From positions 1 through 64,000 of the IMG/VR virus record IMGVR_UViG_3300025387_000012: a stretch of 64,000 bases of DNA, one strand, 5' to 3'. Every line of letters starts with the position of its first letter. Within the stretch, counting starts at the first letter, position 1. Position numbers and translations under genes: made by a program. The notes beneath the pieces were generated by a model. The model was not told where the DNA came from. It ran no database searches and was given only the letters and a program-made list of their open reading frames with translations. This stretch comes from a virus. Lineage: Duplodnaviria > Heunggongvirae > Uroviricota > Caudoviricetes. This document shows, one piece after another, positions 1-64,000 of this stretch.

Positions 1-475
1 TAACCGTGAAGGTGCCAGTGATAGAACCACCAGAGAGACACCACGTTGTAGCGCGAGTGTTTGTAGCAACGCTGGACGTCAGCGTCATGTTGCCACCGAC
101 GTAGTTTAGACGGTTGGTGTCAAGCGTCGAAAGAAAGTCTACGAGGCTTGGGCTGTTACCGGTTGGGTATGCAGCAACAACTGCGCCTTGGGCCATGTTT
201 GCGGCCGTCGGCATGCCGGTCGTAGCGGTATTCTGCCACGTCGCCATGTTGTTGATGATCGTTTGGACGTTTGCCCACGTTTGATCTACGCCGCCGACTG
301 ATACGTTAGCAAGAGCCGGTGAAGTCTGACCGTAACCGCGGTCACCGTAACCAACACCCCATAGATAACCTGCGACCTTCTGTGCGGCGGCCGAAGAGGC
401 CGCCGCCGAACCGGTCACACCCGCTAGGGCGTTAAAGTCCGTTGCTTGGGTTACTGAACCTTTTGTGTAAGACAT
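1..475 (-). CDS. tail fibre-like protein, N-terminal portion (3' end of gene lies beyond window start)
   Basis: Open frame on minus strand with ATG at 475-473 preceded by GGAGAA RBS; translation MSYTKGSVTQATDFNALAGVTGSAAASS...GYGDRGYGQT is Gly/Ala/Thr-rich like adjacent fibre gene; no stop before position 1. Confidence 0.5.
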   Translation of the reverse strand, partial: MSYTKGSVTQATDFNALAGVTGSAAASSAAAQKVAGYLWGVGYGDRGYGQTSPALANVSVGGVDQTWANVQTIINNMATWQNTATTGMPTAANMAQGAVVAAYPTGNSPSLVDFLSTLDTNRLNYVGGNMTLTSSVATNTRATTWCLSGGSITGTFTV

Positions 476-508
476 TAAGTGTTCTCCAGATCTTCTTTAT
501 CCTACTAT

Positions 509-3500
509 TTAAGCGTAGGTCGCGTTCAGAGTGCCGTACGAACCGGACGTGAACTGGACAAACATGATCTTACCACCATTTGGAAGGCTGAATGCAGCGT
601 TAGCAGCAAGGCTGTCGATTGCCAATCCAGATGCAGGATAGACGTTGATAGCCGCCCCCGTTGTGTTCCAGATGATAAAGGTTGTACCAAGCGAGTTAGG
701 AAGTAGGACACCACCTGTACCGCTCGATACTACGTTAAGTTCCTTAGACAGTGCGGTTGCTGTACCTTGGCTGCTACCAGCAGCCGCGATACCGCTTGCG
801 TTAGACTTCGAAATGTAACCGGTAGCCATAGCAAGGTTACCGTTGAAGCTATGCGTACCAGCGACGTAGCTGATAGTACCGCTATCACCCGTACCGGTAG
901 ATGCAGAGTAACCAATGTAGCCCTGACGGTTTGCGTTAGCAGCAAAGAATGCCAGATAACCAGTATGGGTAGCATCACCAGAGTTCATAATCATTTGACC
1001 AGAACCAGAAGGACCAGCGATAACAGTTGTGTTACCGGTGACGCTGTTGGTTGCTGTCAGGTACTGAGCATTGAAGACACCAGAATCAGTCAGAGATGCG
1101 ATGACTGCAGAAGCCGCGCTGTTGACATACTCAAGGGTGTTGTTGGCACCGTTTTGACGAATATACTTGTTAACGCCGTTAGCGGTAAGCAGCAGACCAG
1201 AAGTACCGGTAGCGTTGCTGTTGGTGATAGTCATACCAATCATTGACGCGATGTTGCCGGATACCTGCACGGACTGCAGAGATGAAGTGTTGATGGTGAT
1301 AGTACCAGTCTGCGTAATGTTACCGCTATCATCCATCTGCCAAGGAACCGCCGAGTATGCGCTGTTGACAAACTGCAGAAGACCGTTAACCGCGCGGATG
1401 GTCTTGTTAGGCGTGGTAGCACCGTTACCGACCAGCTTGACGTTAGCACCATTAGTGCCAGTGTCAGTGACGATCACCGTGTTAGTAGAACCGGTAGATG
1501 TAGCGGTAAGAGCTTGACCTGCACCAGAGTTCGTAGCGTTCAGAATGCTGGTGTTGGTAGTTCCAGTCATCGTGATCGTACCAGAACCGGCGATACGGAT
1601 ACCGACGTTAGTGGAAGACCAAGGAACCAGAGTCAGAACACCGTTACCGATTGCAGCTGCAGAGGCAACGATCGTAGTATCACCCGCCTGAACTGCTGGG
1701 TTGAAGGAACCGGCAGTGTTGGAAGGAACGATAGAAACAGTCTGACCGTTCTGATAGACAAACACGGTTGCAGTTGCAGAGTTAGCAGAACCACCAGAGT
1801 TAACTGTCAGAGTGCTCAGAGTACCAACGCTTGTCAGCGAAGATGCAGTGACGGTAGAGTTAAGAGTCGAACCAGTCAGAGTACCAGCAGCTGCAGTTAC
1901 CGTACCAGAACCACCAAGGGAGATTGCAGTGCCGTTAACCGTGATAGAAGAGTTGGTCAGTGCGCTGTTTGGAATGCTGGTGAAGTTGGTACCAGCGAAG
2001 GTTGGTGCAGCACCAGAGTTGATGTTCTGTGGAAGCGAGATCGTAACTGCGCCGGTAGAACCAGATACGGATACTTGGTTCGTGGTACCAGCAAGAGAGG
2101 TAACACCAGCATTGGTCAGGGTGATCGAACCACCGAGTGAAACAGAACCACCACCTGACATACCAGTACCAGCCGTAACTGTTACTGACGAGTTGGACAG
2201 TGCACCATTTGGAATACCAGTGAAGTTAGTACCGGTCAGAGTAGGTGCGGTCGACCAAGATGGGGTAGTACCACCAACGAGGACGCCAGATCCGGTTGCA
2301 AGCATTGAAGTTGCACCAGAACCAGTCTGATAAGGAATAGAACCAGCAGCACCACCAGCGAGGTTAGTTGCAGTGGTTGCAGCAGCAACGGTACCAGTGA
2401 TACCAACAGTGACTGCACCAGTAGAACCAGACAGGCTGATGTTCGTACCAGCAACAAGGGAGGTAACACCCGTGTTGGTGATCGTGACCGCGCCGGTTGC
2501 TGCAACGTTAGCAGACAGGCCGGTGTTGGAAGTGATCGAGGTAACACCAGCGTTGGTCAGGGTGACCGAACCGCCGAGTGCAACAGCACCACCACCAGAG
2601 AGACCCGTACCAGCAGTTACAGTGACCGAAGAGTTGTTTAGTGCGCTGTTAGGAATGCTGGTGAGCGAAGCACCAGAACCGCTGAAGCCAGTTGCAGTCA
2701 GAAGACCGGTAGATGGGTTGAAGGTCAGCGTAGAAGCAACTTCAGCTGGCAGGTTACCAGAGGTAGCCGTTACGAACGTTGGATAAACGGTCGCGTTGGA
2801 CGTTACAGCGGTAATGCCAATGTTGGTTGCGTTGGTTGCAGAACCAACAGACGAAGCAGATGGAGCGGACCACTGCAGACCAGAACCGGTAGAGGTAAGG
2901 ATGTAACCAGAAGTACCGATCGAAAGAGTGGTTGTGGTGTCGGTTGCAGACTGATAAACGATAGAACCAGCAGCACCACCAGCAATGTTAGTTGCCTTAG
3001 TTGCAGTAGAAGCGTTACCAGCAAGAGTAGCCGTAATCGTACCAGCAGAGAAGTTGCCAGATGCGTCACGAGCAACAATCGTCGAAGCGGTGTTCGTGTC
3101 AGTTGCGTTAGAAGCAATCGATGGGTTACCAGAAACACCATCAGCATTCGAGATCGAAAGACCAACGCCGCTTACGCCGAGCGTACGAGTTGAAACCGTA
3201 CCGCTACCAGTTCTAGAGATAAAGCCGGTAGTTGAGAGGTTAGAAACTGCAGTCAGGTTGCTGTTAAGACCTTGAGCATCGGTGATGCCATAACCAGCCA
3301 GAGTCGTTGGAGTATTCGAAACATACGAGAAGGACAGGTTAGCGTTACCGCCAGTGACACGACCGTAGGAGTCAACAATAACCTGTGCAAAGGTACCAGC
3401 GGTAACACCGGTAGTTGCAAGGTCGATGCTGTTCGAGTTGATTACGATACGGCTTGAAGAAGCGGTTGCAACAGCAATGGTGTTACCGGTATGGGTAAGA

Positions 3501-4717
3501 CCACCATTTACCGTAAGACCACCAGCGCGGCTGAAGAGCGTCCATACGATTGGCGAAGAGCCAACAGTGATGTTGCCAGTTCCAGTTACGATCCATGAGG
3601 TGTTTGCATTCGAGGTACCGAGCTCAACAAAGACGGTGTCGCCAACAGCAACTTCAACCGATGGAGAACCGTCAAAGTCAGTTGCGCGAGTCCAAGTGCC
3701 AGAATCAGCAACGTAGATACCGTTCTGAGTGCTGTCTGCCTGATCCTTAACCAGAACGCGGTTAGGAGAAACAACACCAACGCCGTCAATCGTTTGGTTA
3801 CCAGCGAGAGTGATTGGGCCGGTAGTTGCTGCGATTACAGATTGCTTAACCAGAACACCAGAAGCAAGACCATCGACGTAAGCCTTGGTCGTAAGGTGAG
3901 TAGAAGCAGTTGGGGTCTGACCACTTACTGGAACACTGAAGGTCCAAGAGCCAGTGATCGTCTCATTGTCAGCAACGCGAGCAAGCAGGCTGTCGTTCGT
4001 GATTTGGCTTTCAGCAATCGAAAGAGCCGACTGATACTGGGTAACGCTTGCCTGAGAGATACGAGCAGAAGCGAGAGTACCAGAGATGATTGCAGAAGAG
4101 TCAAGTGCGATTGGAGTATTCGAAAGAGCAGTTACACGGCCCTTGCTGTCGACGGTGATGTAAGGAACGTTCGATGCAGAACCGTAAGCACCAGCAGCAA
4201 CACCAGTCGTGCCGAGAGTTGCGGTGATCGAGGTCGTGCCAGAACCAGTTACGTCACCGGTAAGGGTGATCGTTTGGTTGCCAGTCAGGTAGGTGTTGGT
4301 GTCCAGCGACCAGGTGTCTGCAGCGGTCTTCTTAAGGAAGCCGGAGGTACCGACGAGAGCACCGATCGCAGTAAGGTCTGCATCCAGTGGCTGTGCATCG
4401 GTGATGCCATAACCAGACAGAGTGGTTGGGTTAGAACCGCCGGTTACGATACCGGTCGAGTTAACTGTGATGGACTTGTAGGTGCCTGGGGTAACTACAT
4501 CTGGAAGAAGACCAGAGATGCTGTCGCCCTGCTGAACCATGCGAACCCACTGCGCTGTCGCTCCTTCGTACAGGTAAAGGCCAATCGCATAGGTGCCAGA
4601 GGTGTTGATGTAAAAGAACTCACCATTATCTGGTGTAGCTGGGAAGGTTGCTCCAGTGTCAACCACGAGGTTCTGGATTTCAGAACCTTCTACGAGCTTA
4701 ATACCATGGAAAAGCAT
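509..4717 (-). CDS. large tail fibre protein (1402 aa), Gly/Thr/Ser-rich with internal repeats
   Basis: 1402-aa ORF. N-terminus MLFHGIKLVEGSEIQNLVVDTGATFP typical of fibre N-domains. Two GYGITDAQ motifs. ~100-aa internal repeats (IPNSALxNSSVTVTAGTG(L/M)SGGG...VTLTNAGVTS x2-3). CCAAGGAG RBS upstream on minus strand. Confidence 0.8.
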   Translation of the reverse strand: MLFHGIKLVEGSEIQNLVVDTGATFPATPDNGEFFYINTSGTYAIGLYLYEGATAQWVRMVQQGDSISGLLPDVVTPGTYKSITVNSTGIVTGGSNPTTLSGYGITDAQPLDADLTAIGALVGTSGFLKKTAADTWSLDTNTYLTGNQTITLTGDVTGSGTTSITATLGTTGVAAGAYGSASNVPYITVDSKGRVTALSNTPIALDSSAIISGTLASARISQASVTQYQSALSIAESQITNDSLLARVADNETITGSWTFSVPVSGQTPTASTHLTTKAYVDGLASGVLVKQSVIAATTGPITLAGNQTIDGVGVVSPNRVLVKDQADSTQNGIYVADSGTWTRATDFDGSPSVEVAVGDTVFVELGTSNANTSWIVTGTGNITVGSSPIVWTLFSRAGGLTVNGGLTHTGNTIAVATASSSRIVINSNSIDLATTGVTAGTFAQVIVDSYGRVTGGNANLSFSYVSNTPTTLAGYGITDAQGLNSNLTAVSNLSTTGFISRTGSGTVSTRTLGVSGVGLSISNADGVSGNPSIASNATDTNTASTIVARDASGNFSAGTITATLAGNASTATKATNIAGGAAGSIVYQSATDTTTTLSIGTSGYILTSTGSGLQWSAPSASSVGSATNATNIGITAVTSNATVYPTFVTATSGNLPAEVASTLTFNPSTGLLTATGFSGSGASLTSIPNSALNNSSVTVTAGTGLSGGGAVALGGSVTLTNAGVTSITSNTGLSANVAATGAVTITNTGVTSLVAGTNISLSGSTGAVTVGITGTVAAATTATNLAGGAAGSIPYQTGSGATSMLATGSGVLVGGTTPSWSTAPTLTGTNFTGIPNGALSNSSVTVTAGTGMSGGGSVSLGGSITLTNAGVTSLAGTTNQVSVSGSTGAVTISLPQNINSGAAPTFAGTNFTSIPNSALTNSSITVNGTAISLGGSGTVTAAAGTLTGSTLNSTVTASSLTSVGTLSTLTVNSGGSANSATATVFVYQNGQTVSIVPSNTAGSFNPAVQAGDTTIVASAAAIGNGVLTLVPWSSTNVGIRIAGSGTITMTGTTNTSILNATNSGAGQALTATSTGSTNTVIVTDTGTNGANVKLVGNGATTPNKTIRAVNGLLQFVNSAYSAVPWQMDDSGNITQTGTITINTSSLQSVQVSGNIASMIGMTITNSNATGTSGLLLTANGVNKYIRQNGANNTLEYVNSAASAVIASLTDSGVFNAQYLTATNSVTGNTTVIAGPSGSGQMIMNSGDATHTGYLAFFAANANRQGYIGYSASTGTGDSGTISYVAGTHSFNGNLAMATGYISKSNASGIAAAGSSQGTATALSKELNVVSSGTGGVLLPNSLGTTFIIWNTTGAAINVYPASGLAIDSLAANAAFSLPNGGKIMFVQFTSGSYGTLNATYA

Positions 4718-4848
4718 ATGTAGAAGTCTCCTTGGGGTTGTCCGCTTTTTAGTTTAGCTGCTCAATATTTCGAAGATATTTATCCTGACAGCTCGGAAAA
4801 AGAACTTTAGCTGCATAAATAGGCCGTGTCAATCTTTCAAGGTTTCCC

Positions 4849-5730
4849 ATGGTCACTTTCAAACAGTTCCTCGCCGAGGGCGGTCACGCTACGTCAAAGT
4901 ATGACACCCAGCGCGCAAACTCATCTGACATTAGGGCAGCCATTGCCTTTGTTTCAAAGGCACTCAGCATCTCGGAAGCAAGCCTGCATAAGGATTTGCT
5001 TGGATCTACCGAGCTTACCCTTCTCGGAAAGAAGAAGGACAGCGGTGACATTGACATTGCGTTCTCGCTTGAGGACAGCGATGTCGACAGCATCAACGCG
5101 AAGATGATGAAGGCAGTTGGTGGTGAAGGCGGCTACAATGCCGGCACGAAGGTTGGCTCCTACGCGGTCCCCGTCAACGGCAAGAAGGTCCAGGTTGACC
5201 TGATGTTCGTAAAGAACAAGGACTGGGCAAAGTTCATGTACCATTCCGCTGAGGGAAATGGCTCCTCCTATCCCGGTGCGGTTCGCAACATCATCCTCTT
5301 TACCGCCCTCGCCCACACGCAAGTTCCTGGAAAGGATTTCGTTCTCAGAGACGATGAGGGTAAGCCTATCGCCCGCGCATCAAAATCCATCGTCATGGAT
5401 ACGGGCATGAAGCGTCTCTTCAAGATGTCGAAGCTCAATCCCAAGACTGGTAAGTACAACAAGGGCATCGACACAGTAACTCCTGAGGAACTTGAAGCAC
5501 ATCTCAAGAAGATTGGTAAGTCGATTAAGTTTTCGAAAGAGATCGAGCACACTGACAACCCTGATGAGATCGCTGAATACATCTTTGGTAAGGGCGTCAA
5601 GGCTAAGGACTTGATGACCGCTGAGAATGTTATCCAGCACATCAAGAAGCTCAAGAATGCTCCTACGATCATTAGCGCTGCAAAATCCGAGCTAACCCGG
5701 CTGAAGCTCCCTGTTCCCAAGGAACTTTAG
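4849..5730 (+). CDS. Pol-beta superfamily nucleotidyltransferase-like protein (Lys-rich, lower GC than neighbours)
   Basis: GS-x13-DID motif (GSTELTLLGKKKDSGDIDIAF) plus downstream VQVDLMF acidic strand = minimal NTase fold signature. Followed by strong rho-independent terminator. Confidence 0.5.
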   Translation: MVTFKQFLAEGGHATSKYDTQRANSSDIRAAIAFVSKALSISEASLHKDLLGSTELTLLGKKKDSGDIDIAFSLEDSDVDSINAKMMKAVGGEGGYNAGTKVGSYAVPVNGKKVQVDLMFVKNKDWAKFMYHSAEGNGSSYPGAVRNIILFTALAHTQVPGKDFVLRDDEGKPIARASKSIVMDTGMKRLFKMSKLNPKTGKYNKGIDTVTPEELEAHLKKIGKSIKFSKEIEHTDNPDEIAEYIFGKGVKAKDLMTAENVIQHIKKLKNAPTIISAAKSELTRLKLPVPKEL

Positions 5731-5749
5731 TGCGTAACTAAAAAGACTG

Positions 5750-5778
5750 TTTACAAACAGCTGGACCCATGGTAATAT
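5750..5778 (+). promoter_or_regulatory. sigma70-like promoter, conserved phage family (TTTACA-N17-TAATAT)
   Basis: CTGTTTACA motif + -10; followed only by terminator 5819-5858. Confidence 0.5.
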
Positions 5779-5818
5779 AATTCTACCATGGTAAGTCTCC
5801 TTTGCAACCATGCCAACT

Positions 5819-5858
5819 AGAGGGGTCTTCTTCGGGAGACCCCTTCTTTTTTGGTTGA
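5819..5858 (+). terminator. rho-independent terminator
   Basis: AGGGGTCT-loop-AGACCCCT stem followed by TTCTTTTTTGG. Confidence 0.7.
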
Positions 5859-5904
5859 CGCCACGGTAAATAGATACATCAAATCAACATAAGGAATAGC
5901 GCGT

Positions 5905-6675
5905 ATGATGGGACTGTCGCTTAGAACCGCAGACGTTCGTAATCTTTTCAAGGCCCTTCTCGCAGAACGCCAGTTCACTTCTGTGAACCGCGAAGGCTCG
6001 ATGACCAACCTGGTTGGCAACACCACCATCGAGATCGTGAATGCATCCTTCATCGCCGACGAACCTTCCATCTTTGGAAAGGTAAACCAGAAATACGTCG
6101 AGCGTGAGGAACAGTGGTACAACTCCATGTCTCTCAACGTAAATGACATCCCAGGTGGACCTCCTCAGATTTGGTCTGCCGTCGCCGATGACAAGGGGTT
6201 CATTAACTCCAACTACGGTTGGTGCATCTACTCCCCACAGAATGGCTTCTCGGCGTACGCCAACGTCGCTGACATTGCGAACAACCCAGACCTCCACAGC
6301 GACTGTCAGTACAACCGCGCTCGTGACGAGCTTCGCAAGAACCCCGAGAGCCGTCGAGCCGTCATGCTCTACACTCGTCCTTCGATGTGGTTGGACTACA
6401 ATCGCAACGGACGTTCTGACTTCATGTGCACCAACGCGGTGCAATATCTGATCCGTCAAGGACAGCTCCACGCGATCGTGCAGATGCGTTCCAACGATGC
6501 AATCTTTGGATTTCGCAACGACAGAGCCTGGCAGCAGCACGTCCTTGAAAAGCTAGCAGCCGATCTGGAAGTTCCAGCCGGAAACCTCTACTGGAATGCT
6601 GGTTCCCTCCACGTTTACGAGCGTCATTACAGCCTCGTTGATCCGGTGGGCTACGGTGAAAGCACTCCAGGCTAA
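5905..6675 (+). CDS. 42: deoxycytidylate 5-hydroxymethyltransferase (dCMP hydroxymethylase, T4 gp42-like; ThyA fold)
   Basis: Strong similarity to T4 gp42 over whole length (IEIVNASFIADEP, INSNYGWCIYS, RPSMW.DYNRNGRSDFMCTNAVQYLIR, MRSNDAIFGFRNDRAWQ, GSLHVYERH). Asp in FRND aligns with ThyA Asn177/T4 dCH Asp179, implying cytosine specificity. Confidence 0.9.
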   Translation: MMGLSLRTADVRNLFKALLAERQFTSVNREGSMTNLVGNTTIEIVNASFIADEPSIFGKVNQKYVEREEQWYNSMSLNVNDIPGGPPQIWSAVADDKGFINSNYGWCIYSPQNGFSAYANVADIANNPDLHSDCQYNRARDELRKNPESRRAVMLYTRPSMWLDYNRNGRSDFMCTNAVQYLIRQGQLHAIVQMRSNDAIFGFRNDRAWQQHVLEKLAADLEVPAGNLYWNAGSLHVYERHYSLVDPVGYGESTPG

Positions 6676-6807
6676 TCCTCAGAGGGTTTGGAGAGAGAAA
6701 ATCCTCAGTCGCGGCGACGAAAATCGCGGCTGAGGAGCATATTTGACTTCTCTTTTCAGGGGAAGCATGATATAATCTTCTTCAGATATACGTTGAGGAG
6801 GACTACT

Positions 6808-7185
6808 ATGAAGCACGTTTATGTTTCTCGCGATGAGCTCAAGCTTTTGCTGTCGCGCCTAGATGATAACGACGCTACGCCTATCGAAAAGAAGGACCTT
6901 TTCGGTGGCAAGTTGGAGACCCTATATCTGACGCGTCGCAACATTCGAGTTCTCCTGTCGAAGCTGGATCGCAAGGCCAATGGCGAGGACACTGTCTGCA
7001 CCATCGTGAAGAACGATACCGTGCACCCTCTCTATCCCTGCAGCGTTCAGCTTTACGTGACGGCGATCGATGATCACACCACGCCTTCTCCTTCTGGCGC
7101 CCGTGTTCATGCCGTCGAGGATGAAGCCTACTACACCGAACGTGATGCAGGTCGCATGCATCCGTCAGACGAGGCAAACGTATGA
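6808..7185 (+). CDS. hypothetical protein
   Basis: ATG with GAGGAGGA RBS; extended -10 TGATATAAT at 6765-6773 upstream; no recognisable domain. Confidence 0.5.
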   Translation: MKHVYVSRDELKLLLSRLDDNDATPIEKKDLFGGKLETLYLTRRNIRVLLSKLDRKANGEDTVCTIVKNDTVHPLYPCSVQLYVTAIDDHTTPSPSGARVHAVEDEAYYTERDAGRMHPSDEANV

Positions 7186-7415
7186 ACAAATTCAACTACG
7201 TCGTAGCGGCTCCTTGGCCTGATGGTGGGGGTTCTCTCTGCGTCTACGCTTACCACGGTCAGGTCCAGTATGGAACCCAAGCTTCAGCTGAGGGCTTTCT
7301 GAAATACGTTCAGGAACAGATCAAGGCTGAAGAGGACAAGGGCAATCGCTATACGTTTGAACCCCGATCTACCGACTACCGCATCTACAAGATCGGGATT
7401 GAACTTGAGCGCTGA
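7182..7415 (+). CDS. hypothetical protein
   Basis: ATGA overlap with upstream stop (translational coupling). Confidence 0.45.
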   Translation: MNKFNYVVAAPWPDGGGSLCVYAYHGQVQYGTQASAEGFLKYVQEQIKAEEDKGNRYTFEPRSTDYRIYKIGIELER

Positions 7416-7659
7416 GGCTCACATTTTTCTGCTGCTTCTCCGGCTTTTCGGCGCGTTCGTCATTGCGATCCTCGCAATGATCTTCTTGCGGATCGCATGG
7501 GACATGCTGCTTCACGGCCCAGAACGCATTCGCGAGTATCAGCGCTGGCGGTACGAACATCGAAACGACATCAACGGCATGTATGTCGACAAGGAGGGCA
7601 AGATCGTCCTCGTGAAAAGGTTTGACGACAAAGTAAATGAAGTACGAAACCCAGATTAA
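7357..7659 (+). CDS. hypothetical small membrane protein (start uncertain)
   Basis: ORF with one predicted TM helix (LFGAFVIAILAMIFLRIAW); overlaps both neighbours, true start probably internal. Confidence 0.3.
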   Translation: MNPDLPTTASTRSGLNLSAEAHIFLLLLRLFGAFVIAILAMIFLRIAWDMLLHGPERIREYQRWRYEHRNDINGMYVDKEGKIVLVKRFDDKVNEVRNPD

Positions 7660-9376
7660 CGACGCCTTCAAACGCCTCGGATTTGTTCCTCGCGACGGTC
7701 AACGTGAAGCGGTGAACCAAATCCTCGAGGCGTTTATCGATGAGAAGATGGAGAATGTTATCCTCAACGCGTCGACTGGTACGGGTAAGTCGATCATTGG
7801 GGCTGCAGCCGCTGAAGCCCTGACAGCAGCTCGAGGTGGAGGTGATCACACGATCAAGTCCTCTATCTCTCTGACCGCAACAAACGTCCTCGCGAAGCAG
7901 TATGACGCTACGTTCCATGGTCTTGGAGATCAGGGAAAGTACGTGATGATCAAGGGCGCGAGCAACTATGACTGCGATGCCCTCTCAACTCCCGAAGAAA
8001 AGCAGAATGCGGAAGCCTGCGCTTGGTACACGATGGTGCAGAGCGGCTCTGAGTTCGAGCACATCATGGCGAAGCACTGCAACTCCTGCGAATACCTGCA
8101 GGTAAAGCGGAAGAAGAACCTCACTCGCCACCTCACCACGAACTATTCCTACTTCTTCATCGATCGAATGTACACGGGCAAGTTTGAAGACCGAGACCTT
8201 CTGATCTGGGACGAAGCGCACCTCATCAACGATCTGTTCTCCGAGCACAACGCAATCCACTTCTCTCAGAAGCGGATCCAAGCCATGCAGAAGGAGATAG
8301 CTGAAACGGTTACCCTTACCGATTTGGAGATCATGAAGATCCTAACTCAGGTCGCGGCAGACTGCGGCAAGAAGGACAAGATCACCGAGAAGAACTACCA
8401 AGCCTACCTCAACGCCATGGTAAAGGTCTACACCTACGCCAAGGAAGCAGGCGTGGTTATGGCTGAGCGAGCTCTTCGATCCAACCAGATGGGGCAGTAC
8501 TCGAAGCTTACCCGCTTTACCAAGAAGTATGAGGGTCTTCTCTGCAAGATCGATGACCTCTTCAAGTACGACTATCCTCACGTGTTCGAGTACAAGGAAG
8601 ATGAGTGCTCTGTCTCTGTGAAGCCGGTATTTGTCGGACAGATGATGAAGGCGCTTCAATGCTCTGCCCACAACCTCTTCATGTCGGCTACTGTCTCTCC
8701 TGAGTTCATGACTAAGACGCTGGACCTCGATCCTCTGAAGACGAAGTTCATCAAGCTTCCTCCGACGTTCCCCAAGGAGAGCAAGGAGGTCGTATTCTTC
8801 GATACGCTCTCACTCTCCTACACGTCCCTTCAGAACCCAGACACCGTCAAGGCTCTTCGCAAGAACGTTGCCAAGATCGTGAAGCACCACATCGACGATG
8901 GTGAGCGAGGCATCATCCTCACCCCATCATTCAAGCTTCAGAACGAACTGGTCGCCGAGCTTACGAGCCAACCGTCCTTCAAGAACTACAAGCTCTTCGA
9001 ACATCGTCAAGGCGAGAAGCTCGAGCACATTCTCGTCGCCTTCAAGAGCTACAAGGGCGGACCAGCCGTCCTTATCTCTCCCTCCATGTTTGAGGGCATC
9101 GACCTTCCAGGAGACCTCTCTCGCTTCCAGATTTTGGTGAAGGCTCCCTTCCCATCTCTTGGTGACAAGCGAATGAAGTTCATCCTCGACCACCATCCAG
9201 ACCTCTACAACGCGATCACCATCATGAAGATGGTTCAGGGGGCTGGGCGATCGGTTCGTTCGAAGGACGACTTTGCAGTCACCTACTGTCTGGACAAGAA
9301 CGCAGAGCGGCTGTTCAGTGGCAAGTCAAACATCTGGAAAGATGAGTTCACTCTTCGGTATACGAAGTTCCTGTAA
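7637..9376 (+). CDS. Rad3/XPD/DinG-family ATP-dependent DNA helicase (FeS-type)
   Basis: Walker A NASTGTGKS, DEAH box (LLIWDEAHLIND), motif VI QGAGRSVR; four-Cys cluster (CDALS...EACAW...HCNSCEY) between Walker A and B as in XPD/DinG FeS domain. Confidence 0.75.
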   Translation: MKYETQINDAFKRLGFVPRDGQREAVNQILEAFIDEKMENVILNASTGTGKSIIGAAAAEALTAARGGGDHTIKSSISLTATNVLAKQYDATFHGLGDQGKYVMIKGASNYDCDALSTPEEKQNAEACAWYTMVQSGSEFEHIMAKHCNSCEYLQVKRKKNLTRHLTTNYSYFFIDRMYTGKFEDRDLLIWDEAHLINDLFSEHNAIHFSQKRIQAMQKEIAETVTLTDLEIMKILTQVAADCGKKDKITEKNYQAYLNAMVKVYTYAKEAGVVMAERALRSNQMGQYSKLTRFTKKYEGLLCKIDDLFKYDYPHVFEYKEDECSVSVKPVFVGQMMKALQCSAHNLFMSATVSPEFMTKTLDLDPLKTKFIKLPPTFPKESKEVVFFDTLSLSYTSLQNPDTVKALRKNVAKIVKHHIDDGERGIILTPSFKLQNELVAELTSQPSFKNYKLFEHRQGEKLEHILVAFKSYKGGPAVLISPSMFEGIDLPGDLSRFQILVKAPFPSLGDKRMKFILDHHPDLYNAITIMKMVQGAGRSVRSKDDFAVTYCLDKNAERLFSGKSNIWKDEFTLRYTKFL

Positions 9377-9403
9377 TGTGGTATAATGGGACGAGGAAAA
9401 CAC

Positions 9404-9994
9404 ATGGCACTTAACCCCACAGCGTTCATGATCGAGGGGCTCGATCGTCTTGGCAAGTCCACCCTGATCAATGAGATCAGGCAGCGCCTCGGCTTTTATC
9501 AGGTCATCCACTACAGCAAGCCTGAGGTGCTTGACATGTGGTTCCAAGACAAGGTTGACAAGGGAGCTACCGCGGCTGAAGCCAAGGCGTATGCCCTCGA
9601 GTGGTACCAACGTCAGGGCTTCATCAACATGTTCGCGCTGATGCGGTCGTCTGCAAACATCATCTTCGATCGCGCCCATCTCGGAGAATGCGTCTACGCT
9701 CCCATGTATCGCGGGTACAGCGGAGATTACGTGTTCGAAATGGAGAAGCGCTATCCGGATGTTCTCGTCGGCCGCAATCGCTTGATCCTTCTGACTGAGG
9801 ACTTTGATCACAGTCAGCATTTCGTGGATGACGGTCTGTCATTCGATCCTACGAAGCGCCGCGAAGAGCAGAACCTCTTCATCAAGGCGTACAACAAGTC
9901 CAAGTTTCTCGATAAGCGGATCATCTGCGTAACGGATGTTCTGACTGGTGGGTATCGAGACAAGGAGGACATCCTAGAGGAAGCACTCGCATGA
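9404..9994 (+). CDS. thymidylate-kinase-like dNMP kinase (candidate hm-dCMP/dNMP kinase)
   Basis: P-loop FMIEGLDRLGKST matches Tmk motif (EGxDGxGKST); GAGGAA RBS 6 nt upstream of ATG 9404. Confidence 0.7.
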   Translation: MALNPTAFMIEGLDRLGKSTLINEIRQRLGFYQVIHYSKPEVLDMWFQDKVDKGATAAEAKAYALEWYQRQGFINMFALMRSSANIIFDRAHLGECVYAPMYRGYSGDYVFEMEKRYPDVLVGRNRLILLTEDFDHSQHFVDDGLSFDPTKRREEQNLFIKAYNKSKFLDKRIICVTDVLTGGYRDKEDILEEALA

Positions 9995-10257
9995 GCTACA
10001 GCGTCTTTTCCCTTACCGAAACACAGATGAATGAGCAGGCCAACAACGTGATGGAGCTTCTCGAGAAGCAGCTCTATCGCGACGGTCTAATCACCGACCC
10101 CAATCTTCTCAGCCGCAACTACACCATCACGCTCGTGAAGAAGGCATCTGTCTCTGACTGGTTCAAGAAGCATTTCTTGGGCCACGTGACTGATCAAGGT
10201 GGTGTGTTCGTGGTGTTCAAGAACGCGATCACCAACCCTGACGAGCCCAAAGAATGA
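9991..10257 (+). CDS. hypothetical protein
   Basis: ATGA-coupled ORF, no domain recognised. Confidence 0.45.
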   Translation: MSYSVFSLTETQMNEQANNVMELLEKQLYRDGLITDPNLLSRNYTITLVKKASVSDWFKKHFLGHVTDQGGVFVVFKNAITNPDEPKE

Positions 10258-10712
10258 AGAAGGTTTATCTGGCTGGCCCTATCACGGGCACATCGTGGAA
10301 TGAGAGTGAAGGCTGGCGCGACGAGCTAAAGCGTCTCGCTGAGATCAGTGGCATGTTCCACGAGGTCCGCTTCTTTAGCCCGCTCCGCGGCAAGACCTAT
10401 CTCCAGCAAGCCGCCACCATCTTCGACACTTATGACGACACGCTCTACTCGTCAGCCAAGGCGATTATGGAGCGTGACTTCCATGACGTCGAGACAGCAG
10501 ATGCCATCATCGCCAACTTCGATGGCGCCAAGAAGGTCAGCATCGGCACGGTCATGGAGATTGCATGGGCTCATGCCCGCCGTATCCCAGTAGTCGTCAT
10601 CACTGGCTCGGACACCTTCCACGATCACGCGATGATCCGTCAGGCCTCGTGGTACCGGGTAAATAACATTGAGACGGCGCTTGATGCGCTGTCCTATCTC
10701 TTCAACGAATAA
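10254..10712 (+). CDS. nucleoside 2-deoxyribosyltransferase / dNMP N-glycosidase (Rcl/DNPH1)-like protein
   Basis: N-terminal KVYLAGPITG motif characteristic of NDT/Rcl family; size 152 aa. Confidence 0.5.
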   Translation: MKKVYLAGPITGTSWNESEGWRDELKRLAEISGMFHEVRFFSPLRGKTYLQQAATIFDTYDDTLYSSAKAIMERDFHDVETADAIIANFDGAKKVSIGTVMEIAWAHARRIPVVVITGSDTFHDHAMIRQASWYRVNNIETALDALSYLFNE

Positions 10713-10720
10713 GGCATATC

Positions 10721-11842
10721 ATGAGGATCGCAGTAATCAAGCTTGGGTCCCGTATCTCGTTCAACGCGAACGATACTTCGGGTGGTAACGGTGAAGCGCG
10801 TAGCATCATCAAGATGCTGCAGCAAGGTGGGGCTGAGGTTCACATCTACACCAAGACCCTGAAGAAGGACAACCTTCTTCCAGAGTTTACCTGGCACAAC
10901 TTGAGTGATAGTCTCGATCTGCAGGTCCTTAACCGGTCGGATGCGCTGGTTATTCTGAACGGCAATGTCAACTTCTTTGGCGGAGCTGAGGATGTTGAGC
11001 AGCTGCGAAACTACGAGATCATTAACTATTTTGATGGTCCTGTCTTCTACATCTACTGCGATCCTGAGCTGACCCTCAAGCAGGTTTGGCCTTCAGTCGC
11101 CAAGAAGGAATGGGCTGGTAACTGGCGGCAGATCAATCTTGAGATCACCCGCAACGACATCATCTATCTCAGCCAGCCCCATGACGTTAAGAAGGTCTTC
11201 GAAAACTTCTCAAAGAACGAGATCATCCCGTCACAGGTCATCCACTATCCCTTCGAAAAGTTCCCATGCTTGAATGAGCGTCTCGAGTGGAACCCAGACC
11301 CTGAGGTCGACCTCTCCTATGGTGGTACGATGCGGGGTGGCAAGCGCGAGAAGAAGATGGTGAAGTTCTACTTCGGCCATCCCGAAGACATCAGCGTGGA
11401 GATGTTCGGCAAAATCCAAGAGAAGGACTTCTCTCCTAAGCACGCTCCGGCCGGTCTCCGTCGTCCTTCCTTTACTGGACCTATTCGCTATGACGAGATG
11501 CTGCCCAAGATGAACAAGGCCATGGCGCACTGCGTGATCGGCGATCCCTACTACGAGGAGATCAACGACATGGCACAGCGCGCCTACGAGAGCATCTGGT
11601 CAAAGGTCGTCACGTTCATCGACACCGATCTGGATCAGCTTCGTCGAGTGTATGGACGCGATCCAGTTCTGGCAGAGTTCCTCTACGTTTCAAGCCGCGA
11701 GGAACTTACTGACAAGCTACGTCTTCTAAAGGAAGACGTTAACCTTCGACGGACCATCCTTGCATCTCAGCTTGAGGCAATCAACTTCAACGCTGACGAG
11801 TACTGCAAGAACTTCGTCGACCTCATCAAGGCTCTAAGCTAA
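10721..11842 (+). CDS. bgt: DNA beta-glucosyltransferase (T4 BGT homologue)
   Basis: Collinear similarity to T4 beta-glucosyltransferase: MRIAVIKLG~MKIAIINMG, NGNVNFFGG~NSSINFFGG, YGGTMRGGKREKKMVKF~YGGSFRSGQRESKMVEF, PSFTGPIRYDEM~PVFTGKIPMNMV. Confidence 0.85.
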   Translation: MRIAVIKLGSRISFNANDTSGGNGEARSIIKMLQQGGAEVHIYTKTLKKDNLLPEFTWHNLSDSLDLQVLNRSDALVILNGNVNFFGGAEDVEQLRNYEIINYFDGPVFYIYCDPELTLKQVWPSVAKKEWAGNWRQINLEITRNDIIYLSQPHDVKKVFENFSKNEIIPSQVIHYPFEKFPCLNERLEWNPDPEVDLSYGGTMRGGKREKKMVKFYFGHPEDISVEMFGKIQEKDFSPKHAPAGLRRPSFTGPIRYDEMLPKMNKAMAHCVIGDPYYEEINDMAQRAYESIWSKVVTFIDTDLDQLRRVYGRDPVLAEFLYVSSREELTDKLRLLKEDVNLRRTILASQLEAINFNADEYCKNFVDLIKALS

Positions 11843-12522
11843 TGGCCACAGGCAGCCACCACGGCGATCCCATGCTAACAGACGAGGAGTACGTCGCCTG
11901 TCAGCTGGTCATTGAATGGATTCAAAAGCACGTCCAGGACAGTGAGGGCACGGACGTGTTTTGGCTGCCGACGCGGTTCGAGATGGCAGAATATCTCGCT
12001 GAGAATGCCAACGAGGAAACACTTGACACTCTCGAGATGATGCTCAAGTGGATTCGAACCGTCCGTGATGCCAACATGGTGTCGAGCGCTCCTCCCTTTA
12101 TCCCGGGGCGTGTTGACCTTATCAAGTCTCGCTTGTTCTGGCGCATTCGCAGTGGCAAGGAACCTCTTAAGTTCCCGCCTCCTTGCGCCTACTCATGCCC
12201 TTGGTACGAGCTCATCGATGAACCAGAGCGAGCTCACTGGGCATATGAGTGCTACATCCATAAGCCAGGTGAAGCGACCTTCTGGGGAACACTTAATAAA
12301 GCAATAGCCCACCTCGCGCAAGCGACATACACCGTCGAGACATGGAGTGATGAAGAAAACAGCGTCCCAGAAACAGTCTCCTTCGGAGAGTATCTCTTCA
12401 AGGTTTTCAAGGGCCCTTACCAGACTATGGCTCTTGATACTGCTACTGGACAGCCATATCGTAAGGATATTGAGGGTTGGTGGATACAATACATCGGAGA
12501 TAAAGATGGCGTTCGTACCTAA
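11842..12522 (+). CDS. hypothetical protein
   Basis: 226-aa ORF, no recognisable domain. Confidence 0.5.
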   Translation: MATGSHHGDPMLTDEEYVACQLVIEWIQKHVQDSEGTDVFWLPTRFEMAEYLAENANEETLDTLEMMLKWIRTVRDANMVSSAPPFIPGRVDLIKSRLFWRIRSGKEPLKFPPPCAYSCPWYELIDEPERAHWAYECYIHKPGEATFWGTLNKAIAHLAQATYTVETWSDEENSVPETVSFGEYLFKVFKGPYQTMALDTATGQPYRKDIEGWWIQYIGDKDGVRT

Positions 12523-12700
12523 CGGTCCCAAGGTAGGTGATCGAGTTCGCATTATGCACGACGTTCGCGTGCCAGCTGGCACCTACACGAAGGGTCATGA
12601 GTTCACAATCACGGGCTACAGCTTCCGCGGCCCTGACATGGTTGACGATGATGGTCGTCCGCTTTACGAAGCGTTCAACGTCACCATCGAAAAAATCTAA
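12506..12700 (+). CDS. hypothetical small protein
   Basis: GGAGA RBS before ATG 12506; 64 aa. Confidence 0.4.
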   Translation: MAFVPNGPKVGDRVRIMHDVRVPAGTYTKGHEFTITGYSFRGPDMVDDDGRPLYEAFNVTIEKI

Positions 12701-12706
12701 GGGCTG

Positions 12707-12735
12707 TTTACTTTTCCAGAGAAGCGTGTTACGAT
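12707..12735 (+). promoter_or_regulatory. promoter, conserved family variant (TTTACT-N17-TACGAT) driving long leader + CofD-like gene
   Basis: GGGCTGTTTACT. Confidence 0.45.
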
Positions 12736-12741
12736 CTTCTA

Positions 12742-12966
12742 ATGAGGATGTGTGCCCGAATCCCTTGATGGTCAAGACACACGTCCAATAGTCCGGAGGC
12801 TACCTCTGCCCGTAAGGGTGCAGTAACCAATCTGCTTAAACGCTAGACCACTGAGCGGTGTGGGCAAACCCGGCAAGTAGGTGGAAAGCCTACAACCTAT
12901 TTTTCTGATTGAACCTTTCCCGTAAATATGGGCGGGCCCGGAGGACGGGCGTAAAGGGAGAACACA
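12742..12966 (+). other. ~225-nt untranslated leader upstream of CofD-like gene (candidate structured regulatory RNA)
   Basis: No credible ORF; GC-rich repeated motifs CCGGAGG / CCCGTAA(G/A) (..CCGGAGGCTACCTCTGCCCGTAAGGGTG.. and ..CCCGTAAATATGGGCGGGCCCGGAGGACGGGCGTAAAGGG..). Confidence 0.35.
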
Positions 12967-14877
12967 ATGAACATCGTCATCCTCGCTGGTGGTACCGGCT
13001 CCATCGCCCTTCAGAAGGGTCTCTATGATCTGATCGACGCCCACTTCGATGGCATCGACACGAAGATCATCGTGAACGCCTATGACAATGGCCTTTCGAC
13101 CGGCGCGGTTCGACAGGTCATGGGCGGTCAAATCCTCGGTCCATCAGATGTCCGAAAGAACCAGACAACACGCCTGCAGCTCGAGGATCCAGAAAGTCCG
13201 TGGCACAACTTCCTCGGCATTCGATTTACGGCTCAAAGCTCTGAAGCCAAGGACTTCTGTGCGCGTGAGATCGACAAGCTTCGCGAAGCACTGACCCAGA
13301 AGAAGTCAGTAGCAGAAGCCGAGTTTGCTGTTCGCACTCTCTACCGCGCTCTAGATGTCTACTTTAGCGTTCCAGTTGCAACGAAGATCGACTACACCGA
13401 CTTCTCTCTTGCTAACATCATCTACGCCGGTCTTGCTCGCGCAAACAGAAACTCTCTTCGCGCTGCAGCATCCCACATGGCTGAGCTAATGGGCATCAAG
13501 GACAACGTCCTTCTCAATGATGACACGTCTCTCTTCCTCGGCGCCATTACTGAAAGTGGACGACGCATCACCGACGAAGGCGACATCGTCTCGTGGGGAA
13601 ACCTTGAAGACCCGTTCGTGGACATCTTCTTCACTGATGCAAATGGAAAGCCTTCTCGTCCAACTCTCTGTGATGAAGCATGGGACGCTCTCATCAATGC
13701 TGATCTGATCATCCTTTCATCTGGAACCCAGTGGTCCTCGCTGATCCCGACCTATGAGAGCATTCTCTTCCGTGAAGCGATGCACAAGGTCGCGGACATC
13801 GGACGAGCCAAGGTGCTGATGGTAATGAACCGCCAGCCAGACAAGGACAGCCCAGGTCAAGGCGCATCTGAGATCATCGAGCTCGTCGCGTCACGCTACT
13901 TCGCGCCAAAGCAGCTGCACGTTCTCATTGACGTGGAGGCTGATCCTATTATGCGAGAGATCACTGATGAGGCCGCTGACCTTGTCGCCGGCATCTATCC
14001 TTTTATCGGGCTTGATCTGTCCTTCATAACTGGCACTGAGAAAAAGGTTCACAACCCAGCGTTTCTGGCCAAGGCAGTATCCGAAACGTATTTCGGTGAT
14101 TACCTCAAGAGTGACTTCTTCATGTTCGACTACGATGACACTCTTGTCGGACGTGGCAACACAACTCCAAAGGCATCCAGCTTCAACATCAATGGCGTCG
14201 CCGGGCTTTCTCTGTTGGGTAAGGTTGCGATCTGCACGGGCAACTCTATCAAAGCCGTTAACCTTCGCACGCGCAATGCCTATCGCACACAGTCGATGCT
14301 CAGTCGACCACGTGTCACCGATCCTATGATCGTTTTTGCTGATGGTGGAGTGAATAAGTATCTCTACAATCCGATCATCACGGGGTATTCAAACACTGAT
14401 GATGACGATGCCATTCGATCGATCTTTGTTGAGTGCATCAACCCTGACTCTGTTATCCCGGCGACTGGAAAGCACAGCATCTCCACGATCATGTCATCAC
14501 TGATCAACAATGGCATTCCAATGTCGAAGATTGAGAATCGCGGTGGTGCCATGATCACGATTCGTCCAGTTGATACTGAGTATCGCAGGGCGCTGACAAA
14601 CTTCGTACAGCTTCTCACCAAGGGTTCAGGTCTTCTCGTCAGAGAAGCAGGTCGCTCGACTATCGAAATCCTCAACCCCAAGCTCACCAAGGTAGATGCT
14701 GTTCGGCACATCAAGCAGACTCTGAAGCCAGCCTCCATCACCTATGTGGGTGATGAGTTCAAGAGCGGTGGCAATGATGAGTGCATCAGGACAGTTGAAG
14801 GAGTGAAGTGTCTCGAAGTGAAGAACCCAGCACAGACCGCGTTTTTCATCAGCACGCTTCTGAACAGCCACCTATGA
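12967..14877 (+). CDS. CofD/YvcK (UPF0052)-like phosphotransferase domain fused to C-terminal HAD-like hydrolase domain
   Basis: N-term ILAGGTGSIALQKGL and VNAYDNGLSTGAVRQ match CofD/2-phospho-L-lactate-transferase family motifs; C-term FDYDDTL (HAD motif I), KVAICTGNS (motif II), GDEFKSGGND (motif IV). Preceded by ~225-nt leader. Confidence 0.6.
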   Translation: MNIVILAGGTGSIALQKGLYDLIDAHFDGIDTKIIVNAYDNGLSTGAVRQVMGGQILGPSDVRKNQTTRLQLEDPESPWHNFLGIRFTAQSSEAKDFCAREIDKLREALTQKKSVAEAEFAVRTLYRALDVYFSVPVATKIDYTDFSLANIIYAGLARANRNSLRAAASHMAELMGIKDNVLLNDDTSLFLGAITESGRRITDEGDIVSWGNLEDPFVDIFFTDANGKPSRPTLCDEAWDALINADLIILSSGTQWSSLIPTYESILFREAMHKVADIGRAKVLMVMNRQPDKDSPGQGASEIIELVASRYFAPKQLHVLIDVEADPIMREITDEAADLVAGIYPFIGLDLSFITGTEKKVHNPAFLAKAVSETYFGDYLKSDFFMFDYDDTLVGRGNTTPKASSFNINGVAGLSLLGKVAICTGNSIKAVNLRTRNAYRTQSMLSRPRVTDPMIVFADGGVNKYLYNPIITGYSNTDDDDAIRSIFVECINPDSVIPATGKHSISTIMSSLINNGIPMSKIENRGGAMITIRPVDTEYRRALTNFVQLLTKGSGLLVREAGRSTIEILNPKLTKVDAVRHIKQTLKPASITYVGDEFKSGGNDECIRTVEGVKCLEVKNPAQTAFFISTLLNSHL

Positions 14878-15671
14878 TCAAGAACGACCTCTTCATCATC
14901 GCAGCGGGCAAAGGCTCGCGAATGAAAACGAACGTGCCCAAGGCTCTCGTTCCAATCACTGACGAACCCTGCCTAACCACGACCCTTCAACAGGTCGCCC
15001 ATCGCTTTAACACCGTGCATCTCGTTACGAACAAGATGGTGCAGGACCAGTGGGAAGCCTACCTCGATGATCTCGCTGACAAATACCCAGAGCTAGCAGA
15101 GATAGTCGTTAACGTTCCGATAAACTCTGGACTTGGCGATGGTCATGCGACTCTCATGGGCATCAATGAAGCCGCTGAGATGTGCACGCTCTCATCCAAC
15201 GAGGTCGTGGTGGTCTGGGGAGACGTGTTCTTCCCCAACTCTGAGATCATGGACGAGCTGCTATCTCACGAGCTTCAAGGATCGGGACTTCTTCCTGCTG
15301 TAAGGGAAGACAACCCATACGTTTCACTTCTCGTTGATGAGCAGATGGCCTGCATCTCGGCCGACTTCTCCAAGTATGGTGAGACGCATCCTACCGGCTT
15401 TCACGACCAATCTGTCTTCCGCTTTAACCTTAGCCACCTCATCACGTCCTTGAACGCGCTTCACGCAGCATTCTGGAAGAATGGTCGCTACATTACCCCA
15501 GGCGGAGAGCTCTCACTTCTGTACACGTTCCACCATCTTTACAACACAGAATATCCGTGCTACGTGTATGAGACCGATTATCCCACGATGAGCTTCAACA
15601 CGGTTGAAGAGGTCGCCGACATCCAACAGGAGATAAAGAAGCGATGGACGTCAAAGCAAAGCCAGTCCTAG
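14874..15671 (+). CDS. MobA/CofC-like nucleotidyltransferase (sugar- or phospho-compound nucleotidylyltransferase)
   Basis: LFIIAAGKGSRM glycine-rich NTP-transferase loop; ATGA overlap with upstream CofD-like gene. Confidence 0.6.
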   Translation: MIKNDLFIIAAGKGSRMKTNVPKALVPITDEPCLTTTLQQVAHRFNTVHLVTNKMVQDQWEAYLDDLADKYPELAEIVVNVPINSGLGDGHATLMGINEAAEMCTLSSNEVVVVWGDVFFPNSEIMDELLSHELQGSGLLPAVREDNPYVSLLVDEQMACISADFSKYGETHPTGFHDQSVFRFNLSHLITSLNALHAAFWKNGRYITPGGELSLLYTFHHLYNTEYPCYVYETDYPTMSFNTVEEVADIQQEIKKRWTSKQSQS

Positions 15672-16309
15672 TTACCCTGACCGCACCGACCTGCTCTGGC
15701 AAGTCCCATCTGCTCAACCACATTCGTGCCGTTGGACTTCCCTGTCTTGTTTCGACAACGACAAGAAGGCCGCGTAAGGGTGAAGAGGAAGGGGTTGACT
15801 ACTACTTTATCTCTGACGAGGAGTCTCGTGAGATTGAAGCGAGAGATGGATTCGCTGAGCTGATGACCTACAATGGTTATCGCTATGGAGTTACGAAGGA
15901 AGAGTTTCATGATAAGCTTTCAAGGGGTCTCGCGTTTCTTATTGTGGAGCCGAAAGGTATTGACCACTACGTGCAGCCTGCTCTTGATGTTGGCGCCTCG
16001 CATGTAAAGCTGTTTGTCTTTGCTCCTCTAGAGGTCCGCGTTGAGCGCTTCAAGCAGCGTGTCGCCCGTGACCAAGCCGCCATTCTCCTTGCAGAGACCA
16101 GTGGCACGCCTCTCATGGAGCAGCTGAAATACCAGCGCGCTGAAGACACTCTCATGGCTCACATGAACCGCCTTGTCACGATGCTGACGACGGAGAGTGA
16201 TTGGCAGAGCCTAGTAGAATGGGATGAGGTCCTCGACGGGACAGACACTCCCGAACAAAATCTCCTCAACATCCTGGACACGGTACGCCGTAAACAGGAA
16301 GAGTGCTGA
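15644..16309 (+). CDS. guanylate-kinase-like nucleoside monophosphate kinase
   Basis: P-loop TAPTCSGKSHL plus TTRRPRKGEEEGVDYYFIS (classic Gmk TTRxxRxGExxGxDYxF motif). Confidence 0.65.
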   Translation: MDVKAKPVLVTLTAPTCSGKSHLLNHIRAVGLPCLVSTTTRRPRKGEEEGVDYYFISDEESREIEARDGFAELMTYNGYRYGVTKEEFHDKLSRGLAFLIVEPKGIDHYVQPALDVGASHVKLFVFAPLEVRVERFKQRVARDQAAILLAETSGTPLMEQLKYQRAEDTLMAHMNRLVTMLTTESDWQSLVEWDEVLDGTDTPEQNLLNILDTVRRKQEEC

Positions 16310-16343
16310 TCAAATCACGATCCAACCACGGGTAAATAAAACT

Positions 16344-16769
16344 ATGAGCACATCTGAAAACAACTGGGTGCAAGACATCCATGACATGCACACCAAGTTT
16401 GGTGTCCGTCCCGTAATCGCCGGCCTCAACAAGGAGAAGCTGGCAAAGTTCCTTGAGTTTCGTCTGAACTTCCTCCAAGAAGAGCTCGACGAAGCCAAGG
16501 AAGCTGCAGTCTCTGGCGATCCTTCCAAAGCAGAAGATGTAGTCGACGCAATGATTGACCTTTGCGTTGTTGCCATCGGAACGCTCGATGCTTTCGGTGT
16601 CGACGCGTATACTGCCTGGAACCGCGTTCATGAAAAGAACATGCAGAAAGAACCGGGCATTAAGCCAGAGCGTCCAAATCCTCTGGGTCTCCCCGATCTC
16701 ATCAAGCCAGCTGGCTGGACAGCTCCAACCCACGCTGACAATGTAGGCCTTCTCGACAAACTTTTCTAG
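16344..16769 (+). CDS. MazG-like all-alpha nucleotide pyrophosphohydrolase (candidate dCTPase)
   Basis: EExxExxDxxxDxxxYL-type MazG motif (LQEELDEAKEA...EDVVDAMIDL); in hmC phages such enzymes remove dCTP. Confidence 0.55.
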   Translation: MSTSENNWVQDIHDMHTKFGVRPVIAGLNKEKLAKFLEFRLNFLQEELDEAKEAAVSGDPSKAEDVVDAMIDLCVVAIGTLDAFGVDAYTAWNRVHEKNMQKEPGIKPERPNPLGLPDLIKPAGWTAPTHADNVGLLDKLF

Positions 16770-16776
16770 TCGGCTG

Positions 16777-16805
16777 TTTACATCCCATTAAAAATGTGAT
16801 ACGAT
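16777..16805 (+). promoter_or_regulatory. promoter, conserved family (TTTACA...TGTGATACGAT)
   Basis: CGGCTGTTTACATCC. Confidence 0.55.
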
Positions 16806-16829
16806 ACCCTAGTTAGAAAGGAGGCAATC

Positions 16830-17126
16830 ATGCTTCTTCTTGATGTGGTAGCGCTTGGCGCTGTCCTGTTTCTTCTCTGGATTTTGATCTTCCAAGTCTT
16901 GGTTCCCGTCATCAGTGGCCGTCCGCTGTTCCCTGCTTTTCGCAAGGACCCGCTGACCGTCAAGGTGGCGGCGACCCGCGATGTGGTGTCTAATCTAAAA
17001 GAGCAGAACGCCAATCTCACCGAACTGCAAACCCTGCTCTCTCAGCGTGCAAGCCTTGAAAAGCGAATCGCTGAACTCGAGAGCCCGCCGGCTGCCACCG
17101 GTGAAACCCAATCTCCTAAGGAGTAG
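16830..17126 (+). CDS. small membrane protein (NfeD-like partner of SPFH protein?)
   Basis: AAAGGAGG RBS; N-terminal TM helix; immediately upstream of SPFH gene. Confidence 0.5.
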   Translation: MLLLDVVALGAVLFLLWILIFQVLVPVISGRPLFPAFRKDPLTVKVAATRDVVSNLKEQNANLTELQTLLSQRASLEKRIAELESPPAATGETQSPKE

Positions 17127-17128
17127 AA

Positions 17129-18382
17129 ATGGCCGAAGGCAATGTTGTTAATCGCTTGGTGGGGAGAGGTGCTCTTATCACCGGTCTCGTCATCGGCGCA
17201 ATCGTTTTCTGCATCTTCGCGGTTCATCAATCATTCGTGAATGTTGACGCCGGCGAAATCGTTGTCATCCAGGCGCCAATCTCCGGTCAACTGACTGTCG
17301 TTTCCGATCCAGGTTGGAAGTGGCGCGGATTTGGTGCTGTGACTTCCTATCCTCGTCGTGCTCAGTTCAGCTTCTCTAGCAGAGCTGACCAAGGCAAGGA
17401 TGCTGATGAGTCTATCACCACCCGCTTCAACGACGGTGGTCACGCGAATATCTCTGGCACGATTAACTGGTCGATGCCTCTTTCGCCTGACAAGGTCATC
17501 GCGCTTCACAAGGACTTCCACTCCTTCCAAGCGATCGAACAGCAGCTCATTCGCACTCAACTTCAGAAGGTCATCTACAACGTTGGCCCGACGATGTCGT
17601 CGACTGAAAGCTCTGCCGAACGCAGACCGGAAATCCCGAAGTACATCGACGACCAAATGGTCAACGGTCCTTATCTGACCCGTACGGTTCAGCAGATGAT
17701 CGACGATCCTATCACCAACCAACCGAAGCAAGTTGCTGTTGTCCAAATCGCAACCGGTGCCGACGGCCGCCCTCTGCGCGAATCGATCTCGCAGATCAGC
17801 CGCTACGGCATTATCCTGCAGCCCGTCTCGATCAACCAGATCAAGTACGACGATGTTGTTGAAAACCAGATCAAGCAGCGTCAAGACGCTACCACTCAGG
17901 TTCAGATCAGCATCGCCAACGCCAAGAAGGCTGAGCAGCAAGCGATCACCACCGCCAAGGAAGGTGAAGCTGCAGCCGCAAAAGCCAAGTGGGAGCAGGA
18001 AACTTTGAACGCCAAGGACATCGCCGAAGCTGAGAAGAACAAGCAGGTTGCTGAACTTGCCGTGGCTACTGCCGCTGCAAAGAAGCAAGCCTTGATCCTC
18101 GAAGGTGAAGGTGAAGCTGCGAAGCGGAAGGCAATCCTTCTCGCCGACGGCGCCTTGGAAAAGAAGCTCGATGCGTATGTCAAGGTCAATGAAGCCTATG
18201 CAGACGCAATCAAGAATGCCAATGCCGGCGCATGGACCCCATCGGTCATCATGGGCGGCGCAGGTGGTGGCAATCAAGTCCACTCAGGCGCATCTTCTCT
18301 GGTCGACATGCTGACCGCGAAGACCGCATCTGAACTCGGACTGGATCGCACGATCACGCAAGGCGCAAAAGCTAAGCACTAA
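17129..18382 (+). CDS. SPFH/band-7 (prohibitin/HflK-like) domain membrane protein
   Basis: N-terminal TM then VDAGEIVVIQAPISGQLTVVSDPGWKWRGFGAVTSYPRRAQF typical band-7 start; C-terminal Ala/Glu/Lys-rich coiled coil; followed by terminator. Confidence 0.6.
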   Translation: MAEGNVVNRLVGRGALITGLVIGAIVFCIFAVHQSFVNVDAGEIVVIQAPISGQLTVVSDPGWKWRGFGAVTSYPRRAQFSFSSRADQGKDADESITTRFNDGGHANISGTINWSMPLSPDKVIALHKDFHSFQAIEQQLIRTQLQKVIYNVGPTMSSTESSAERRPEIPKYIDDQMVNGPYLTRTVQQMIDDPITNQPKQVAVVQIATGADGRPLRESISQISRYGIILQPVSINQIKYDDVVENQIKQRQDATTQVQISIANAKKAEQQAITTAKEGEAAAAKAKWEQETLNAKDIAEAEKNKQVAELAVATAAAKKQALILEGEGEAAKRKAILLADGALEKKLDAYVKVNEAYADAIKNANAGAWTPSVIMGGAGGGNQVHSGASSLVDMLTAKTASELGLDRTITQGAKAKH

Positions 18383-18407
18383 GCTCAGCGCCATCAACGA
18401 CTAAGAG

Positions 18408-18441
18408 AGTGGGAGCCTTAACCGGCTCCCACTTTTCGTTT
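18408..18441 (+). terminator. rho-independent terminator after SPFH gene
   Basis: AGTGGGAGCC-ttaacc-GGCTCCCACT then TTTTCGTTT. Confidence 0.75.
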
Positions 18442-18469
18442 GAGCAGGGATAAATAGTCGTACAACTCT

Positions 18470-19981
18470 TTGCCCCCTGGGATCACAATGAAACTATTCG
18501 ACCTTCACGAAGAAAAGAAAGCCTCCTCAGGGATGGCGCTTTCTAAGATCGTCTCCTACATCAGCCGTAAGATCGGCGTTGAGCTGTTGCGTATCCCTGG
18601 CGTGGAACACTTCCACAACTCCAAGGAGAACGGTTACGGTCTCCGCTATGTCGAAGCAGGTTCAACTCGCTGCATTCGTTTGAACTGGAACTCTGGAAGC
18701 GCAGCTTCTGGCGGTAAGATCAGCGATCTTTCGTCCATCGACGTCTTCTCTGGTAAGAACCACGATCCTACCTACACCATCTCTACGAAGGGTATTTCGA
18801 TCGTTCACGCTCTTCCAATGGTTGTTGCGATGCTGCAGGACCCATCGATTGGTAAGCACTTTGCATTCCCTGTCTCTGCTGAAATGGCTCTGTCAGAAGC
18901 GGTCCTCCTTGAAGTTGCTCGTGATGAGTACACTTCTGAAGGTGCACTCACAGACTTCCTCCATCAGCTGGCAAGCGGCAAGTCCTTTACCCGCTCTGAG
19001 TTCATTCAGCGCTACCACATCGTCCATGTCGGCATCTTCGACACGATCTATGACGACTTTGCTGATCGCTTCATCATTCGTGGTAAGCGTATCTCCCTCG
19101 CAAGCAATCAGAATCTGGACAGCCTGAAGGACAGCATTCTTTCCAAGGCTGGCGTCGTTGAGGTCAGCAAGGGCGGTACCAAGGAGGTCTACTTTAAGTC
19201 TCCTCAGGAAGAAGAACTTGAGAAGGAGGGCGGTGGCCAAAAGGTTCCTTACGCCGACACTCTCGAACACCTTGAAGGTCTGGTACAGGCCCTCATCAAG
19301 GGTTCCTTCAACGCACTGTTCGTTGCAGGTAAGGGTGGTACCGGTAAGACTCAGACCGTTGAGCGCGTGCTTCACTCTGCTGGTCTTACCGATGGTCATG
19401 GCTATTACAAGAACACCGGTTCAGCTTCTGCTGCCGGTGTTTACACCCTGCTCTACCATCACCGCAACGACATCATCCTCTTCGACGACTCCGATGGTGC
19501 ACTCGCCGACCAAGATGCTCGTAACCTGATCAAGGCTGCTACCGACACCAAGAAGTCTCGTAAGCTGGTTTGGAACAAGCGTTCCTCATTCATCTTCGAT
19601 CCAGAGTCTGAGGATCCAGATGCCTACGAAGGCGATCTGTCAATGGCTCCTAAGTACTTCGACTTCAAGGGTCGTATCATCTTCATCTCGAACCTTCCAC
19701 TGAACAAGCTGGACCCAGACGGTGCACTTCGCACCCGCGCGTTCATCATCAACGTCGATCCAACTGATGATGAGATGTTCGACTACATGGGCAAGATTCT
19801 CGACGACATCAAGCTTGAAGATGGTCTGACTCTTTCCAAGGAAGAGAAGGAACACGTCCTCACCGTCGTTAAGACGTCCAAGCGTAAGGGTGACGTATCC
19901 CTTCGTAAGCTCGTTCGCGCTCTCAACCTTGCCGCATCGGGGGCGCCAAACTGGGAAAAACTGGTTGAGTTGTACGCCTGA
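18470..19981 (+). CDS. P-loop NTPase of unknown function (paralog of 23110..24075)
   Basis: Walker A FVAGKGGTGKTQTV, Walker B ILFDDSDG, shared C-terminal block FDFKGRIIFISNLPLNKLDP with paralog; alternative start ATG 18488. Confidence 0.6.
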   Translation: MPPGITMKLFDLHEEKKASSGMALSKIVSYISRKIGVELLRIPGVEHFHNSKENGYGLRYVEAGSTRCIRLNWNSGSAASGGKISDLSSIDVFSGKNHDPTYTISTKGISIVHALPMVVAMLQDPSIGKHFAFPVSAEMALSEAVLLEVARDEYTSEGALTDFLHQLASGKSFTRSEFIQRYHIVHVGIFDTIYDDFADRFIIRGKRISLASNQNLDSLKDSILSKAGVVEVSKGGTKEVYFKSPQEEELEKEGGGQKVPYADTLEHLEGLVQALIKGSFNALFVAGKGGTGKTQTVERVLHSAGLTDGHGYYKNTGSASAAGVYTLLYHHRNDIILFDDSDGALADQDARNLIKAATDTKKSRKLVWNKRSSFIFDPESEDPDAYEGDLSMAPKYFDFKGRIIFISNLPLNKLDPDGALRTRAFIINVDPTDDEMFDYMGKILDDIKLEDGLTLSKEEKEHVLTVVKTSKRKGDVSLRKLVRALNLAASGAPNWEKLVELYA

Positions 19982-20037
19982 CGGAATAAAACAGCACTTC
20001 TCTATAAATACCTCCAAGGAAACTTAGGAGGTATTTT

Positions 20038-20847
20038 ATGTCTGAAACAAGAAGAGCATCTCAGAGAAACCACCACATCATTTACAGGACAACGTGTAGT
20101 GTAACTGGTAAGTGGTATATTGGAATGCATAGCACTGACAAACTTGATGACGGTTATCTTGGTTCAGGCATGCATCTTTGGCGATCGATTGACAAGTATG
20201 GAAAAGAACATCACTCTGTTGAAATCCTCGAGCATTATCCAGACAGAAAATCGTTGTCGGAAAGAGAAAGAGAAATTCTTGCTGAGGCTAAGAAACATCC
20301 GATGTGCATGAATATTGCTTGGGGTGGAGAAGGTTACTACGATCGTCCTCCCACCAAGGAAGAAACCCGGGAGAAACTTTCTAAGGCATCTAAGGGTTAT
20401 GTACGAACAAAAGAGTGGTATGAAAAGATTGCTGCTTCAAGAGCAAAGACCTGGACAACACATACTCCAGAAGCACGTGAGAAGATACGTCAAGCGCTTA
20501 CTGGAAAGACGCTAAGTGAAGAACATAAGCGCAAAATTTCAGAAGGCGGCACTGGCCAGAAGAGAACCGACGAAACCCGTGTAAATATCTCAAATGCTTT
20601 AAAGGGCAAGCCAAAGGTTCAACCTGCTTTCTCTGATGAACATCGAGAAGCTATTCGCCAATCTAGAATTGGCAAGAAGCATTCCGAAGAAGCAAAAGCC
20701 AACATGCGAAAGTCTAAAGATATGAGCAAGAATAAGCGACGCTGCACCGTAGATGGGATAAATATCTACGAATCTGTTAATGACCTTGTTTCAGCATTAG
20801 GAAGTGGCAGAAATGGATCAAGGTCTCCACTTTTCCGGTATATCTAA
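20038..20847 (+). CDS. GIY-YIG homing endonuclease with NUMOD3-like C-terminal repeats
   Basis: IYRTTCSVTGKWYIGMHS (GIY-YIG), conserved R/E; repeated SEEHKRKISEGGTG / TRVNISNALKGK / SEEAKANMRKS NUMOD3-like helices; TAGGAGG RBS. Confidence 0.75.
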   Translation: MSETRRASQRNHHIIYRTTCSVTGKWYIGMHSTDKLDDGYLGSGMHLWRSIDKYGKEHHSVEILEHYPDRKSLSEREREILAEAKKHPMCMNIAWGGEGYYDRPPTKEETREKLSKASKGYVRTKEWYEKIAASRAKTWTTHTPEAREKIRQALTGKTLSEEHKRKISEGGTGQKRTDETRVNISNALKGKPKVQPAFSDEHREAIRQSRIGKKHSEEAKANMRKSKDMSKNKRRCTVDGINIYESVNDLVSALGSGRNGSRSPLFRYI

Positions 20848-21297
20848 ATGCGCTTTGCCGAGTTCCTAGTCCAGGAAGCCTTTACCTCTCCCTACCCATT
20901 CACGTGGGCAAGGAAGGCAGACAAGCACTGGGGTGGCTCCTTCAAGACGAAGGACGGCGATAGCGTGCACGTTCATATCGCGGACGACCACGACCCAAAA
21001 ACACCAGGATTTGAAATCATCTTTGCAACGAACGACTCGATTGACATTACGGCTAAGGGCGATGGATTCAGAATCTTCGCAACCGTGATCGCCATGGTCA
21101 AGGAGTTCATAGATGCTGTTAAGCCTAACCGCCTGACATTCTCTGCGTTCAAGGACGAAGAGTCAGACAGCAATAAGTCCCGCGCGAAGCTCTACGCTGG
21201 TCTTTGCCAGCGTTTTGCTGAGAAGAATGGCTACACGTTCAAGCGGGTCATGCACGATGGCTACGACGATTTCGAGCTCACACGAAAACCCGACTAA
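20848..21297 (+). CDS. hypothetical protein with N-terminal MRFAEFLVQE motif
   Basis: ORF; N-terminus resembles motif shared with 21312, 36876, 37466, 37884 genes. Confidence 0.5.
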   Translation: MRFAEFLVQEAFTSPYPFTWARKADKHWGGSFKTKDGDSVHVHIADDHDPKTPGFEIIFATNDSIDITAKGDGFRIFATVIAMVKEFIDAVKPNRLTFSAFKDEESDSNKSRAKLYAGLCQRFAEKNGYTFKRVMHDGYDDFELTRKPD

Positions 21298-21311
21298 AAG
21301 GAAAATCACAA

Positions 21312-21698
21312 ATGCGCGTTGATGAACTATTCGAAGGCTCTGCCTCAGACCGCCGCATGGACCGTCTCGGTCGTTCATGGGCTATTCTTCCGGCTGGCCG
21401 CATCCTGTTCGGTAAGAACAAGGTCAGCATCAAGGACATGTCCACAGAATGGAAGAAGGGTACCGTCTATGTTGTAGACCTTAAGGGCCGCAACGTCTTC
21501 CTCTATTCGTCCGGCAACATTCCAAGCATCAAGATGGGTGACACGCACCGCGCTCACCACGATCAAACGTTTGGTGATCTGGGTTCTGCAAAAGTCCTCA
21601 ACATCATCCCTTACCACATGGTAGACGGTGAGCTGAAGATGGACACGGACAACGAACTCGGAACGAAGGATTCCTTCCCACTGTACGTCTTCAAATAA
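21312..21698 (+). CDS. hypothetical protein with N-terminal MRVDELFEG motif
   Basis: ORF with AAGGAAA RBS; shared N-terminal motif. Confidence 0.5.
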   Translation: MRVDELFEGSASDRRMDRLGRSWAILPAGRILFGKNKVSIKDMSTEWKKGTVYVVDLKGRNVFLYSSGNIPSIKMGDTHRAHHDQTFGDLGSAKVLNIIPYHMVDGELKMDTDNELGTKDSFPLYVFK

Positions 21699-21719
21699 GT
21701 CAACCTGACCATTATATAA

Positions 21720-21755
21720 TAGGGGCTCTGGGACATTCTCAGGGCCCCTTTTCCT
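21720..21755 (+). terminator. rho-independent terminator
   Basis: AGGGGCTCT...AGGGCCCCT stem (1 mismatch) + TTTTCC. Confidence 0.6.
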
Positions 21756-21756
21756 G

Positions 21757-21784
21757 TGTACATTCCCGCAGGACGTGATATTAT
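21757..21784 (+). promoter_or_regulatory. promoter, family variant (TGTACA-N16-TATTAT)
   Basis: CCTGTGTACATTCC. Confidence 0.5.
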
Positions 21785-21790
21785 AGCTTC

Positions 21791-22123
21791 ATGATTACGA
21801 AGCCGACCAAAACCCGTAAGCGTCGTTCAGACCGAAAGCACATCGTGTATGTGCTCACTAACAAGGTCACCGACGAAAAGTACGTGGGCATCACGGTCTG
21901 TGTGGATCGCTCCGGTAAGGAGACCCTCGCAGCTCGTTGGTGCAGGCACGTTGGTCGCGCTAAGAACCAGGACAAGAGCTGGAAGCTCTGTGAGTCCATT
22001 CGCGAGCACGGTCCTGAAGCCTTCGAAAAGGAAATCCTCCAGTTCGTTCGCGGTAAAGCCGAAGCCCACTCTGTCGAGACCGAACTTCGTAAGTCCGGTC
22101 AGTTCACTCTGAACACGGTGTGA
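21791..22123 (+). CDS. small GIY-YIG domain nuclease
   Basis: HIVYVLTNKVTDEKYVGIT...R..H..: GIY-YIG core; 110 aa. Confidence 0.55.
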   Translation: MITKPTKTRKRRSDRKHIVYVLTNKVTDEKYVGITVCVDRSGKETLAARWCRHVGRAKNQDKSWKLCESIREHGPEAFEKEILQFVRGKAEAHSVETELRKSGQFTLNTV

Positions 22124-22620
22124 CGATGACAAGACACGCTCGCTACATCCGACTTCAGAAGATGACCCTCGACGAAGGGTTGGCATACATCTCTCGCCAG
22201 CACTATCGAAAGATCGGTGGCTTCTGGATTGAAAAAGCCTCAAAGCCCTCCAACACGCGGCTGCACATGTTCAAAAGCGGACAAACACGGTGCGTTAGCT
22301 GCGGGTTGGAGGGTTCTCTTTTCCACATTGAGCGTCACAAGAATGACAAGGTGATGCCCTTCTCCATCAACCTCTATGGGGTTAGGGATGGAGAGGAAAT
22401 CATGATGACGTGGGATCACATCCTCCCCAAATCAATGGGAGGATCGAACCACCTTTCCAACGCCCAGTGCATGTGCGAGAAGTGCAACCAGAAAAAGGGC
22501 ACCGACATCAGTCTCGCTGACCTGATCAAGCTTTCCAAAATCCAAAACTTCTTGGAAATCCATAAGGCGCTGCCTATGGAACCCGTCTTTACGTTTGAAG
22601 GAGAATACGATGTCGCTTAA
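22120..22620 (+). CDS. HNH endonuclease
   Basis: WDHILPKSMGGSNHLSNAQCMCEKCNQKKG HNH motif with zinc-binding Cys pairs (CVSCG...CEKCN). Confidence 0.7.
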   Translation: MTMTRHARYIRLQKMTLDEGLAYISRQHYRKIGGFWIEKASKPSNTRLHMFKSGQTRCVSCGLEGSLFHIERHKNDKVMPFSINLYGVRDGEEIMMTWDHILPKSMGGSNHLSNAQCMCEKCNQKKGTDISLADLIKLSKIQNFLEIHKALPMEPVFTFEGEYDVA

Positions 22621-23038
22621 CCCCATCTCAGTTTCGTTCGATGAACTGATCGCCGACAATCAGCACCATCCGCTCCTGCGTCTCATGTGCGTTCGTCTTA
22701 AGGAAGAACCCTACATGACCCTCGGCACCTACTTCAAGGGACTGTCGGACCGAGACCTGGACATGCTGGCTGGTCTCGTCGAGGTCGCCACTATAAATCT
22801 GGAACCGTGGTCCTATCAGCAGGTCACGGTGATGGCTGAACTTCTGTCTCGTGCGGAAGCCTGCGAGGCTGAGACCGTGGAGGGCATCAAGATGAACGCC
22901 CGCATGTTCTGCCTTATCACCACGGCCGCGAACCTCGAGCGAAAGGGAATGGTGGATGTCATTTGGGAACACGCGTCCTTCGGACCAGAGTTCCTGGACA
23001 AGCAGGTCGTTCGGCTAAAGTCCCAACCTTCCCAATAA
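22610..23038 (+). CDS. hypothetical protein
   Basis: GAAGGAGAA RBS before ATG 22610. Confidence 0.5.
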   Translation: MSLNPISVSFDELIADNQHHPLLRLMCVRLKEEPYMTLGTYFKGLSDRDLDMLAGLVEVATINLEPWSYQQVTVMAELLSRAEACEAETVEGIKMNARMFCLITTAANLERKGMVDVIWEHASFGPEFLDKQVVRLKSQPSQ

Positions 23039-23043
23039 AGCTG

Positions 23044-23071
23044 TTTACATCCTGGTCGGTCTGTGTATAAT
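23044..23071 (+). promoter_or_regulatory. promoter, conserved family (TTTACA-N16-TATAAT, TGT extended)
   Basis: GCTGTTTACATCCTGG. Confidence 0.6.
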
Positions 23072-23109
23072 CACCTTAACATTGATTATACCACAACGGA
23101 GAATGCTGA

Positions 23110-24075
23110 ATGTCCAACGTTGCCCTCCTCTCCTTTGACAGCCGGATGAACAAGTGGACCGCCATGCACAATGGCCGGATCCTTGCAGCTTCTCCCACCA
23201 AGGAATACATCGTTCGCAACATCCGCGAAGGTCGTTGCAACAAGGCCAATCTGGTGGGTGTGACTGACGTTCGCGAGGTTGGTGAAACGATCATCAACCA
23301 TCAGGGCCGTCAGGAAAAAGTGGATCGCTTCGGCATCAACGAGCGTTTCGACTTCCTCACGGACTTCGTGAACATGGTTGCGGATCGCACCTCTCCCTCT
23401 CTTCTGGTTACCGGCGAAGGTGGCCTCGGCAAGACCTACACGGTGATGCGCGCCCTCAAGGACGCAGGCCTCAAGAACGTTTCCTATCACATCAGCAATC
23501 TCGAAGAAGGCGATGTGATCTCCGAGGAAGAAAATCGCGAGCTCTACGCCGTCGTGAAGGGCTATTCCACGGCGAAGGGTCTCTATCGAACCCTCTACGA
23601 AAATCGCGAGCGCATCGTTATCTTCGATGACTGCGATAGCATCCTCCGCGATCCTGTGGCTCTCAACCTTCTCAAGGGCGCCCTCGACAGCTACGATGTT
23701 CGGACGATCTCGTGGAACGCCGAGAGCTTTGGTGACGATGATCTGCCCCGCTCCTTCGACTTTAAGGGCGGCGTGATCTTCATCTCGAACCTCCCCATCT
23801 ACAAGATCGATCAGGCTGTTAGAAGCCGCGCAATCAGCGTGGACCTCTCGATGAACACGCAGCAGAAGATCGAGCGGATGGAAGCCATCATCACGAGCGG
23901 CTCCTTCCTCCCTGAATACGACCTTCAGACCAAGCGTGAGGCTCTCACCTTCTTGGAAACCATGAAGGACGAAGCCAAGGAGCTCTCCCTCCGCACTCTC
24001 ATCTCCGTCACCAAGGTGGCTGCCCGTGCCGGCGATTGGAAGCGCCGCGCAGAATATCTCCTCACGGCAGTTTGA
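23110..24075 (+). CDS. P-loop NTPase of unknown function (paralog of 18470..19981)
   Basis: Walker A LLVTGEGGLGKTYTV, Walker B VIFDDCDS, FDFKGGVIFISNLPIYKIDQ block shared with paralog. Confidence 0.6.
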   Translation: MSNVALLSFDSRMNKWTAMHNGRILAASPTKEYIVRNIREGRCNKANLVGVTDVREVGETIINHQGRQEKVDRFGINERFDFLTDFVNMVADRTSPSLLVTGEGGLGKTYTVMRALKDAGLKNVSYHISNLEEGDVISEEENRELYAVVKGYSTAKGLYRTLYENRERIVIFDDCDSILRDPVALNLLKGALDSYDVRTISWNAESFGDDDLPRSFDFKGGVIFISNLPIYKIDQAVRSRAISVDLSMNTQQKIERMEAIITSGSFLPEYDLQTKREALTFLETMKDEAKELSLRTLISVTKVAARAGDWKRRAEYLLTAV

Positions 24076-24090
24076 TCTGAAAGGGATCGA

Positions 24091-24282
24091 ATGTTAAAAG
24101 TTCTCATCCACAACCCCAAATTCCCAAGGGATCGCTCGAAGGCAGTGGAGCTCACTCGTGAGCAGACCGTTGCCACCCTCGAGTACATCACCTCGGCTTT
24201 GAATGAGGGAAAGAAACTCAAGGAGGACACGGTGATCCAGCTTCTTCAGGAAGCTGGACTGCCAGTCAAGTTCGATGGGTAA
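24091..24282 (+). CDS. hypothetical small protein
   Basis: ORF 63 aa. Confidence 0.4.
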   Translation: MLKVLIHNPKFPRDRSKAVELTREQTVATLEYITSALNEGKKLKEDTVIQLLQEAGLPVKFDG

Positions 24283-24523
24283 GCCCAAACACGAAAACCT
24301 CTTTCTCCTCATGATCGAGCTGGCAGACGGTCGATTGATGTTGGCAAACGGCGGCCCAGACCGCCATAACAAAATCCTCGTCGCGCGAAAGGGAAATCGA
24401 GACGCTCTTGAAAAGATCGGGCAGCGTATCCTCGATGAAGGCCTGGCCATTGGCTACCAAATCCTGATCACGGCCTCTCCCCCTGTCCGCACCTACAACG
24501 TCGAGGAAGTCCAGATCAACTGA
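24275..24523 (+). CDS. hypothetical small protein
   Basis: ORF 82 aa overlapping upstream stop. Confidence 0.4.
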   Translation: MGKPKHENLFLLMIELADGRLMLANGGPDRHNKILVARKGNRDALEKIGQRILDEGLAIGYQILITASPPVRTYNVEEVQIN

Positions 24524-24556
24524 CCTGAAAAAGTTGGCGAACCCGCCTCTTTCCTG

Positions 24557-24584
24557 TTTACATCCTGACCGAACAGTGTAAGAT
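24557..24584 (+). promoter_or_regulatory. promoter, conserved family (TTTACA-N16-TAAGAT)
   Basis: CCTGTTTACATCCTGACCGAACAGTGTAAGAT. Confidence 0.6.
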
Positions 24585-24616
24585 AACACTATCAAATGAG
24601 CAACTGAGGTTCTCAA

Positions 24617-24823
24617 ATGCTAAAGTCGAAGACAATCTTTACCGTTCGGATCGTCTACAAAGGCGGTTACGTTCACGATTTTGAAGTCCTCGACTTCTCT
24701 GTCAAGGGTGGTTCCTATTCCTGGAATGCCCTAAGCGAAACCAACAAGCCCCTTCAGCTGGGTGCAGATGAAATCGCAGCTGTTTGGGTTGTCAGTAAGC
24801 GTACGAAGTACTACCTGTTCTAA
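24617..24823 (+). CDS. hypothetical small protein
   Basis: ORF 68 aa downstream of conserved promoter at 24557. Confidence 0.45.
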   Translation: MLKSKTIFTVRIVYKGGYVHDFEVLDFSVKGGSYSWNALSETNKPLQLGADEIAAVWVVSKRTKYYLF

Positions 24824-24860
24824 ACCCCTGATGAAAACCCCGATGAAAGGAACTACGACA

Positions 24861-25217
24861 ATGCCCACTCTCGCTGATCTGATCGCCACCTACAACACCC
24901 TCGCCGTTGCCGCTGGTCTCCCGACTCGCAAGGGCTTCGACAACAAGGCCAAGGCTCTGGCTGCCATCGCTGCTCTGCAGCCGGCTCCCAAGGCTGCTAC
25001 TCTTCGAGTTCGCAAGGCCGGCGCCATCCGCGCCAAGGGTCCCCGCGGCTTCAAGATCGATTCTCCGGCGTGGCTGCGGTCCATCGCGGCTGGTAAGGGT
25101 ATCGCTCTTTCGCCGAGCAACCTGCCGAAGCTGCTGGACACCGCCGATGCCAAGGGTATCACGGTTTCGGCCGATATGACCCCGGCGGATATCGCGGCTG
25201 CTATCGCGGCTGCCTAA
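24861..25217 (+). CDS. Ala/Lys/Pro-rich basic protein (histone-H1/AlgP-like composition)
   Basis: AGGAA RBS 8 nt before ATG 24861; KAKALAAIAALQPAPKAATLRVRKAGAIRAKGPRG low-complexity basic repeats; GC-rich codon usage; followed by strong terminator. Confidence 0.45.
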   Translation: MPTLADLIATYNTLAVAAGLPTRKGFDNKAKALAAIAALQPAPKAATLRVRKAGAIRAKGPRGFKIDSPAWLRSIAAGKGIALSPSNLPKLLDTADAKGITVSADMTPADIAAAIAAA

Positions 25218-25238
25218 GCCGAATCGGCTCTTTCGCGG

Positions 25239-25270
25239 AAGCCCCATTCGAAAGGATGGGGCTTTTTGCT
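25239..25270 (+). terminator. rho-independent terminator after Ala/Lys-rich protein gene
   Basis: AAGCCCCAT-tcgaaagg-ATGGGGCTT + TTTTGCT. Confidence 0.8.
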
Positions 25271-25342
25271 GCCTCGGGACTGGTCGTTGGCGAGGATAAA
25301 TACTGAGACCATCCATCTCGTCCAAGTTCGGTGCCAGCCCAC

Positions 25343-26110
25343 ATGACACGAAAAATAGCCGTTTGTCTCAGCGGCCAGCCTCGCACATGGAAGAAGTGCT
25401 ACTCGACGTGGTTCGATGTCATGGACGGCTGGGGTGAGGTGGATTATTTCTGCCATTTGTGGAACTACAATAGCGACAGCAGCCTATCACAGTATGAGCT
25501 GGGTGACACCCCAGACACCTTGATCACGGCTGAAGAGATGCATGATATCCGCGAGACCCTTCATCCCAAGAAGCTTGTGTTCCAACCTAAAAAGAACGAT
25601 GTCATTCTTGGTGAGGGATTGGCAAACCCTGTCGCACCATGGGCGCACAGCCAGTTCTACAGCATGTGGCGAGTGGCAAACCTGAAGCGTCAGTACGAAA
25701 TCGAAAACGATTTTGAATACGACCTGGTTGTTCGACTTCGAACAGACCTGGTGCTACAGCCAAAGTTCATGCCGCCCGTCATGGCTCCTTCAACGCTCTA
25801 CGCAGTCCACACCCAACCGACTGATCCAGTTTATGGGGTCCCTCGGATTGGAGACATCTTCTTCTTGTCAGATAGCCTAACGTTTGATCACATCGCAATG
25901 TTCTACCACAGCCTTCGCTACATTGATGCTGATCACGTACTCCCCGGAAAGCCAGAGCTTTATGCCTTCCCACCAGAGGTTGCGCTCTATTACTATTGCG
26001 TCATGTCAGGCATCGACATTCAGCCGCTAAACGCCCTCGACATTAAGGTCATGAGAAGCCAAGAGCATCTTGCCAGAGTTGGAAAACTGCACCCATATGA
26101 AACCGCTTAA
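25343..26110 (+). CDS. uncharacterised 'AVCLSGQxRTW' family protein, paralog 1 (candidate glycosyl/group transferase)
   Basis: Shares N-terminal KIAVCLSGQPRTW, central YDLVVRLRTDL and DDIxFxSDS blocks with 3 paralogs in window. Confidence 0.55.
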   Translation: MTRKIAVCLSGQPRTWKKCYSTWFDVMDGWGEVDYFCHLWNYNSDSSLSQYELGDTPDTLITAEEMHDIRETLHPKKLVFQPKKNDVILGEGLANPVAPWAHSQFYSMWRVANLKRQYEIENDFEYDLVVRLRTDLVLQPKFMPPVMAPSTLYAVHTQPTDPVYGVPRIGDIFFLSDSLTFDHIAMFYHSLRYIDADHVLPGKPELYAFPPEVALYYYCVMSGIDIQPLNALDIKVMRSQEHLARVGKLHPYETA

Positions 26111-26903
26111 GATCGCAGTCTGCCTCAGCGGCCAGTCCAGAACGTGGAAGGCTGCGGTGAAGGGTACGCTTCAGCACTTTTCATCAGACCACCATCAGTA
26201 CTTTTTCTTTGGGCACACATGGGATGAGAACTGCTGGAAGACCCTGTTCTCTGGCAACCGCGATTACATTTTTGAGAAGCTAGACGCTGTCGCTCTCGAG
26301 AAAGACATTCGCGAATCCATTCCGATGAGTGGGCTGAAGATTGACCCACAGGCCGGCTGGATCGTCAATGGGCAATGGTGCACATGGGCTCCTATGCTGA
26401 AGAGCACCATGCTAGCCAACCACATGAAGACGCAGTACGAGATCGCAAACAACATGATGTTCGATCTTGTCGTGAAGACCCGCTGGGATGCCCTTTACGA
26501 TCCGCGAATGAAGTTCGAAAGCTTCATCCCGCTTCACACTCACCCTAACGCTCTCTACTGCATGGCCTCCGCAGATTTTGCGTACGAGTACCGTTTGCCA
26601 GCCGTCGACGACATCATGTACTTTGGATCTTCTACCGCCATGAACGTCATTGACAGCCTTTACCACTACTACACCACGTGTCAGCTAAATAACTTTGTCG
26701 GCGTAAAGTTTCCTTCTCAGGTTCTAGACAAGACGGTAGGCGTAGGTGTCCTTCTGTATAAGTGGGCCACTCGTAAAAATTTGCTCCTTTCCACCGGCAG
26801 ATTTAGGACACCAGGGGTTATCCGCAAGAACGTTGAGCACATGAACTGGCCAGAAGATTACGAGAAAATGAAGCACGCTTACATCCACTTCGAGGCTGTC
26901 TGA
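26097..26903 (+). CDS. uncharacterised 'AVCLSGQxRTW' family protein, paralog 2
   Basis: MKPLKIAVCLSGQSRTW, FDLVVKTRWDAL, DDIMYFGSS; overlaps upstream paralog by 14 nt. Confidence 0.55.
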   Translation: MKPLKIAVCLSGQSRTWKAAVKGTLQHFSSDHHQYFFFGHTWDENCWKTLFSGNRDYIFEKLDAVALEKDIRESIPMSGLKIDPQAGWIVNGQWCTWAPMLKSTMLANHMKTQYEIANNMMFDLVVKTRWDALYDPRMKFESFIPLHTHPNALYCMASADFAYEYRLPAVDDIMYFGSSTAMNVIDSLYHYYTTCQLNNFVGVKFPSQVLDKTVGVGVLLYKWATRKNLLLSTGRFRTPGVIRKNVEHMNWPEDYEKMKHAYIHFEAV

Positions 26904-27802
26904 TGACGCACACGATTTTTGCAAATGGCGACAGCTGGACTTTCGGCAGTGAAATCGCAGCCCCCGAGTTCCTTGCTCCTGATGGTAAGGGTGTTGGCAT
27001 GGGCAATCGCTTTACCCATGAGGGTGCCGACTACCTGCCGCATAATGACTTTTACCGCATCCCAAGGGTCTGGCCGTCTCGCCTAGGTGATATGCTCGGT
27101 GACGCAGAGGTGATCAACAAGGCTTGGCCTGCTAGAAGCAATGATACTATCTACCGCTCCACAATGGAGTGGCTGCTGACGAACTACATCACGCCCGGCA
27201 AGGATGTGTCTGACCTGACGGTAATCATTGGATGGAGCAGCCTTGAGAGAAAGAACGTCATCTTCGAGGACTTCGAAGGAAAGCTGTTCGAGTACACCAT
27301 TTGGCCAGCCATGAACCAAACCCACTACTACGATCTGCCGATGGTCAAGAAGTATTTCCAGATGCACGTCACCCATCTTTGGACTCAGCGTGAGTGTCTG
27401 ACCCGCTTCGTAGAACAGAACTTGTCACTGCACCTTCTGTGCAAGGCACATGGAATCAAGCATCACTTCTTCAACTCCTTCTATGTTCCTCGTGGTGAAG
27501 GCGGCAACTTCCATAAGTGGAAGGACCTTGACATCGCAACAGCGATCAAGCAGCTTTACGATCACAGGACAAACGGTTGGCTGGAACCGAACTACAACGA
27601 TCTTAAGGAGGTAGGCCGCCTTCTTCAAATGTGGGAATCTATTCCTGAAGAAGTGTTCCTCAACAAGAGCACTGGACTAACCTTCAAGACGCATGTTGAG
27701 CAAAACCTGCCGCACGAGCTTAGGTGGTGCGGCATTCACCCAAGTCCAGAGGGTCATGAGGTCTGGGCAAAACACCTTCACAAGCATCTGTTCAATGGGT
27801 AA
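26903..27802 (+). CDS. SGNH/GDSL-like hydrolase/acyltransferase-fold protein, paralog 1
   Basis: N-terminal FANGDSWTFG (GDS block I) and C-terminal HPSPEGHEVWA (DxxH-like block V). Confidence 0.5.
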   Translation: MTHTIFANGDSWTFGSEIAAPEFLAPDGKGVGMGNRFTHEGADYLPHNDFYRIPRVWPSRLGDMLGDAEVINKAWPARSNDTIYRSTMEWLLTNYITPGKDVSDLTVIIGWSSLERKNVIFEDFEGKLFEYTIWPAMNQTHYYDLPMVKKYFQMHVTHLWTQRECLTRFVEQNLSLHLLCKAHGIKHHFFNSFYVPRGEGGNFHKWKDLDIATAIKQLYDHRTNGWLEPNYNDLKEVGRLLQMWESIPEEVFLNKSTGLTFKTHVEQNLPHELRWCGIHPSPEGHEVWAKHLHKHLFNG

Positions 27803-28577
27803 GCTGGTAATCTGTGGCGACAGCTTTAACGCTGGCATTGGATGTCGTGACCTCTTCACACAGCCATACGGGATTCTTCTTGCGCAGAAGCTGGGATATG
27901 ATCCTATCATTCTAGCTCGTGGTAGCGCTAGCAACTTCGCTGTCTATCTTCAGGCGAAGTGGGCAGCTGAACATATCGTCAGCGAAGGCGATGTCGTTGT
28001 CATCAGCGTGACGAGCTACGACCGCATTGAGTGGATCGCTGAAGGGAAGAGCAATGCTCACCCAGCAACTCTAGGCGCCAACAACATTAACTATCACCAG
28101 TACCCTCCGCACCACGGGTACTACGACACGCGCCACTATCCTTTCTACTTTGAAGGCCGTGAAGAGTATGACCCTAAGCTGCTCACAGAGCAGATTCCAG
28201 CGTTCGATGACTACCTTGGCATCCACAAGAAGAAGCACCAAGGCAGCATCCAGTACTACAAGCGCCTACATTCAGAACCAGTTCCTAAGATCGAACTGAT
28301 GCTCGACTACTGCATGAACGTGATGGACTACGACATCAAAAGGCAATACGACATTGGTTTGATCTTCATGGCTTACACCATGCTGAAGAGAAAGGGCATT
28401 CGCTGCATCGTGCTCTCACATGATGAGATGGTCAAAGCAATGGTCGGTGAAGACACGGTCAGCATCAACTGGGGCGAGTACACCCTCAAGTACCCTGACA
28501 CGATTGGCAGTGGTCATGCTTCTGAGGAAGCACATGTTGAAATCGCGGACATTCTCTATGAGCATCTTCAGCCATGA
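27795..28577 (+). CDS. SGNH/GDSL-like protein, paralog 2
   Basis: LVICGDSFNAGIGC block I; clear paralog of 28574 gene (ILARGSASNFAVYLQA vs NLGRGGASNYAIYLQA). Confidence 0.55.
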   Translation: MGKLVICGDSFNAGIGCRDLFTQPYGILLAQKLGYDPIILARGSASNFAVYLQAKWAAEHIVSEGDVVVISVTSYDRIEWIAEGKSNAHPATLGANNINYHQYPPHHGYYDTRHYPFYFEGREEYDPKLLTEQIPAFDDYLGIHKKKHQGSIQYYKRLHSEPVPKIELMLDYCMNVMDYDIKRQYDIGLIFMAYTMLKRKGIRCIVLSHDEMVKAMVGEDTVSINWGEYTLKYPDTIGSGHASEEAHVEIADILYEHLQP

Positions 28578-29350
28578 AGATGGGATTCTGTGGTGACAGC
28601 TTTACCGCCGGCATTGGGTGCATGAATCTCTATGAGCAACCATATCCGATTCTTACGAGCAAGCACTTCAATGCTAAGCTGACCAATCTTGGCAGAGGTG
28701 GCGCAAGCAACTACGCCATCTATCTTCAGGCCATTCATGCTATTGAGGAGGTCAAGGTTGACATTCTGGTCATTAGCATGACAAGCATGGATCGCTTTGA
28801 CTGGATCGCTGAAGGTCATGACGCGGAATACATCACCGCCAGAAACATTAACTATCATGACTACGCACCATTCAACTTCCCTCAGCCAAACCATGACAAG
28901 CCACTCGTTCACCCATTTGCAAAAGACCCAGAGTATGATCCTCTTCTTCTGTCTCAGAACGTATCGACGATAGTTGAAGCGATCAAGAAGCCAGACATAG
29001 CAGCGCTTGCGCTCAAGAAGGAACCAAAGGCCAAGCTAAAGAAGATTCTTGACTTTTATGCTGATGTTCTTCCATGGCACGTCAAGATCAGCTATGACGT
29101 CGGGCTGATGGCAGCTGCCTACACCAGAGCAAAGAAGGCTGGGATCAACTGCATCGTCATTGGCTTTGAAAAGGAACTCCTCGCCACCATTCCACCCGAG
29201 GATTTGATTAACCATAACTGGTTTGCCTTCAGCCACCAGTATCCTGATTCAATCAAGAGCATGCACGCGAGTGAAGATGGGCATCAAGCCTTCTCTGAGA
29301 CCCTTATCAAAAGGATAGAGCAAAATGGCTATCACAACTCTGTACGCTAA
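28574..29350 (+). CDS. SGNH/GDSL-like protein, paralog 3
   Basis: GFCGDSFTAGIGC block I; C-terminal ASEDGHQAF (DxxH block V). Confidence 0.55.
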   Translation: MKMGFCGDSFTAGIGCMNLYEQPYPILTSKHFNAKLTNLGRGGASNYAIYLQAIHAIEEVKVDILVISMTSMDRFDWIAEGHDAEYITARNINYHDYAPFNFPQPNHDKPLVHPFAKDPEYDPLLLSQNVSTIVEAIKKPDIAALALKKEPKAKLKKILDFYADVLPWHVKISYDVGLMAAAYTRAKKAGINCIVIGFEKELLATIPPEDLINHNWFAFSHQYPDSIKSMHASEDGHQAFSETLIKRIEQNGYHNSVR

Positions 29351-30146
29351 TGGCTGCTCTTGGACTGCGGGAGATGGAGTAGAGCAGGATCCTTTCTTCG
29401 TTGAAATGTTCCCCAACATGACTCCCGTTCAAAAGCGAAATGCTCTAGGCCTTGACATCGCCAACTACGCGTGGCCTCGTTACCTTGCTGAACGACTTAA
29501 CATTCCTAACGTAGTGAATGATGCGATCGGCGGTGGCAGTAACGCTCGCGCATTCCGAATGACCCTTGAATATGTTGCTAAGCTTACTGAAGAGCAAAGA
29601 GCTGAAACTCTAGTCATCATCGGCTGGACAACGATTGAGCGCGGTGAAATCTACCTTCACGGTGAAACGAGTGTTGAAGGTCAAGGTGGCCCAGGCTGGT
29701 ATCGCTTCAACGCTGGTCAACCATTCACTGCCTACTACAACTGCTTCAGCAAATCCAAGCTCCAAAACCTCAATAAATACCATGAGCTATATGTCACTGA
29801 GGTATATGACGACGCTGCTGCGATCGAGATGAACTTTCTTCAGGTGTTCAGCCTGAAGAACACTCTTGAAAATCTTGGCGTCAAGTATCTGTTTTTCTCT
29901 GCTCTGAATGGTGGTCTATCAGGACCTCACCCATCAGCAGAAGTAAAACAGAAAGACTTGATGTTCACGCCACTTCTTCGCTGCAACAACATCATCGATC
30001 TGAAGTATTCGTACAATAGGTTTGTAGTAGAAAAACGGCTACCACTGTCTTCATGCATTCATCCACTCATTGAGACCAACAAAGTGTGGGCTGAGTATTT
30101 GGATAATGAGCTGAATGCTCGCAACATCTTAGGAGATCCTTCATGA
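29325..30146 (+). CDS. SGNH-like protein, paralog 4 (divergent: Cys replaces Asp in block I)
   Basis: LYANGCSWTAGDG aligns with ANGDSWTFG of paralog 1. Confidence 0.45.
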   Translation: MAITTLYANGCSWTAGDGVEQDPFFVEMFPNMTPVQKRNALGLDIANYAWPRYLAERLNIPNVVNDAIGGGSNARAFRMTLEYVAKLTEEQRAETLVIIGWTTIERGEIYLHGETSVEGQGGPGWYRFNAGQPFTAYYNCFSKSKLQNLNKYHELYVTEVYDDAAAIEMNFLQVFSLKNTLENLGVKYLFFSALNGGLSGPHPSAEVKQKDLMFTPLLRCNNIIDLKYSYNRFVVEKRLPLSSCIHPLIETNKVWAEYLDNELNARNILGDPS

Positions 30147-30247
30147 TCGACTTCTTTAAGAACATCATCTACCAAATCAAGAGCAAGATTAAGTACCACC
30201 AAAAGATGAAAGAAATCCGCAAGAGGGACCCGTATATCTACAAATGA
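30143..30247 (+). CDS. micro-ORF (34 aa, Lys-rich) translationally coupled on both sides
   Basis: ATGA overlaps with both neighbouring genes fill the 97-nt gap exactly. Confidence 0.25.
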   Translation: MIDFFKNIIYQIKSKIKYHQKMKEIRKRDPYIYK

Positions 30248-30939
30248 TTAAGGTCATCAGCAAATCTTCATCTGATCAAATCTACGCCAACACTTCCTAT
30301 ATCTTCTACAGAAGCTCTGTTGAAAACGGAAGTCTAATCTTTGGTGGTAACTTTGACAGGCTCGTGTACGTCGTGGATGGTGCTTTTACCGTTCAGGGCC
30401 ACGCACTTGAGCCCGGCGATACGGTGCAAATCAAGGGTCGCGTAACGTCTGTTGATGGCACTGGCACGCTCTACGTAGCGCAAGCCGCCATCCCGCATGA
30501 AGACATTCAGCAAATCGTCAAGATCACCAGGGCAGGTGCTCACTACAAGGTAGTGAAGCCGTGGGGCCATGAGCTATGGCTCAACGGCGAAGGTGCTCCA
30601 TTCTGCGCGAAGAAGATCTTCATCAAGGCCGGAAATCAGACAAGCCTGCAGTACCACAACTTCAAGGAAGAGACCAACCTTGTAGAAGATGGTCAGGTTG
30701 TTCTTGTCACGCAAGCAGACATGTCTGTCGCCATCGATGATGTGCAATCGCAGCATCTCCAAGAAACCACATTCGCTGGTCCAGTCTGCTTTCACGTTAT
30801 ACCTCGCACCATTCACAGACTGCGAGCCATTACTGACCTTAACCTTTTCGAAGTCTCTACACCGCATCTCGATGATGTCATTAGACTTCAAGATGATGCT
30901 AATCGTTCACACGGACGTATAGATAGCGAGCACCAATGA
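30244..30939 (+). CDS. cupin-fold sugar(-phosphate) isomerase-like protein
   Basis: KPWGHELWL motif typical of type II phosphomannose-isomerase/cupin sugar isomerases; conserved His/Gln (SLQYHNFKEE). Confidence 0.55.
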   Translation: MIKVISKSSSDQIYANTSYIFYRSSVENGSLIFGGNFDRLVYVVDGAFTVQGHALEPGDTVQIKGRVTSVDGTGTLYVAQAAIPHEDIQQIVKITRAGAHYKVVKPWGHELWLNGEGAPFCAKKIFIKAGNQTSLQYHNFKEETNLVEDGQVVLVTQADMSVAIDDVQSQHLQETTFAGPVCFHVIPRTIHRLRAITDLNLFEVSTPHLDDVIRLQDDANRSHGRIDSEHQ

Positions 30940-32444
30940 AGACCGTCGTACTCCTCACCGCTGGCACTGGAACTCGGATGGGGAAGTATTCGAGCGTCAT
31001 CAACAAGACGTTGCTTCCTATCAAAGACAAGGCGATCATCTCTCACATTATTTCTCAGTTTGATGCTGACACCGAGTTCGTAGTTGCGCTTGGTTACAAG
31101 GGCGACATGGTCAGAACCTACCTTGAGCTTGCCCATGAGACATCCAAGTTTACCTTCGTTGAGGTAGAAGACTTCGATGGTCCCGGTGCAGGTCCAGCGC
31201 AATCCCTCATTCAGTGCCGCGACAAGCTCAACGGTCCATTCTACATCATCGCGTGTGACGCCCATTACGAAGGGCTAAACAACATTGATGAGAGCACCAA
31301 CGTTGTTTGCGTTGCGCCAGTAAGCATCGAGCTTTCGCCGGCCTACTGCAATGTTGAGCTAGATGGATCAAGAATATCCAAGATCGTTGACAAGCAGTAC
31401 TGCACGAGTGGACTGGCTGTCAGTGGTGCGTTCTTCATCAAGGACACCGAACCTTTCTGGAACGCTTTGACTGGATCTGAGCTCTCGACCGGATGGTCTG
31501 TCCTTGAGACCCACGCCGTCGAACTGCCATGGCACGACCTTGGCACCTTCGACAAGTACCAAGCCTTCTACCTTGAGAACTCTCCCTATGACTTTAGCAA
31601 GACCGATGAGTTCCTCTACATCATCAATGGTAGAGTGATCAAGTGGTTCAGGGACAAGACGATCACTGACAACCGCGTCCTCCGTATTCAGGGTCGTGAG
31701 CACCTCTTCCCAACGATTGACTTCCAAAAGGACGGCTTCTACTCCTACAAGTTTGTGCCAGGTGAAGTACTCTATCAGTGCGTTACTCCTCAAATCTTTG
31801 AAGACTTCCTGAAATGGATGTCGTTTGAAGTATGGCCAGTTCGTCGAAGCACAAGCGTCAGACTTACTAACGCAATGTGCCGTGACTTCTACTATACGAA
31901 GACCATGAAGCGCTTGGATATGTTCCGTGACAAGTATCCAGACTTCAACCCCAAAGTCATTAACAATCAGGTGATGAAGGTTGACATGGACAATGGGTTG
32001 AAGCTCATTAACTGGAAAGCAGTCTGTGAAGAAGAGATGTACCAACGCTCTGCCTTTATTCACGGTGACTTGCAGTTTGACAATGTCATCTACGATGGTA
32101 GCAAGTTTACCATCCTTGACTGGCGCCAAGACTTTGCGGGCAATCTTCAGGTTGGCGATCTCTACTACGATGCTGCAAAGCTGCTTGGTGGCATGATCCT
32201 TAACTACGACCTCATCCGTCAAAACCAGTTCAGATTTACTGAAGACGGCGACAGCTGCACCTTCGCATACACCGCGCGTCATGAGTATCAGCCCCTTCGC
32301 GAAAGACTTCAGCACCTGCTGCCAAGTCCTATCATCGACGATCTTATCACGATCATCTTCCTCAACATGGCCCCGCTGCACTCAGCTCCCTTTGACAAGC
32401 TGCTCTACTGCCTGGCATTGGAGCGTCTCAATGGACTTGCTTGA
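30936..32444 (+). CDS. bifunctional sugar-phosphate nucleotidyltransferase / APH-ChoK-type kinase
   Basis: N-term VVLLTAGTGTRMG (sugar-1-P NTP-transferase G-loop); C-term HGDLQFDNVIYDGSKFTILDWRQDFAG (Brenner motif HGDxxxxN + DxxF of aminoglycoside/choline kinase fold). Confidence 0.65.
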   Translation: MKTVVLLTAGTGTRMGKYSSVINKTLLPIKDKAIISHIISQFDADTEFVVALGYKGDMVRTYLELAHETSKFTFVEVEDFDGPGAGPAQSLIQCRDKLNGPFYIIACDAHYEGLNNIDESTNVVCVAPVSIELSPAYCNVELDGSRISKIVDKQYCTSGLAVSGAFFIKDTEPFWNALTGSELSTGWSVLETHAVELPWHDLGTFDKYQAFYLENSPYDFSKTDEFLYIINGRVIKWFRDKTITDNRVLRIQGREHLFPTIDFQKDGFYSYKFVPGEVLYQCVTPQIFEDFLKWMSFEVWPVRRSTSVRLTNAMCRDFYYTKTMKRLDMFRDKYPDFNPKVINNQVMKVDMDNGLKLINWKAVCEEEMYQRSAFIHGDLQFDNVIYDGSKFTILDWRQDFAGNLQVGDLYYDAAKLLGGMILNYDLIRQNQFRFTEDGDSCTFAYTARHEYQPLRERLQHLLPSPIIDDLITIIFLNMAPLHSAPFDKLLYCLALERLNGLA

Positions 32445-33237
32445 TGTAGTTAAAACGGCAGGTGACGAGATCATCTGCGCGTCCCTCAGCCAGAAGCCAG
32501 GAAAGTTTGGAGCGACCATCCACAACGCCGGCTTCAAGCACCTTGGCCTAAACTATCGCTATGTCGGCTGCGCCGAAACCAATATCGAGCGCGGACTTCA
32601 GATCGCCAGAGAGCATGGCGTTCGCGGAGTAGGCATCTCAATGCCATTCAAGGTCGCCGCCCTCAACCTTATGGACGAGGTTCATGATACAGCGCTGTTC
32701 GCTGGAGCAGTAAATACAGTCGTAAATGATAACGGTTGGCTGACGGGATACAATACTGACGTTGCTGGCTTTAGCGCTCTTGCAGAGGAAGCAAACCTCC
32801 AGCGAGACGATCGCATCTGCATCCATGGATCAGGTGGGGTAGCTAGAGCCGTTCTTGTTGCGCTCAAGGATTACTCGGACGTGTCTATCTACGCCAGAAA
32901 CCAGCGTGAAGCTGCTGTTCTTGGCGACAAGTATGGCCGTCCTGTCTACCACTTTACCCATCCTAAGCGTGAACACGGTGCGGTCATTAACTGCACTCCA
33001 GTCGGTATGAATGATGAAGTTATCAGTTTCATTGACCTTGACGCCATGACAAAGTTCATCGACGTAATCGTGAAAGAAACGCCAAACGTTAGAGCGGTAA
33101 GAGCAGCTGGAAAGCCAGCCTTTACCGGCGAGACTATGGCTCTTCATCAAGCGTTTGCCCAGTTTGAGCTCTACACAGGTGTTAAGGCCCCAACCGAAGA
33201 AATGGTAAGAGCCCTAAATGCTGCATCCCAAACTTAG
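32431..33237 (+). CDS. shikimate/quinate dehydrogenase (AroE)-like NAD(P)-dependent oxidoreductase
   Basis: SLSQKPGKFGATIHNAGFKHLGLNYRY, GISMPFKVAAL, GAVNTVVNDNGWLTGYNTDVAGF - canonical AroE substrate-domain motifs; Rossmann GSGGVARA. Confidence 0.6.
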   Translation: MDLLDVVKTAGDEIICASLSQKPGKFGATIHNAGFKHLGLNYRYVGCAETNIERGLQIAREHGVRGVGISMPFKVAALNLMDEVHDTALFAGAVNTVVNDNGWLTGYNTDVAGFSALAEEANLQRDDRICIHGSGGVARAVLVALKDYSDVSIYARNQREAAVLGDKYGRPVYHFTHPKREHGAVINCTPVGMNDEVISFIDLDAMTKFIDVIVKETPNVRAVRAAGKPAFTGETMALHQAFAQFELYTGVKAPTEEMVRALNAASQT

Positions 33238-33703
33238 GCACTTCGTTGTTGACGTCGATGGCGTCATGACTACCGGACAGTTCATCTACACAGCTGACGG
33301 AAAGGTAGGTAAAGTGTTTGGGCCACATGACAGCGACGGCCTAAAGCTTATCAAGCATCTCATCAACATCCAGTTCATAACTGCAGACCAACGTGGCTTT
33401 GACATCTCAAAGAAACGCATCGTTGATGATATGGGTTATCCGTTGACCCTTGTCACTGAAGCAGAGCGCGAGAGCTACATTGAGCAGCTCGGGTTTGACT
33501 TCACGGCGTTTATGGGAGATGGCTACTACGACGCACCTGTCCTTCAGAAGTGCGCTATTGGCATCGCTCCAGCCAGTGCGCGCTATGAAGCAAAACGCGC
33601 CGCACGTTTCATAACGAGTTCACGGGCAGCTGAAGGCGCCTTGATGGACGCGTGCATCTATCTCAAGGGTATCCTGACACATGAGTACGACAAAGAAGAT
33701 TGA
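33218..33703 (+). CDS. KdsC-like HAD phosphatase (sugar-phosphate phosphatase)
   Basis: FVVDVDGVMTTGQFIY (DxDGVxTDG), ITADQRGFDISKKRIVDDMG, FMGDGYYDAPVLQKC (GDxxxD) as in Kdo-8-P phosphatase family. Confidence 0.65.
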   Translation: MLHPKLRHFVVDVDGVMTTGQFIYTADGKVGKVFGPHDSDGLKLIKHLINIQFITADQRGFDISKKRIVDDMGYPLTLVTEAERESYIEQLGFDFTAFMGDGYYDAPVLQKCAIGIAPASARYEAKRAARFITSSRAAEGALMDACIYLKGILTHEYDKED

Positions 33704-34697
33704 ACTTGAAGTTGGCATCGGGCCTATGAGCCTTGAAGTCATCGACGCGGTAGTGAAGTACGCGAACAAGAGAGATCGTGACCTCATGCTTATCGCCTCG
33801 CGTAACCAAATCGAGTGCGAGACGCTCGGCAGCGGTTATGTTGGTGGCCTGCACTCGAAGACCTTTGTTGACTATGTTCGCGGTAGAGACATGGATCGTC
33901 GCGTAAAGATTTGCCGCGACCACTGTGGTCCATACCTTCACGCTGCTGAGAAAGGCATGTCATATGAAGAGGCCATGGAGCGCGTCATCGAAAGTCTGAA
34001 GACCGACATGACCTGTGGCTTCGATCTTATCCACGTCGACACCTCGCTTGCTCCAGACCCTTACAAAGCGGCTGAGCTTATGTTCTCGACCCTTGAAAGG
34101 TCTAAGCGCGATCTCGAGTATGAGTTCGGCACCGAGGACAACGTGGGCACAGCTGTCTCCGCAAAGAAGTTTGAGCACGACATTCTGTTCGTAAAGCAGT
34201 TCGTCAACCCTCGCTTCGTCGTTGGTCAGACCGGCTCGCTCGTTAAGAGCATCCATCAGGTTGGTACCTTCGCTCCTGACACCGTCAAGCAGCTGGTTGA
34301 AATCGCCAACAAGCATAGCGTGAAGCTCAAGGAGCACAACGCAGATTACATCTCGCACGCTGAAGTCAATGAGCGCAAGAAGCTTGGTGTTGGTGCTATC
34401 AACGTAGCACCAGAGTTTGGTGTTGCTCAGACGCAGGTCCTGATCGAGCTTGCCAACCGTTGGAGACTTGAAGATGAGCTGAACAAGTTCATGAAGGTCG
34501 TCGTCAAGGGTGGCAAGTGGAAGAAGTGGAAGCACGGCACCGACTGGGATGACAAGCTGAAGTTCCTTTCCGCAGGTCACTACCACTTCACATCTCCCGA
34601 GTACATCCGCCTGGTTGACATGATCAACCAAAAGGAAAAGTTCGGTGCGGCAGTCGAGAAGAAGATCTTCAAGCTGATCGACAACTATGCAAAATGA
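33681..34697 (+). CDS. GatZ/KbaZ-like (tagatose-bisphosphate aldolase/kinase family) protein
   Basis: Collinear motifs with GatZ: GIGPMSLEVIDAV, LMLIASRNQIECETLGSGYVGGL, ICRDHCGPY, LIHVDTSL. Confidence 0.55.
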   Translation: MSTTKKIELEVGIGPMSLEVIDAVVKYANKRDRDLMLIASRNQIECETLGSGYVGGLHSKTFVDYVRGRDMDRRVKICRDHCGPYLHAAEKGMSYEEAMERVIESLKTDMTCGFDLIHVDTSLAPDPYKAAELMFSTLERSKRDLEYEFGTEDNVGTAVSAKKFEHDILFVKQFVNPRFVVGQTGSLVKSIHQVGTFAPDTVKQLVEIANKHSVKLKEHNADYISHAEVNERKKLGVGAINVAPEFGVAQTQVLIELANRWRLEDELNKFMKVVVKGGKWKKWKHGTDWDDKLKFLSAGHYHFTSPEYIRLVDMINQKEKFGAAVEKKIFKLIDNYAK

Positions 34698-35464
34698 AGG
34701 TTGCGGTCTGCATAAGCGGTCAGCTTAGGACTGGCCTTCGGTGTCTAGAAAATCAAGCTCACTTCTTGAGAGGGCTTGATGCAGACTTCTTCCTACATAC
34801 GTGGTCTACCAACACCAACAAGCGCTTTCCTCGCGATCATGAAGAGACACCTGTACCTCGTCAGGTCATAAAGGACTATGTCTCTGCTCTGAAGCCAAAG
34901 CGCTGGACGTTTGAAGATCAGCACCTCAACTTTAGAGGTGGCAAGGACATCGCGCCAGTAGCCCTTCACTATTCTTGGATGAAGAGCGTTCAGCTCAAGC
35001 AAGAGCATGAGCGTCACACAGGTGTCAGCTACGACGCAGTCATCAAGATCCGTCCTGACCTTCTTCTCAGGCCAGAAAGAAATCCAGCGTCAAGCATTCT
35101 CGAGAAGGTTTATGGTAAGCGCAAGCTCATCATTGAAAACATTCCTGAGTGGTGGAAGGTTATGGATTGGCATGATGATGTCATGTGGTTTGGTGACAAT
35201 GAGACCATGAACATGGCGACTGAATACTTTCAGCAGACCTATGTCGAGCGCACCAATGCTGAAGCATTTGGCTTCTTCGCAGACAAGAGAGGTGTTGATG
35301 TTGATGGCACCTATGAGTTCTCTTATGCCGTCTATCGAAAAGAATGCGAGCACTTTGACCCAATGACTCAATATGAAGAGTGCTTCGAGTGCGAGACACA
35401 CTACACCAGTACAGCGTGCACAACCTTGGCAACACCTGAAGAATCTCCGGACTACTACTCATGA
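34694..35464 (+). CDS. uncharacterised 'AVCLSGQxRTW' family protein, paralog 3
   Basis: MKVAVCISGQLRTG, YDAVIKIRPDLL, DDVMWFGDNETM. Confidence 0.55.
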   Translation: MKVAVCISGQLRTGLRCLENQAHFLRGLDADFFLHTWSTNTNKRFPRDHEETPVPRQVIKDYVSALKPKRWTFEDQHLNFRGGKDIAPVALHYSWMKSVQLKQEHERHTGVSYDAVIKIRPDLLLRPERNPASSILEKVYGKRKLIIENIPEWWKVMDWHDDVMWFGDNETMNMATEYFQQTYVERTNAEAFGFFADKRGVDVDGTYEFSYAVYRKECEHFDPMTQYEECFECETHYTSTACTTLATPEESPDYYS

Positions 35465-36294
35465 GGATTGCTCTTTGCTACAGCGGCCAGATCCGCACAG
35501 GTCGAAAGTGCATTGAAAACCAGATCAGGTTTCTCGGTGAGCACGCGAAGGCTGACACCTTCCTCCACACGTGGACCCACAACTCCAATCGAAAGTTCCC
35601 AGGCATCCGCGGAATAACCAGGGTACCACAGGAGCAGATTGACAGCTACGTTCAAGAGCTGAACCCAATCGCTTCTTTGGTTGAGGATCCAATCGAGCGT
35701 GGTATCTACGCAGCTCACGCTGCTTACTGGCCGCCTGCTCAGTCTCTCTTCTATTCGTGGCGTGAAAGCATCCGCATCATGCACGAGTATGAAGAGCAGA
35801 TGGGAATCAAGTACGACGTTGTCGTCAAGCTGCGCCCCGACATTATCTTCTCAGATCGTTGGAGACTAGAAGACGACCTTGAAGCTGCCGCGAGTGGAAA
35901 GTTTCTCATTCCCAAGTTGACGCACAATCCAACTTGGATGGATGATGAAAGAATCTACGATGACTTCTTTGTAACTACTGGCGACAACATGCGCAAGGCT
36001 CTTGGCTTCTACACGGAAGCTTTTGAGGACAAGACAACAGGTCACATTAACTTCGGCAGATGGCTGCACGATAATGGCATGTCTCCTGAGATGCCGTCAC
36101 GCTCCGAGTTCATGATCTACCGAAAGGAAGCCCAGGACCTTAACCCAATGGTGGACTACGACAAGATCGCTGTAGGCCTTACGCGACTGCGAGCCACAGG
36201 CCCATTCTTCTACAACGATCCCAACGCTAGGGTTAACCCTGATGCCGCGGTCATTATCATCCAGCCTGGTGAAAGCGCCGACTATTACAAATAG
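35461..36294 (+). CDS. uncharacterised 'AVCLSGQxRTW' family protein, paralog 4
   Basis: MRIALCYSGQIRTG, YDVVVKLRPDII, DDFFVTTGDNMR. Confidence 0.55.
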   Translation: MRIALCYSGQIRTGRKCIENQIRFLGEHAKADTFLHTWTHNSNRKFPGIRGITRVPQEQIDSYVQELNPIASLVEDPIERGIYAAHAAYWPPAQSLFYSWRESIRIMHEYEEQMGIKYDVVVKLRPDIIFSDRWRLEDDLEAAASGKFLIPKLTHNPTWMDDERIYDDFFVTTGDNMRKALGFYTEAFEDKTTGHINFGRWLHDNGMSPEMPSRSEFMIYRKEAQDLNPMVDYDKIAVGLTRLRATGPFFYNDPNARVNPDAAVIIIQPGESADYYK

Positions 36295-36308
36295 GCTGTT
36301 TACAATCT

Positions 36309-36339
36309 CATCAAAGCGATATACGATATCCGAATGACA
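36309..36339 (+). promoter_or_regulatory. promoter, conserved family (TTTACA...TATACGAT)
   Basis: GGCTGTTTACAATC. Confidence 0.5.
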
Positions 36340-36879
36340 AAGAAACACTTTACGAGTGACCTGCATTTTGGTCACGAGAACATCATCAAGTACTGCAAGC
36401 GTCCATGGAAAAACGCAAGTGACATGGACGAGGCCCTCATCGCCAACTGGAACAACGTGGTTGCGGATGATGACGAGGTCTACATTCTGGGCGACCTATT
36501 CTTCTGTAACGAGAAGAAGGCGTCTGAACATCTGTCGCGGCTCAAGGGAAAGAAGTTCTTTCTTCCTGGCAACCACGACAAGATGCTGCGCAAGTCGAAG
36601 GTCATGCTCGACAAGTTCGACAAGATTCTTCCAGACCTGCACGAGGAGTCCATCGACGGCATTCACGTCGTCATGTGCCACTATCCGCTCCTCACATGGA
36701 ACAGAGCCTTTCGCGGTTCGTTCATGCTTCACGGGCACAGCCACAACAGCATTCCCTTCGACAAGAAGCTGCGGCGTCTCGACGTTGGTGTCGACGCGCA
36801 GTACTACGTCCCAATCGAGTGGGATGAGATTAAGCGTAAGCTGGAAAAGGTAGACCCGACGGACGTCAGGGACTACTAA
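36334..36879 (+). CDS. calcineurin-like metallophosphoesterase
   Basis: FTSDLHFGHEN (motif I DxH), ILGDLF (GDxx), LPGNHD (GNH[DE]); downstream of conserved promoter 36309. Confidence 0.65.
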   Translation: MTKKHFTSDLHFGHENIIKYCKRPWKNASDMDEALIANWNNVVADDDEVYILGDLFFCNEKKASEHLSRLKGKKFFLPGNHDKMLRKSKVMLDKFDKILPDLHEESIDGIHVVMCHYPLLTWNRAFRGSFMLHGHSHNSIPFDKKLRRLDVGVDAQYYVPIEWDEIKRKLEKVDPTDVRDY

Positions 36880-37469
36880 ACGACCTTCTTCATCCAGAAG
36901 ATTTTGCCGAGGTTGACGCGCTTAGGTGTGCCGTCCTTGCTCTCTGGCTGTGGGATGATTCCTGTCTGCTTCAGATCGTGGAAGAACTTCTCTGACAGGT
37001 TGCGTGCTCTTATGCCGCGTGGGAACACATTAACGGGAATCATTGAGTCATAGCCATTGACCGCGCCGATCGCGTTCACGCGTCCACGGCCCTCATGACC
37101 AACGATCTTGAATCGAAGCGGCTCACCTTGCTCGTACTCCTCGTCATTGAAGTCGGCTAGGAAGAATGGCGTTCCAACCGGCACCCTCTTGCGAATCAGT
37201 GCTTCCATCTTCTCAGCATCTTCCTTGCGATCAGCAGGCGTGGCGAGCTCAAGGAATGTCTTTGGTGACATGAAGACCGTAAAGCCCATGTAGTCAACGT
37301 TCGAGTTCAGCGGTACGTTGCCGAGACCTTTGTGCGTGTCGAACGCGACGTCACCTACACGAAAGCGGTCCTCGATGTTCTGTGGGCTTGGGTTCGGTAG
37401 CGCGTCAAACTCTGACTGGGTCAGGTAGTGCGGCTCTTCGTGCTGCTCGAAAAGTTCAGCTAGCTTCAC
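36876..37469 (-). CDS. hypothetical protein (GTG start, N-terminal VKLAELFEQ motif)
   Basis: GTGA start/stop overlap with upstream gene, GGAG 7 nt upstream; shares ELFEE-type N-terminus with two upstream minus-strand genes. Confidence 0.4.
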   Translation of the reverse strand: MKLAELFEQHEEPHYLTQSEFDALPNPSPQNIEDRFRVGDVAFDTHKGLGNVPLNSNVDYMGFTVFMSPKTFLELATPADRKEDAEKMEALIRKRVPVGTPFFLADFNDEEYEQGEPLRFKIVGHEGRGRVNAIGAVNGYDSMIPVNVFPRGIRARNLSEKFFHDLKQTGIIPQPESKDGTPKRVNLGKIFWMKKVV

Positions 37470-37894
37470 TTGAAGACTCCAAATTTTCCAGGTGGATATC
37501 CCTTTGGCACGTGACCCCACACCCACAGTGAAGTTAGCTTGCGGGTTGGAACATCCTTGCCATCCTTATCCTTCTTCACCATAGGACCAGAGTTACCAGA
37601 CATTCGAGCGATAAAGGATAGCTGACGGCCCATCCAAGAGATGTCAGTCTTGTCCCATTCAGACAGTGGCTTCTCTCTCATTCTAAGAATGGCTCTTGCT
37701 GATTCACGACCTGTTCCAATGCCGAGCTTTTCAGCTTCCTTCTTTCGAAGACCTGCTTCCTGCCCGGTTTCTGTGCCTAGAAACTTCTTAAGCGTGTCTG
37801 ATGGCATGTTTACAAGCTCGCGCCAACGCTTGTACTTTTCCTTGACATCGTCGGAGATAGGTGCTTTTTCTTCGAAGAGTTCTTTAAGCAGCAT
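37466..37894 (-). CDS. hypothetical protein (N-terminal MLLKELFEEK motif)
   Basis: 142-aa ORF on minus strand. Confidence 0.45.
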   Translation of the reverse strand: MLLKELFEEKAPISDDVKEKYKRWRELVNMPSDTLKKFLGTETGQEAGLRKKEAEKLGIGTGRESARAILRMREKPLSEWDKTDISWMGRQLSFIARMSGNSGPMVKKDKDGKDVPTRKLTSLWVWGHVPKGYPPGKFGVFK

Positions 37895-38330
37895 CTTCCG
37901 GTTCCCAGTGCATGTCCTTCCTTGGTCCGCCCATCATCTTGAAGCCGTACTTCTTGTAGAACTTGATGAGCTTGGTCTGGCTGATGGCACCCTGATCGGT
38001 TGGGAAGAGGCTAAGCTTGATGCCTGCCTCGCGAGCTGCATCCTGAATAATCTTGAGAGCCTTGCCACCAACGCCTGAGCGCTGAGGGTACGCCTGAATC
38101 CACTTCAACTCAACCGCGTCACCCAGCTTTTTGTGAGGTGAAGGTACCAGCTCAAACAGCGCGAGCTCCTGCTTGCCAGCTTCCTTGTTCAGGTAGATGA
38201 CGTGCTGATGAGGGTTCATCGGACTCTCTTCGTACTTGTCGTACATCTTCTTGATGAACGCCTTAACTTTTGGTGATGGGCCGCTCAGCTGCAGTCTGAT
38301 AGGCTCTTCGAACAGTTCGCTAACTCGCAT
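37884..38330 (-). CDS. GNAT-family N-acetyltransferase-like protein (N-terminal MRVSELFEEP motif)
   Basis: QRSGVGGKALKIIQDAAREAG resembles GNAT motif A (Q/RxxGxG/A); C-terminal YKKYGF. Confidence 0.5.
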   Translation of the reverse strand: MRVSELFEEPIRLQLSGPSPKVKAFIKKMYDKYEESPMNPHQHVIYLNKEAGKQELALFELVPSPHKKLGDAVELKWIQAYPQRSGVGGKALKIIQDAAREAGIKLSLFPTDQGAISQTKLIKFYKKYGFKMMGGPRKDMHWEPEDAA

Positions 38331-38376
38331 GGTATCCTCCTAGGATTACCTATTTATCGTTGTGCGACGAGGGCTG

Positions 38377-38405
38377 TTTACATCCTCGAAAAAGCATGAT
38401 ACGAT
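38377..38405 (+). promoter_or_regulatory. promoter, conserved family (TTTACA-N17-TACGAT)
   Basis: GGGCTGTTTACATCCTCG. Confidence 0.55.
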
Positions 38406-38427
38406 CTGATTGTAATAGGAGAACGAA

Positions 38428-38886
38428 ATGACTGCCATCTTCAAGAAAGGCGAGATGCTCAGCAAGATGCTGGTCATCGCCACGAACGCCCATCACAACC
38501 AGTTTGATAAGGGCGGCAGTCCTTATATACTGCACCCTCTCGCGGTGATGTACCTCCTGGACAACCCCGACGAAGAGCAGCAGTGCATGGCTATCGGCCA
38601 CGACATCGTGGAGGATTGCGGGATTACCTACCAAGAACTCCGAGAAGCCGGTATCACCGAGCGGATCATCAAGGGCATTCAGTCCCTCACGAAGGTCCCT
38701 GGAGAAACCTACGAGGAGTACAAGGAAAAGGTAAAGGCGAACCCTGACGCCATCAAGGTGAAGATCGCCGACCTTACCCACAACACCGACGTTCGCCGCC
38801 TCAAGGGAGTTTCTCCCAAGGACATGGCGCGGATGGAGCGCTACTTCCACTTCTACATGGAACTTGTCAACCTTCAACGTAAGTGA
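38428..38886 (+). CDS. HD-domain phosphohydrolase (RelA/SpoT-HD / YpgQ-like)
   Basis: HHNQFDKGGSPYILHPLAV ... IGHDIVED: H..HD metal-binding signature. Confidence 0.6.
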   Translation: MTAIFKKGEMLSKMLVIATNAHHNQFDKGGSPYILHPLAVMYLLDNPDEEQQCMAIGHDIVEDCGITYQELREAGITERIIKGIQSLTKVPGETYEEYKEKVKANPDAIKVKIADLTHNTDVRRLKGVSPKDMARMERYFHFYMELVNLQRK

Positions 38887-38894
38887 GGCTGCAG

Positions 38895-39143
38895 ATGTCC
38901 ACCGACCTTTATGATCTTATGCGTGAGCGCATTATCGATTTTTGTGGGGATGAAGCGGGTTGCCTTGGACGATCTGATCGTCTGAAGCCAATCGCCGACT
39001 TCATCCTCGAGGAGATGGACGCAAGCCCCAAGCCGCGTGGACGGCGAAAGCAGTTGGACATCTCTATCATCGAGAACTTCTCCGATGGACAAATCTTCCG
39101 CCTTTTCCAGCTGGTCGCGGCCCTCGAACGAGCGACCTCTTAA
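38895..39143 (+). CDS. hypothetical small protein
   Basis: ORF 82 aa. Confidence 0.35.
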   Translation: MSTDLYDLMRERIIDFCGDEAGCLGRSDRLKPIADFILEEMDASPKPRGRRKQLDISIIENFSDGQIFRLFQLVAALERATS

Positions 39144-39832
39144 ACGTGTACCCTTCGTGCAAGGTGAGCGGCTCTGATCTTCTCCTTGTGTTCCTCAGAC
39201 ATTGGTCCACGCTTCTTCCCTAGCTTCGCCTCAGACATTTTCCTGCGAGCCTCCTCGCTTTTAGGAACACCCTTCTTCTGTTCAGACAGGATAGTCTTTG
39301 TGTCTTCGCTGTGAGAGCCCCAAGAGCCTCTCTTCTTCCCACGCGCTGACGCTGCCTGATTGGCAATATGTTCAGCCGTCTTTTTATATCCCCTCATAAA
39401 CTCACTGCGCTTTGCGTTAGCCTCAGGAGTTTGGATGCGAGTGGAAGGGTCTCTTCTTTTCGCGGCCTCAGATATTTTCCGACGGTGCTCCTCTGAAAAT
39501 TCCACGCGCGCGTAGAAGCGGGACATGTCGTACGTGCGATTGGTGACGAATGCCCTGTCGAGACGTTTGTTCGTATTTCGGACCATCAGGTTAAGAGCCG
39601 CGGTCATGCTGTATAAATCCTTTCCGACGGTCATCTTCGTCAGCAACAGGTGGCAGATGAAATGTTCCCTAGGAGTTAGCTTTACCAGGTTGTCTGGAAA
39701 ATCTGATCCTCCCATGGATTTTGGAACGATGTGGTGCTTTTCGTAGCGGCCCTCAAATCGGCTGTTTACATCCTGTTGGGCCTGTGATATGATAGAAAAG
39801 TAGCAGCGAGAGTATTTGTTCTCAAGGAACAT
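39140..39832 (-). CDS. HNH homing endonuclease with NUMOD-like repeats
   Basis: EKHHIVPKSMGGSDFPDNLVKLTPREHFICH HNH core; C-terminal repeats SEEHRRKISEAAK / SEDTKTILSEQKKG / SEEARRKMSEAKLG / SEEHKEKIRAAH. Confidence 0.7.
   Translation of the reverse strand: MFLENKYSRCYFSIISQAQQDVNSRFEGRYEKHHIVPKSMGGSDFPDNLVKLTPREHFICHLLLTKMTVGKDLYSMTAALNLMVRNTNKRLDRAFVTNRTYDMSRFYARVEFSEEHRRKISEAAKRRDPSTRIQTPEANAKRSEFMRGYKKTAEHIANQAASARGKKRGSWGSHSEDTKTILSEQKKGVPKSEEARRKMSEAKLGKKRGPMSEEHKEKIRAAHLARRVHV
39765..39793 (+). promoter_or_regulatory. promoter, conserved family, embedded in 5' coding region of minus-strand HNH gene; drives topo II large subunit
   Basis: GGCTGTTTACATCCTG...TGTGATATGAT. Confidence 0.55.
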
Positions 39833-39865
39833 AGCTCGACCTCCTAAAGCTTATTGGAGTTATTT

Positions 39866-41818
39866 ATGACAAAGAGCGTGGAACAAAAATACCGGAAACT
39901 GAACGAGGTAGAACACGTTCTCCTCCGTCCGGGCCGCTACATCGGTTCGATCACCCCTCACACCTCCACCGAATACATCCCCGTGGTTAAGTCCGCGTTG
40001 GACGTTACGATGGTGCGCAAGGAGATCACCTACAACCCCGGCTTCCTCAAGCTCTTCGACGAGGTCATCTCCAACTCGGCGGACCATTCGAAGCGCCCTG
40101 AAGGAAAGCACCTTGATACAATCCGCGTAGAGGTTGATGCCGAGAGCGGCGAGATCAGCATCTTCGACAACGGCGGTATCCCGGTCATCAAGCATAAGGA
40201 ATACGATCAGTGGGTTCCTGAGATGATCTTCGAGCTGCGAGCCGGCTCCAACTTCGACGATGACGATCAGGCGATGCTGACCGGCCAGAACGGCGAGGGT
40301 GCTGCTCTCACGAATATCTTCTCTCACAAGTTCGTTGTGGAAACCTGCGACGGCAAGAACAAGTTCCGCATGGTCTTCGAGGATCACTCCCAAGACCGAA
40401 AGGCAGCAAAGGTCCAGCCTGCCGAGGGAGCCAAGGGTTACACGCGCATCACCTACTCTCCTGACTTCGAGAAGCTGGGAATGACCGGCATCGATCAGGA
40501 CAACATGGACATGCTCCTCGCGCGGGTCTATCAGGTCGCGGCGGTGAACACCCACCTGAAGGTCTACTTCAACAGCGTACGCGTGATGACGCGCAGCTTT
40601 AAAGAGTACGTGGAGATGTTCGTCGGTCCTGAAGGCGAGTACGCCTACGACGAGACCGACCACTGGAAGGTGGCGGTTGCCGGTAGCGAGGATGGCTTCC
40701 AGCATATCTCCTTCGTGAACGGCACCCACACCAAGATCGGCGGCACCCACATCCTCTACGCGGGAATGCAGATTTGGGAAGCCATTCGCGCGCACATCAA
40801 GAAGAAGCACAAGGTCGACATCAAGCCGTCGGAACTCCGACAGCACATGACCCTCTTCATCGACGCGCAGATCGTCAACCCGCGCTACTCCTCTCAGACC
40901 AAGGAAGACCTGATCACCGAGGTCAAGGACTACAAGACGAGCTGGACCGTGCCGGACAAGATGATCCGCAAGATCATCCAGTCCTCGATCATCCAGTCGA
41001 TCCTTGATTGGGCGCAGGCCAAGGCCCATGCCGAGGAGCTCAAGGAGCTGCGCAAGCTCAACAAGGACACTGACAAGGCGGACCCTCGTCGAGTGCCGAA
41101 GTTCTCCGACGCTCTAGAAAAGAAGGACCGCAGCAAGTGCGTGCTCTTCCTGACCGAAGGGGATTCGGCTGCCAAGGCGGTACAGGCCGGTCGCGGCAAG
41201 AACCCCTACGTCGCCTCCTTCCCGCTGCGCGGTAAGCCCCTCAACGTCCGTGAGAAGGACGTCAAGCGCATCCTCGAAAACGAGGAGATCAAGAACCTGA
41301 TCACGATCATCGGCTTGAAGCTCGGTGAGAAGGTCACCTCGATCGACCAGCTGCGGTTCGGCAAGATCGCCTTTACGACCGACGCCGACGTCGATGGTGC
41401 CCACATCAGCGGTCTCCTCATGAACCTCTTCGACCACTTCTGGCCGGAGCTGTTCGAGCTTGGAGTGATCCACATCTTCCGTACCCCGCTCGTCAAGGTC
41501 AACCTTGGTAAGGGCAAGCCGACCCTCGAGATGTTCACCGAGCGGGAGTTCAAGGAATGGGAAGCTCGCGAGGGCCACAAGCTGAAGGGCTGGTCCTTCA
41601 AGTGGTACAAGGGATTGGGTACGAGTTCGGCCGCAGAGTTCAAGTACTATTTCGAGAACATGGAGGACTACATCTTCCGCATCGACATGGTCGATCACGA
41701 GGACAAGGACGCTATCGATCTAGCTTTCAATGGGCAACGGGCTGATGACCGCAAGGTCTGGCTGGAGACCCCTGCGGCTAACTTTGATGATTTTCTATTC
41801 GAAGCAGCAACTGTTTGA
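39866..41818 (+). CDS. 39: DNA topoisomerase II large subunit (GyrB-like ATPase+Toprim; T4 gp39-like)
   Basis: GHKL ATPase motifs (NSADH, IFDNGGIPV, GQNGEGAAL), Toprim DADVDGAHISGLL, EGDSA; GGAG RBS 6 nt before ATG 39866. Confidence 0.85.
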   Translation: MTKSVEQKYRKLNEVEHVLLRPGRYIGSITPHTSTEYIPVVKSALDVTMVRKEITYNPGFLKLFDEVISNSADHSKRPEGKHLDTIRVEVDAESGEISIFDNGGIPVIKHKEYDQWVPEMIFELRAGSNFDDDDQAMLTGQNGEGAALTNIFSHKFVVETCDGKNKFRMVFEDHSQDRKAAKVQPAEGAKGYTRITYSPDFEKLGMTGIDQDNMDMLLARVYQVAAVNTHLKVYFNSVRVMTRSFKEYVEMFVGPEGEYAYDETDHWKVAVAGSEDGFQHISFVNGTHTKIGGTHILYAGMQIWEAIRAHIKKKHKVDIKPSELRQHMTLFIDAQIVNPRYSSQTKEDLITEVKDYKTSWTVPDKMIRKIIQSSIIQSILDWAQAKAHAEELKELRKLNKDTDKADPRRVPKFSDALEKKDRSKCVLFLTEGDSAAKAVQAGRGKNPYVASFPLRGKPLNVREKDVKRILENEEIKNLITIIGLKLGEKVTSIDQLRFGKIAFTTDADVDGAHISGLLMNLFDHFWPELFELGVIHIFRTPLVKVNLGKGKPTLEMFTEREFKEWEAREGHKLKGWSFKWYKGLGTSSAAEFKYYFENMEDYIFRIDMVDHEDKDAIDLAFNGQRADDRKVWLETPAANFDDFLFEAATV

Positions 41819-42527
41819 GGGTGATTGAGCACTTATCCTGTTTTGAAACGTTTAGTGATCCGGGGATTACGCGAAGGTTGCAGTAGTGACCTGTAGTCTC
41901 TGGTGGTGTTCCATCGAGAAAGCCTTGGTGAATGGAATATTCGTGATCTACGTGCCATCCGCCAAGTTCGATGGCACCGCGCTTCTCAATGTTCTCAAGC
42001 AAGTGCAGTGGTTGCTTGTTGGTGATAGAGTGAACTTTTGAGCGGTACGCTTGGAAAGCTGGGACAAGATGTTCAGGAATGCACTGACCGTTTTTCCGCT
42101 TAGTGGCAAGGGACTTTTTAATTCGAGATTCAAGGGTACCTCGAGATCGTTGAGTACTAACTGACTTTTTGGAGATGGATTTCGCGAGGGCCGAGCCGTT
42201 AGCAGTAAGAGTGGCTGTTCTCTTTGCGGTAACGAAAGAGTGACGGCACGCTTCATTACAGAAGCGATGGTAGCAGCGCTTGCTCCAGTAGATTCTGCCA
42301 GTTAGACCAGTTCCGCAGTTCTCGCACAGCGGCTCCTTGGTGATGCCAAGGCGCAGGTTGAGAAGCCGTTCATAAGTAGAAGCAGATTCGTCGAGGTACA
42401 TAGTGGTGTGAATTAGTTTCTGTAGAAGGTCTGGTGTGAGACGTCGTTCAGCTGACTTGGTGACCTTCAGGTTCTTCCCAAGAATACCGGCTTCTGTCAG
42501 TTGTGATACAATGGACTTACGAGTCAT
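41778..42527 (-). CDS. freestanding HNH endonuclease inserted between topo II subunit genes
   Basis: C-terminal GGWHVDHEYSIHQGFLDG...NLRVIPGSLNVSKQDK HNH motif; Cys-rich zinc ribbon CENCG...CYHRFCNEAC; opposite strand to flanking topo genes. Confidence 0.6.
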   Translation of the reverse strand: MTRKSIVSQLTEAGILGKNLKVTKSAERRLTPDLLQKLIHTTMYLDESASTYERLLNLRLGITKEPLCENCGTGLTGRIYWSKRCYHRFCNEACRHSFVTAKRTATLTANGSALAKSISKKSVSTQRSRGTLESRIKKSLATKRKNGQCIPEHLVPAFQAYRSKVHSITNKQPLHLLENIEKRGAIELGGWHVDHEYSIHQGFLDGTPPETTGHYCNLRVIPGSLNVSKQDKCSITLKQLLLRIENHQS

Positions 42528-42563
42528 AGGACACCCAATAGAATTGCTTGGAGTATTTATAGC

Positions 42564-42863
42564 ATGGACGCGCTAAACCTATCCAAGGCGACCACACCCC
42601 GCCGCATCAGGGATATCCCTAACGATCCACCCGTTCAGTTCGTGGTGTTCGTCGAGAGCAGCTATTCAGTCGATGATGGCAGCAATACCTACACGACGAA
42701 CGACATCCTAAAGCCGCACTGCTTCTACACGAAGGAGCATCTCCAAAAGTGGATCGAGGAGGAGTACGCTAAGACCTCCTACGGTCCACGCCCGCAGTTC
42801 AAGGTCTTCGCCGTGAAGCCCATGCCGGTCACCGTCAAAACGGTGGTCGAGTTCGGAGAATAG
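42564..42863 (+). CDS. hypothetical protein
   Basis: ORF 99 aa. Confidence 0.45.
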   Translation: MDALNLSKATTPRRIRDIPNDPPVQFVVFVESSYSVDDGSNTYTTNDILKPHCFYTKEHLQKWIEEEYAKTSYGPRPQFKVFAVKPMPVTVKTVVEFGE

Positions 42864-42866
42864 TCC

Positions 42867-43064
42867 ATGGACGTCCTGCTCGTCATCGCCTTCGCCCTTT
42901 TCATTTCATGGGATCAGGCGCAGTCAGAAAAGCGGATCATGGCCGCCATCAAAGCCGTTGAGAAGAGGATCGATGACCTTGAACAGGAACAGGTTGACTT
43001 CGAAGAGGAGGCTGGCAGTCTGCTTGGCCTTCCTTGCTCTGACTGGATGCGCGACCACACCTGA
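42867..43064 (+). CDS. small N-terminal-TM protein (i-spanin-like architecture)
   Basis: GGAGAA RBS; MDVLLVIAFALFISW TM then charged helix KRIMAAIKAVEKRIDDLEQEQ. Confidence 0.4.
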   Translation: MDVLLVIAFALFISWDQAQSEKRIMAAIKAVEKRIDDLEQEQVDFEEEAGSLLGLPCSDWMRDHT

Positions 43065-43275
43065 GACGTTCGATCTCAACGGCGCCCCTCCTCCACAGGA
43101 CGAGGCAAGAGCCGACGAAGCGCAGCTCGTGCAGCGGCTTTTCTGGTTAAGAGCGGATATGGGACCAATCCAAATCTGCCACTACAGATCGCCAGACGGT
43201 TCAGAGTTCGAGACGATGCAGGACATCTGCTACGCCCACATCCCTGTCCCTTCGTGGGCACAGCACAAACATTAA
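42973..43275 (+). CDS. lipoprotein (lipobox LALTGC; o-spanin-like), overlapping previous gene out of frame
   Basis: Signal peptide KRRLAVCLAFLALTG|C followed by Pro-rich region. Confidence 0.4.
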   Translation: MTLNRNRLTSKRRLAVCLAFLALTGCATTPETFDLNGAPPPQDEARADEAQLVQRLFWLRADMGPIQICHYRSPDGSEFETMQDICYAHIPVPSWAQHKH

Positions 43276-43288
43276 CCAAACAAAAGTG

Positions 43289-43318
43289 TGTACACACGCC
43301 TTGAAGCAGGATATAATA
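43289..43318 (+). promoter_or_regulatory. promoter variant (TGTACA-N18-TATAAT) for gp52-like gene
   Basis: GTGTGTACACACG...GATATAAT. Confidence 0.4.
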
Positions 43319-43349
43319 AGCCATGAATGGTAAAAGGAGCGCCACACCC

Positions 43350-44699
43350 ATGTCAACGCAGTCCACTGGTCGTAGGATCAAGACGCGCCACTTCTTTGGC
43401 TCCGCGTTCAAGGAGTTCTCCCTCTACGACAACGTTCGTTCGATCCCTCTTCTGTTTGATGGGCTGAAGCCCTCACAGCGAAAGGCGATCTACGGGGTAC
43501 AGCTTCGCGGTGAAAGCGCCGGTGAAATCCAGGTCGAGCGTCTCTCTGCCGCGGTAGCAGCTTCGACTGACTACCACCACGGCACCGGCTCCATGGAGAG
43601 CACCATCATCGGCATGGCGAACAACTATGCCGGCACCAACAACATGAATATCTTCCAGCCGATCGGACAGTTCGGCTCTCGCCTTACGAAGGACGCGGCA
43701 GCTGGACGATACATCTTTACGAAGTTCGATCCCAACTTCCGCACGCTCTTCAAGAAGGAAGACGACGGCATCCTCGAGAACATCATGGTCGATGGGGATA
43801 AGATCGAGCCGAAGAACTACATCCCTCTTCTCCCTATCATGCTGATCAACGGCGCTCAAGGCACCGGCACTGGTCACGCGTGCTTCATCCTTAACTACCA
43901 TCCCAACCAAGTTCGAGATGCAGTCCTCGCGCATCTGACCGGCAAGAAGCTGAAGCCGAACACCCTGATCCCGTGGTTCAACGGCTTCAAGGGAACAGTC
44001 GAGCGCAACATGGAGACCGGTCAGGTCGTGGTTACCGGTAAGCTCGAGGTCGTCAACTCCACGATGATCAAGATCACCGAGCTGCCCGTCTCCGTCTACC
44101 TCGATCAGTACAAGGAGCACCTTCGCAAGCTCGAGGATGCCGGCTTCATCAAGGACTATGAGGACCACTCCTCGGACGATGGCTTCGAGTTCCACGTTCA
44201 AGTCCCTCGCTCCACTACGGCTCTCGACTACGAGACCCTTCTCCAGAAGTTCAAGCTGATCAGCCGAGACACGGAGAACTTTACCGTCTGGAACGAACGC
44301 GGTACCCTTGAGCGGTTCGAAAGTGCTGAGGCTCTCATTGAGCGCTTCACCGACTGGCGCATCGCCCGCTACGAAGACCGCCGTCAGATGCTGATCGCGA
44401 ACACGAAGGAAGCCATTCGCTGGATGAATGAGCGGCTCCGCTTCATTCTCTTCTACCTCGACAACGTGGACGAGTTCAAGGGCCGTCGCAAGGACGACCT
44501 CATCGAGCTCCTCCTCAAGAACGAGTTCGTCGACTACGATCGGCTTCTCCAAATGCCGATGTGGAACCTGACAAAGGACAAGATCGACGAGCTTCGCAAG
44601 CAGCTCGAGGAGCAGAAGAAGTACCTTGCTTCTCTCGAAGCCGATACCGCCATCGAGATGTACAAGCGCGAGCTCAAGGAGTTCAAATATGTCGCGTAA
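43350..44699 (+). CDS. 52: DNA topoisomerase II medium subunit (GyrA-like; T4 gp52-like)
   Basis: DGLKPSQRKAIY hallmark of type IIA topo A-subunits; AAAGGAG RBS before ATG 43350 (ORF opens at 43323). Confidence 0.8.
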   Translation: MSTQSTGRRIKTRHFFGSAFKEFSLYDNVRSIPLLFDGLKPSQRKAIYGVQLRGESAGEIQVERLSAAVAASTDYHHGTGSMESTIIGMANNYAGTNNMNIFQPIGQFGSRLTKDAAAGRYIFTKFDPNFRTLFKKEDDGILENIMVDGDKIEPKNYIPLLPIMLINGAQGTGTGHACFILNYHPNQVRDAVLAHLTGKKLKPNTLIPWFNGFKGTVERNMETGQVVVTGKLEVVNSTMIKITELPVSVYLDQYKEHLRKLEDAGFIKDYEDHSSDDGFEFHVQVPRSTTALDYETLLQKFKLISRDTENFTVWNERGTLERFESAEALIERFTDWRIARYEDRRQMLIANTKEAIRWMNERLRFILFYLDNVDEFKGRRKDDLIELLLKNEFVDYDRLLQMPMWNLTKDKIDELRKQLEEQKKYLASLEADTAIEMYKRELKEFKYVA

Positions 44700-45081
44700 G
44701 AAGATCAAGGTCGTCAAGGGCGAGTTCGGAGAATGGTACCGCCGTTCTCCGAACAGCAACGAGGTCGTCTCCGCCGCTGAAGGTAAGGTTCTTCTTGGGG
44801 AGTTCGGAGATGCCGACTTCACGGTCGAGCAGGTCATCAAGGCCCTTCAGCAGTTTGATCCGAAAGACCGCGTCTGCCTTGACAACCAAGAAGACGACGA
44901 GAGCTACCGCTCAGCCATCTTCATCTTCTCGCAGCGCACGAGGAAGCTCACGAAGGAAGAGCTGAAGAAGATCGCCGATCGAGAAGCCGAGCAGGCAGCG
45001 AGAGTCAAGAAGAGCCACGGCCTGATCGACCAAGTTCGGCAACGGTCTTATGAGCGGCTACTGCAGCAGGACAGCCAATGA
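44689..45081 (+). CDS. hypothetical protein
   Basis: ATG overlapping gp52-like stop region. Confidence 0.45.
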   Translation: MSRKKIKVVKGEFGEWYRRSPNSNEVVSAAEGKVLLGEFGDADFTVEQVIKALQQFDPKDRVCLDNQEDDESYRSAIFIFSQRTRKLTKEELKKIADREAEQAARVKKSHGLIDQVRQRSYERLLQQDSQ

Positions 45082-45515
45082 CCCACGCGAAGAAGCTTCT
45101 CGACATTCCTCCGCTCTTCGAGTACTACCGCGGTCGCATCTACCTGACCTACTTCTTCCTGCGCAGCTTCGACACCAATCCGAATTTCAACAACGATCCT
45201 TGGGAGAACCTGGAGTACCGTCAAATCTTCTTCGGCTTCGATCCCTCCGTTCTCGGTTGGTTCGGCACGAGCTCCTTCTACTACGATGGCAGCTTCATGA
45301 TTTGGTTCTCGCTCTTCGGATTTACGGTCGGTCACAGCGTCGTCTACGATTTCCAGTCTCTCTCCGAGACGCCCAGCGCGTTCATCCCCCCAGGAGCCGT
45401 ACCTCCCGCCCCCATCCCACAATCACCAACGCCCCCAACCGAGGGCAAATATTGGTTCGATACCCGGTCCGGCGCGCTAAAGGTCTACAAGGACGGCACA
45501 TGGCTCCCTTACTAA
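45078..45515 (+). CDS. hypothetical protein (Phe/Tyr-rich, Pro-rich linker)
   Basis: ORF 145 aa. Confidence 0.45.
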   Translation: MTHAKKLLDIPPLFEYYRGRIYLTYFFLRSFDTNPNFNNDPWENLEYRQIFFGFDPSVLGWFGTSSFYYDGSFMIWFSLFGFTVGHSVVYDFQSLSETPSAFIPPGAVPPAPIPQSPTPPTEGKYWFDTRSGALKVYKDGTWLPY

Positions 45516-45682
45516 TCGCCCTTAAGTACCTTATCGTCTCCGCCAACCTCGTCGCGTTCGGGTATCAGCTTCTCCAGTTCGCGAACACCCACGACAGCTA
45601 TCATCTCATTCTCGCCGCCATCAACGGGTTCGTGCTCGTCGTTCTCCTCCCACAACAGGTTCCTCACGACCATGAAGACTAA
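45500..45682 (+). CDS. hypothetical small membrane protein
   Basis: MAPLLIALKYLIVSANLVAFGY... two hydrophobic segments. Confidence 0.3.
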   Translation: MAPLLIALKYLIVSANLVAFGYQLLQFANTHDSYHLILAAINGFVLVVLLPQQVPHDHED

Positions 45683-46124
45683 AGACACAGTCATTCCCTC
45701 CGGCTACCGTCTAACCGTAACCACATGGGAGAACGATGCCGACAACTACCGCACAGTCGTGAAGGAAGGCCTCTCTAAATCAGATGCCGACTTCTTCACC
45801 GACCTGTGCAAGGCATTCCTCCATAGCACAGACTACGCGGGCCGCATCTGCAACATCCACGAAGCTGATGAGACAGACATCGTCAGAGTCTATTCCGTCA
45901 TAGTGCCTATTATGCTTAAGCACGCGCAGACGGAACATCAGCTGACAGACCCAGAGGATCCAGATGATGACGAGCTCTGCCTTATCGGTGATGAGTGCAG
46001 CGAGTTCCTTTATGATCTCGGTATCAGCGGCGGAGAGTTCTACACGCGAGTCGTAGAGAGCTTTAAGGTAGAGTACGTCGACACCCCTATCACACTCAAG
46101 AACGTAACGGCTGAGTTCGAATGA
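45672..46124 (+). CDS. hypothetical acidic protein
   Basis: ORF 150 aa. Confidence 0.45.
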   Translation: MKTKDTVIPSGYRLTVTTWENDADNYRTVVKEGLSKSDADFFTDLCKAFLHSTDYAGRICNIHEADETDIVRVYSVIVPIMLKHAQTEHQLTDPEDPDDDELCLIGDECSEFLYDLGISGGEFYTRVVESFKVEYVDTPITLKNVTAEFE

Positions 46125-46384
46125 CCGACCCTGACTGCATCTGTCAAGGTAACTGGCGCCTGTTAGTTAAGGAGTATGAGCCACTCTTTAACCGCCAGTA
46201 CCGCTCTGACCGCAATGGACAGACGTACACCTTCGTAGGACTGCTCCATGCTGAGCGCGACTACTATTACCTGATGTGGAACAAGGAGAGCACAGAGCTT
46301 CTCTCCTGCGTAGGGAACATCGACGGGTTCGGCTACACTCTTATAGAGGAGAACGACGATGAAGATCGAGATGACGATAGGTGA
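46121..46384 (+). CDS. hypothetical protein
   Basis: ATGA-coupled ORF 87 aa. Confidence 0.45.
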   Translation: MTDPDCICQGNWRLLVKEYEPLFNRQYRSDRNGQTYTFVGLLHAERDYYYLMWNKESTELLSCVGNIDGFGYTLIEENDDEDRDDDR

Positions 46385-46580
46385 CGCTCTCCAAGCGGTT
46401 GAGTCGCGGCTGAAGATGCTGGGCGACCTGCCAGAGCGCAACTATGAGGCAATGCTTCACCTGCACCGCATGAAGCAGCGTCTCGAAGGCATGGTGCTGT
46501 ATAAGTTCGGCTACAAGGGCTTAAAGGTCTTGCTAGATAATAACGATCTCGACGCTCTGACTAAGCGCCCTCTGTCCTGA
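46359..46580 (+). CDS. hypothetical protein
   Basis: ORF 73 aa. Confidence 0.4.
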   Translation: MKIEMTIGDALQAVESRLKMLGDLPERNYEAMLHLHRMKQRLEGMVLYKFGYKGLKVLLDNNDLDALTKRPLS

Positions 46581-46614
46581 ATAAATACAGAGGTACAGAC
46601 GAGGAAACTACGAC

Positions 46615-46926
46615 ATGGTCAGAAAACGTTCCGAGGCCTCACACGCGCCGCAGCGGGAGTTCAGCGAGAGCCACCTAAACGCACTAAGGGGCGGTGCTAA
46701 GCGCAGGCGGGATGAACAGATCGTAGGCAATTGGATCAGAGTAACCAACCCTGTCCTATACGCCCAGTTGCTCGGGGAGGCGACCACTCGGCCAACGTCC
46801 CCCGCCCTGGCCAACGTCCAACTCGCCCCAACTCCGGCCCAAGTGGAGCCAAGTCCCCGCGCGGCTCCCCAAGTGGTCAATGACGAAGACTTCCGCAAGC
46901 CCCCTCCTCGACTAGACATTAGATAG
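46615..46926 (+). CDS. hypothetical Pro-rich protein
   Basis: ORF 103 aa. Confidence 0.4.
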   Translation: MVRKRSEASHAPQREFSESHLNALRGGAKRRRDEQIVGNWIRVTNPVLYAQLLGEATTRPTSPALANVQLAPTPAQVEPSPRAAPQVVNDEDFRKPPPRLDIR

Positions 46927-46934
46927 GTTAACTC

Positions 46935-47096
46935 ATGGCTCTGAATAACACCTACCGACTGCCTGATACAGATGAACTGAATGAACAGCAGCGCGATCTA
47001 AGCTTAGCTGAGGTGCATCGTAAGCTTAAAGAGCTACCTCACTATGACTTCATTCAGCTGATGCAGAAGCTTTGTGAAGATAAGAACGACAGGTGA
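46935..47096 (+). CDS. hypothetical small protein (53 aa)
   Basis: ATG with AGG upstream; not in >=60 aa track. Confidence 0.3.
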   Translation: MALNNTYRLPDTDELNEQQRDLSLAEVHRKLKELPHYDFIQLMQKLCEDKNDR

Positions 47097-47104
47097 ACCT
47101 TCCC

Positions 47105-47290
47105 ATGAAAACAGTTATCGGCTATATGGATCGGACAGACTTCGATCACGAACTCGGTCATGCGTCTGACGGTAATAAGGTCTACCCATCTGTCGAAGCT
47201 CTGAAGCGGGATCGATCTTGCGTCGACGAGTGCGGCATTGTACAGGTGGCCGTGACCTTCATCTCTGTAATAGAAGAAGGTACGATGTGA
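47105..47290 (+). CDS. hypothetical small protein
   Basis: AGGTGA RBS before ATG 47105. Confidence 0.35.
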   Translation: MKTVIGYMDRTDFDHELGHASDGNKVYPSVEALKRDRSCVDECGIVQVAVTFISVIEEGTM

Positions 47291-47514
47291 GCGACGTCCA
47301 CACCACTCACTGCTGCCCTTTGTTCGGCTGTAAGTACGGCGACGAGGACTGTACCGTAGCTACAGGGCAAGCTGAAGCCGAGTACGAGTGTGAGGACTGC
47401 TGCTGTGAACGCTTCCATCCTAACCTACTGAAGGAAGCGAACGGCTGGTGGAAGAGTCTGACTGACGAGGAGAAGCGTTCAGTGTATCACTTCAGTGGGG
47501 CGAGAAGATGCTAA
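47287..47514 (+). CDS. Cys-rich small protein (probable zinc-binding)
   Basis: GTG within ATGTGA junction, GAAGAAGG RBS; 9 Cys in 75 aa incl. HCC, CKYGDEDC, CEDCCCERFH. Confidence 0.35.
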   Translation: MSDVHTTHCCPLFGCKYGDEDCTVATGQAEAEYECEDCCCERFHPNLLKEANGWWKSLTDEEKRSVYHFSGARRC

Positions 47515-47681
47515 GCTTTAAGGACGCGGTCACCGAGTGTTTGATCATTGGCTCAACTGCTGATGAGGTCATCGCTGAGCTCAAGCTTTACTTCAAGACA
47601 GATGATGTTGATCTGTCTGTAGACGAAGAGGGTCGCTTCCTAGTTAGAGTTGAACAGCGGTTCGTCTGCATCACGTTCTAG
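47508..47681 (+). CDS. hypothetical small protein (57 aa)
   Basis: ATG overlapping upstream stop; not in track. Confidence 0.3.
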   Translation: MLSFKDAVTECLIIGSTADEVIAELKLYFKTDDVDLSVDEEGRFLVRVEQRFVCITF

Positions 47682-47727
47682 TTTACTTTCTGCTGGCGCT
47701 GTGCTATAGTAGGAAGAACGACGGAGG

Positions 47728-47979
47728 ATGGTGATGCCTAAGCTCAAGTCGATTACCGTAGAATGGATTGAGACCGCCTGCTGTAGCGTTACCTTTACCG
47801 AAAGGGACCTAAAGGACTTCGAGCTGGAGTTCGGTAGGAGTCCCACTCAGGCCGACCTGAAGATGATCGCGCGTGGTTGTCCGACGGTGAACCTCTTTAG
47901 GGGTGATCGGCGGGATTACCACTTCGAGAAAGAGTATGAGGACGAGGTGAAGGTGGTCGACCTCACAAAGCGGCGCTGA
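47728..47979 (+). CDS. hypothetical protein
   Basis: GGAGGATGG RBS; 83 aa. Confidence 0.5.
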   Translation: MVMPKLKSITVEWIETACCSVTFTERDLKDFELEFGRSPTQADLKMIARGCPTVNLFRGDRRDYHFEKEYEDEVKVVDLTKRR

Positions 47980-47983
47980 GCTG

Positions 47984-48011
47984 TTTACATTCGGTTGAGA
48001 GTGTGATACAG
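47984..48011 (+). promoter_or_regulatory. promoter, conserved family
   Basis: GCTGTTTACATTCGG...GTGTGATACA. Confidence 0.5.
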
Positions 48012-48018
48012 TTGCAAT

Positions 48019-48225
48019 ATGAAAAGGAAGACCCTCACAGCGCGGACCCCAGCTGACCTTATCGATAAGATCAGGAAGGTGGAGGGCTGGCCTCGTGAAG
48101 AAGGTGACAGCCTGCGGGTGACGATCGCGGCGAGACCTGTCACCAATACTTCATCCACACGCCCGAAGGAAAGCGGCGTCAGACGGATTAGTCGCTCACC
48201 CACAAAATATATGATGCATCTCTAA
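48019..48225 (+). CDS. hypothetical basic small protein
   Basis: Downstream of conserved promoter 47984; overlaps 3' end of minus-strand GIY-YIG gene. Confidence 0.35.
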   Translation: MKRKTLTARTPADLIDKIRKVEGWPREEGDSLRVTIAARPVTNTSSTRPKESGVRRISRSPTKYMMHL

Positions 48226-48814
48226 CATCGGGCGTCATGTACTGAAGAAGATCTTCCCACGCTTCTTCGGTAGTAACTATCTTCTTTCTATTCAAGCCCG
48301 TCTTTATCGGACTGCCTTTGACGACAACAGCATTTGTTAATGGGTGACCTTGAAGCTTTCTGCGTTCAATCAGAAGACTTTCTTCCTTAAGTCTTTCTCT
48401 CTTGTCCTTAACCCCGACCAGCACCGCATCAAAGCTTAAAGACGCAGGATCTTCTGTTGCCAACCTTTTGTATACTTTTGCGGTAACAGCCTGTCCACTG
48501 ATAAAGAACACTTCATTGAGATGATCTCTACATCTCTTCCTGATGTTCTGAGCTTCACCTACATACACGACTTCTTTACCACAGCATATCTCATAGACGC
48601 CTGGCTCTTCAGGCAGTGCTTCAACTCTTTCAATAAGATCTTTACGTGCTTGAGAAAAACTGTGCCACGACATGTACATTTGGATCTGAGCTTCTTCTAC
48701 CTCAAGCTCAGCAAGTTCCTCTTCGTACTCTGTCTGAAGTCGGTTAAGACGATAGATGACTTTTCTCAAGCGCGCCTCAAGAACATCTCTTCGGGGGATG
48801 TTTGGTTCTCTCAT
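48188..48814 (-). CDS. GIY-YIG nuclease
   Basis: PGVYEICCGKEVVYVGEAQNIRKRCRDH: GIY-YIG with conserved Arg and Glu. Confidence 0.6.
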   Translation of the reverse strand: MREPNIPRRDVLEARLRKVIYRLNRLQTEYEEELAELEVEEAQIQMYMSWHSFSQARKDLIERVEALPEEPGVYEICCGKEVVYVGEAQNIRKRCRDHLNEVFFISGQAVTAKVYKRLATEDPASLSFDAVLVGVKDKRERLKEESLLIERRKLQGHPLTNAVVVKGSPIKTGLNRKKIVTTEEAWEDLLQYMTPDVRDASYILWVSD

Positions 48815-49027
48815 TTCTTAAAAACTCCTGCACCAGTTGCTGAAATTATTTATAGTTTTAGCCACTGATGCCTTCATTTAATATCATTAAAGGCAGCTGG
48901 TGCTGATGTTTTCGGGCTAAAGGGTACTGCTTTGCCCGCTTTTCGGTTTCCTCAGAACGCTCCGTATAGACCGTTTATATAAGGGGCGTTGAGCCGCCCT
49001 ATAGCAGAAACGAGCCAAACTTTCCTG

Positions 49028-49056
49028 TGTACATCACCGTCAGGTTGTGGTATTAT
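49028..49056 (+). promoter_or_regulatory. promoter variant (TGTACA-N17-TATTAT)
   Basis: CCTGTGTACATCACC. Confidence 0.5.
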
Positions 49057-49087
49057 CATTTCAACGATTGATGACGGAGCGACAACG

Positions 49088-49345
49088 ATGTTCACCAACG
49101 ACACCTACATCCTCTGCGCTGCTGGTTCGGTTACCACTCAGCGGTTGGACATCATGGTCTACGCCACGACCCACGAACGCGCCGTTGAAATCGCAAAGAC
49201 GATGGTGCAGTCGCTCGCGGCTGGAGAGTACTTCCACTTCGATCTGTACTTCATCAGCGCCAACACGGCAACGGCCGACAAGCCGATCGCGACCTTCACC
49301 ACGAAGAAGCCGCCGATCGAAGTTAGCGTAAAGGCGAACTTCTAA
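49088..49345 (+). CDS. hypothetical protein
   Basis: GACGGAG RBS; promoter variant at 49028. Confidence 0.45.
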   Translation: MFTNDTYILCAAGSVTTQRLDIMVYATTHERAVEIAKTMVQSLAAGEYFHFDLYFISANTATADKPIATFTTKKPPIEVSVKANF

Positions 49346-49354
49346 CATTTTCCT

Positions 49355-49382
49355 GTTTACATCCTGACCGTTCTGTATAAGA
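49355..49382 (+). promoter_or_regulatory. promoter, conserved family (TTTACA-N16-TAAGAT)
   Basis: CCTGTTTACATCCTGACCG. Confidence 0.6.
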
Positions 49383-49408
49383 TCAGAATAACAGATGGAG
49401 ACGCGCTC

Positions 49409-49636
49409 ATGATGACCGTTTCGGTATGGCCTAAGGGATACGCAGACTGGACCGGTCCGAGCACCTTCGAGGTTGCTGACGGTACCGAACGGTCAGTGAT
49501 CGACAAGATGGCGGCCGACAAGTACGGCTACTGGGCGAGAGTCTATTCTGTTCGGGAAAAATACGTTCCTTCAGCTCCGGTCATTCACGACGAAAAGATG
49601 AAGGCCTACATTCGCATGATGTCAAGGGACAGCTAA
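49409..49636 (+). CDS. hypothetical protein
   Basis: GGAG RBS; promoter 49355. Confidence 0.45.
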   Translation: MMTVSVWPKGYADWTGPSTFEVADGTERSVIDKMAADKYGYWARVYSVREKYVPSAPVIHDEKMKAYIRMMSRDS

Positions 49637-49637
49637 G

Positions 49638-50021
49638 ATGGACGTTTACGAGAACATTCTTGCCAACGCTTACGAGCCGAACCCCGGCTATCCCATCAAG
49701 TCTGATCGTGAGCGCGAGCTGGCCGTCATCCTCAACAAGCCGGTCAAGAGCCTGACGGCCGATGAGATGCGGAACATCGTCGACCTTCGCCATGAGTACG
49801 ACGAGCTGGTGGTGGCACGCACTGAAGCTGGCCAGCGCTACAACGCGGAGGTCAACCGGCTGCACAAGCAGTTCAAGGCCGACCTTGCGCTGCAGTTCTT
49901 CGGTGCAGCTGGTCATCCGAAGTCTGATCGGCTTTTCGGGCTGGCCTGGGAACACGGCCATTCTGGCGGTCTCGGCGACGTGTACCACTACTACTCCTCT
50001 TTCTCCGATCTGCTGAGCTGA
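49638..50021 (+). CDS. hypothetical protein
   Basis: ORF 127 aa. Confidence 0.45.
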   Translation: MDVYENILANAYEPNPGYPIKSDRERELAVILNKPVKSLTADEMRNIVDLRHEYDELVVARTEAGQRYNAEVNRLHKQFKADLALQFFGAAGHPKSDRLFGLAWEHGHSGGLGDVYHYYSSFSDLLS

Positions 50022-50026
50022 GGATC

Positions 50027-50236
50027 ATGATTCGCGCTGAACCCGTAGAAGCCGTCATCACGACCCTGCCGTGCAGCAAGTGCGGTGAGCAAACGCCGGC
50101 CTATCTGCTGGACGTCAAGGACGATGGCACCGGCAACTTCACGATCTTGGAATGCGAGCGCTGCTACGGACCTGGTTGGCTGCCGGCTTTTGTTGCGGCA
50201 GGCCGCTCTTTTCCTGTTTACATCCTGGCCGAATAG
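50027..50236 (+). CDS. hypothetical small zinc-ribbon-like protein
   Basis: CSKCG...CERCYG Cys pairs. Confidence 0.4.
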   Translation: MIRAEPVEAVITTLPCSKCGEQTPAYLLDVKDDGTGNFTILECERCYGPGWLPAFVAAGRSFPVYILAE

Positions 50237-50243
50237 TGTAATA
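50216..50243 (+). promoter_or_regulatory. promoter + shared leader cassette (..TATCAACTGGAGATG)
   Basis: CCTGTTTACATCCTGGCCGAATAGTGTAATAT. Confidence 0.6.
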
Positions 50244-50269
50244 TCACTATATCAACTGGAGATGCTCTC

Positions 50270-50563
50270 ATGGCCTTCGTCGTCTTCCACATCGAAACCA
50301 CTCAGATTCTCCGCGTCATCCGTCAGGGCTACTGGCAGGACGCCGTCTACAAGGAACGCGGTGGCGCTACTCGCGCGTTGAATGCCGCCGCTAAGGCTGG
50401 TCGGATCAACCCCGCGGAATACACCATCCTGCCGACGGACGAGTTCGCGAAGATCGAAAAGAAGCGGGTCGTCAAGAACCTGCTGAGCGGCGAGGATGTG
50501 ATCATCCCGGTCAACACGCCCTCCTGCTGCGACCCTTCGACGGAAACCTACTGGAGCATGTGA
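50270..50563 (+). CDS. hypothetical protein
   Basis: Promoter-leader cassette 50216 upstream. Confidence 0.45.
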   Translation: MAFVVFHIETTQILRVIRQGYWQDAVYKERGGATRALNAAAKAGRINPAEYTILPTDEFAKIEKKRVVKNLLSGEDVIIPVNTPSCCDPSTETYWSM

Positions 50564-50567
50564 GGCA

Positions 50568-50789
50568 ATGACCGACTACAGCGCGCGCCTCGATCTCTAC
50601 GTCATCATGGAAGAGGATCGCGCCGGCCATCGCTGCGTCCTCGACATGATCCGCATGGAGGACATCAGCCGGGCATCGGTCATTCGTCGCGCTCGCAAGC
50701 TCTGTCCGCCGGCCAGCCGGGTCATCGTGCTCGAGGACAATGATCCTACGAAGCCGGCAACCCCAATCTATAAGTCGAGGATCGCATGA
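50568..50789 (+). CDS. hypothetical protein
   Basis: ORF 73 aa. Confidence 0.4.
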   Translation: MTDYSARLDLYVIMEEDRAGHRCVLDMIRMEDISRASVIRRARKLCPPASRVIVLEDNDPTKPATPIYKSRIA

Positions 50790-50938
50790 AGTACCATTCC
50801 CCTTTCGACCTGCCTGACTATCGGAAGATGGTCGCTGGACCTGGCGCCAATCAACACCTACCGATCGTGCTGTCGGAGGGCATCTCCTACCGCGGCCATT
50901 CTCTCTGGACCAGCTTCAAGGCGTGGCTCGATCGGTAA
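50786..50938 (+). CDS. hypothetical small protein (50 aa)
   Basis: ATGA coupling; not in track. Confidence 0.3.
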   Translation: MKYHSPFDLPDYRKMVAGPGANQHLPIVLSEGISYRGHSLWTSFKAWLDR

Positions 50939-50975
50939 ACCGGCTGCATCACGACAAAAATTTTCAACTAACCTG

Positions 50976-51003
50976 TTTACATCCTGACCGAACGGTGTAT
51001 TAT
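50976..51003 (+). promoter_or_regulatory. promoter + shared leader cassette
   Basis: CCTGTTTACATCCTGACCGAACGGTGTATTAT. Confidence 0.6.
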
Positions 51004-51029
51004 CTCTCTATCAACTGGAGATAAAAGCT

Positions 51030-51446
51030 ATGATGCAGTCCGGAACCTACTACGTCGGTGATCTCTGCTACGTGTTCGACGATGAACGTTGGACCGATGT
51101 CTGCGACAAGATCATCGTGGGTCACAAGTGCCTTGATGGTGAGTTCACTCTGGACGATGGAACTACCTTCGCGATCTATTCGACGAAGTACGGCGATGGC
51201 CTTTACGAGGACAACTTCGGTCAGCGGATCGCCGTTGACTCTGGATCCATCGGCTGCGTCCTCGTAGATGCGATCGATGCCGACCGTCTGAAGGACATTC
51301 TGAACCGCAATCTGGCGGGCGTCTACACCTTCAAGACCGCGTTTGAGACCGGCTATGAAGATGACAACAACTCGGTCATCTCCTTCGGCAACACGGTCAT
51401 CGTGGATACGGACCCTCAGGAAGAAGACGAGGAGCAAGAGGACTGA
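51030..51446 (+). CDS. hypothetical protein with acidic C-terminal tail
   Basis: Promoter-leader cassette 50976; C-term DTDPQEEDEEQED. Confidence 0.5.
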   Translation: MMQSGTYYVGDLCYVFDDERWTDVCDKIIVGHKCLDGEFTLDDGTTFAIYSTKYGDGLYEDNFGQRIAVDSGSIGCVLVDAIDADRLKDILNRNLAGVYTFKTAFETGYEDDNNSVISFGNTVIVDTDPQEEDEEQED

Positions 51447-51704
51447 GAACCCAGACCCTCATCTTACCGCCCGCGATCTTCGAGGAGTTTGACCATGACA
51501 TCAGGTTCCTCGAAGAGACGCATGGGCTGGTTCGTAAATCAGTCCATCATCAGCCGGGCAATCGCTTCTCTATGAGAGGCGACACCTACACAATCACCTA
51601 CGGTGGGGCAGGGCGCTACAGTTCGTTTCAGAACCAAATGCACGTCCTCTGGGGGCGCATCAACAAAAAGTATCGCTTCACCGCCTGGCGCGGCAAATAA
51701 CCTG

Positions 51705-51732
51705 TTTACATCCTGGTAGAACGGTGTATTAT
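51705..51732 (+). promoter_or_regulatory. promoter + shared leader cassette
   Basis: CCTGTTTACATCCTGGTAGAACGGTGTATTAT. Confidence 0.6.
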
Positions 51733-51755
51733 CACTCTATCAACTGGAGACGGAC

Positions 51756-52016
51756 ATGTTCGACGATCTTGACCACAACGTTTTCCTCGAGTTCGCGAAC
51801 AACCTCGGTCGCGGCTATCTGAAGCTGTGGAAGGCAAGCGGCATCCTCATGACCCTTCGGGACTTTCCTGAGATCGCGAGTGACCCTCAGCGGCTGCGCA
51901 GCTACCTCGACAACTGCCTTCGCATGGAAGGCTTCCTTGACCCGCAGATCGAAGCCTGCGCCATCTTCTTCGAGCAGTGGGTCGACTACAAGACCACGTT
52001 TGGAAAGGTGAGCTAA
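51756..52016 (+). CDS. hypothetical protein
   Basis: Promoter-leader cassette 51705. Confidence 0.45.
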   Translation: MFDDLDHNVFLEFANNLGRGYLKLWKASGILMTLRDFPEIASDPQRLRSYLDNCLRMEGFLDPQIEACAIFFEQWVDYKTTFGKVS

Positions 52017-52186
52017 TGGAACACTTCACGTTTCGATTCCAAGGTGTGAACTTCAACGTCGAGTCGGATCACCACCTCAAGGCTATGTCAGAAGCCAATG
52101 ACTATTTCCGCCCGTTCGGTGGAGCCTGGTTCCGTATCGGCAACACCAACTGCTACGAGTGGCGAGTCGGCAACTTCTTCGATTGA
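52016..52186 (+). CDS. hypothetical small protein
   Basis: TAATGG coupling. Confidence 0.4.
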   Translation: MEHFTFRFQGVNFNVESDHHLKAMSEANDYFRPFGGAWFRIGNTNCYEWRVGNFFD

Positions 52187-52193
52187 GGGAACG

Positions 52194-52484
52194 ATGTCCA
52201 AGATCACCTACACCAACGGCTTCTCGGCGGTGAAGACCCTTCAGAGAGCCGCTGCCGATCCTCGCGTAATCGAGATCGAAGGAAACGGCATGGAGGAAGG
52301 TCGCGTCTTCATCCACCTTCGGCCAGGGTACGTCTTCTCTCTCAGCGAATGTTCCTGCCGTAGCGTAGGCAGCGCTAGAGAGGTTCGTGAAACAATGGCC
52401 TCTATCATGACCAGGGAAGAGTTCGAAAATAGCAGTTTACATCCTGGGCGAACAGTGTATTATCTCTCTATCAACTGGAGATGA
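52194..52484 (+). CDS. hypothetical protein
   Basis: GAGGGAA RBS; 3' end overlaps next promoter cassette. Confidence 0.45.
   Translation: MSKITYTNGFSAVKTLQRAAADPRVIEIEGNGMEEGRVFIHLRPGYVFSLSECSCRSVGSAREVRETMASIMTREEFENSSLHPGRTVYYLSINWR
52437..52464 (+). promoter_or_regulatory. promoter + shared leader cassette (overlaps 3' end of upstream ORF)
   Basis: CAGTTTACATCCTGGGCGAACAGTGTATTAT. Confidence 0.55.
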
Positions 52485-52488
52485 TCCA

Positions 52489-52737
52489 ATGGCCAAGGCA
52501 ATCGCTCTCTTCACCGGTATCGATACCTTCACTCGTCACGTTCACGTAGCGGTTCGTGAGGATGGCCAGCAGTTCTACCGCAACTACGGCAACTACGGCT
52601 TCAACGGCTACAGTAAGGGCTGGATGAAGTGGACTCGGTTGGGAAACCCTGTCACCATCAAGGACGATCACTGCGAGTGGGGGTTCAAGACCCTCAGCAG
52701 AGCTCCTTCGGCGAAAGGCATTAGGCTGCCCGCCTAA
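52489..52737 (+). CDS. hypothetical protein
   Basis: Promoter-leader cassette 52437. Confidence 0.45.
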   Translation: MAKAIALFTGIDTFTRHVHVAVREDGQQFYRNYGNYGFNGYSKGWMKWTRLGNPVTIKDDHCEWGFKTLSRAPSAKGIRLPA

Positions 52738-52745
52738 CTTTCCCT

Positions 52746-52773
52746 GTTTACATCCTGGGGAAACAGTGTAAGA
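52746..52773 (+). promoter_or_regulatory. promoter, conserved family (TAAGAT -10)
   Basis: CCTGTTTACATCCTGGGGAAACAGTGTAAGAT. Confidence 0.6.
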
Positions 52774-52802
52774 TCAGAATAACAGCTAACGAGGGCAGCC
52801 TA

Positions 52803-53003
52803 ATGGAATTTTCGACTCGCAAAGCAGCTCAGAAGTTCCTTGCGGATAAGGGGCTCTTCCTCGCAAACACCAGCCCTTTCTCTGACCAAGATCGAGAGTA
52901 CTGGGCGTTTGGTCAGCCAGGCGAAGGTAAGGATCGGCTCTACGATCACTCCGCTACCGTGACTCGCTGCGGCCGTACCTTCGTTGTATCAACCTTCTTC
53001 TGA
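52803..53003 (+). CDS. hypothetical protein
   Basis: Promoter 52746 upstream. Confidence 0.4.
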   Translation: MEFSTRKAAQKFLADKGLFLANTSPFSDQDREYWAFGQPGEGKDRLYDHSATVTRCGRTFVVSTFF

Positions 53004-53005
53004 GG

Positions 53006-53209
53006 ATGCAGATGCCCGAAGTCGAAACCATCGATCTCGAAATGCCCCGCTCTTGGGAACACTACATGATGACCTGTGATGGTGATCGGTACTCTGAGCG
53101 AGAGTGGCTGAAGATCGAGAAGTTCCTTTACACGAATGACATCGTTTACGGGGTGGAGGTTCTTTCCCGTACAGACGAGACCGTCATGATAAGGTGCCAG
53201 CGCGCATGA
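53006..53209 (+). CDS. hypothetical protein
   Basis: ORF 67 aa. Confidence 0.4.
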   Translation: MQMPEVETIDLEMPRSWEHYMMTCDGDRYSEREWLKIEKFLYTNDIVYGVEVLSRTDETVMIRCQRA

Positions 53210-53424
53210 CCCAGAAGTTCGAGGAAAAGAAGCTCGACACGATCTACGTGGAGGGTTCCCTTAGCTCGCTTATCAGTGACCTGCAGAGTATGCAGAGACG
53301 CTATGGCAAGGAAGGCTATGGCAACCTAACCGTCCGAAGCACGCGTACCTGCGGTCATCCGTTCTACTGCGAGTGCAGTGAGACGCCTACGCTCTTTGGT
53401 ACGAGGGCCGTAAAGGGAGAATAG
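53206..53424 (+). CDS. hypothetical protein
   Basis: ATGA coupling. Confidence 0.4.
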   Translation: MTQKFEEKKLDTIYVEGSLSSLISDLQSMQRRYGKEGYGNLTVRSTRTCGHPFYCECSETPTLFGTRAVKGE

Positions 53425-53452
53425 CTTGACGACGATTAGAGGAAACCTTATC

Positions 53453-53686
53453 ATGAATGTGTGGGTCGTCTACTACCACACGGAAAGTGGGGATGAGGGA
53501 GTCGCTGCGGTCTATAATCGCGAGCCGACAACCGAGGACCTTAACCATGTCTACCGCACCGTGCTCAGCAAGGAGATGGTGGATGAGGACGGGGATGGTG
53601 AGATGGTCAGCTACGCTCATCTCCGCGTCTATCCGTGCAGGGTCGAAACGCCTACTCCCGATCCAGTGCCAGTAAGGACGATATGA
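53453..53686 (+). CDS. hypothetical protein
   Basis: AGAGGAAA RBS. Confidence 0.4.
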   Translation: MNVWVVYYHTESGDEGVAAVYNREPTTEDLNHVYRTVLSKEMVDEDGDGEMVSYAHLRVYPCRVETPTPDPVPVRTI

Positions 53687-53817
53687 TCCTCGTTCTCGCA
53701 ATCATCGGCGGTCTCGCATTAGGAAACTGGCTCCTCGGAGTCGTGCTCGCCGCGATAGGGGTCGGAGAGTACCCCTGGCCGCTAGACGGAATCAGCCGCC
53801 GCAAAAGAGGCTATTGA
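53683..53817 (+). CDS. hypothetical small membrane protein (44 aa)
   Basis: ATGA coupling; single TM. Confidence 0.3.
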   Translation: MILVLAIIGGLALGNWLLGVVLAAIGVGEYPWPLDGISRRKRGY

Positions 53818-53820
53818 CTG

Positions 53821-53848
53821 TTTACATTCCTGCGGTTCGTGGTATAAT
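53821..53848 (+). promoter_or_regulatory. promoter, conserved family (TTTACA-N16-TATAAT; TTGACT just upstream)
   Basis: TTGACTGTTTACATTCCTG...GGTATAAT. Confidence 0.6.
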
Positions 53849-53878
53849 CAGAATACGAACTGCAGCGGAGAACTTTCG

Positions 53879-54031
53879 ATGGCTAACATTCGTCAGATCA
53901 TGAAGCTTCTGAACGTCTCTGAGGAAGCCGCTTTCCGCATCTTCGACAACATGTTCATCGACTTTAGTGAGTGCAGCCCTGCTGAGTTCAAGCGGGCCGC
54001 CACCGAAGCTAAGAAGAAGCTGGGGCTGTAA
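53879..54031 (+). CDS. hypothetical small protein (50 aa)
   Basis: GGAGAA RBS; promoter 53821. Confidence 0.35.
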   Translation: MANIRQIMKLLNVSEEAAFRIFDNMFIDFSECSPAEFKRAATEAKKKLGL

Positions 54032-54204
54032 TGACCAACGCTGAGAAGATCGCTCGCATCACCAAGGCGATTAACGCCATGACCGACTCCTACATCGACG
54101 AGGGTAACGCTGCTCTTGCCGAGAAGTCGAACAAGATGCTCGATGCCGATGATGACACGCTGGTCCAGCTCTACGACCTTATGGAGAGATGGCAGCGTGC
54201 TTAA
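54031..54204 (+). CDS. hypothetical small protein (57 aa)
   Basis: TAATG coupling. Confidence 0.35.
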   Translation: MTNAEKIARITKAINAMTDSYIDEGNAALAEKSNKMLDADDDTLVQLYDLMERWQRA

Positions 54205-54407
54205 GAAGGAACAGTGCATCCCTGGGGCGCTCCTTAAGATAAGGCCGCAGCCGAAGTCTGGCATTCCCGCTATGTACTCTGTCGGCGGTGATCAGAACCT
54301 CCCGTACGTTACGATGACAGAGTCCTCTGGCTCCTGGTTCGACGGTCACTGCGCTATCTATCCAGGTGCGATCGTTACCGTCGTTCGTGGACCTAAGAGA
54401 GTCCGCC

Positions 54408-54653
54408 ATGCCGCCAACACCACCCGTTCGGCCGGATGAGCCGATAGACGAAACCGAATGGATCAGAGGTCTCCGCAATCTTAATCGGTTGATCGAAGAG
54501 AAGTTGCGTGGTCACCGCCTCGTCAATCCACCCGCTGAAGTGGGCGAGGATGAGTTGGCGAAAGTGTTTTGGGATCAGGGAGCGCCCGACCCCAAAGACG
54601 GCGCCCGCGCCCTGCTGGCGAAATACCACATTACGAGGAGGGATGAGGGATGA
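54408..54653 (+). CDS. hypothetical protein (GC-rich segment)
   Basis: ORF; ends with TRRDEG motif repeated in next gene. Confidence 0.35.
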   Translation: MPPTPPVRPDEPIDETEWIRGLRNLNRLIEEKLRGHRLVNPPAEVGEDELAKVFWDQGAPDPKDGARALLAKYHITRRDEG

Positions 54654-54889
54654 GGCGCGATGAAGCAGTCGCAAAAGTCGAAGCAGACGTGGCGTGGAAA
54701 CTTTGGAAGCGCCTTTGCGAGACCGACCAAACACTTGCTGATTTGGCTGCGATTACTGGCAAAAGCGTAGCGGCTTTGGAATGGCTATTTTTGAATCCCG
54801 GCAGCGCGCTAGTGGGCGAAATCGGTCAAGTGTTTGGGGCCATGAATTGCCATGTCATCCCAACTTTTACGAGGAGGAATGAGGGATGA
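54650..54889 (+). CDS. hypothetical protein (GC-rich segment)
   Basis: ORF ending TRRNEG; duplicated junction. Confidence 0.4.
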   Translation: MRRDEAVAKVEADVAWKLWKRLCETDQTLADLAAITGKSVAALEWLFLNPGSALVGEIGQVFGAMNCHVIPTFTRRNEG

Positions 54890-55209
54890 GTGAGGTTGAT
54901 GACATCGTCGCCCGCATAGAGCGCCACGCTGAGGTTGGCTTCAGTCTTTGCAAGATCGAAGACACGCTCGCGATCATCACCGCCCTCCGTGCCGCACAGG
55001 CGCGGGAGCACCGGTTGCTGAGTGCGCTGACGCCGAGCGTGGAGACCAAGGCCGCTTACATAGGCGAGTTCAAATTTCCCTTCTGCATCAAGGATGAATT
55101 TGGCGACGACATGAAATTCACGCCGAACGTTCCGTGGGACACCATCAAGGAAATCATGGCTGCGATCCGCGCCCAAGCCCTTCAGGAGACCACCAATGCA
55201 CCGGAGTAG
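54886..55209 (+). CDS. hypothetical protein (GC-rich segment)
   Basis: ORF 107 aa. Confidence 0.45.
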   Translation: MSEVDDIVARIERHAEVGFSLCKIEDTLAIITALRAAQAREHRLLSALTPSVETKAAYIGEFKFPFCIKDEFGDDMKFTPNVPWDTIKEIMAAIRAQALQETTNAPE

Positions 55210-55666
55210 GGAAGAGTGGGCGGCGCGCGTTCGAAACGATTGGGTTGAAATTCCCGAATTGCTCGCCGCTGAAGACATCGCTGAACTCCACGCCCAGCTA
55301 GAAGCCGCACAGGCCGAGAACGAGCGCCTAAGCCAGTGCCTGACCTACGAGCAGCACCTTGCAGGCCGGGAGGGCACACACGGCCCTGACTGCCACCTGT
55401 GGGGGCCGAGGCATTACGAGTGCCTGAAGGCGCGCGTGGCGGAGTTGGCGGACGATGTGGAATTTTGGAAGCAGCGTTACTGGGAGGGTTGCGACCGGCG
55501 GAAGATTGACGAACCGGCGTTCCAAGAGCTGTTCAGCCGCGCCGAGGTTAATGCGGGTTACTCCGAGGATGACGAGAACGACGCCATCATCGGGCGTATG
55601 TTTATCAAACAACGTCACGCGCTCGCCGCCGCTGTTCTCCGCCACCAACTACAGGGAGGCCAGTGA
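55196..55666 (+). CDS. hypothetical coiled-coil protein (GC-rich segment)
   Basis: LHAQLEAAQAENERL motif shared with 58324 gene. Confidence 0.45.
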   Translation: MHRSREEWAARVRNDWVEIPELLAAEDIAELHAQLEAAQAENERLSQCLTYEQHLAGREGTHGPDCHLWGPRHYECLKARVAELADDVEFWKQRYWEGCDRRKIDEPAFQELFSRAEVNAGYSEDDENDAIIGRMFIKQRHALAAAVLRHQLQGGQ

Positions 55667-55831
55667 TGGCCTCCGCCGAGCGCGTGACCGTCGTGCAATC
55701 TCGCGTTCAATGGCCTCGCGAATCAGGTCGGTGCGGTCTTCATTCTCGCCAAGCACGGCGTCGATCTTGGCCCGCGTTCCGTCTGTCAACCGCAGCAGGA
55801 TCGTCTCGGCGTATAATTTTGGTCGGCCCAT
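55649..55831 (-). CDS. ribbon-helix-helix (CopG/Arc-like) transcriptional regulator
   Basis: MGRPKLYAETILLRLTDGTRAKIDAV...LIREAIEREIARR: beta-strand + two helices typical of RHH; only minus-strand gene in region; palindromic operator just upstream. Confidence 0.5.
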   Translation of the reverse strand: MGRPKLYAETILLRLTDGTRAKIDAVLGENEDRTDLIREAIEREIARRSRARRRPSLASL

Positions 55832-55846
55832 TTCGCATATCCGTTA

Positions 55847-55877
55847 TTGACACTGCGTCAGTGTATAGCGTATACAC
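55847..55877 (+). promoter_or_regulatory. canonical TTGACA-N18-TATACA promoter overlapped by perfect palindrome GTGTATAgcgTATACAC (candidate RHH operator)
   Basis: Inverted repeat 55861-55877 in divergent intergenic region between RHH gene (-) and 55903 gene (+). Confidence 0.5.
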
Positions 55878-55902
55878 GTTTCATGGACAAGGGAGGACGG
55901 AA

Positions 55903-56283
55903 ATGACCGCCATCGCCAATCTGATCTATTCGCAAACGCTTCTTTACCCGCAGGGCTACATAAGCGTTCGGCTTCAAGATGCCAAATACCGCAAAGCCCT
56001 GAAGCACCTCGGCGGCGGCTGGCGCGCCCCTATTCACGGGTGCTGGGTTTTTGCCGCCGACGATGGGACGCCGCTTGCGCAAGTCCGCACCCTTGGACAC
56101 CAGCTTCCGAAAAAGGACCGACGCTACGCGCTGCGCGTTCATGGTGTTTTGTTTACCCGGATGCAGCCGTTGGTCAGCACCAAGCGCCCGATCAATAGTG
56201 AAGTTGCGTCTTACCTGACGCCGAAAGAAGCAATGCAAGCCGGGTCGAAACTGATCGCGGACCTTCGGAAGGGAGACCAGTGA
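55903..56283 (+). CDS. hypothetical protein (divergent from RHH gene)
   Basis: AAGGGAGGA RBS before ATG 55903; upstream part of ORF-track frame looks non-coding. Confidence 0.45.
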   Translation: MTAIANLIYSQTLLYPQGYISVRLQDAKYRKALKHLGGGWRAPIHGCWVFAADDGTPLAQVRTLGHQLPKKDRRYALRVHGVLFTRMQPLVSTKRPINSEVASYLTPKEAMQAGSKLIADLRKGDQ

Positions 56284-57113
56284 TGGACCTGCGTGAAGAG
56301 ATATCGAAGGTCATGGGTGTCGTTGCCGCTGACGGCGCTCAAGCCGGATACGCCACTGAAGTTGTCATGGCCCTCATCGCCAAGGCGGGTGAGCCGGTGG
56401 CCGCACCTACTCAACGCTCAGACGGTGTTAGTCAACGCTCTGAAGGGTCTGTCGAGCCGGTGGCGTGGCGTGATGACCTCGACTGGCACGGTCAGTTCAG
56501 CCTGCACGACCCCGACCCGTCCGATGACCATTCGGCGCTCTATCTCGTCATGCCCAACGGTTTGATGGTTAACATCAGTTGCGACCCCCGCGAAGGCTTG
56601 GACGTTAAGCGCGGCAACTGGCTGGTGTCGGTGCTCAATGCGGGGTTGCTGTCTTCCGAACAGGCCACACAGGCGCGGGAAACTGTCCTCTCTGACACCG
56701 TGCGACGGATGGATGCGTGGCGAAAACAGTGCGCCGAACATGAGGCAACTATTCGCGCCTTACAAACGCGCGTAGCTGAACTGGTGGCCCTTACCGCCCC
56801 CGCCGCACCCACCCTTGACGCTGAGGCGGTGGCGCGGGTGATTGCTCCTTGGCCGTTCAAAATGGTCGAGGAAAGCATTGCAGACGGCATGTCGTGGGCA
56901 GGCATGTGTGTTCACTATCAGCACGCCATGTATCTGATCCAATCCGCCTACAGCACGGCCCACCAGATCATCGCCATGCAGGCCGCGCCGGTCGGGCCGG
57001 TGACGGAAACTGAAACTTCCCGAGCATGGACAATTGCGCTCGACGGATTGAATGGAAAGCTCGGCATGGAAGCCGCCCTTGAGGACTTCCTGAAGCGGAG
57101 GGGCGGAGCATGA
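56280..57113 (+). CDS. hypothetical protein (GC-rich segment)
   Basis: 277-aa ORF. Confidence 0.45.
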   Translation: MMDLREEISKVMGVVAADGAQAGYATEVVMALIAKAGEPVAAPTQRSDGVSQRSEGSVEPVAWRDDLDWHGQFSLHDPDPSDDHSALYLVMPNGLMVNISCDPREGLDVKRGNWLVSVLNAGLLSSEQATQARETVLSDTVRRMDAWRKQCAEHEATIRALQTRVAELVALTAPAAPTLDAEAVARVIAPWPFKMVEESIADGMSWAGMCVHYQHAMYLIQSAYSTAHQIIAMQAAPVGPVTETETSRAWTIALDGLNGKLGMEAALEDFLKRRGGA

Positions 57114-57337
57114 GCCAGCGAGAACAGATTGCTCGGATCATTGATCCCTTTGCGTTCGTATTGGCCGATGACGATTTGAATTGGCAAGTATCGCGTTAGC
57201 CGAAGCGGCTTTTGAACACAAAGGACCTTTTGAACAGGTCAGAGCCGCCCTTATTGCCGCAATGGAGAGTAAATAATACCTCACTGTGGATTTTCTTGAA
57301 AATCCAGTGCCATTGCCGCTAAAGCCTGGAGGTCAAA

Positions 57338-57613
57338 ATGATTATTTCAAGTTTTATTGGGGGATTGGTAGGTGGATTCTTTGCTAGTATTTTAACCGCC
57401 CATCGATATAAACAAAAAATTCGGCACATTCACGAACAACTAGAATCAAAGCTTTTGACATTTTCTTTTAAGAGCTCAAATGAAAGTTCTTCAACAACCA
57501 TCAAATCGCACGTGATAGCATGTGCTGAAACTGGGGAAGGTGTTCGAATAGAGATACCTATAAGCGATATTATGACGCTTCAAAAGCGCATGAACGCGCC
57601 GTCATGGCAATAG
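57338..57613 (+). CDS. hypothetical membrane protein (AT-rich segment)
   Basis: N-terminal TM MIISSFIGGLVGGFFASILTA. Confidence 0.35.
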   Translation: MIISSFIGGLVGGFFASILTAHRYKQKIRHIHEQLESKLLTFSFKSSNESSSTTIKSHVIACAETGEGVRIEIPISDIMTLQKRMNAPSWQ

Positions 57614-57638
57614 AAACAATCATTAGCTAAAATTCATG

Positions 57639-57666
57639 TTTACATCCTGGCCGTTCTGTGTAAAAT
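57639..57666 (+). promoter_or_regulatory. promoter, conserved family (TTTACA-N16-TAAAAT)
   Basis: CATGTTTACATCCTGGCCG. Confidence 0.55.
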
Positions 57667-57691
57667 TAGAAAATCAGAACGAGGGATAAAG

Positions 57692-58264
57692 ATGATCGAG
57701 ACAAAAGCCGCTACCTCTCTCCTTATTGGGGTTTCAGTTGCATCGCTGGGAATAATTTGCCAGATATCAAACATGCTGTCTGATTACCAAACTCGTCCCG
57801 CTATCCAGTTTTACCATCCATCTTTGCCAGCATCTCCAAAAATTCCTCTGCAGAACGTTGAAACTCCTCAGGATATTGCCAACAGATCAATCAAATGTCT
57901 AGCAGAAGATGTTTACTATGAGGCGAGAGGTGAACCAGAACGTGGGCAGATAGCAGCCGCATATGTCGTTATGAATAGAGTTCAAAACGAACTCGGAGGA
58001 GATGTTTGCCGAACCATCTGGAAAAGTCATCAATTTTCATGGACCGATAACATTCATCGTCCTGAGATCAATGATATGACTGCCTGGCAAAAGGCGTACT
58101 CCGTAGCCTCTAAAGTGTATCGACTTAGGGTAAATGATCCAACTAATGGTGCAGACCATTATCTAAACAAGGCCAAGGTTCATACTCTCCCCAAATGGGT
58201 GAAAAAGGGAAAAAATATCGTTAAGATAGCTAATCACACATTTATGCAGCTCATGACCCACTAG
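57692..58264 (+). CDS. SleB-type cell-wall hydrolase (Hydrolase_2 family) with N-terminal signal/TM
   Basis: IKCLAEDVYYEARGEPERGQIAAAYVVMNRV matches SleB family core (CLAxxxYxEARGE...AVAxVVxNR). Confidence 0.6.
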   Translation: MIETKAATSLLIGVSVASLGIICQISNMLSDYQTRPAIQFYHPSLPASPKIPLQNVETPQDIANRSIKCLAEDVYYEARGEPERGQIAAAYVVMNRVQNELGGDVCRTIWKSHQFSWTDNIHRPEINDMTAWQKAYSVASKVYRLRVNDPTNGADHYLNKAKVHTLPKWVKKGKNIVKIANHTFMQLMTH

Positions 58265-58267
58265 CTG

Positions 58268-58295
58268 TTTACAATCCTGCGGTTTATGATAGAAT
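58268..58295 (+). promoter_or_regulatory. promoter, conserved family (TTTACA-N16-TAGAAT)
   Basis: GCTGTTTACAATCCTG. Confidence 0.45.
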
Positions 58296-58323
58296 AAAAT
58301 CATATCAAAAAGGAGGTACAACA

Positions 58324-58665
58324 ATGAACCGGACTAATGAGTGGATCAAGACGCTGAACCTTGAAGACGCGAAACAAACTGCTGATCTGATCGCCTCCCT
58401 TCATGCCCAGCTAGAAGCTGCACAGGCGCGCGTTTCAGAATTGGAAGCGGAAAAGGCGCGCTGGGATGGGAACGATTTTCTGTCAGCTACATGCATAGGC
58501 CTTCTAAATGGTGAGCTTGTTTCTTCTCTAGACAAAAATGATGTCCTTAAAGAGGCTCTAGAGTTTGCTGCTTTAGAATTAGAAAGTTCGGCTGAAGTGC
58601 ATAAATGTGAGGTATGCCGAAACGCTTCAATTTATATTGACGGAATTCTCGAAAATAACAAGTAA
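58324..58665 (+). CDS. hypothetical coiled-coil protein
   Basis: AAAGGAGG RBS; LHAQLEAAQARVSELEAEKARW. Confidence 0.45.
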   Translation: MNRTNEWIKTLNLEDAKQTADLIASLHAQLEAAQARVSELEAEKARWDGNDFLSATCIGLLNGELVSSLDKNDVLKEALEFAALELESSAEVHKCEVCRNASIYIDGILENNK

Positions 58666-58668
58666 AAT

Positions 58669-58699
58669 AAAGCGTGGGCGGAATAATTCCGCCCACGCT
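58669..58699. terminator. 12-bp perfect hairpin (AAGCGTGGGCGG/CCGCCCACGCTT), possible bidirectional terminator
   Basis: A-tract upstream / no U-tract downstream on + strand; U-tract on minus strand. Confidence 0.45.
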
Positions 58700-58987
58700 T
58701 AAGGATTTAATCCCAAAAAACGGATCAGCTTTTGTCTGTTTTCGGCAAATCAAGAGGAAATTAGAACATGTATGAACATGATGTCATCATCGCTCTAGTA
58801 ATTTACTGTGTTGTTCAGTCGATTTTAATCAATTCGCAAAAAAAATTAATTGAAAAGCAATCTGTTTTAATTAAGGGCTTAAAGGAAATCTTAAACGAGT
58901 GAAGAGTTTGTCTGGGACAGATAGAAAGTGATCCGTTGCTGATTATCTGAGGCGTAAATACCAGCGGATGTTCTTGGAGAAAATCTA

Positions 58988-59185
58988 ATGGCAGTACCAT
59001 ATTATCAGGTTCTGGTGGTCATCGAGTTCAACGGTCAGGTTGCGACAACCTCAATGGGCTTCAACAACGAGCGGGATGCCGAGACCGCGATTGAACAGGT
59101 AACGACCAAGAAGCCAGACAGCCGCTGGCCAACGATCACGGTCAGAAGAGCCTACGTGCCTTCATGGGAACTTCCCAACAATTAA
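58988..59185 (+). CDS. hypothetical small protein
   Basis: GGAGAAAA RBS. Confidence 0.4.
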   Translation: MAVPYYQVLVVIEFNGQVATTSMGFNNERDAETAIEQVTTKKPDSRWPTITVRRAYVPSWELPNN

Positions 59186-59358
59186 GAAATGAGCAAACGT
59201 AAATGTTGCCCCGCGACCACTTTCTCAAAAACTTTGTCCCACCACCTCCCCCTCCGCCCCCAAAGAGGAGGCCTGCAGTAGCATTTTTCACATTAATAGG
59301 AATCCTCTTCATAGCGGTTACCGTGTTGTGTGGACTCCTCGATATGATGGGTATCTAA

Positions 59359-59697
59359 ATGCAGGAGTTTTGCGAAACGCTGAAGAAATCCGGGCAGCTT
59401 CACAACGACATCCAGGCTGAAGCCGAGCAGAAGGTTCTGGATCGCCTCGCGAAGAACAAGGCGTACCGTGATCGCGAAGATCGTCTCTCTAAAAACTGGC
59501 TCTACGTGATCTTCCTTCTGCCGGGCCCGGCCCAGTACATCGACACCATCACTGACGACATCAAGTGCGAGGGACTCCTTCGTGATCTCGGATGGTCGCA
59601 GGATCGAATCGACAAGCTCATGCAAAACAGATACACACTAGGAGAAAATAATGCAGGTAGTTCCAAGCGTCGTCTTCAAGACCCGCGTTCGCGATGA
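59359..59697 (+). CDS. hypothetical protein
   Basis: ORF 112 aa; 3' end overlaps peroxiredoxin gene. Confidence 0.4.
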   Translation: MQEFCETLKKSGQLHNDIQAEAEQKVLDRLAKNKAYRDREDRLSKNWLYVIFLLPGPAQYIDTITDDIKCEGLLRDLGWSQDRIDKLMQNRYTLGENNAGSSKRRLQDPRSR

Positions 59698-60175
59698 ATT
59701 CATTGGTGGACCGAATCCTTTCCGTTGGCAGGACGTTACGTCCTTTGATCTCTTCGGTGGCAAGCGCGTCGTTCTCTTCTCGTTGCCCGGAGCGTTCACG
59801 CCAACCTGCTCGACAATGCAGCTTCCCGGTTTTGAAAAGAACTATGACGAGTTCAAGAAGCTCGACATCGACGAAATCTACTGCATCAGCGTCAACGACA
59901 GCTTCGTCATGAATGCCTGGGCAAAGTCGCAGAACCTCGAGCATGTCAAGGTCATTCCTGATGGCTCAGGCCGCTTTACCGATGGGATGGGCATGCTGGT
60001 CGACAGGGACAATCTCGGCTTCGGTCGCCGTAGCTGGCGCTATGCCGCGGTGGTCGACAACGGCGCTATCGAGATGCTCACTGAAGAGCCAGGCCGCTGC
60101 GACAACTGCGAGACCGATCCCTATGGCGCGACAGCACCAGACGCGATCCTCGAATATCTGAGGACTCCTCGCTAA
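59651..60175 (+). CDS. peroxiredoxin (Prx5-type, AhpC/TSA fold)
   Basis: LPGAFTPTCS peroxidatic-Cys motif of Prx5/PrxD subfamily; GGAGAAAA RBS. Confidence 0.7.
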   Translation: MQVVPSVVFKTRVRDEFIGGPNPFRWQDVTSFDLFGGKRVVLFSLPGAFTPTCSTMQLPGFEKNYDEFKKLDIDEIYCISVNDSFVMNAWAKSQNLEHVKVIPDGSGRFTDGMGMLVDRDNLGFGRRSWRYAAVVDNGAIEMLTEEPGRCDNCETDPYGATAPDAILEYLRTPR

Positions 60176-60199
60176 GGAATAAAGCCATAACGGGGGCTA

Positions 60200-60227
60200 T
60201 TTACATCCTGGGAAAACAGGGTAAGAT
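60200..60227 (+). promoter_or_regulatory. promoter, conserved family (TAAGAT -10)
   Basis: CTATTTACATCCTGGGAAAACAGGGTAAGAT. Confidence 0.55.
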
Positions 60228-60253
60228 CATAATATCAACAGGGAGTGTTTGCA

Positions 60254-60457
60254 ATGACCCTTGAAGAAATTATTGATGAAGCTCACGAGGACATGGAAAC
60301 TGCCATGGAAACCTGGGCTACCTGCGATGAAGATTTTGCCGAAGCGGCAAGCTTCATCTGTGAGACATCGGTTTCTTCCTACGGTCGCCAAATCTCCTGG
60401 CGCTGGAGCAACTGGGGCGGTGTTGAGTTTTTCGCAGCTGAACAGGAAGTCGCGTAG
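60254..60457 (+). CDS. hypothetical acidic small protein
   Basis: GGGAG RBS; promoter 60200. Confidence 0.4.
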   Translation: MTLEEIIDEAHEDMETAMETWATCDEDFAEAASFICETSVSSYGRQISWRWSNWGGVEFFAAEQEVA

Positions 60458-60459
60458 CT

Positions 60460-60630
60460 ATGAAGTACGAAAATAAGGGGGAGCAGCCCGTGTCTAACAA
60501 GACTCGGGTGGTTGTCTACCTCAGAGGCTGGGTTGGGAATGGTCCCGCTCGGTGGGAAGGGTTCGCCAAGGATGTCGATTGGCAAATCCTTGGCGAGGAT
60601 CAAGACATCCTTTGGTGGGATTACGCCTAA
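60460..60630 (+). CDS. hypothetical small protein (56 aa)
   Basis: More protein-like than overlapping track ORF 60512..60700. Confidence 0.3.
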   Translation: MKYENKGEQPVSNKTRVVVYLRGWVGNGPARWEGFAKDVDWQILGEDQDILWWDYA

Positions 60631-60696
60631 AGCTTTCCCGGTCGGCCGCCATGAAAAGGCCGACAGCGCCTACAACGAACTCGTAAGGGAAAACCG

Positions 60697-60999
60697 ATGA
60701 AGCGTTATCCGCACGTTAACTATGAGCGCATGAAGCGACCTGTCGCGATTACAACGTTGACATATGATCTCGAGGGATCAGTCGAGGGCGCGATTGAGAC
60801 GCTTCAGCGGTACCAGAAGGAATACCCTGGCTGCACGCTCTCCTATGAGGACGTCGCTGACTCGTATTCACCAGAACGAATGGGTCTCGTCCTCTACGCG
60901 AATGTGGACGAGACCGATACCGAGATGGCGGCTCGCATCCACGGTGAAGAGCGCGAGCGCAAAGAGTTTGAACGCCTCAGGGAGAAATACGGCAAATGA
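60697..60999 (+). CDS. hypothetical protein
   Basis: ORF 100 aa. Confidence 0.45.
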   Translation: MKRYPHVNYERMKRPVAITTLTYDLEGSVEGAIETLQRYQKEYPGCTLSYEDVADSYSPERMGLVLYANVDETDTEMAARIHGEERERKEFERLREKYGK

Positions 61000-61157
61000 T
61001 CGTTTACGTCCTCCTCGTTTTCATCGCGTGGAACAACCCGATCAAGGTTGACAACATCGCGTCACTCCAGGAGTGCCAGCGGCTTGGAGCGCAGATCGGC
61101 GGCATGGACCGGGGCGGATACGAGTACAAGTGCTTCGCGGTTCAAAAAGCGCGATGA
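60996..61157 (+). CDS. hypothetical small membrane protein (53 aa)
   Basis: ATGA coupling. Confidence 0.3.
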   Translation: MIVYVLLVFIAWNNPIKVDNIASLQECQRLGAQIGGMDRGGYEYKCFAVQKAR

Positions 61158-61363
61158 GGTGGAAAGAATGGGACATCTCTGACTTCCTCGGCCGTCCCTG
61201 GTGGCTGCAGGTGAAGATGCGGTTCTGCCTTCATCGCTACGTCGAGCATGAGGAAAACAGCGCGAAGCGGAAGTGCGAGAAGTGCGGACGCGTCGAATGG
61301 CTCTTTAGCAATCCGTATCCGAGGATTGGGGAACCGAAGTACTTCTGGAAAGAGATGTTTTAA
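61154..61363 (+). CDS. hypothetical small protein with CxxC pair
   Basis: ATGA coupling; KCEKCG. Confidence 0.35.
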   Translation: MRWKEWDISDFLGRPWWLQVKMRFCLHRYVEHEENSAKRKCEKCGRVEWLFSNPYPRIGEPKYFWKEMF

Positions 61364-61420
61364 CGGTGTACTTTCCGCTGAACGCGTGTTAAGATGCTTT
61401 ATTAGAAGAAGGAAAACCCG

Positions 61421-61717
61421 ATGAACCGCAATCCTACCTATGACAAAGTCCGCGTCGGCGATCAGTTCGTCTCCTCGCTCTCTAACTTCAAGGGCAAGGG
61501 CTGGTACCACGTTTCTACCGTGGTCAAGATGGAAGAGCCTTCTCCGCGATACAAGCCGATGCCCGAATCGGTTCTCGCCGGTCTCAAGAAGCCCATTCCC
61601 CAACGCGATGTTCCCATGGACCGCGTCGTTTATGTCGATATTAGGACCTCCACCGGTATCTTCGTCGATCGCGCGAAGCGCATGTGGGTCAGCCAGCTTC
61701 TCGAAGGAAAAATCTGA
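61421..61717 (+). CDS. hypothetical protein
   Basis: ORF 98 aa. Confidence 0.45.
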   Translation: MNRNPTYDKVRVGDQFVSSLSNFKGKGWYHVSTVVKMEEPSPRYKPMPESVLAGLKKPIPQRDVPMDRVVYVDIRTSTGIFVDRAKRMWVSQLLEGKI

Positions 61718-61992
61718 TGGCGGAAATGACTGCAATCGAGATCGAATGCGACTCGTGCAAGGGCACAGGTCTCTACGTTGGGTTCATGGAAGGTAAAGGC
61801 CAAGCCGTTATCTGCGTGAACTGCCGCGGTAGTGGCGGACGCTGGCTCCACTACATTCCCTTCACAGGGCGGAAGAAGCGAGAAGGCATCGAGCGCATCC
61901 GCAGTGGTACTGGGATGATCATCGACCAACCGACTGAAGGTTCGTGGATGACATATGCAAAGTTCGAGGAACTGATCCCCCTCAAAAACTAA
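61717..61992 (+). CDS. small DnaJ-type zinc-finger protein (CxxCxGxG x2)
   Basis: CDSCKGTG and CVNCRGSG repeats; AAGGAAA RBS; TGATG coupling. Confidence 0.45.
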   Translation: MAEMTAIEIECDSCKGTGLYVGFMEGKGQAVICVNCRGSGGRWLHYIPFTGRKKREGIERIRSGTGMIIDQPTEGSWMTYAKFEELIPLKN

Positions 61993-62023
61993 TTCCCTCG
62001 AAAAACTAATTCCTCTTTTCCTG

Positions 62024-62051
62024 TTTACAACCTGGTGGAACAGTGTAAGAT
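62024..62051 (+). promoter_or_regulatory. promoter + shared leader cassette
   Basis: CCTGTTTACAACCTGGTGGAACAGTGTAAGAT...TATCAACTGGAGCTG. Confidence 0.6.
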
Positions 62052-62076
62052 CATTATATCAACTGGAGCTGATACG

Positions 62077-62325
62077 ATGACCAATGAACAACACCTCCAC
62101 AGCTACATTGAAAGCCGGAACGCTCTGGCCCACTTCTTCCGCGGTCAGCGCGTCTTCGATGCGAATGACCTTTCCTACTGGGACATCACCGCGCTCCTCG
62201 AGTGCATCGAGTGCGATCTCTCCCCTGAAAATCTCTGCTGCGACGGTGAACTCCGCGGTCGCGCTCTTCAACAGAAGCAAGCCCGCCTTCTTGGTGCCAA
62301 GGCGGCTCTTGAGGCTCGCGTCTAA
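62077..62325 (+). CDS. hypothetical protein
   Basis: Promoter-leader cassette 62024. Confidence 0.4.
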   Translation: MTNEQHLHSYIESRNALAHFFRGQRVFDANDLSYWDITALLECIECDLSPENLCCDGELRGRALQQKQARLLGAKAALEARV

Positions 62326-62447
62326 TGGAACCGTGGCTCATTCTGATCGGCATCCTCGCTGCGGTCTACGTGACCACTATCATGATTTGCTCTCGATGGG
62401 CCAGGCCTCACATCGTCAAGTTCTTCGACTGGCTTGATCGTAAATGA
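62325..62447 (+). CDS. hypothetical small membrane protein (40 aa)
   Basis: TAATG coupling. Confidence 0.3.
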   Translation: MEPWLILIGILAAVYVTTIMICSRWARPHIVKFFDWLDRK

Positions 62448-62452
62448 TCCGT

Positions 62453-62480
62453 TTACATCGCTCGAAAAGCGGTGTATAAT
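62453..62480 (+). promoter_or_regulatory. promoter, conserved family (TTTACA-N16-TATAAT)
   Basis: CCGTTTACATCGCTCG...GGTGTATAAT. Confidence 0.55.
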
Positions 62481-62507
62481 GTGATTTGAAGATGCGTTAA
62501 ATAGGAG

Positions 62508-62978
62508 ATGAACTTGAAAGACTTTCTCAAAGGCGTAGCGAGCTGGATGTTCGTGGTCGGCCTTCTCGTTGGCTGGGTCTACACCCGCTGGCCCGCCTTC
62601 CTCTACTTCTACGGGCTGCTGATTACGATCGCCACGTTCGCGATGGCAATGGTTCCGCTCGGCGCCTACCTCGCTGTCAAAATCAGCAGCGACAACATCA
62701 TCAAGGTTCTCAAGGGAGCCAAGGGGATGGTGGACACGATGAACAAGCAGTCGATCCCCTCCAAGCTGTGGGCTTGGACTAACGCGATCGGCTACGTCTC
62801 GTTCTTCATCTACTACAACCTCTTCGTTCTCCTCACGATCTTCCTGATCTATCATACCCTCGTGTTCGGTATTCGCTGGGCAGCTCGCACCTGGGTGAAG
62901 GGCGTTGAAGAGGCGGCTGCCGAAGATGGCATGACCCTCGAGGAAGCCTTCAAGAAAATGGAAGAAGAAGCCGCATGA
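62508..62978 (+). CDS. hypothetical polytopic membrane protein
   Basis: 3-4 hydrophobic helices; promoter 62453. Confidence 0.45.
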   Translation: MNLKDFLKGVASWMFVVGLLVGWVYTRWPAFLYFYGLLITIATFAMAMVPLGAYLAVKISSDNIIKVLKGAKGMVDTMNKQSIPSKLWAWTNAIGYVSFFIYYNLFVLLTIFLIYHTLVFGIRWAARTWVKGVEEAAAEDGMTLEEAFKKMEEEAA

Positions 62979-63919
62979 CTCGTGAAGAAGCCAGACGCCT
63001 CCTTGGAGTTTCGCCCGGCTTCAGTGAAGCCGATCTGAAGACGGCTTGGAAGAAAGCCGCGATGGAACACCATCCGGACCGCGGCGGTGATGAGGAGATG
63101 TTCAAGAAGATTAGCCAGGCACATGATCTTTTGCAGCGCTCCGTAAATCCCGCGTCTGGCGCCCGCTACAACGCTCACTCCAACGGTGGAACTTCTTGGA
63201 GAGGCGGTACTTCTGCCGACGAGGACTACTCCTACGAGGACTTTAAGCCTCAGTGGGGGTCAGGCATGTCGGAGGAACAGGCCTCTGAGCTGATGCGCAA
63301 GATGCGCGAACAGTTCGAGGAACAAATCCGCCAGGCCCATGTCAATCGAAAGTACTACCACGAAATCTTCTTCGACGTTTCAATCGAGGAAGCGTTCAAG
63401 GGATGCAAGCACTCCATCAACATCACCACCCGCGCTGGTAACATCGTCAAGGAGATCGATGTTCGGGCCGGAGTTATGGAGAACGAACTCATCACGATCG
63501 TTGAGGACGGCAACATCGTCTATCGCGTCTTCGTGAAAATCCGTTCCGAGTACATGATCGACTGGGGCCAGATGGGTAACCCCTTTGATCGTGGCAATAT
63601 CACCAAGATGCTGCAGGTTTCCCCATTCAAGATGATCACTGGCGGCTGGGAAGTCGTGAAGATGATTGATGGTGGAAGCGTGAAGGTCTACATCCCCGCG
63701 GGAAGTCCCGTTAATACCCTCCTCAAGGTTGGTGAAAAGGGCTACTGGAGAGGTGACAAGCTCGAACATCGTGGCCACTGCTTTCTCCGTCTAATCCCAA
63801 AAATTCAAAAGCTTGGGGATATGCCTAAAGAGGATGTGATCGAGTTCCAAAAGATTTTGCGAGAGCACACAGAGGCAGTGGAAAAGAAAAGTGGTCCGAC
63901 CATTGAGGTTAAAATCTGA
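62975..63919 (+). CDS. J-domain (DnaJ-like) protein
   Basis: N-terminal J domain: LGVSPGFSEADLKTAWKKAAMEHHPDRGGDEEMFKKISQAHDLL with HPD tripeptide. Confidence 0.7.
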   Translation: MTREEARRLLGVSPGFSEADLKTAWKKAAMEHHPDRGGDEEMFKKISQAHDLLQRSVNPASGARYNAHSNGGTSWRGGTSADEDYSYEDFKPQWGSGMSEEQASELMRKMREQFEEQIRQAHVNRKYYHEIFFDVSIEEAFKGCKHSINITTRAGNIVKEIDVRAGVMENELITIVEDGNIVYRVFVKIRSEYMIDWGQMGNPFDRGNITKMLQVSPFKMITGGWEVVKMIDGGSVKVYIPAGSPVNTLLKVGEKGYWRGDKLEHRGHCFLRLIPKIQKLGDMPKEDVIEFQKILREHTEAVEKKSGPTIEVKI

Positions 63920-64000
63920 GCTCATTGAATTCGACTACCTCGGACTTCGCAAGATCATCAGTGGGGGCCAGTGTGGTGCGGACAGGGGCGGGCTTGAAGC

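Follow-up and report, generated by a model that had tools for sequence, protein, structure and literature searches.

Whether a restriction, CRISPR or type IV defence system can cut a phage is determined by the glycosylation of its DNA, and recent work indicates that phages often carry sugar-donor pathways of their own. T4 modifies its cytosines with gp42, gp1, gp56 and a beta-glucosyltransferase (BGT) that uses the UDP-glucose of its host. RB69, DLP3 and HY126 make UDP-arabinose through an arabinose-5-phosphate isomerase, an AfhE-type nucleotidyltransferase-kinase and an AfhF-type HAD phosphatase, followed by DNA arabinosyltransferases (PMC13326640). Outside DNA modification, YvcK/GlmR of Firmicutes binds UDP-GlcNAc and regulates GlmS (PMC7525490; PMC13046274). 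Its catalytic residues include an acidic pair, D40/D41, and N198 (PMC10128056), and the in vivo role of its in vitro uridyltransferase activity has been questioned (bioRxiv 10.64898/2026.06.23.733835).

Here we describe a phage locus in which a CofD-superfamily domain, fused to a HAD domain and paired with a sugar-1-phosphate nucleotidyltransferase, accompanies a T4 BGT-like enzyme. In the literature searched we found no published description of this pair or module and no earlier tie of its enzyme family to DNA modification.

Organization of the DNA modification block

The window, a stretch of 64,000 nucleotides from a Caudoviricetes record, carries all of the genes described below on its plus strand. 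A dCMP hydroxymethylase of the T4 gp42 type (positions 5905-6675; PDB 1b5d/1b49, E 1.8e-70) has its catalytic cysteine within SDFMCTN. Its motif MRSNDAIFGFRND places Asp at the equivalent of ThyA N177, the position of cytosine specificity, and Asp rather than Asn at the equivalent of ThyA D169; with a further Asp at the equivalent of ThyA L143, all of the residues that define T4 gp42 are present (PMC13326640). The Asp at the D169 equivalent distinguishes the 5-hydroxymethylcytosine (hmC) type from the 5-hydroxyC type (PMC13326640), and from its sequence the enzyme is predicted to make 5-hm-dCMP, the base being glycosylated later. A dNMP/thymidylate-kinase-like P-loop protein (9386-9994; Pfam AAA_28 2.1e-8 and Thymidylate_kin 9.6e-5; phrog_761), whose gene recurs in 25 of the 40 viral loci with this synteny, is probably an hm-dCMP kinase. 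The glycosyltransferase (10721-11842) has a GT-B fold and belongs to the T4 BGT family, GT63: it matches Pfam PF09198 (E 3.3e-15; 56.6 bits, cut-off 27), phrog_7922 (1.6e-48) and the T4 BGT structures (E 2.2e-32), its D114 aligns with the catalytic D100 of T4, and it conserves the equivalents of the UDP-contacting residues S189, R191, R195, I238, Y261, R269 and E272.

Downstream, a single ORF of 636 amino acids (12967-14877) encodes the fusion protein, with the CofD-superfamily domain in residues 1-375 (12967-14091) and a HAD-IIB domain in residues 376-636 (14092-14877). Its TGA stop codon (14875-14877) and the ATG (14874-14876) of the nucleotidyltransferase gene (14874-15671) overlap as ATGA, and the latter gene shares 28 nt with that for a guanylate kinase (15644-16309). 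A MazG/PRA-PH-like NTP pyrophosphohydrolase follows (16344-16769; Pfam PRA-PH 2.6e-9; phrog_671 9e-19), which is present in 13 of the 40 viral loci and probably acts in the hmC pathway as a dCTPase-type enzyme, a role that we assume by analogy with T4 gp56. Counterparts of the T4 hydroxymethylase, dNMP kinase, MazG-type pyrophosphatase and BGT are thus all found in one block of the window.

The first-pass annotation had noted the CofD-HAD fusion, the translationally coupled, MobA-like nucleotidyltransferase directly after it and the guanylate kinase and MazG genes beyond; these features are present and far above chance. It had also proposed that the fusion protein and the nucleotidyltransferase work together. 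The ATGA overlap, synteny in about 40 viral loci and fusions in some relatives bear this out, as the gp42-type and T4 BGT-like genes do for the placement of the pair in an hmC-DNA modification block, and we likewise predict that the pair uses a nucleotide to activate a phosphorylated small molecule. As a whole its interpretation holds in part: on the phosphodiester-linked decoration of DNA that it suggested, the comparative evidence points rather to synthesis of a sugar donor. The kinase that it had linked to the pair is indeed a guanylate kinase (Pfam 2.3e-13, NCBIfam guanyl_kin 3e-18, phrog_1815 4e-28; GMP-binding motif STTTRRPRKGEEEGVDYYF) but proved clade-specific: it adjoins the pair in 19 of the 40 viral loci, is absent from the bacterial ones, and may have its role in phosphorylating dGMP/GMP and not in the module.

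The fusion protein and its nucleotidyltransferase partner

The N-terminal domain has a CofD-like fold, and its residues 3-289 match Pfam CofD (PF01933; E 6.6e-17, 62 bits, cut-off 30). The motifs GGTGS (residues 8-12) and VNAYDNGLSTG (36-46) are invariant or nearly so among 36 homologs. For the fusion protein we found upwards of 548 homologs, nearly all of 600-650 amino acids. The module is widespread: the N-terminal domain alone retrieved 751 clusters (50% identity) at E <= 1e-3 and 456 at E <= 1e-10, many of them from phage contigs of 290-430 kb. This domain is the best-conserved portion of the protein, with a long signature that stays invariant even in very distant members. In NCBIfam it scored 53.2 bits against the YvcK-type model (TIGR01826; cut-off 196) and 30 bits against the GAK CofD-like model (cut-off 340); the CofD/FbiA equivalog model was not matched, nor were the CofD/FbiA chains in the PDB by sequence. 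Its closest relatives in fold and sequence include YvcK/GlmR (UPF0052), and by sequence it reaches YvcK-type proteins only. The earlier label 'CofD-family' therefore holds for the superfamily but not for CofD proper: this is a distinct subfamily, to which YvcK/GlmR is about as close as CofD/FbiA, and it is predicted to catalyse a phosphotransfer or nucleotide-sugar step.

The aspartate equivalent to the catalytic D40 of GlmR is retained as an invariant D40, followed by Asn as in the Staphylococcus epidermidis protein 2ppv. On our own reading of the sequence, T262 of the fusion protein is the likely equivalent of N198 in Listeria monocytogenes GlmR. D61 is also invariant, and we take D40 and D61 to correspond to the metal ligands of FbiA. 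The nearest characterised relatives of the domain bind UDP-GlcNAc and synthesise it in vitro (PMC10128056).

The HAD-IIB domain keeps all of its catalytic motifs, DxDxT (388-392), T424, K575 and GDE...GND (595-604), invariant in 36 sequences. Its cap is of the C2B fold and PMM-type enzymes are the structures nearest to it; its best fold matches, with which it shares the HAD-IIB core and cap, are HAD-type phosphomannomutase (PMM), the alpha-phosphoglucomutase (alpha-PGM) of Lactococcus (4bnd) and trehalose-6-phosphate phosphatase (T6PP), PMM and T6PP being nearly equal in score. Sequence similarity to these enzymes is weak (E about 0.007), and the fusion protein falls under the Pfam thresholds for PMM and Hydrolase_3. 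The spacing of motif IV, GD-x5-GND, agrees with PMM, and the cap motifs IENRG...IKP...EYR and GRTTIEI...K match what we take to be the motifs of PMM2. Of the earlier description as a HAD phosphatase, the HAD assignment stands, while 'phosphatase' is too narrow for a domain that resembles PMM and alpha-PGM as well as T6PP and may be a sugar-phosphate mutase or phosphatase.

The nucleotidyltransferase is a MobA-fold protein (Pfam NTP_transf_3, E 3.1e-11) with a Rossmann-like fold and a sugar-binding lobe. It bears AAGKGSRMKTNVPK, which fits the signature G-x-G-[ST]-R-[ML]-x4-P-K, and its R17, P23 and K24 are invariant; its 'AAG' motif we take to be a mark of pyrimidine-NTP enzymes. A profile search of the PDB returned GlmU (E 3e-15 over 200 aligned residues). 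The AF2 model (pLDDT 89.3) was compared by Foldseek: the top 50 matches were all hexose-1-phosphate nucleotidyltransferases, with no CofC, FbiD or MobA among them. The partner had been called CofC-like, an identity that we discard because its best matches in sequence and structure are the GlmU N-domain, GalU and RmlA. GlmU also gave the best NCBIfam matches, but these score only about 40 bits where the cut-offs are 366-700, which places the protein outside the GlmU, GalU and RmlA equivalogs; its relatives form a separate family of 297 proteins.

Distribution and genomic context of the pair

The pair lies immediately downstream of the glycosyltransferase gene in 40 of the 41 viral loci whose glycosyltransferase is at least 38% identical to that of the window, and is missing from all 30 loci whose BGT relatives are more distant, T4-like genomes included, where host UDP-glucose is used. 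It is thus strictly tied to one clade of T4 BGT-like enzymes. Its invariable partner is this glycosyltransferase gene, rather than guanylate kinase or MazG, and across the 40 viral loci no additional gene, for instance one for an epimerase or dehydratase, was found to be conserved alongside it. The neighbourhoods of the pair hold glycosyltransferase, hmC and nucleotide genes only. Unlike CofC/CofD (FbiD/FbiA), it is partnered by a HAD domain and a glycosyltransferase, and the annotated neighbourhoods contain no CofE/G/H or other F420 genes; unlike YvcK/GlmR of Firmicutes, it has no yvcJ or whiA nearby in the Pfam-annotated loci or clustered neighbourhoods.

In some relatives the components are fused. 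One protein (P0084) combines CofD, HAD and nucleotidyltransferase domains, and another (in L015) nucleotidyltransferase, CofD and GT2 domains. In L015 and a second locus (L019), the HAD partner is instead of the beta-phosphoglucomutase family, another lineage that also acts on sugar phosphates. The CofD-like domain also occurs without a fused HAD, joined to GT2 or to the nucleotidyltransferase. In bacteria the pair adjoins or is fused to glycosyltransferases of families GT1, GT2 or GT8: in a clade about 50% identical to the phage proteins it adjoins YjiC/OleD-like UDP-glycosyltransferases, and in more distant bacteria its neighbour or fusion partner is GT2 or GT8.

In one viral locus (L093), with a glycosyltransferase 37% identical to that of the window, three other genes stand upstream in place of the pair, encoding a SIS isomerase, a nucleotidyltransferase-kinase fusion and a small HAD protein. 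Homologs that span the whole fusion occur in 368 T4-like phage records, and from its nucleotidyltransferase-plus-kinase architecture we read it as a probable member of the AfhE/RB69 gp52:53 family. Together the three genes look like the UDP-arabinose donor pathway of RB69, DLP3 and HY126 (PMC13326640), and we read the locus as a non-orthologous displacement of the pair by another donor pathway. The module of the window shares with the UDP-arabinose pathway a HAD enzyme, a sugar-1-phosphate nucleotidyltransferase and a position next to DNA glycosyltransferases and a base-modifying homolog of thymidylate synthase. It lacks the SIS isomerase and the APH-like kinase and has instead the CofD-superfamily domain fused to a PMM-like HAD-IIB domain; its base is predicted to be hmC rather than 5-hydroxyC, and its sugar is probably a hexose.

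A candidate sugar-donor pathway and its alternatives

We favour, at a probability of about 0.55, the reading that the pair supplies the adjacent T4 BGT-like enzyme with the nucleotide sugar that it needs to glycosylate hmC-DNA, the CofD-like domain performing a phosphotransfer step. Cytosine would be replaced by hmC through the gp42-type hydroxymethylase, the dNMP kinase and the MazG dCTPase, and the glycosyltransferase would glycosylate hmC in DNA from a UDP-sugar made in situ. The fusion protein would turn a hexose phosphate of central metabolism into hexose-1-phosphate, which the GlmU-like enzyme would couple to a pyrimidine NTP, probably UTP. The HAD-IIB domain may be a PMM-type mutase or a phosphatase that takes the distal phosphate off a hexose bisphosphate; the CofD-like domain would perform the remaining phosphotransfer, most economically the anomeric phosphorylation of a sugar phosphate, which is the kinase step of the heptose pathway and of the phage UDP-arabinose pathway. 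The sequences show the domain identities, the synteny, the fusions and the kept UDP-binding residues of the glycosyltransferase; which way the flux runs, which sugar is made and what the CofD-like domain catalyses are our inference.

This supply role is supported by the identities of the domains (nucleotidyltransferase, HAD and UDP-GlcNAc-related N-terminal domain), all of which belong to sugar-phosphate/UDP-sugar chemistry, by the intact catalytic Asp and UDP site of the glycosyltransferase, by the 40/41 versus 0/30 co-distribution and by the lack of another conserved partner. The substitute HAD of two loci also handles sugar phosphates, and in L093 a UDP-arabinose-like donor pathway occupies the slot of the pair. 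Moreover, the pair keeps its sequence while its partner glycosyltransferase changes family, a pattern that suits a shared soluble substrate better than one particular acceptor. Against the supply role, UDP-glucose is a housekeeping metabolite, so that a dedicated supply needs a rationale such as higher flux, host independence or a non-housekeeping sugar. We know of no member of the CofD superfamily that is a sugar kinase; to our knowledge, the fold has a single firmly established chemistry, the phospho-ester transfer with release of GMP by CofD/FbiA, to which the neighbouring guanylate kinase would be suited. The uridyltransferase activity of GlmR, as noted, is disputed in vivo.

The CofD/FbiA chemistry would fit a different scheme, a refinement of the first-pass proposal, in which an NDP-hexose is produced by the HAD mutase together with the nucleotidyltransferase and the CofD-like domain moves hexose-1-phosphate from it onto a hydroxyl group, either on hmC or on the sugar that the glycosyltransferase has added, releasing NMP and leaving a phosphodiester-linked sugar on DNA. 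The invariant D40 and D61, if we are right to equate them with FbiA metal ligands, favour it, as do the guanylate kinase adjacent in 19 of 40 loci and the obligatory pairing and fusions, which parallel CofC/CofD. The CofD-GT2 fusions resemble capsule polymerases, in which a glycosyltransferase and a phospho-sugar transferase are united. We nevertheless consider this scheme unlikely. Phage and bacterial proteins about 50% identical, with an invariant signature, serve completely different glycosyltransferase families and acceptors (DNA, small molecules, polysaccharide). The 'AAG' motif, if it marks pyrimidine-NTP enzymes as we take it to, and the preserved UDP site point to UMP as the released nucleotide, in which case the guanylate kinase argument falls. 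The slot in L093 is filled by what looks like a pure donor pathway, and in the literature searched nothing links CofD-family proteins with phage DNA. The scheme, if true, would mean a teichoic-acid-like, negatively charged decoration of giant-phage DNA, on hmC or glucosyl-hmC, with known genes, a prospect that we likewise regard as doubtful.

Should the HAD domain prove to be a true mutase, it and the nucleotidyltransferase would suffice to make UDP-hexose, and the CofD-like domain of the supply module would be left without an assigned job. The domain could then be a non-catalytic or accessory UDP-sugar sensor exerting feedback on the fused phosphohexomutase, much as GlmR does for UDP-GlcNAc synthesis; its sequence reach to YvcK-type proteins only, and the binding of UDP-GlcNAc and regulation of GlmS by these, would agree. 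This seems improbable for the most conserved part of the protein, which retains the D40-equivalent Asp and a long invariant signature, and its occurrence without a fused HAD, joined to GT2 or nucleotidyltransferase, would be odd for a mutase regulator. A role apart from DNA, in which the phage boosts or diverts host UDP-GlcNAc or envelope precursor pools or makes an F420-type cofactor, is suggested by the functions of GlmR and GlmU, the best-characterised relatives, in UDP-GlcNAc synthesis and by the Pfam name CofD. We regard it as very improbable, given the tight synteny with a DNA glycosyltransferase and hmC genes, the lack of a CofC/FbiD-type partner and of F420 genes in the annotated neighbourhoods, and the unmatched CofD/FbiA equivalog.

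The cultured Ralstonia phage RsoM2USA carries the module as its genes 1 and 486, and the role of the module is therefore directly testable. Solving the chemistry of the CofD-like domain would define a new sugar modification of DNA or, alternatively, a new way of making a known one. It would also reveal what a large and so far uncharacterised part of the CofD superfamily does, one present in bacterial glycosylation islands as well, and would bear on the debated biochemistry of YvcK/GlmR.

A CofD-like domain joined to a HAD domain

The gene at 12967-14877 (+) lies within a block of + strand genes and encodes a 636-aa fusion protein, residues 3-289 of which match the Pfam CofD family (E 6.6e-17). 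The C-terminal third falls under Pfam thresholds in the window copy; its HAD motifs (D388-x-D390-x-T392, T424, K575 and GDE596...GND604) are complete and invariant in 36 homologs. By sequence, the domain may be either a mutase or a phosphatase.

The first-pass annotation called the N-domain a CofD-family domain, an assignment that we now revise. NCBIfam searches with this domain returned no CofD/FbiA equivalog; the only models reached were 'GAK CofD-like' and one of YvcK type, the latter at 53 bits against a cut-off of 196. Sequence searches of the PDB reached only YvcK-type UPF0052 structures. An AlphaFold model built from 36 homologs was confident (pLDDT 88.6, pTM 0.88), and Foldseek ranked YvcK-type structures highest (TM about 0.8). 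Alignment of 15 very diverse members from phages and bacteria (25-42% identity) revealed an invariant signature peculiar to the subfamily: GGxG, NxxDxGxSTGxxR, GPSDxRK, N150, E204, GTxxSSLxP and N288xxxD292. Based on the family-model, PDB and fold results and on this signature, the N-domain forms its own branch within the CofD superfamily, distinct from both CofD and YvcK. An F420-type reading was rejected, since no CofD/FbiA equivalog was matched, the partner enzyme is not CofC-like and the annotated neighbourhoods contain no F420 genes.

The source genome is clearly that of a giant phage. At 91% identity, the nearest homolog of the fusion protein is encoded on a 331,551-bp metagenomic scaffold, and further relatives lie on contigs of 290-430 kb. 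In an annotated phage collection, the only protein matches were to RsoM2USA, a jumbo phage of Ralstonia (37%), and to LR756500, an uncultured phage of 462 kb (30%), whose records both lack annotation; near-identical DNA was not found in that collection. In RsoM2USA, the fusion protein, the glycosyltransferase and the nucleotidyltransferase correspond to genes 1, 2 and 486, respectively. Scanning genome contigs with a single sequence gave no match, and the related loci described below were recovered by a profile scan of these contigs.

The nucleotidyltransferase and the hmC genes

The start codon of the nucleotidyltransferase gene (14874-15671, +) overlaps the stop codon of the fusion gene (ATGA at 14874-14877). 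Its 265-aa product has a MobA fold and the sugar-1-phosphate nucleotidyltransferase signature AAGKGSRMKTNVPK. Its best family matches are to GlmU, with 200 residues aligned to the GlmU pyrophosphorylase domain in a profile comparison (E 3e-15), and the top 50 structural neighbours of its model (pLDDT 89.3) are exclusively GlmU, GalU and RmlA-type enzymes, with CofC, FbiD and MobA absent from these 50. The label 'CofC-like', initially given to this enzyme, is therefore right for its fold and no further. In our own reading of the alignment (A2 numbering, in which the first row starts one residue before Met), an invariant Ile occupies the position matched to what we take to be GlmU Q76. The enzyme also has an AAG motif, which is typical of UTP/CTP enzymes.

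Upstream, a close homolog of the T4 gp42 dCMP hydroxymethylase (5905-6675, E 1.8e-70) has the catalytic Cys and an Asp at the equivalent of ThyA N177, which confers cytosine specificity. At the equivalent of ThyA D169 it has Asp, not Asn; by a 2026 criterion based on this position (PMC13326640), its sequence marks it as a predicted hmC-forming rather than 5-hydroxyC-forming enzyme. Genes for a dNMP-kinase-like protein (9386-9994) and a nucleoside 2-deoxyribosyltransferase-like protein (10254-10712, Pfam 1.5e-10) follow. The latter gene overlaps the end of the preceding 88-aa ORF, is immediately upstream of the glycosyltransferase gene and has counterparts in some relatives (L008, L009, L010 and L033); its product might be a dNMP N-hydrolase that clears unmodified or unwanted nucleotides.

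The glycosyltransferase itself (10721-11842, +) is a homolog of T4 β-glucosyltransferase (BGT; Pfam 3.3e-15, PHROG 1.6e-48, PDB 2.2e-32). It retains the equivalents of the T4 catalytic D100 and the UDP-contacting S189, R191, R195, I238, Y261, R269 and E272, most of them invariant across 16 relatives. The hmC genes, together with a BGT homolog that has kept its UDP-contacting residues, argue that the DNA of this phage almost certainly carries glycosylated hmC, with a UDP-sugar as donor.

Downstream of the pair (fusion and nucleotidyltransferase genes), a guanylate kinase gene that overlaps the nucleotidyltransferase gene by 28 nt is followed by a gene for a MazG-type pyrophosphohydrolase (16344-16769). 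A PhnN-like sugar-bisphosphate kinase was considered for the former and rejected (66 bits to guanylate kinase, 17 to PhnN, GMP-binding motif present). The sequence details described in the first-pass annotation (a CofD-family domain fused to a HAD domain, translational coupling to a MobA-like nucleotidyltransferase, guanylate kinase and MazG) were thus all borne out; its setting of hmC and glycosylated DNA is sound, given the gp42 and BGT homologs in the window, and its logic of nucleotide activation is right, whereas its family assignments did not hold in detail.

Neither the 226-aa ORF (11842-12522) nor the small ORFs between the glycosyltransferase and fusion genes are conserved (two loci have them), and they gave no family matches. 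The 266-nt intergenic stretch at 12700-12966 has no Rfam or tRNA match, no enrichment of promoters or terminators, and unexceptional folding (z = -0.5). Between MazG and the next conserved gene, positions 16830-18382 encode a 98-aa ORF, read as a putative membrane/coiled-coil protein, and a 417-aa SPFH/Band-7 protein (Pfam 5.7e-13, phrog_11908). Both are missing from the locus of the 91%-identical relative (L009), where MazG is directly followed by a 497-aa protein; in L010, a Band_7 gene comes after the one for guanylate kinase. The segment resembles a variable or mobile insertion. A homing-endonuclease-like gene (20038-20847, phrog_314, 1.6e-46) lies in the lowest-GC stretch in this part of the window (0.479 versus about 0.53), and similar ORFs occur at varying positions in eight related loci. 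Two paralogs about 3 kb apart (18470-19981 and 23110-24075; phrog_1250) have weak clamp-loader/AAA similarity, and related copies occur in 11 related loci (a cluster of 17 ORFs). The sole long minus-strand gene at its end of the window (509-4717) encodes a 1402-aa protein with repeated head-decoration/Ig-like structural domains (phrog_2647, phrog_697).

Partners of the pair in phages and bacteria

Neighbours were clustered in 40 viral loci centred on the fusion gene. The BGT-like glycosyltransferase and the nucleotidyltransferase were each present in 37, the dNMP kinase in 25, the hydroxymethylase in 21 and MazG in 13; guanylate kinase adjoined in 19 viral loci and in none of the bacterial ones, so its inclusion in the module proper was not upheld. 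A simpler account places guanylate kinase and MazG in the nucleotide/hmC block. No conserved partner beyond these six emerged from the 40 loci. The order glycosyltransferase, fusion, nucleotidyltransferase was kept down to 26% identity. In the reverse test, a profile scan starting from the glycosyltransferase, the pair lay just downstream in 40 of 41 loci whose glycosyltransferase was ≥38% identical to the window's, and in none of the 30 loci whose BGT relative was more distant. The latter include T4-like genomes of ~170 kb, in which the hydroxymethylase gene is directly followed by that for the glycosyltransferase. These counts make the pair an accessory to a single glycosyltransferase clade.

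Bacterial versions of the fusion protein, at about 50% identity, form a monophyletic clade on ordinary bacterial contigs with TonB receptors, MFS/MatE transporters, an NRPS and transposases. The nucleotidyltransferase is always there, and in P0084 it is joined to the fusion protein in a single chain. It is accompanied by one or two GT1 enzymes that resemble the small-molecule UDP-glycosyltransferases YjiC, OleD and CalG. In four loci of this clade (L011, L055, L056 and L004), where the pair sits beside YjiC/OleD-like genes, transposases (IS66, DDE_3, rve) often flank, and in L011 PglX/PglW-like genes are nearby; these genes may form a mobile cassette whose glycosylation would serve detoxification, natural products or defence.

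More distant bacterial loci are arranged as GT2, nucleotidyltransferase, CofD-HAD, GT8 (L013); GT2, CofD-HAD, nucleotidyltransferase (L014); β-PGM-family HAD, nucleotidyltransferase-CofD-GT2 fusion, GT2 (L015); nucleotidyltransferase, CofD-GT2 fusion, GT2 (L016); and CofD, β-PGM-family HAD, GT2, nucleotidyltransferase (L019). The L015 (9179-11977, 932 aa) and L016 (4889-6955, 688 aa) fusions are single polypeptides from Pseudobdellovibrionaceae and Bryobacterales MAGs, respectively; both can serve as Rosetta stones for the CofD subfamily. From the bacterial and phage gene orders, the recurring set is therefore nucleotidyltransferase, CofD-like domain, HAD and glycosyltransferase. The glycosyltransferase family varies (GT63, GT1, GT2, GT8), and the HAD partner comes from two unrelated lineages, both handling sugar phosphates.

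Proposed sugar-donor supply and the phosphodiester-transfer alternative

We favour, with a probability of roughly 0.55, a role in donor supply, in which the three domains would turn a central sugar phosphate into a UDP-sugar for the glycosyltransferase. The CofD-like domain would convert the sugar phosphate to a 1,x-bisphosphate by phosphotransfer, the HAD domain would yield the sugar-1-phosphate, the nucleotidyltransferase would form the UDP-sugar, and the glycosyltransferase would then produce glycosyl-hmC DNA. The kinase-equivalent role is suggested by elimination; we know of no CofD-fold enzyme that is a kinase, and if the HAD domain were a true mutase the CofD-like domain would be left without an assigned job. 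A less likely alternative, which still carries real weight and was the idea of the first-pass annotation, is that the CofD-like domain transfers sugar-1-phosphate from an NDP-sugar to a hydroxyl group on the modified base. This would need only the chemistry already established for CofD/FbiA, would explain the obligatory pairing with the nucleotidyltransferase and would account for guanylate kinase. The AAG motif of the nucleotidyltransferase and the UDP site of the glycosyltransferase, however, argue for uridine, not guanosine.

Donor supply is preferred because the fusion protein, signature included, is highly conserved among loci in which the glycosyltransferase, and with it the acceptor (DNA, small molecules, polysaccharide), differs completely, a constancy that fits a soluble common substrate, and because every partner glycosyltransferase family characteristically uses UDP-hexoses and the phage enzyme keeps its UDP site. 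A further reason comes from L093, a 278-kb viral contig whose glycosyltransferase is 37% identical to the window's and is preceded by three other genes instead of the pair, for a SIS isomerase, a nucleotidyltransferase-APH-kinase fusion and a small HAD protein with TDCDGILT...GDDLPD (7049-11191, including the BGT-like glycosyltransferase). The nucleotidyltransferase-kinase has full-length homologs in 368 T4-like phage records and was assigned to the AfhE/RB69 gp52:53 family by architecture, not direct comparison; given this assignment, the three genes match components of the UDP-arabinose donor pathway known for RB69, DLP3 and HY126 (PMC13326640). L093 looks like a UDP-arabinose-type pathway of the T4-like RB69 group, here on a jumbo-phage-sized contig and with a BGT-family enzyme in place of the RB69 arabinosyltransferases. 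A donor pathway in the pair's slot is a non-orthologous displacement, and matching components sets the CofD-like domain opposite the kinase, which suggests a heptose/arabinose-style route.

The phage UDP-arabinose pathway is a precedent for a donor module (PMC13326640), and glycosyltransferase/epimerase pairs tune sugar-nucleotide pools (bioRxiv 10.1101/2023.12.21.572611). GlmR/YvcK binds UDP-GlcNAc and acts in vitro as a uridyltransferase (PMC10128056, PMC13046274), an activity doubted in vivo in S. aureus (bioRxiv 10.64898/2026.06.23.733835). Full-text literature searches found no paper on CofD-family proteins in connection with phages, modification of DNA or glycosyltransferases, and the RsoM2USA paper leaves the module genes hypothetical and says nothing on DNA modification. 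We interpret these genes as a module by which the phage itself would supply nucleotide sugar for glycosylating DNA, with an uncharacterised branch of the CofD superfamily at its core. It is common, with 751 clusters of the N-domain at 50% identity for E ≤ 1e-3 and 456 for E ≤ 1e-10, and is open to testing in RsoM2USA.

Follow-up and report, generated by a model that had tools for sequence, protein, structure and literature searches.

The window, the whole 64,000-nucleotide stretch analysed here, comes from an uncultured jumbo phage and carries four consecutive plus-strand ORFs (A, B, C and D; 26903-30146). Predicted structure and sequence conservation support assigning all four products to the SGNH fold, with the nucleophilic serine and the block V histidine kept. 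The array lies inside an 11.5-kb operon of overlapping genes (25331-36879) that also encodes four DUF7796-like paralogs (U1-U4) and a sugar-activation cassette (cupin, nucleotidyltransferase-kinase, AroE-like, HAD and GatZ-like proteins). This sugar-tailoring module is undescribed and is common to dozens of uncultured phages. Our leading reading, to which we give not quite even weight, is that A-D are cytoplasmic acyl-transfer enzymes that tailor the operon's activated sugar or glycan, whose likeliest end would be on 5-hydroxymethylcytosine of the phage DNA. The operon is composed as follows:

25331-26110, plus strand: U1, DUF7796-like, probable ATG start at 25343 (phrog_13607, E = 1e-19; U-family profile)
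26070-26903, plus strand: U2, DUF7796-like paralog, probable ATG start at 26097
26903-27802, plus strand: A, SGNH-fold member of the DUF6071 'A-type' lineage, 299 aa (NGDSWTFGSEI; above the PF19547 gathering score at E = 2.5e-14; 56.7% identity to its L001 ortholog), with Ser11, Asn80, Arg116 and His279-Pro280 conserved across 20 unique orthologs of the lineage
27795-28577, plus strand: B, 260-aa SGNH-fold protein of an unnamed 'B/C-type' family (CGDSFNAGIGC)
28574-29350, plus strand: C, 258-aa SGNH-fold protein, the second B/C-type copy (CGDSFTAGIGC)
29325-30146, plus strand: D, SGNH-fold member of the DUF6071 'D-type' lineage, 273 aa (NGCSWTAGDG; PF19547 E = 2.8e-17), with Gly10-Cys11-Ser12, Asn65, Ser72-Asn73, Arg106 and His246 conserved
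30143-30247, plus strand: small ORF (34 aa, basic) between D and the cupin, with an ATGA overlap on each side, called in five independent assemblies
30244-30939, plus strand: cupin like the C-terminal domain of type II mannose-6-phosphate isomerase (PF01050 E = 1.3e-5; TIGR01479 region 351-465)
30936-32444, plus strand: bifunctional protein, N-terminal sugar-phosphate nucleotidyltransferase and C-terminal APH/choline-kinase-like kinase (PF12804 and PF01636)
32431-33237, plus strand: shikimate dehydrogenase (AroE)-like oxidoreductase (PF08501/PF18317; NF009202 E = 1e-56, under the equivalog cut-off)
33218-33703, plus strand: KdsC-like HAD phosphatase (TIGR01670 E = 2.5e-12; PF08282)
33681-34697, plus strand: GatZ/KbaZ-like, class II aldolase-like TIM-barrel protein (PF08013 E = 9e-9; TIGR02810)
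34694-35464, plus strand: U3, DUF7796-like (tblastn cross-matches with U1/U2 homologs; U HMM)
35461-36294, plus strand: U4, DUF7796-like paralog (U HMM)
36334-36879, plus strand: small calcineurin-like metallophosphoesterase at the module end (PF00149 E = 3e-6)

Every junction from U1 through U4 overlaps, including those of the array (U2/A by 1 nt, TGATG; A/B by 8 nt; B/C by ATGA; C/D by 26 nt; D and the next gene by ATGA), and terminator-like sites are fewer in the operon than in shuffled sequence. Gene calling in five public assemblies independently reproduces the 299-, 260-, 258- and 273-aa products, and the B start at 27795 agrees with independent calls and with homolog starts. ORFs and gene calls thus bear out the four consecutive, overlapping genes of the first-pass annotation, and the N-terminal motifs that it listed (ANGDSWTFG, CGDSFNAGIG, CGDSFTAGIG and ANGCSWTAGDG) are all present. 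U1 and U2 (25331-26903; 29% identity, E = 3e-18) and the genes at 34694-36294 make up another family of four paralogs within this operon. A sulfotransferase-like or fucosyltransferase-like assignment of the DUF7796-like proteins (SGxxRTW and RxD motifs) found no support in Pfam, PDB or NCBIfam and was dropped; a literature search on DUF7796 returned nothing relevant. The metallophosphoesterase keeps its module-end position in the related loci L001, L012 and L014/15.

Sequence comparison divides the array into two pairs. B and C share 37.7% identity (BLASTP E = 3e-52) and A and D share 24.6% (E = 2.7e-12), both far above chance and in keeping with the strong and weaker similarities noted at first pass. 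BLASTP finds no significant similarity between A/D and B/C; the two families are linked at the profile level only (hhalign 96.5%, E = 7e-10), and probably form one superfamily. A and D exceed the 27-bit gathering threshold of DUF6071 (PF19547), with 54.0 and 63.6 bits, whereas B and C give no PF19547 match at E up to 1. D, with 72 homologs, carries the DUF6071 signature NGCSWTAG...GGGSN...GWT..DR.E...HP...GH..WA. The cysteine in its GCS triplet had been taken for a replacement in one odd copy; in fact GCS is no degeneration but the norm, conserved in at least 90% of DUF6071 and at least 95% of the D-type lineage, and the GDS of A marks a separate conserved DUF6071 lineage. The A-type, D-type and B/C-type proteins are ancient lineages, typically present once each per module and found in many viral contigs with gene order shuffled, and the B/C duplication is the sole lineage-specific one. 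The two duplication events proposed earlier are therefore too simple a history.

Structure prediction places these proteins in the SGNH superfamily, as first suggested, and the fold is accompanied by the expected serine and histidine. The fold is the three-layer alpha/beta/alpha arrangement of the superfamily, with a five-stranded parallel sheet; the AF2 model of D has pLDDT 93.9 and pTM 0.92, and its top Foldseek match is TesA (E = 4e-6, TM 0.7). In topological position, the serine after strand 1 matches block I, the GGxSN loop after strand 2 block II, and the histidine before the last helix block V; this serine and histidine show at least 95% conservation in all lineages. The block I serine is Ser11 in A, the serine of CGDSF in B, Ser9 in C and Ser12 in D, where it follows GC rather than GD. 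The aspartate of GDS is not among the four residues that name SGNH. GGGSN (D) and RGGASN (C) lie at the right topological position for block II, where the oxyanion-hole glycine would be found; this region reads PARSN in A. Against a TesA sequence, hhalign gives short local matches only (the block II region of DUF6071, block I of B/C), one of which aligns TesA G44 with D G70, a weak hint of register. The block III GxND motif is absent. After strand 3, D reads G-W-T-T-x-E-R and C reads S-M-T-S-x-D-R, so that by motif register a threonine appears to occupy the position of the oxyanion-hole asparagine, followed by an invariant [DE]R; the invariant asparagine of the block II loop (N73 in D, N46 in C) might substitute. 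The block V histidine is invariant (H279 in A, H231 in C, H246 in D). Of the 'DxxH-like' block described earlier, the histidine is found in all four proteins and the aspartate at His-3 in none of them, nor in any lineage; B/C-type proteins have an invariant aspartate at His-6. Invariant positions of the B/C-type alignment are C6, G7, D8, S9, R41, G42, S45, N46, T70, S71, D73, R74, D225, H231 and H237.

Relative to the SGNH/GDSL superfamily (E. coli TesA/TAP; CE2/CE3; the GDSL esterases 4rsh and 1vjg), A-D differ in several respects. They contain an insertion of ∼80–90 residues, a hairpin plus two long helices, and replace GxND with G-W-T or T-S and then [DE]R. Pfam GDSL models stay under threshold: Lipase_GDSL_2 (PF13472; threshold 32.9 bits) gives C 21.3 bits (E = 4e-4) and does not match A, B or D. 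Sequence and profile searches of A-D against the PDB return no meaningful match. Relative to DUF6071, itself an uncharacterised family, A is a distinct GDS sub-lineage and B and C are related through profiles alone. The missing His-3 aspartate and the apparent threonine for the block III asparagine mean that the chemistry may differ from that of classic esterases. SGNH enzymes with only a Ser-His dyad exist.

A-D contain no signal peptide or transmembrane segment, and the serine falls at residues 9–12. PatB and OatA, by contrast, act outside the cytoplasm, and both OatA and CASD1, another extracytoplasmic SGNH-fold O-acyltransferase, are fused to a membrane acyl-donor domain. Compared with PatB, the OatA C-terminal domain, SsfX3 and CASD1, A-D are leaderless and stand-alone, with no donor protein encoded nearby: we found no acyl-donor gene (ACP, acyl-CoA ligase, AT3/MBOAT) in the operon, and no ACP or acyl-donor gene in the whole window. 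The relative L012 has an ACP-like ORF outside its module, with no counterpart in this window.

The cassette resembles NDP-sugar clusters for DNA glycosylation, such as the Afh system of HY126, RB69 gp51-55 and DLP3 gp81-83 (PMC13326640). The 30936-32444 protein, which also matches NCBIfam sugar-1-P nucleotidylyltransferase models, has a domain architecture identical to AfhE and DLP3 gp82, and the cassette as a whole has the same architecture as the NDP-sugar route of AfhE/AfhF type that phages with glycosylated DNA use (PMC13326640). Shared components are the bifunctional nucleotidyltransferase/kinase, a small HAD phosphatase, a sugar-phosphate isomerase and, elsewhere in the genome, a thymidylate-synthase (TS) homolog and DNA glycosyltransferase(s). 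There is no sequence similarity to the Afh-type clusters at tblastn E 1e-5. The isomerase is a cupin here and a SIS domain there, the AroE-like and GatZ-like proteins are extra here, and the TS homolog here is a hydroxymethylase-type protein rather than a 5hoC synthase. The text of PMC13326640 makes no mention of SGNH, GDSL or esterase proteins for Afh-type clusters.

Two genes upstream of the operon connect the window to DNA modification:

5905-6675, plus strand: gp42-like dCMP hydroxymethylase (PF00303 E = 4e-13)
10721-11842, plus strand: T4 beta-glucosyltransferase (BGT)-like DNA glycosyltransferase (PF09198 E = 3.3e-15; 56.6 bits against a cut-off of 27)

The first product aligns with T4 gp42 (motif RSNDAIFGFRND) and retains aspartate at the ThyA D169 position, as in a hydroxymethylase-type TS homolog and not a 5hoC synthase. 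The genome therefore combines a DNA glycosyltransferase with a TS-homolog base-modifying enzyme, a combination that is one mark of T4/Afh-type clusters, and the window also encodes a dNMP-kinase-like gene and MazG. With sugar-nucleotide genes in the operon itself, the sugar-modification setting suggested at first pass is upheld. The two genes lie 15–20 kb from the module. A co-occurrence comparison of two phage lineages, with +/-10 kb flanks, found one shared IMG/VR contig; the related contig IMGVR_UViG_3300012943_000030 carries hydroxymethylase and module together. Since the window encodes both the gp42-like hydroxymethylase and the BGT homolog, tailoring of a DNA-linked sugar by the module is plausible but unproven. 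We dropped low pI as an argument against DNA binding since the phage's own BGT-like DNA glycosyltransferase has an equally low pI.

We propose that A-D are the tailoring part of the operon. On the model of the phage Afh/heptose-type route, isomerase/epimerase/reductase, kinase, HAD phosphatase and nucleotidyltransferase steps encoded by the cassette would lead from a sugar phosphate to an NDP-activated sugar (or cyclitol). A-D, soluble and cytoplasmic, would then use a covalent acyl-serine intermediate, with the block V histidine as general base and no canonical aspartate, and their most likely task would be to attach O-acyl groups, probably acetyl, to different hydroxyls of the activated sugar or its glycan, or to take them off; 5-hydroxymethylcytosine in phage DNA would be the likeliest final destination. 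The analysis establishes the fold, the conserved serine and histidine, the structure of the operon and the recurrence of the module, whereas acyl chemistry, substrate, direction (esterase or transferase) and DNA as the target are inferred. The three ancient lineages (A-type GDS DUF6071, D-type GCS DUF6071 and the B/C-type, duplicated here) may be functionally distinct. A bolder extension, which we consider rather unlikely, is that SGNH-fold and DUF7796-like proteins form a new tailoring class for DNA hypermodification, equipping 5-hydroxymethylcytosine with a sugar or carbocyclic pseudo-sugar that is O-acylated at several positions. Every conserved SGNH lineage would then address a different hydroxyl, and the cassette, exchangeable among related phages (AroE/GatZ or AroB/SDR type), would diversify the modification against host nucleases.

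Phage DNA hypermodification is an active research area because it defeats restriction and other nuclease defences and yields new enzymology. To our knowledge, and within the literature searched, described pathways use glycosyl-, amino-acid-, polyamine- and phospho-transfer, and none has an SGNH-type acyl-transfer step; a literature search on SGNH proteins with DNA hypermodification returned nothing relevant. The locus defines a widespread module of hmC-type jumbo phages, for which we found no describing paper; it combines an interchangeable sugar-activation cassette with SGNH proteins of three conserved lineages and a DUF7796-like family of several paralogs. Should DNA prove to be the target, ester-decorated or cyclitol-type adducts would join the known chemistry. 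If it is not, the locus would still give the first biological context for DUF6071, the DUF7796-like proteins and an unmodelled SGNH family (∼550 cluster representatives).

The layout of two to five U genes, two to four SGNH genes and a cupin-nucleotidyltransferase/kinase-SDH-(HAD)-GatZ series recurs in 24 of 41 related IMG/VR loci, as well as in L001-L006. A four-copy array had been called unusual in a phage. Tandem sets of two to five are usual in this module, and the description holds for cultured phages, from which the proteins are almost absent: a near-identity DNA search found no match, protein-level searches found only Ralstonia phage RsoM2USA for D and nothing for A, and the nucleotidyltransferase-kinase protein matched only a marine SAG virus and, in part, Enterococcus phage sequences. 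Cluster-member look-ups gave no informative names, and we found no paper naming DUF6071. RsoM2USA has three DUF6071 genes, flanked by DNA ligase, DHFR and helicase genes; its paper is silent on DNA modification.

In some other contigs the module adjoins tail-fibre-like genes, so the target may not be DNA. The same chemistry could instead act on a virion protein or tail fibre, or on a host envelope polysaccharide made during infection, an alternative that we regard as unlikely. Phage fibre and spike SGNH domains (G7C gp63.1, 4qnl; SFP21A Gp09, 9lna) are parts of large virion proteins, whereas A-D are small, free-standing, leaderless, cytoplasmic single-domain proteins of a biosynthetic operon, with no fibre or spike domain. 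Moreover, the neighbours in the window and in RsoM2USA are early replication and nucleotide-metabolism genes rather than structural genes, and the operon has no membrane or export component. It is quite improbable that the product is a soluble small molecule (an acylated NDP-sugar or cyclitol-type compound for anti-defence or signalling), with the SGNH proteins tailoring a free intermediate that is never attached to a macromolecule. Nucleotide activation usually comes before transfer to an acceptor, a step for which the four to five DUF7796-like paralogs are candidates, and the same genome encodes a DNA glycosyltransferase homolog.

Decidedly improbable, too, is an SGNH fold with other chemistry, either on carbamoyl or phosphoester groups or through a cysteine nucleophile in the GCS lineages. 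The absent His-3 aspartate, the apparent block III threonine, the invariant [DE]R and the cysteine conserved beside the serine in two lineages would fit such an activity. So would genomic linkage: the tightest DUF6071 associations across viral contigs are with a radical SAM enzyme and a NodU/CmcH-type carbamoyltransferase, which are the only companions of the RsoM2USA genes. Neither of these is encoded in this window, however, every SGNH relative in the fold matches that has been characterised by experiment is an acyl esterase or transferase, and Ser-His-dyad members are known. Loss of activity in one or more copies, as pseudo-enzymes or decaying duplicates, is very improbable: D has asparagine at the H252 column, a second histidine in ∼90% of DUF6071 members, and C has evolved faster than B (48% against 58.7% identity to the respective L001 ortholog), but all four keep the serine, SN loop, arginine and catalytic histidine, have L001 orthologs at conserved positions, and retain intact reading frames in five assemblies.

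The four consecutive SGNH-fold genes of the window, A–D, are one half of a larger operon, and the phage module that this operon exemplifies is widespread and undescribed; the fold is known, and the chemistry is likely of an already known type. The four genes are:

26903–27802 (+), A, 299 aa
27795–28577 (+), B, 260 aa
28574–29350 (+), C, 258 aa
29325–30146 (+), D, 273 aa

The four plus-strand ORFs, their N-terminal motifs and their translational coupling had been reported in the first-pass annotation, and all agree with our analysis: ORF coordinates coincide exactly, and the junctions of the region all overlap (1 nt, 8 nt, ATGA, and 26 nt). The mechanical ORF of B runs from 27693; homologs and independent gene calls begin at MGKLVICGDS. 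BLASTP reproduces the reported strong B–C similarity (37.7% identity, E 3e-52) and the weaker one between A and D (24.6%, E 2.7e-12), and detects no significant similarity between the A/D and B/C pairs. However, alignments of the A/D and B/C families match in a profile–profile comparison (probability 96.5%, E 7e-10, 214 columns), and both show the same collinear motif order: G[CD]S[WF]xAGxG, GG[GA]SN, T[ST]x[DE]R, and H[PA]xxxGH. All four proteins are therefore homologs, though only remote ones.

A–D are members of the SGNH superfamily at the fold level. In the secondary-structure strings, the Ser (Ser12 in D, Ser9 in C) opens the helix that follows strand 1, the GGxSN loop comes after strand 2, and the His (His246 in D, His231 in C) falls immediately before the last helix; topologically, these places correspond to blocks I, II and V. 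Compared with the textbook pattern, block I and the His of block V are present, block III is not recognizable by motif (its Asn position is Thr by motif register, followed by an invariant [DE]R), and there is an insertion of about 80–90 residues. TesA and T4 gp42 served as reference sequences for motif register only. C-terminal DxxH-like blocks had been described as partly retained; the His is indeed kept in A–D, but the Asp at His-3 is absent in every lineage. Within each lineage, conservation is at least 95% for the Ser, the loop Asn, the Arg that follows strand 3, and the His. The four window proteins retain all of these, and inactive copies among A–D are disfavoured because these key residues are conserved. 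None of the four has a signal peptide or transmembrane segment, and they are therefore cytoplasmic.

Pfam assigns A and D to DUF6071, with scores of 54 and 64 bits (cut-off 27); C shows no more than a below-threshold Lipase_GDSL_2 match, and B lacks even that; none of the four has a match in PHROGs or NCBIfam. A search of 5.8 billion proteins returned 72 DUF6071 relatives of D, whereas C had just eight relatives. When a profile was run against all 1.84 billion cluster representatives, B/C-type matches numbered 546 at E up to 1e-3, of which 124 reached E up to 1e-10. These matches show the B/C family to be real, of modest size and without a Pfam model, and B and C belong to an unmodelled sister family of DUF6071. 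The Cys of D had been read as a replacement of the block-I Asp in one copy. This reading does not hold: NGCSWTAG is at least 90% conserved in an alignment of 50 DUF6071 sequences, and the Cys in GCS is the norm for that family.

A census of 41 IMG/VR loci and other fetched loci distinguished the A-type (NGDSWT[FY]G[SC]EI, 33 ORFs) and D-type (NGCSWTAGNG, 50 ORFs) lineages of DUF6071, the B/C-type lineage (CGDSFNxGIG, 31 ORFs), and a short fourth lineage (YGCSFSEPFG, seven ORFs). Proteins of the fourth lineage (L005 8798–9469 and six other loci) are SGNH-like, 206–223 aa long, end in a C-terminal HFNPAGH and have no Pfam match; in some modules their gene separates the DUF6071 genes from the B/C-type one. 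A typical module contains one A-type, one D-type, and one B/C-type gene, in an order shuffled among contigs. Two B/C-type genes occur only in the window and in L001, a close relative, and in a neighbour-joining tree (no bootstrap) B and C each group with one L001 copy. Of the two duplication events proposed earlier, the B/C duplication alone is therefore lineage-specific; the A-type, D-type, and B/C-type splits are old and functionally maintained.

The rest of the operon comprises four DUF7796-like paralogs (U1–U4) flanking the SGNH genes and a five-gene sugar cassette, a short ORF ahead of that cassette, and a phosphoesterase gene after the downstream pair:

25331–26903, U1 and U2, weakly DUF7796-like paralogs matching phrog_13607
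30143–30247, conserved 34-aa ORF, lysine/arginine-rich (MIDFFKNIIYQIKSKIKYHQKMKEIRKRDPYIYK)
30244–30939, PMI-like cupin
30936–32444, nucleotidyltransferase/APH-kinase fusion, 502 aa
32431–33237, AroE-like dehydrogenase
33218–33703, KdsC-like HAD phosphatase
33681–34697, GatZ/class II aldolase-like protein
34694–35464, U3, same family as U1 and U2
35461–36294, U4, same family
36334–36879, small metallophosphoesterase

Genes overlap at every junction from U1 to U4, and terminator-like sites are rarer in the operon than in shuffled sequence. The 34-aa ORF has ATGA overlaps with both neighbours and is called in five independent assemblies. All 109 U-family homologs found are annotated as ‘hypothetical’, and the family has no sequence match in the PDB. 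Its conserved residues are S14, G15, R18, H42, W44, R137, D139, D175, and R242.

Related contigs were read to ±10 kb around the module loci. Two to five U genes, two to four SGNH genes, and cupin-NTPkin-SDH-(HAD)-GatZ make up a layout seen again in 24 of the 41 IMG/VR loci and in the related viral loci L001–L006. Among the genes upstream or downstream of the module in L002–L006 and most IMG/VR loci are those for a radical SAM enzyme of 465 aa (35 loci) and for a carbamoyltransferase of the NodU/CmcH type (31 loci); neither is in the window. Two ORF families that look GT-A glycosyltransferase-like by eye and have no Pfam match, tail-fibre-like proteins with a Peptidase_G2 IMC domain, and a roughly 1650-aa protein without a Pfam match also accompany the module in these loci, and none of them is found in the window.

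One relative, L012 (IMGVR_UViG_3300012943_000030), is syntenic with the window, with flanking genes in common on either side. It retains U-U-A-B/C-D...U-phosphoesterase, and the five-gene cassette (30244–34697 in the window) is swapped in situ at 10747–14215 for a nucleotidyltransferase, an APH-like kinase, an AroB-like sugar-phosphate cyclase (TIGR01357, E 7e-62), and an SDR. A 71.8-kb ENA contig carries an L012-type cassette variant with five SGNH-like genes. From these variants it follows that the tailoring set is constant and the precursor cassette exchangeable. Each alternative cassette includes a shikimate-pathway enzyme homolog, AroE in the window and AroB in L012. About 3.5 kb downstream of the L012 module, an ORF at 18680–19207 has an acyl-carrier-protein-like N-terminus (DLGTDSLDTVEL); it has no counterpart in the window.

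We found no cultured carrier of the full module. DUF6071 was found in one cultured phage only, the Ralstonia jumbo phage RsoM2USA (MG752970.1, about 123.4–129.1 kb). Here a radical SAM gene (gp202) lies among three DUF6071 genes with an NGCSM motif (gp203, gp201, and gp200), and a carbamoyltransferase gene (gp199) comes next. This cluster, all annotated hypothetical, lies between DNA ligase, DHFR, and helicase genes.

In phage clusters that feed DNA glycosyltransferases, an isomerase occurs together with a HAD phosphatase (AfhF) and a bifunctional nucleotidyltransferase/kinase (AfhE) (PMC13326640). The window cassette is alike in architecture, although sequence similarity is undetectable. The most economical reading is that the cassette would supply an NDP-activated sugar or pseudo-sugar, and that the DUF7796-like and SGNH proteins would then tailor it or a derived glycan. 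The SGNH step would be acyl transfer via an acyl-Ser intermediate; its direction (esterase or transferase), acyl donor, and target are what we infer. A literature search found no paper naming DUF6071 or DUF7796 and no description of SGNH enzymes within a DNA-hypermodification pathway.

DNA is favoured as the target because of the genomic context in RsoM2USA and in the window, which derives from a jumbo phage. A 285-kb metagenomic contig carries a gene 100% identical to D, and the window topoisomerase II shares 58% identity with its counterparts in Xanthomonas phages BUDD and X1. The upstream DNA-modification genes of the window include a gp42-like thymidylate-synthase (TS) homolog, a dNMP-kinase-like gene, MazG, and a T4 beta-glucosyltransferase (BGT) homolog, listed here with their neighbours:

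5905–6675, gp42-like TS homolog, aligning closely with T4 gp42, motif RSNDAIFGFRND
9386–11842, three adjacent genes: dNMP/thymidylate-kinase-like P-loop protein, nucleoside 2-deoxyribosyltransferase-like protein, and BGT homolog (PF09198, E 3e-15)
12967–16769, just downstream of the DNA glycosyltransferase gene: CofD/YvcK-like 636-aa protein, MobA/CofC-like nucleotidyltransferase, guanylate-kinase-like protein, and MazG-like pyrophosphatase

The gp42-like homolog retains Asp at ThyA positions 169 and 177. Under the D169N rule for telling TS-homolog types apart (PMC13326640), this active-site signature points to a dCMP hydroxymethylase and not to a 5-hydroxycytosine synthase. An IMG/VR relative on a 368-kb contig (L050/L058) has the same TS and BGT genes, separated by a few kb. 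Counter to a DNA target, the module adjoins tail-fibre-like genes in other contigs, and a non-DNA glycan is the rival target. The test for co-occurrence of the module with hydroxymethylase genes covered two phage lineages. Alternatively, the module product may be a soluble metabolite, or the SGNH-fold proteins may perform non-acyl chemistry.

That CofC-like and CofD-like proteins are paired suggests that a phospho-linked group is transferred from an NDP-activated donor, possibly as another step in DNA or sugar modification. A 1402-aa ORF at 509–4717 (−) has no Pfam match. Homing-endonuclease-like genes (NUMOD3, HNH, HNH/NUMOD3, and GIY-YIG) also occur in the window:

20038–20847, homing-endonuclease-like gene
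22120–22620, homing-endonuclease-like gene
39140–39832 (−), homing-endonuclease-like gene
48188–48814 (−), homing-endonuclease-like gene

One of them is found immediately upstream of the gene for the topoisomerase II large subunit (39854–41818).
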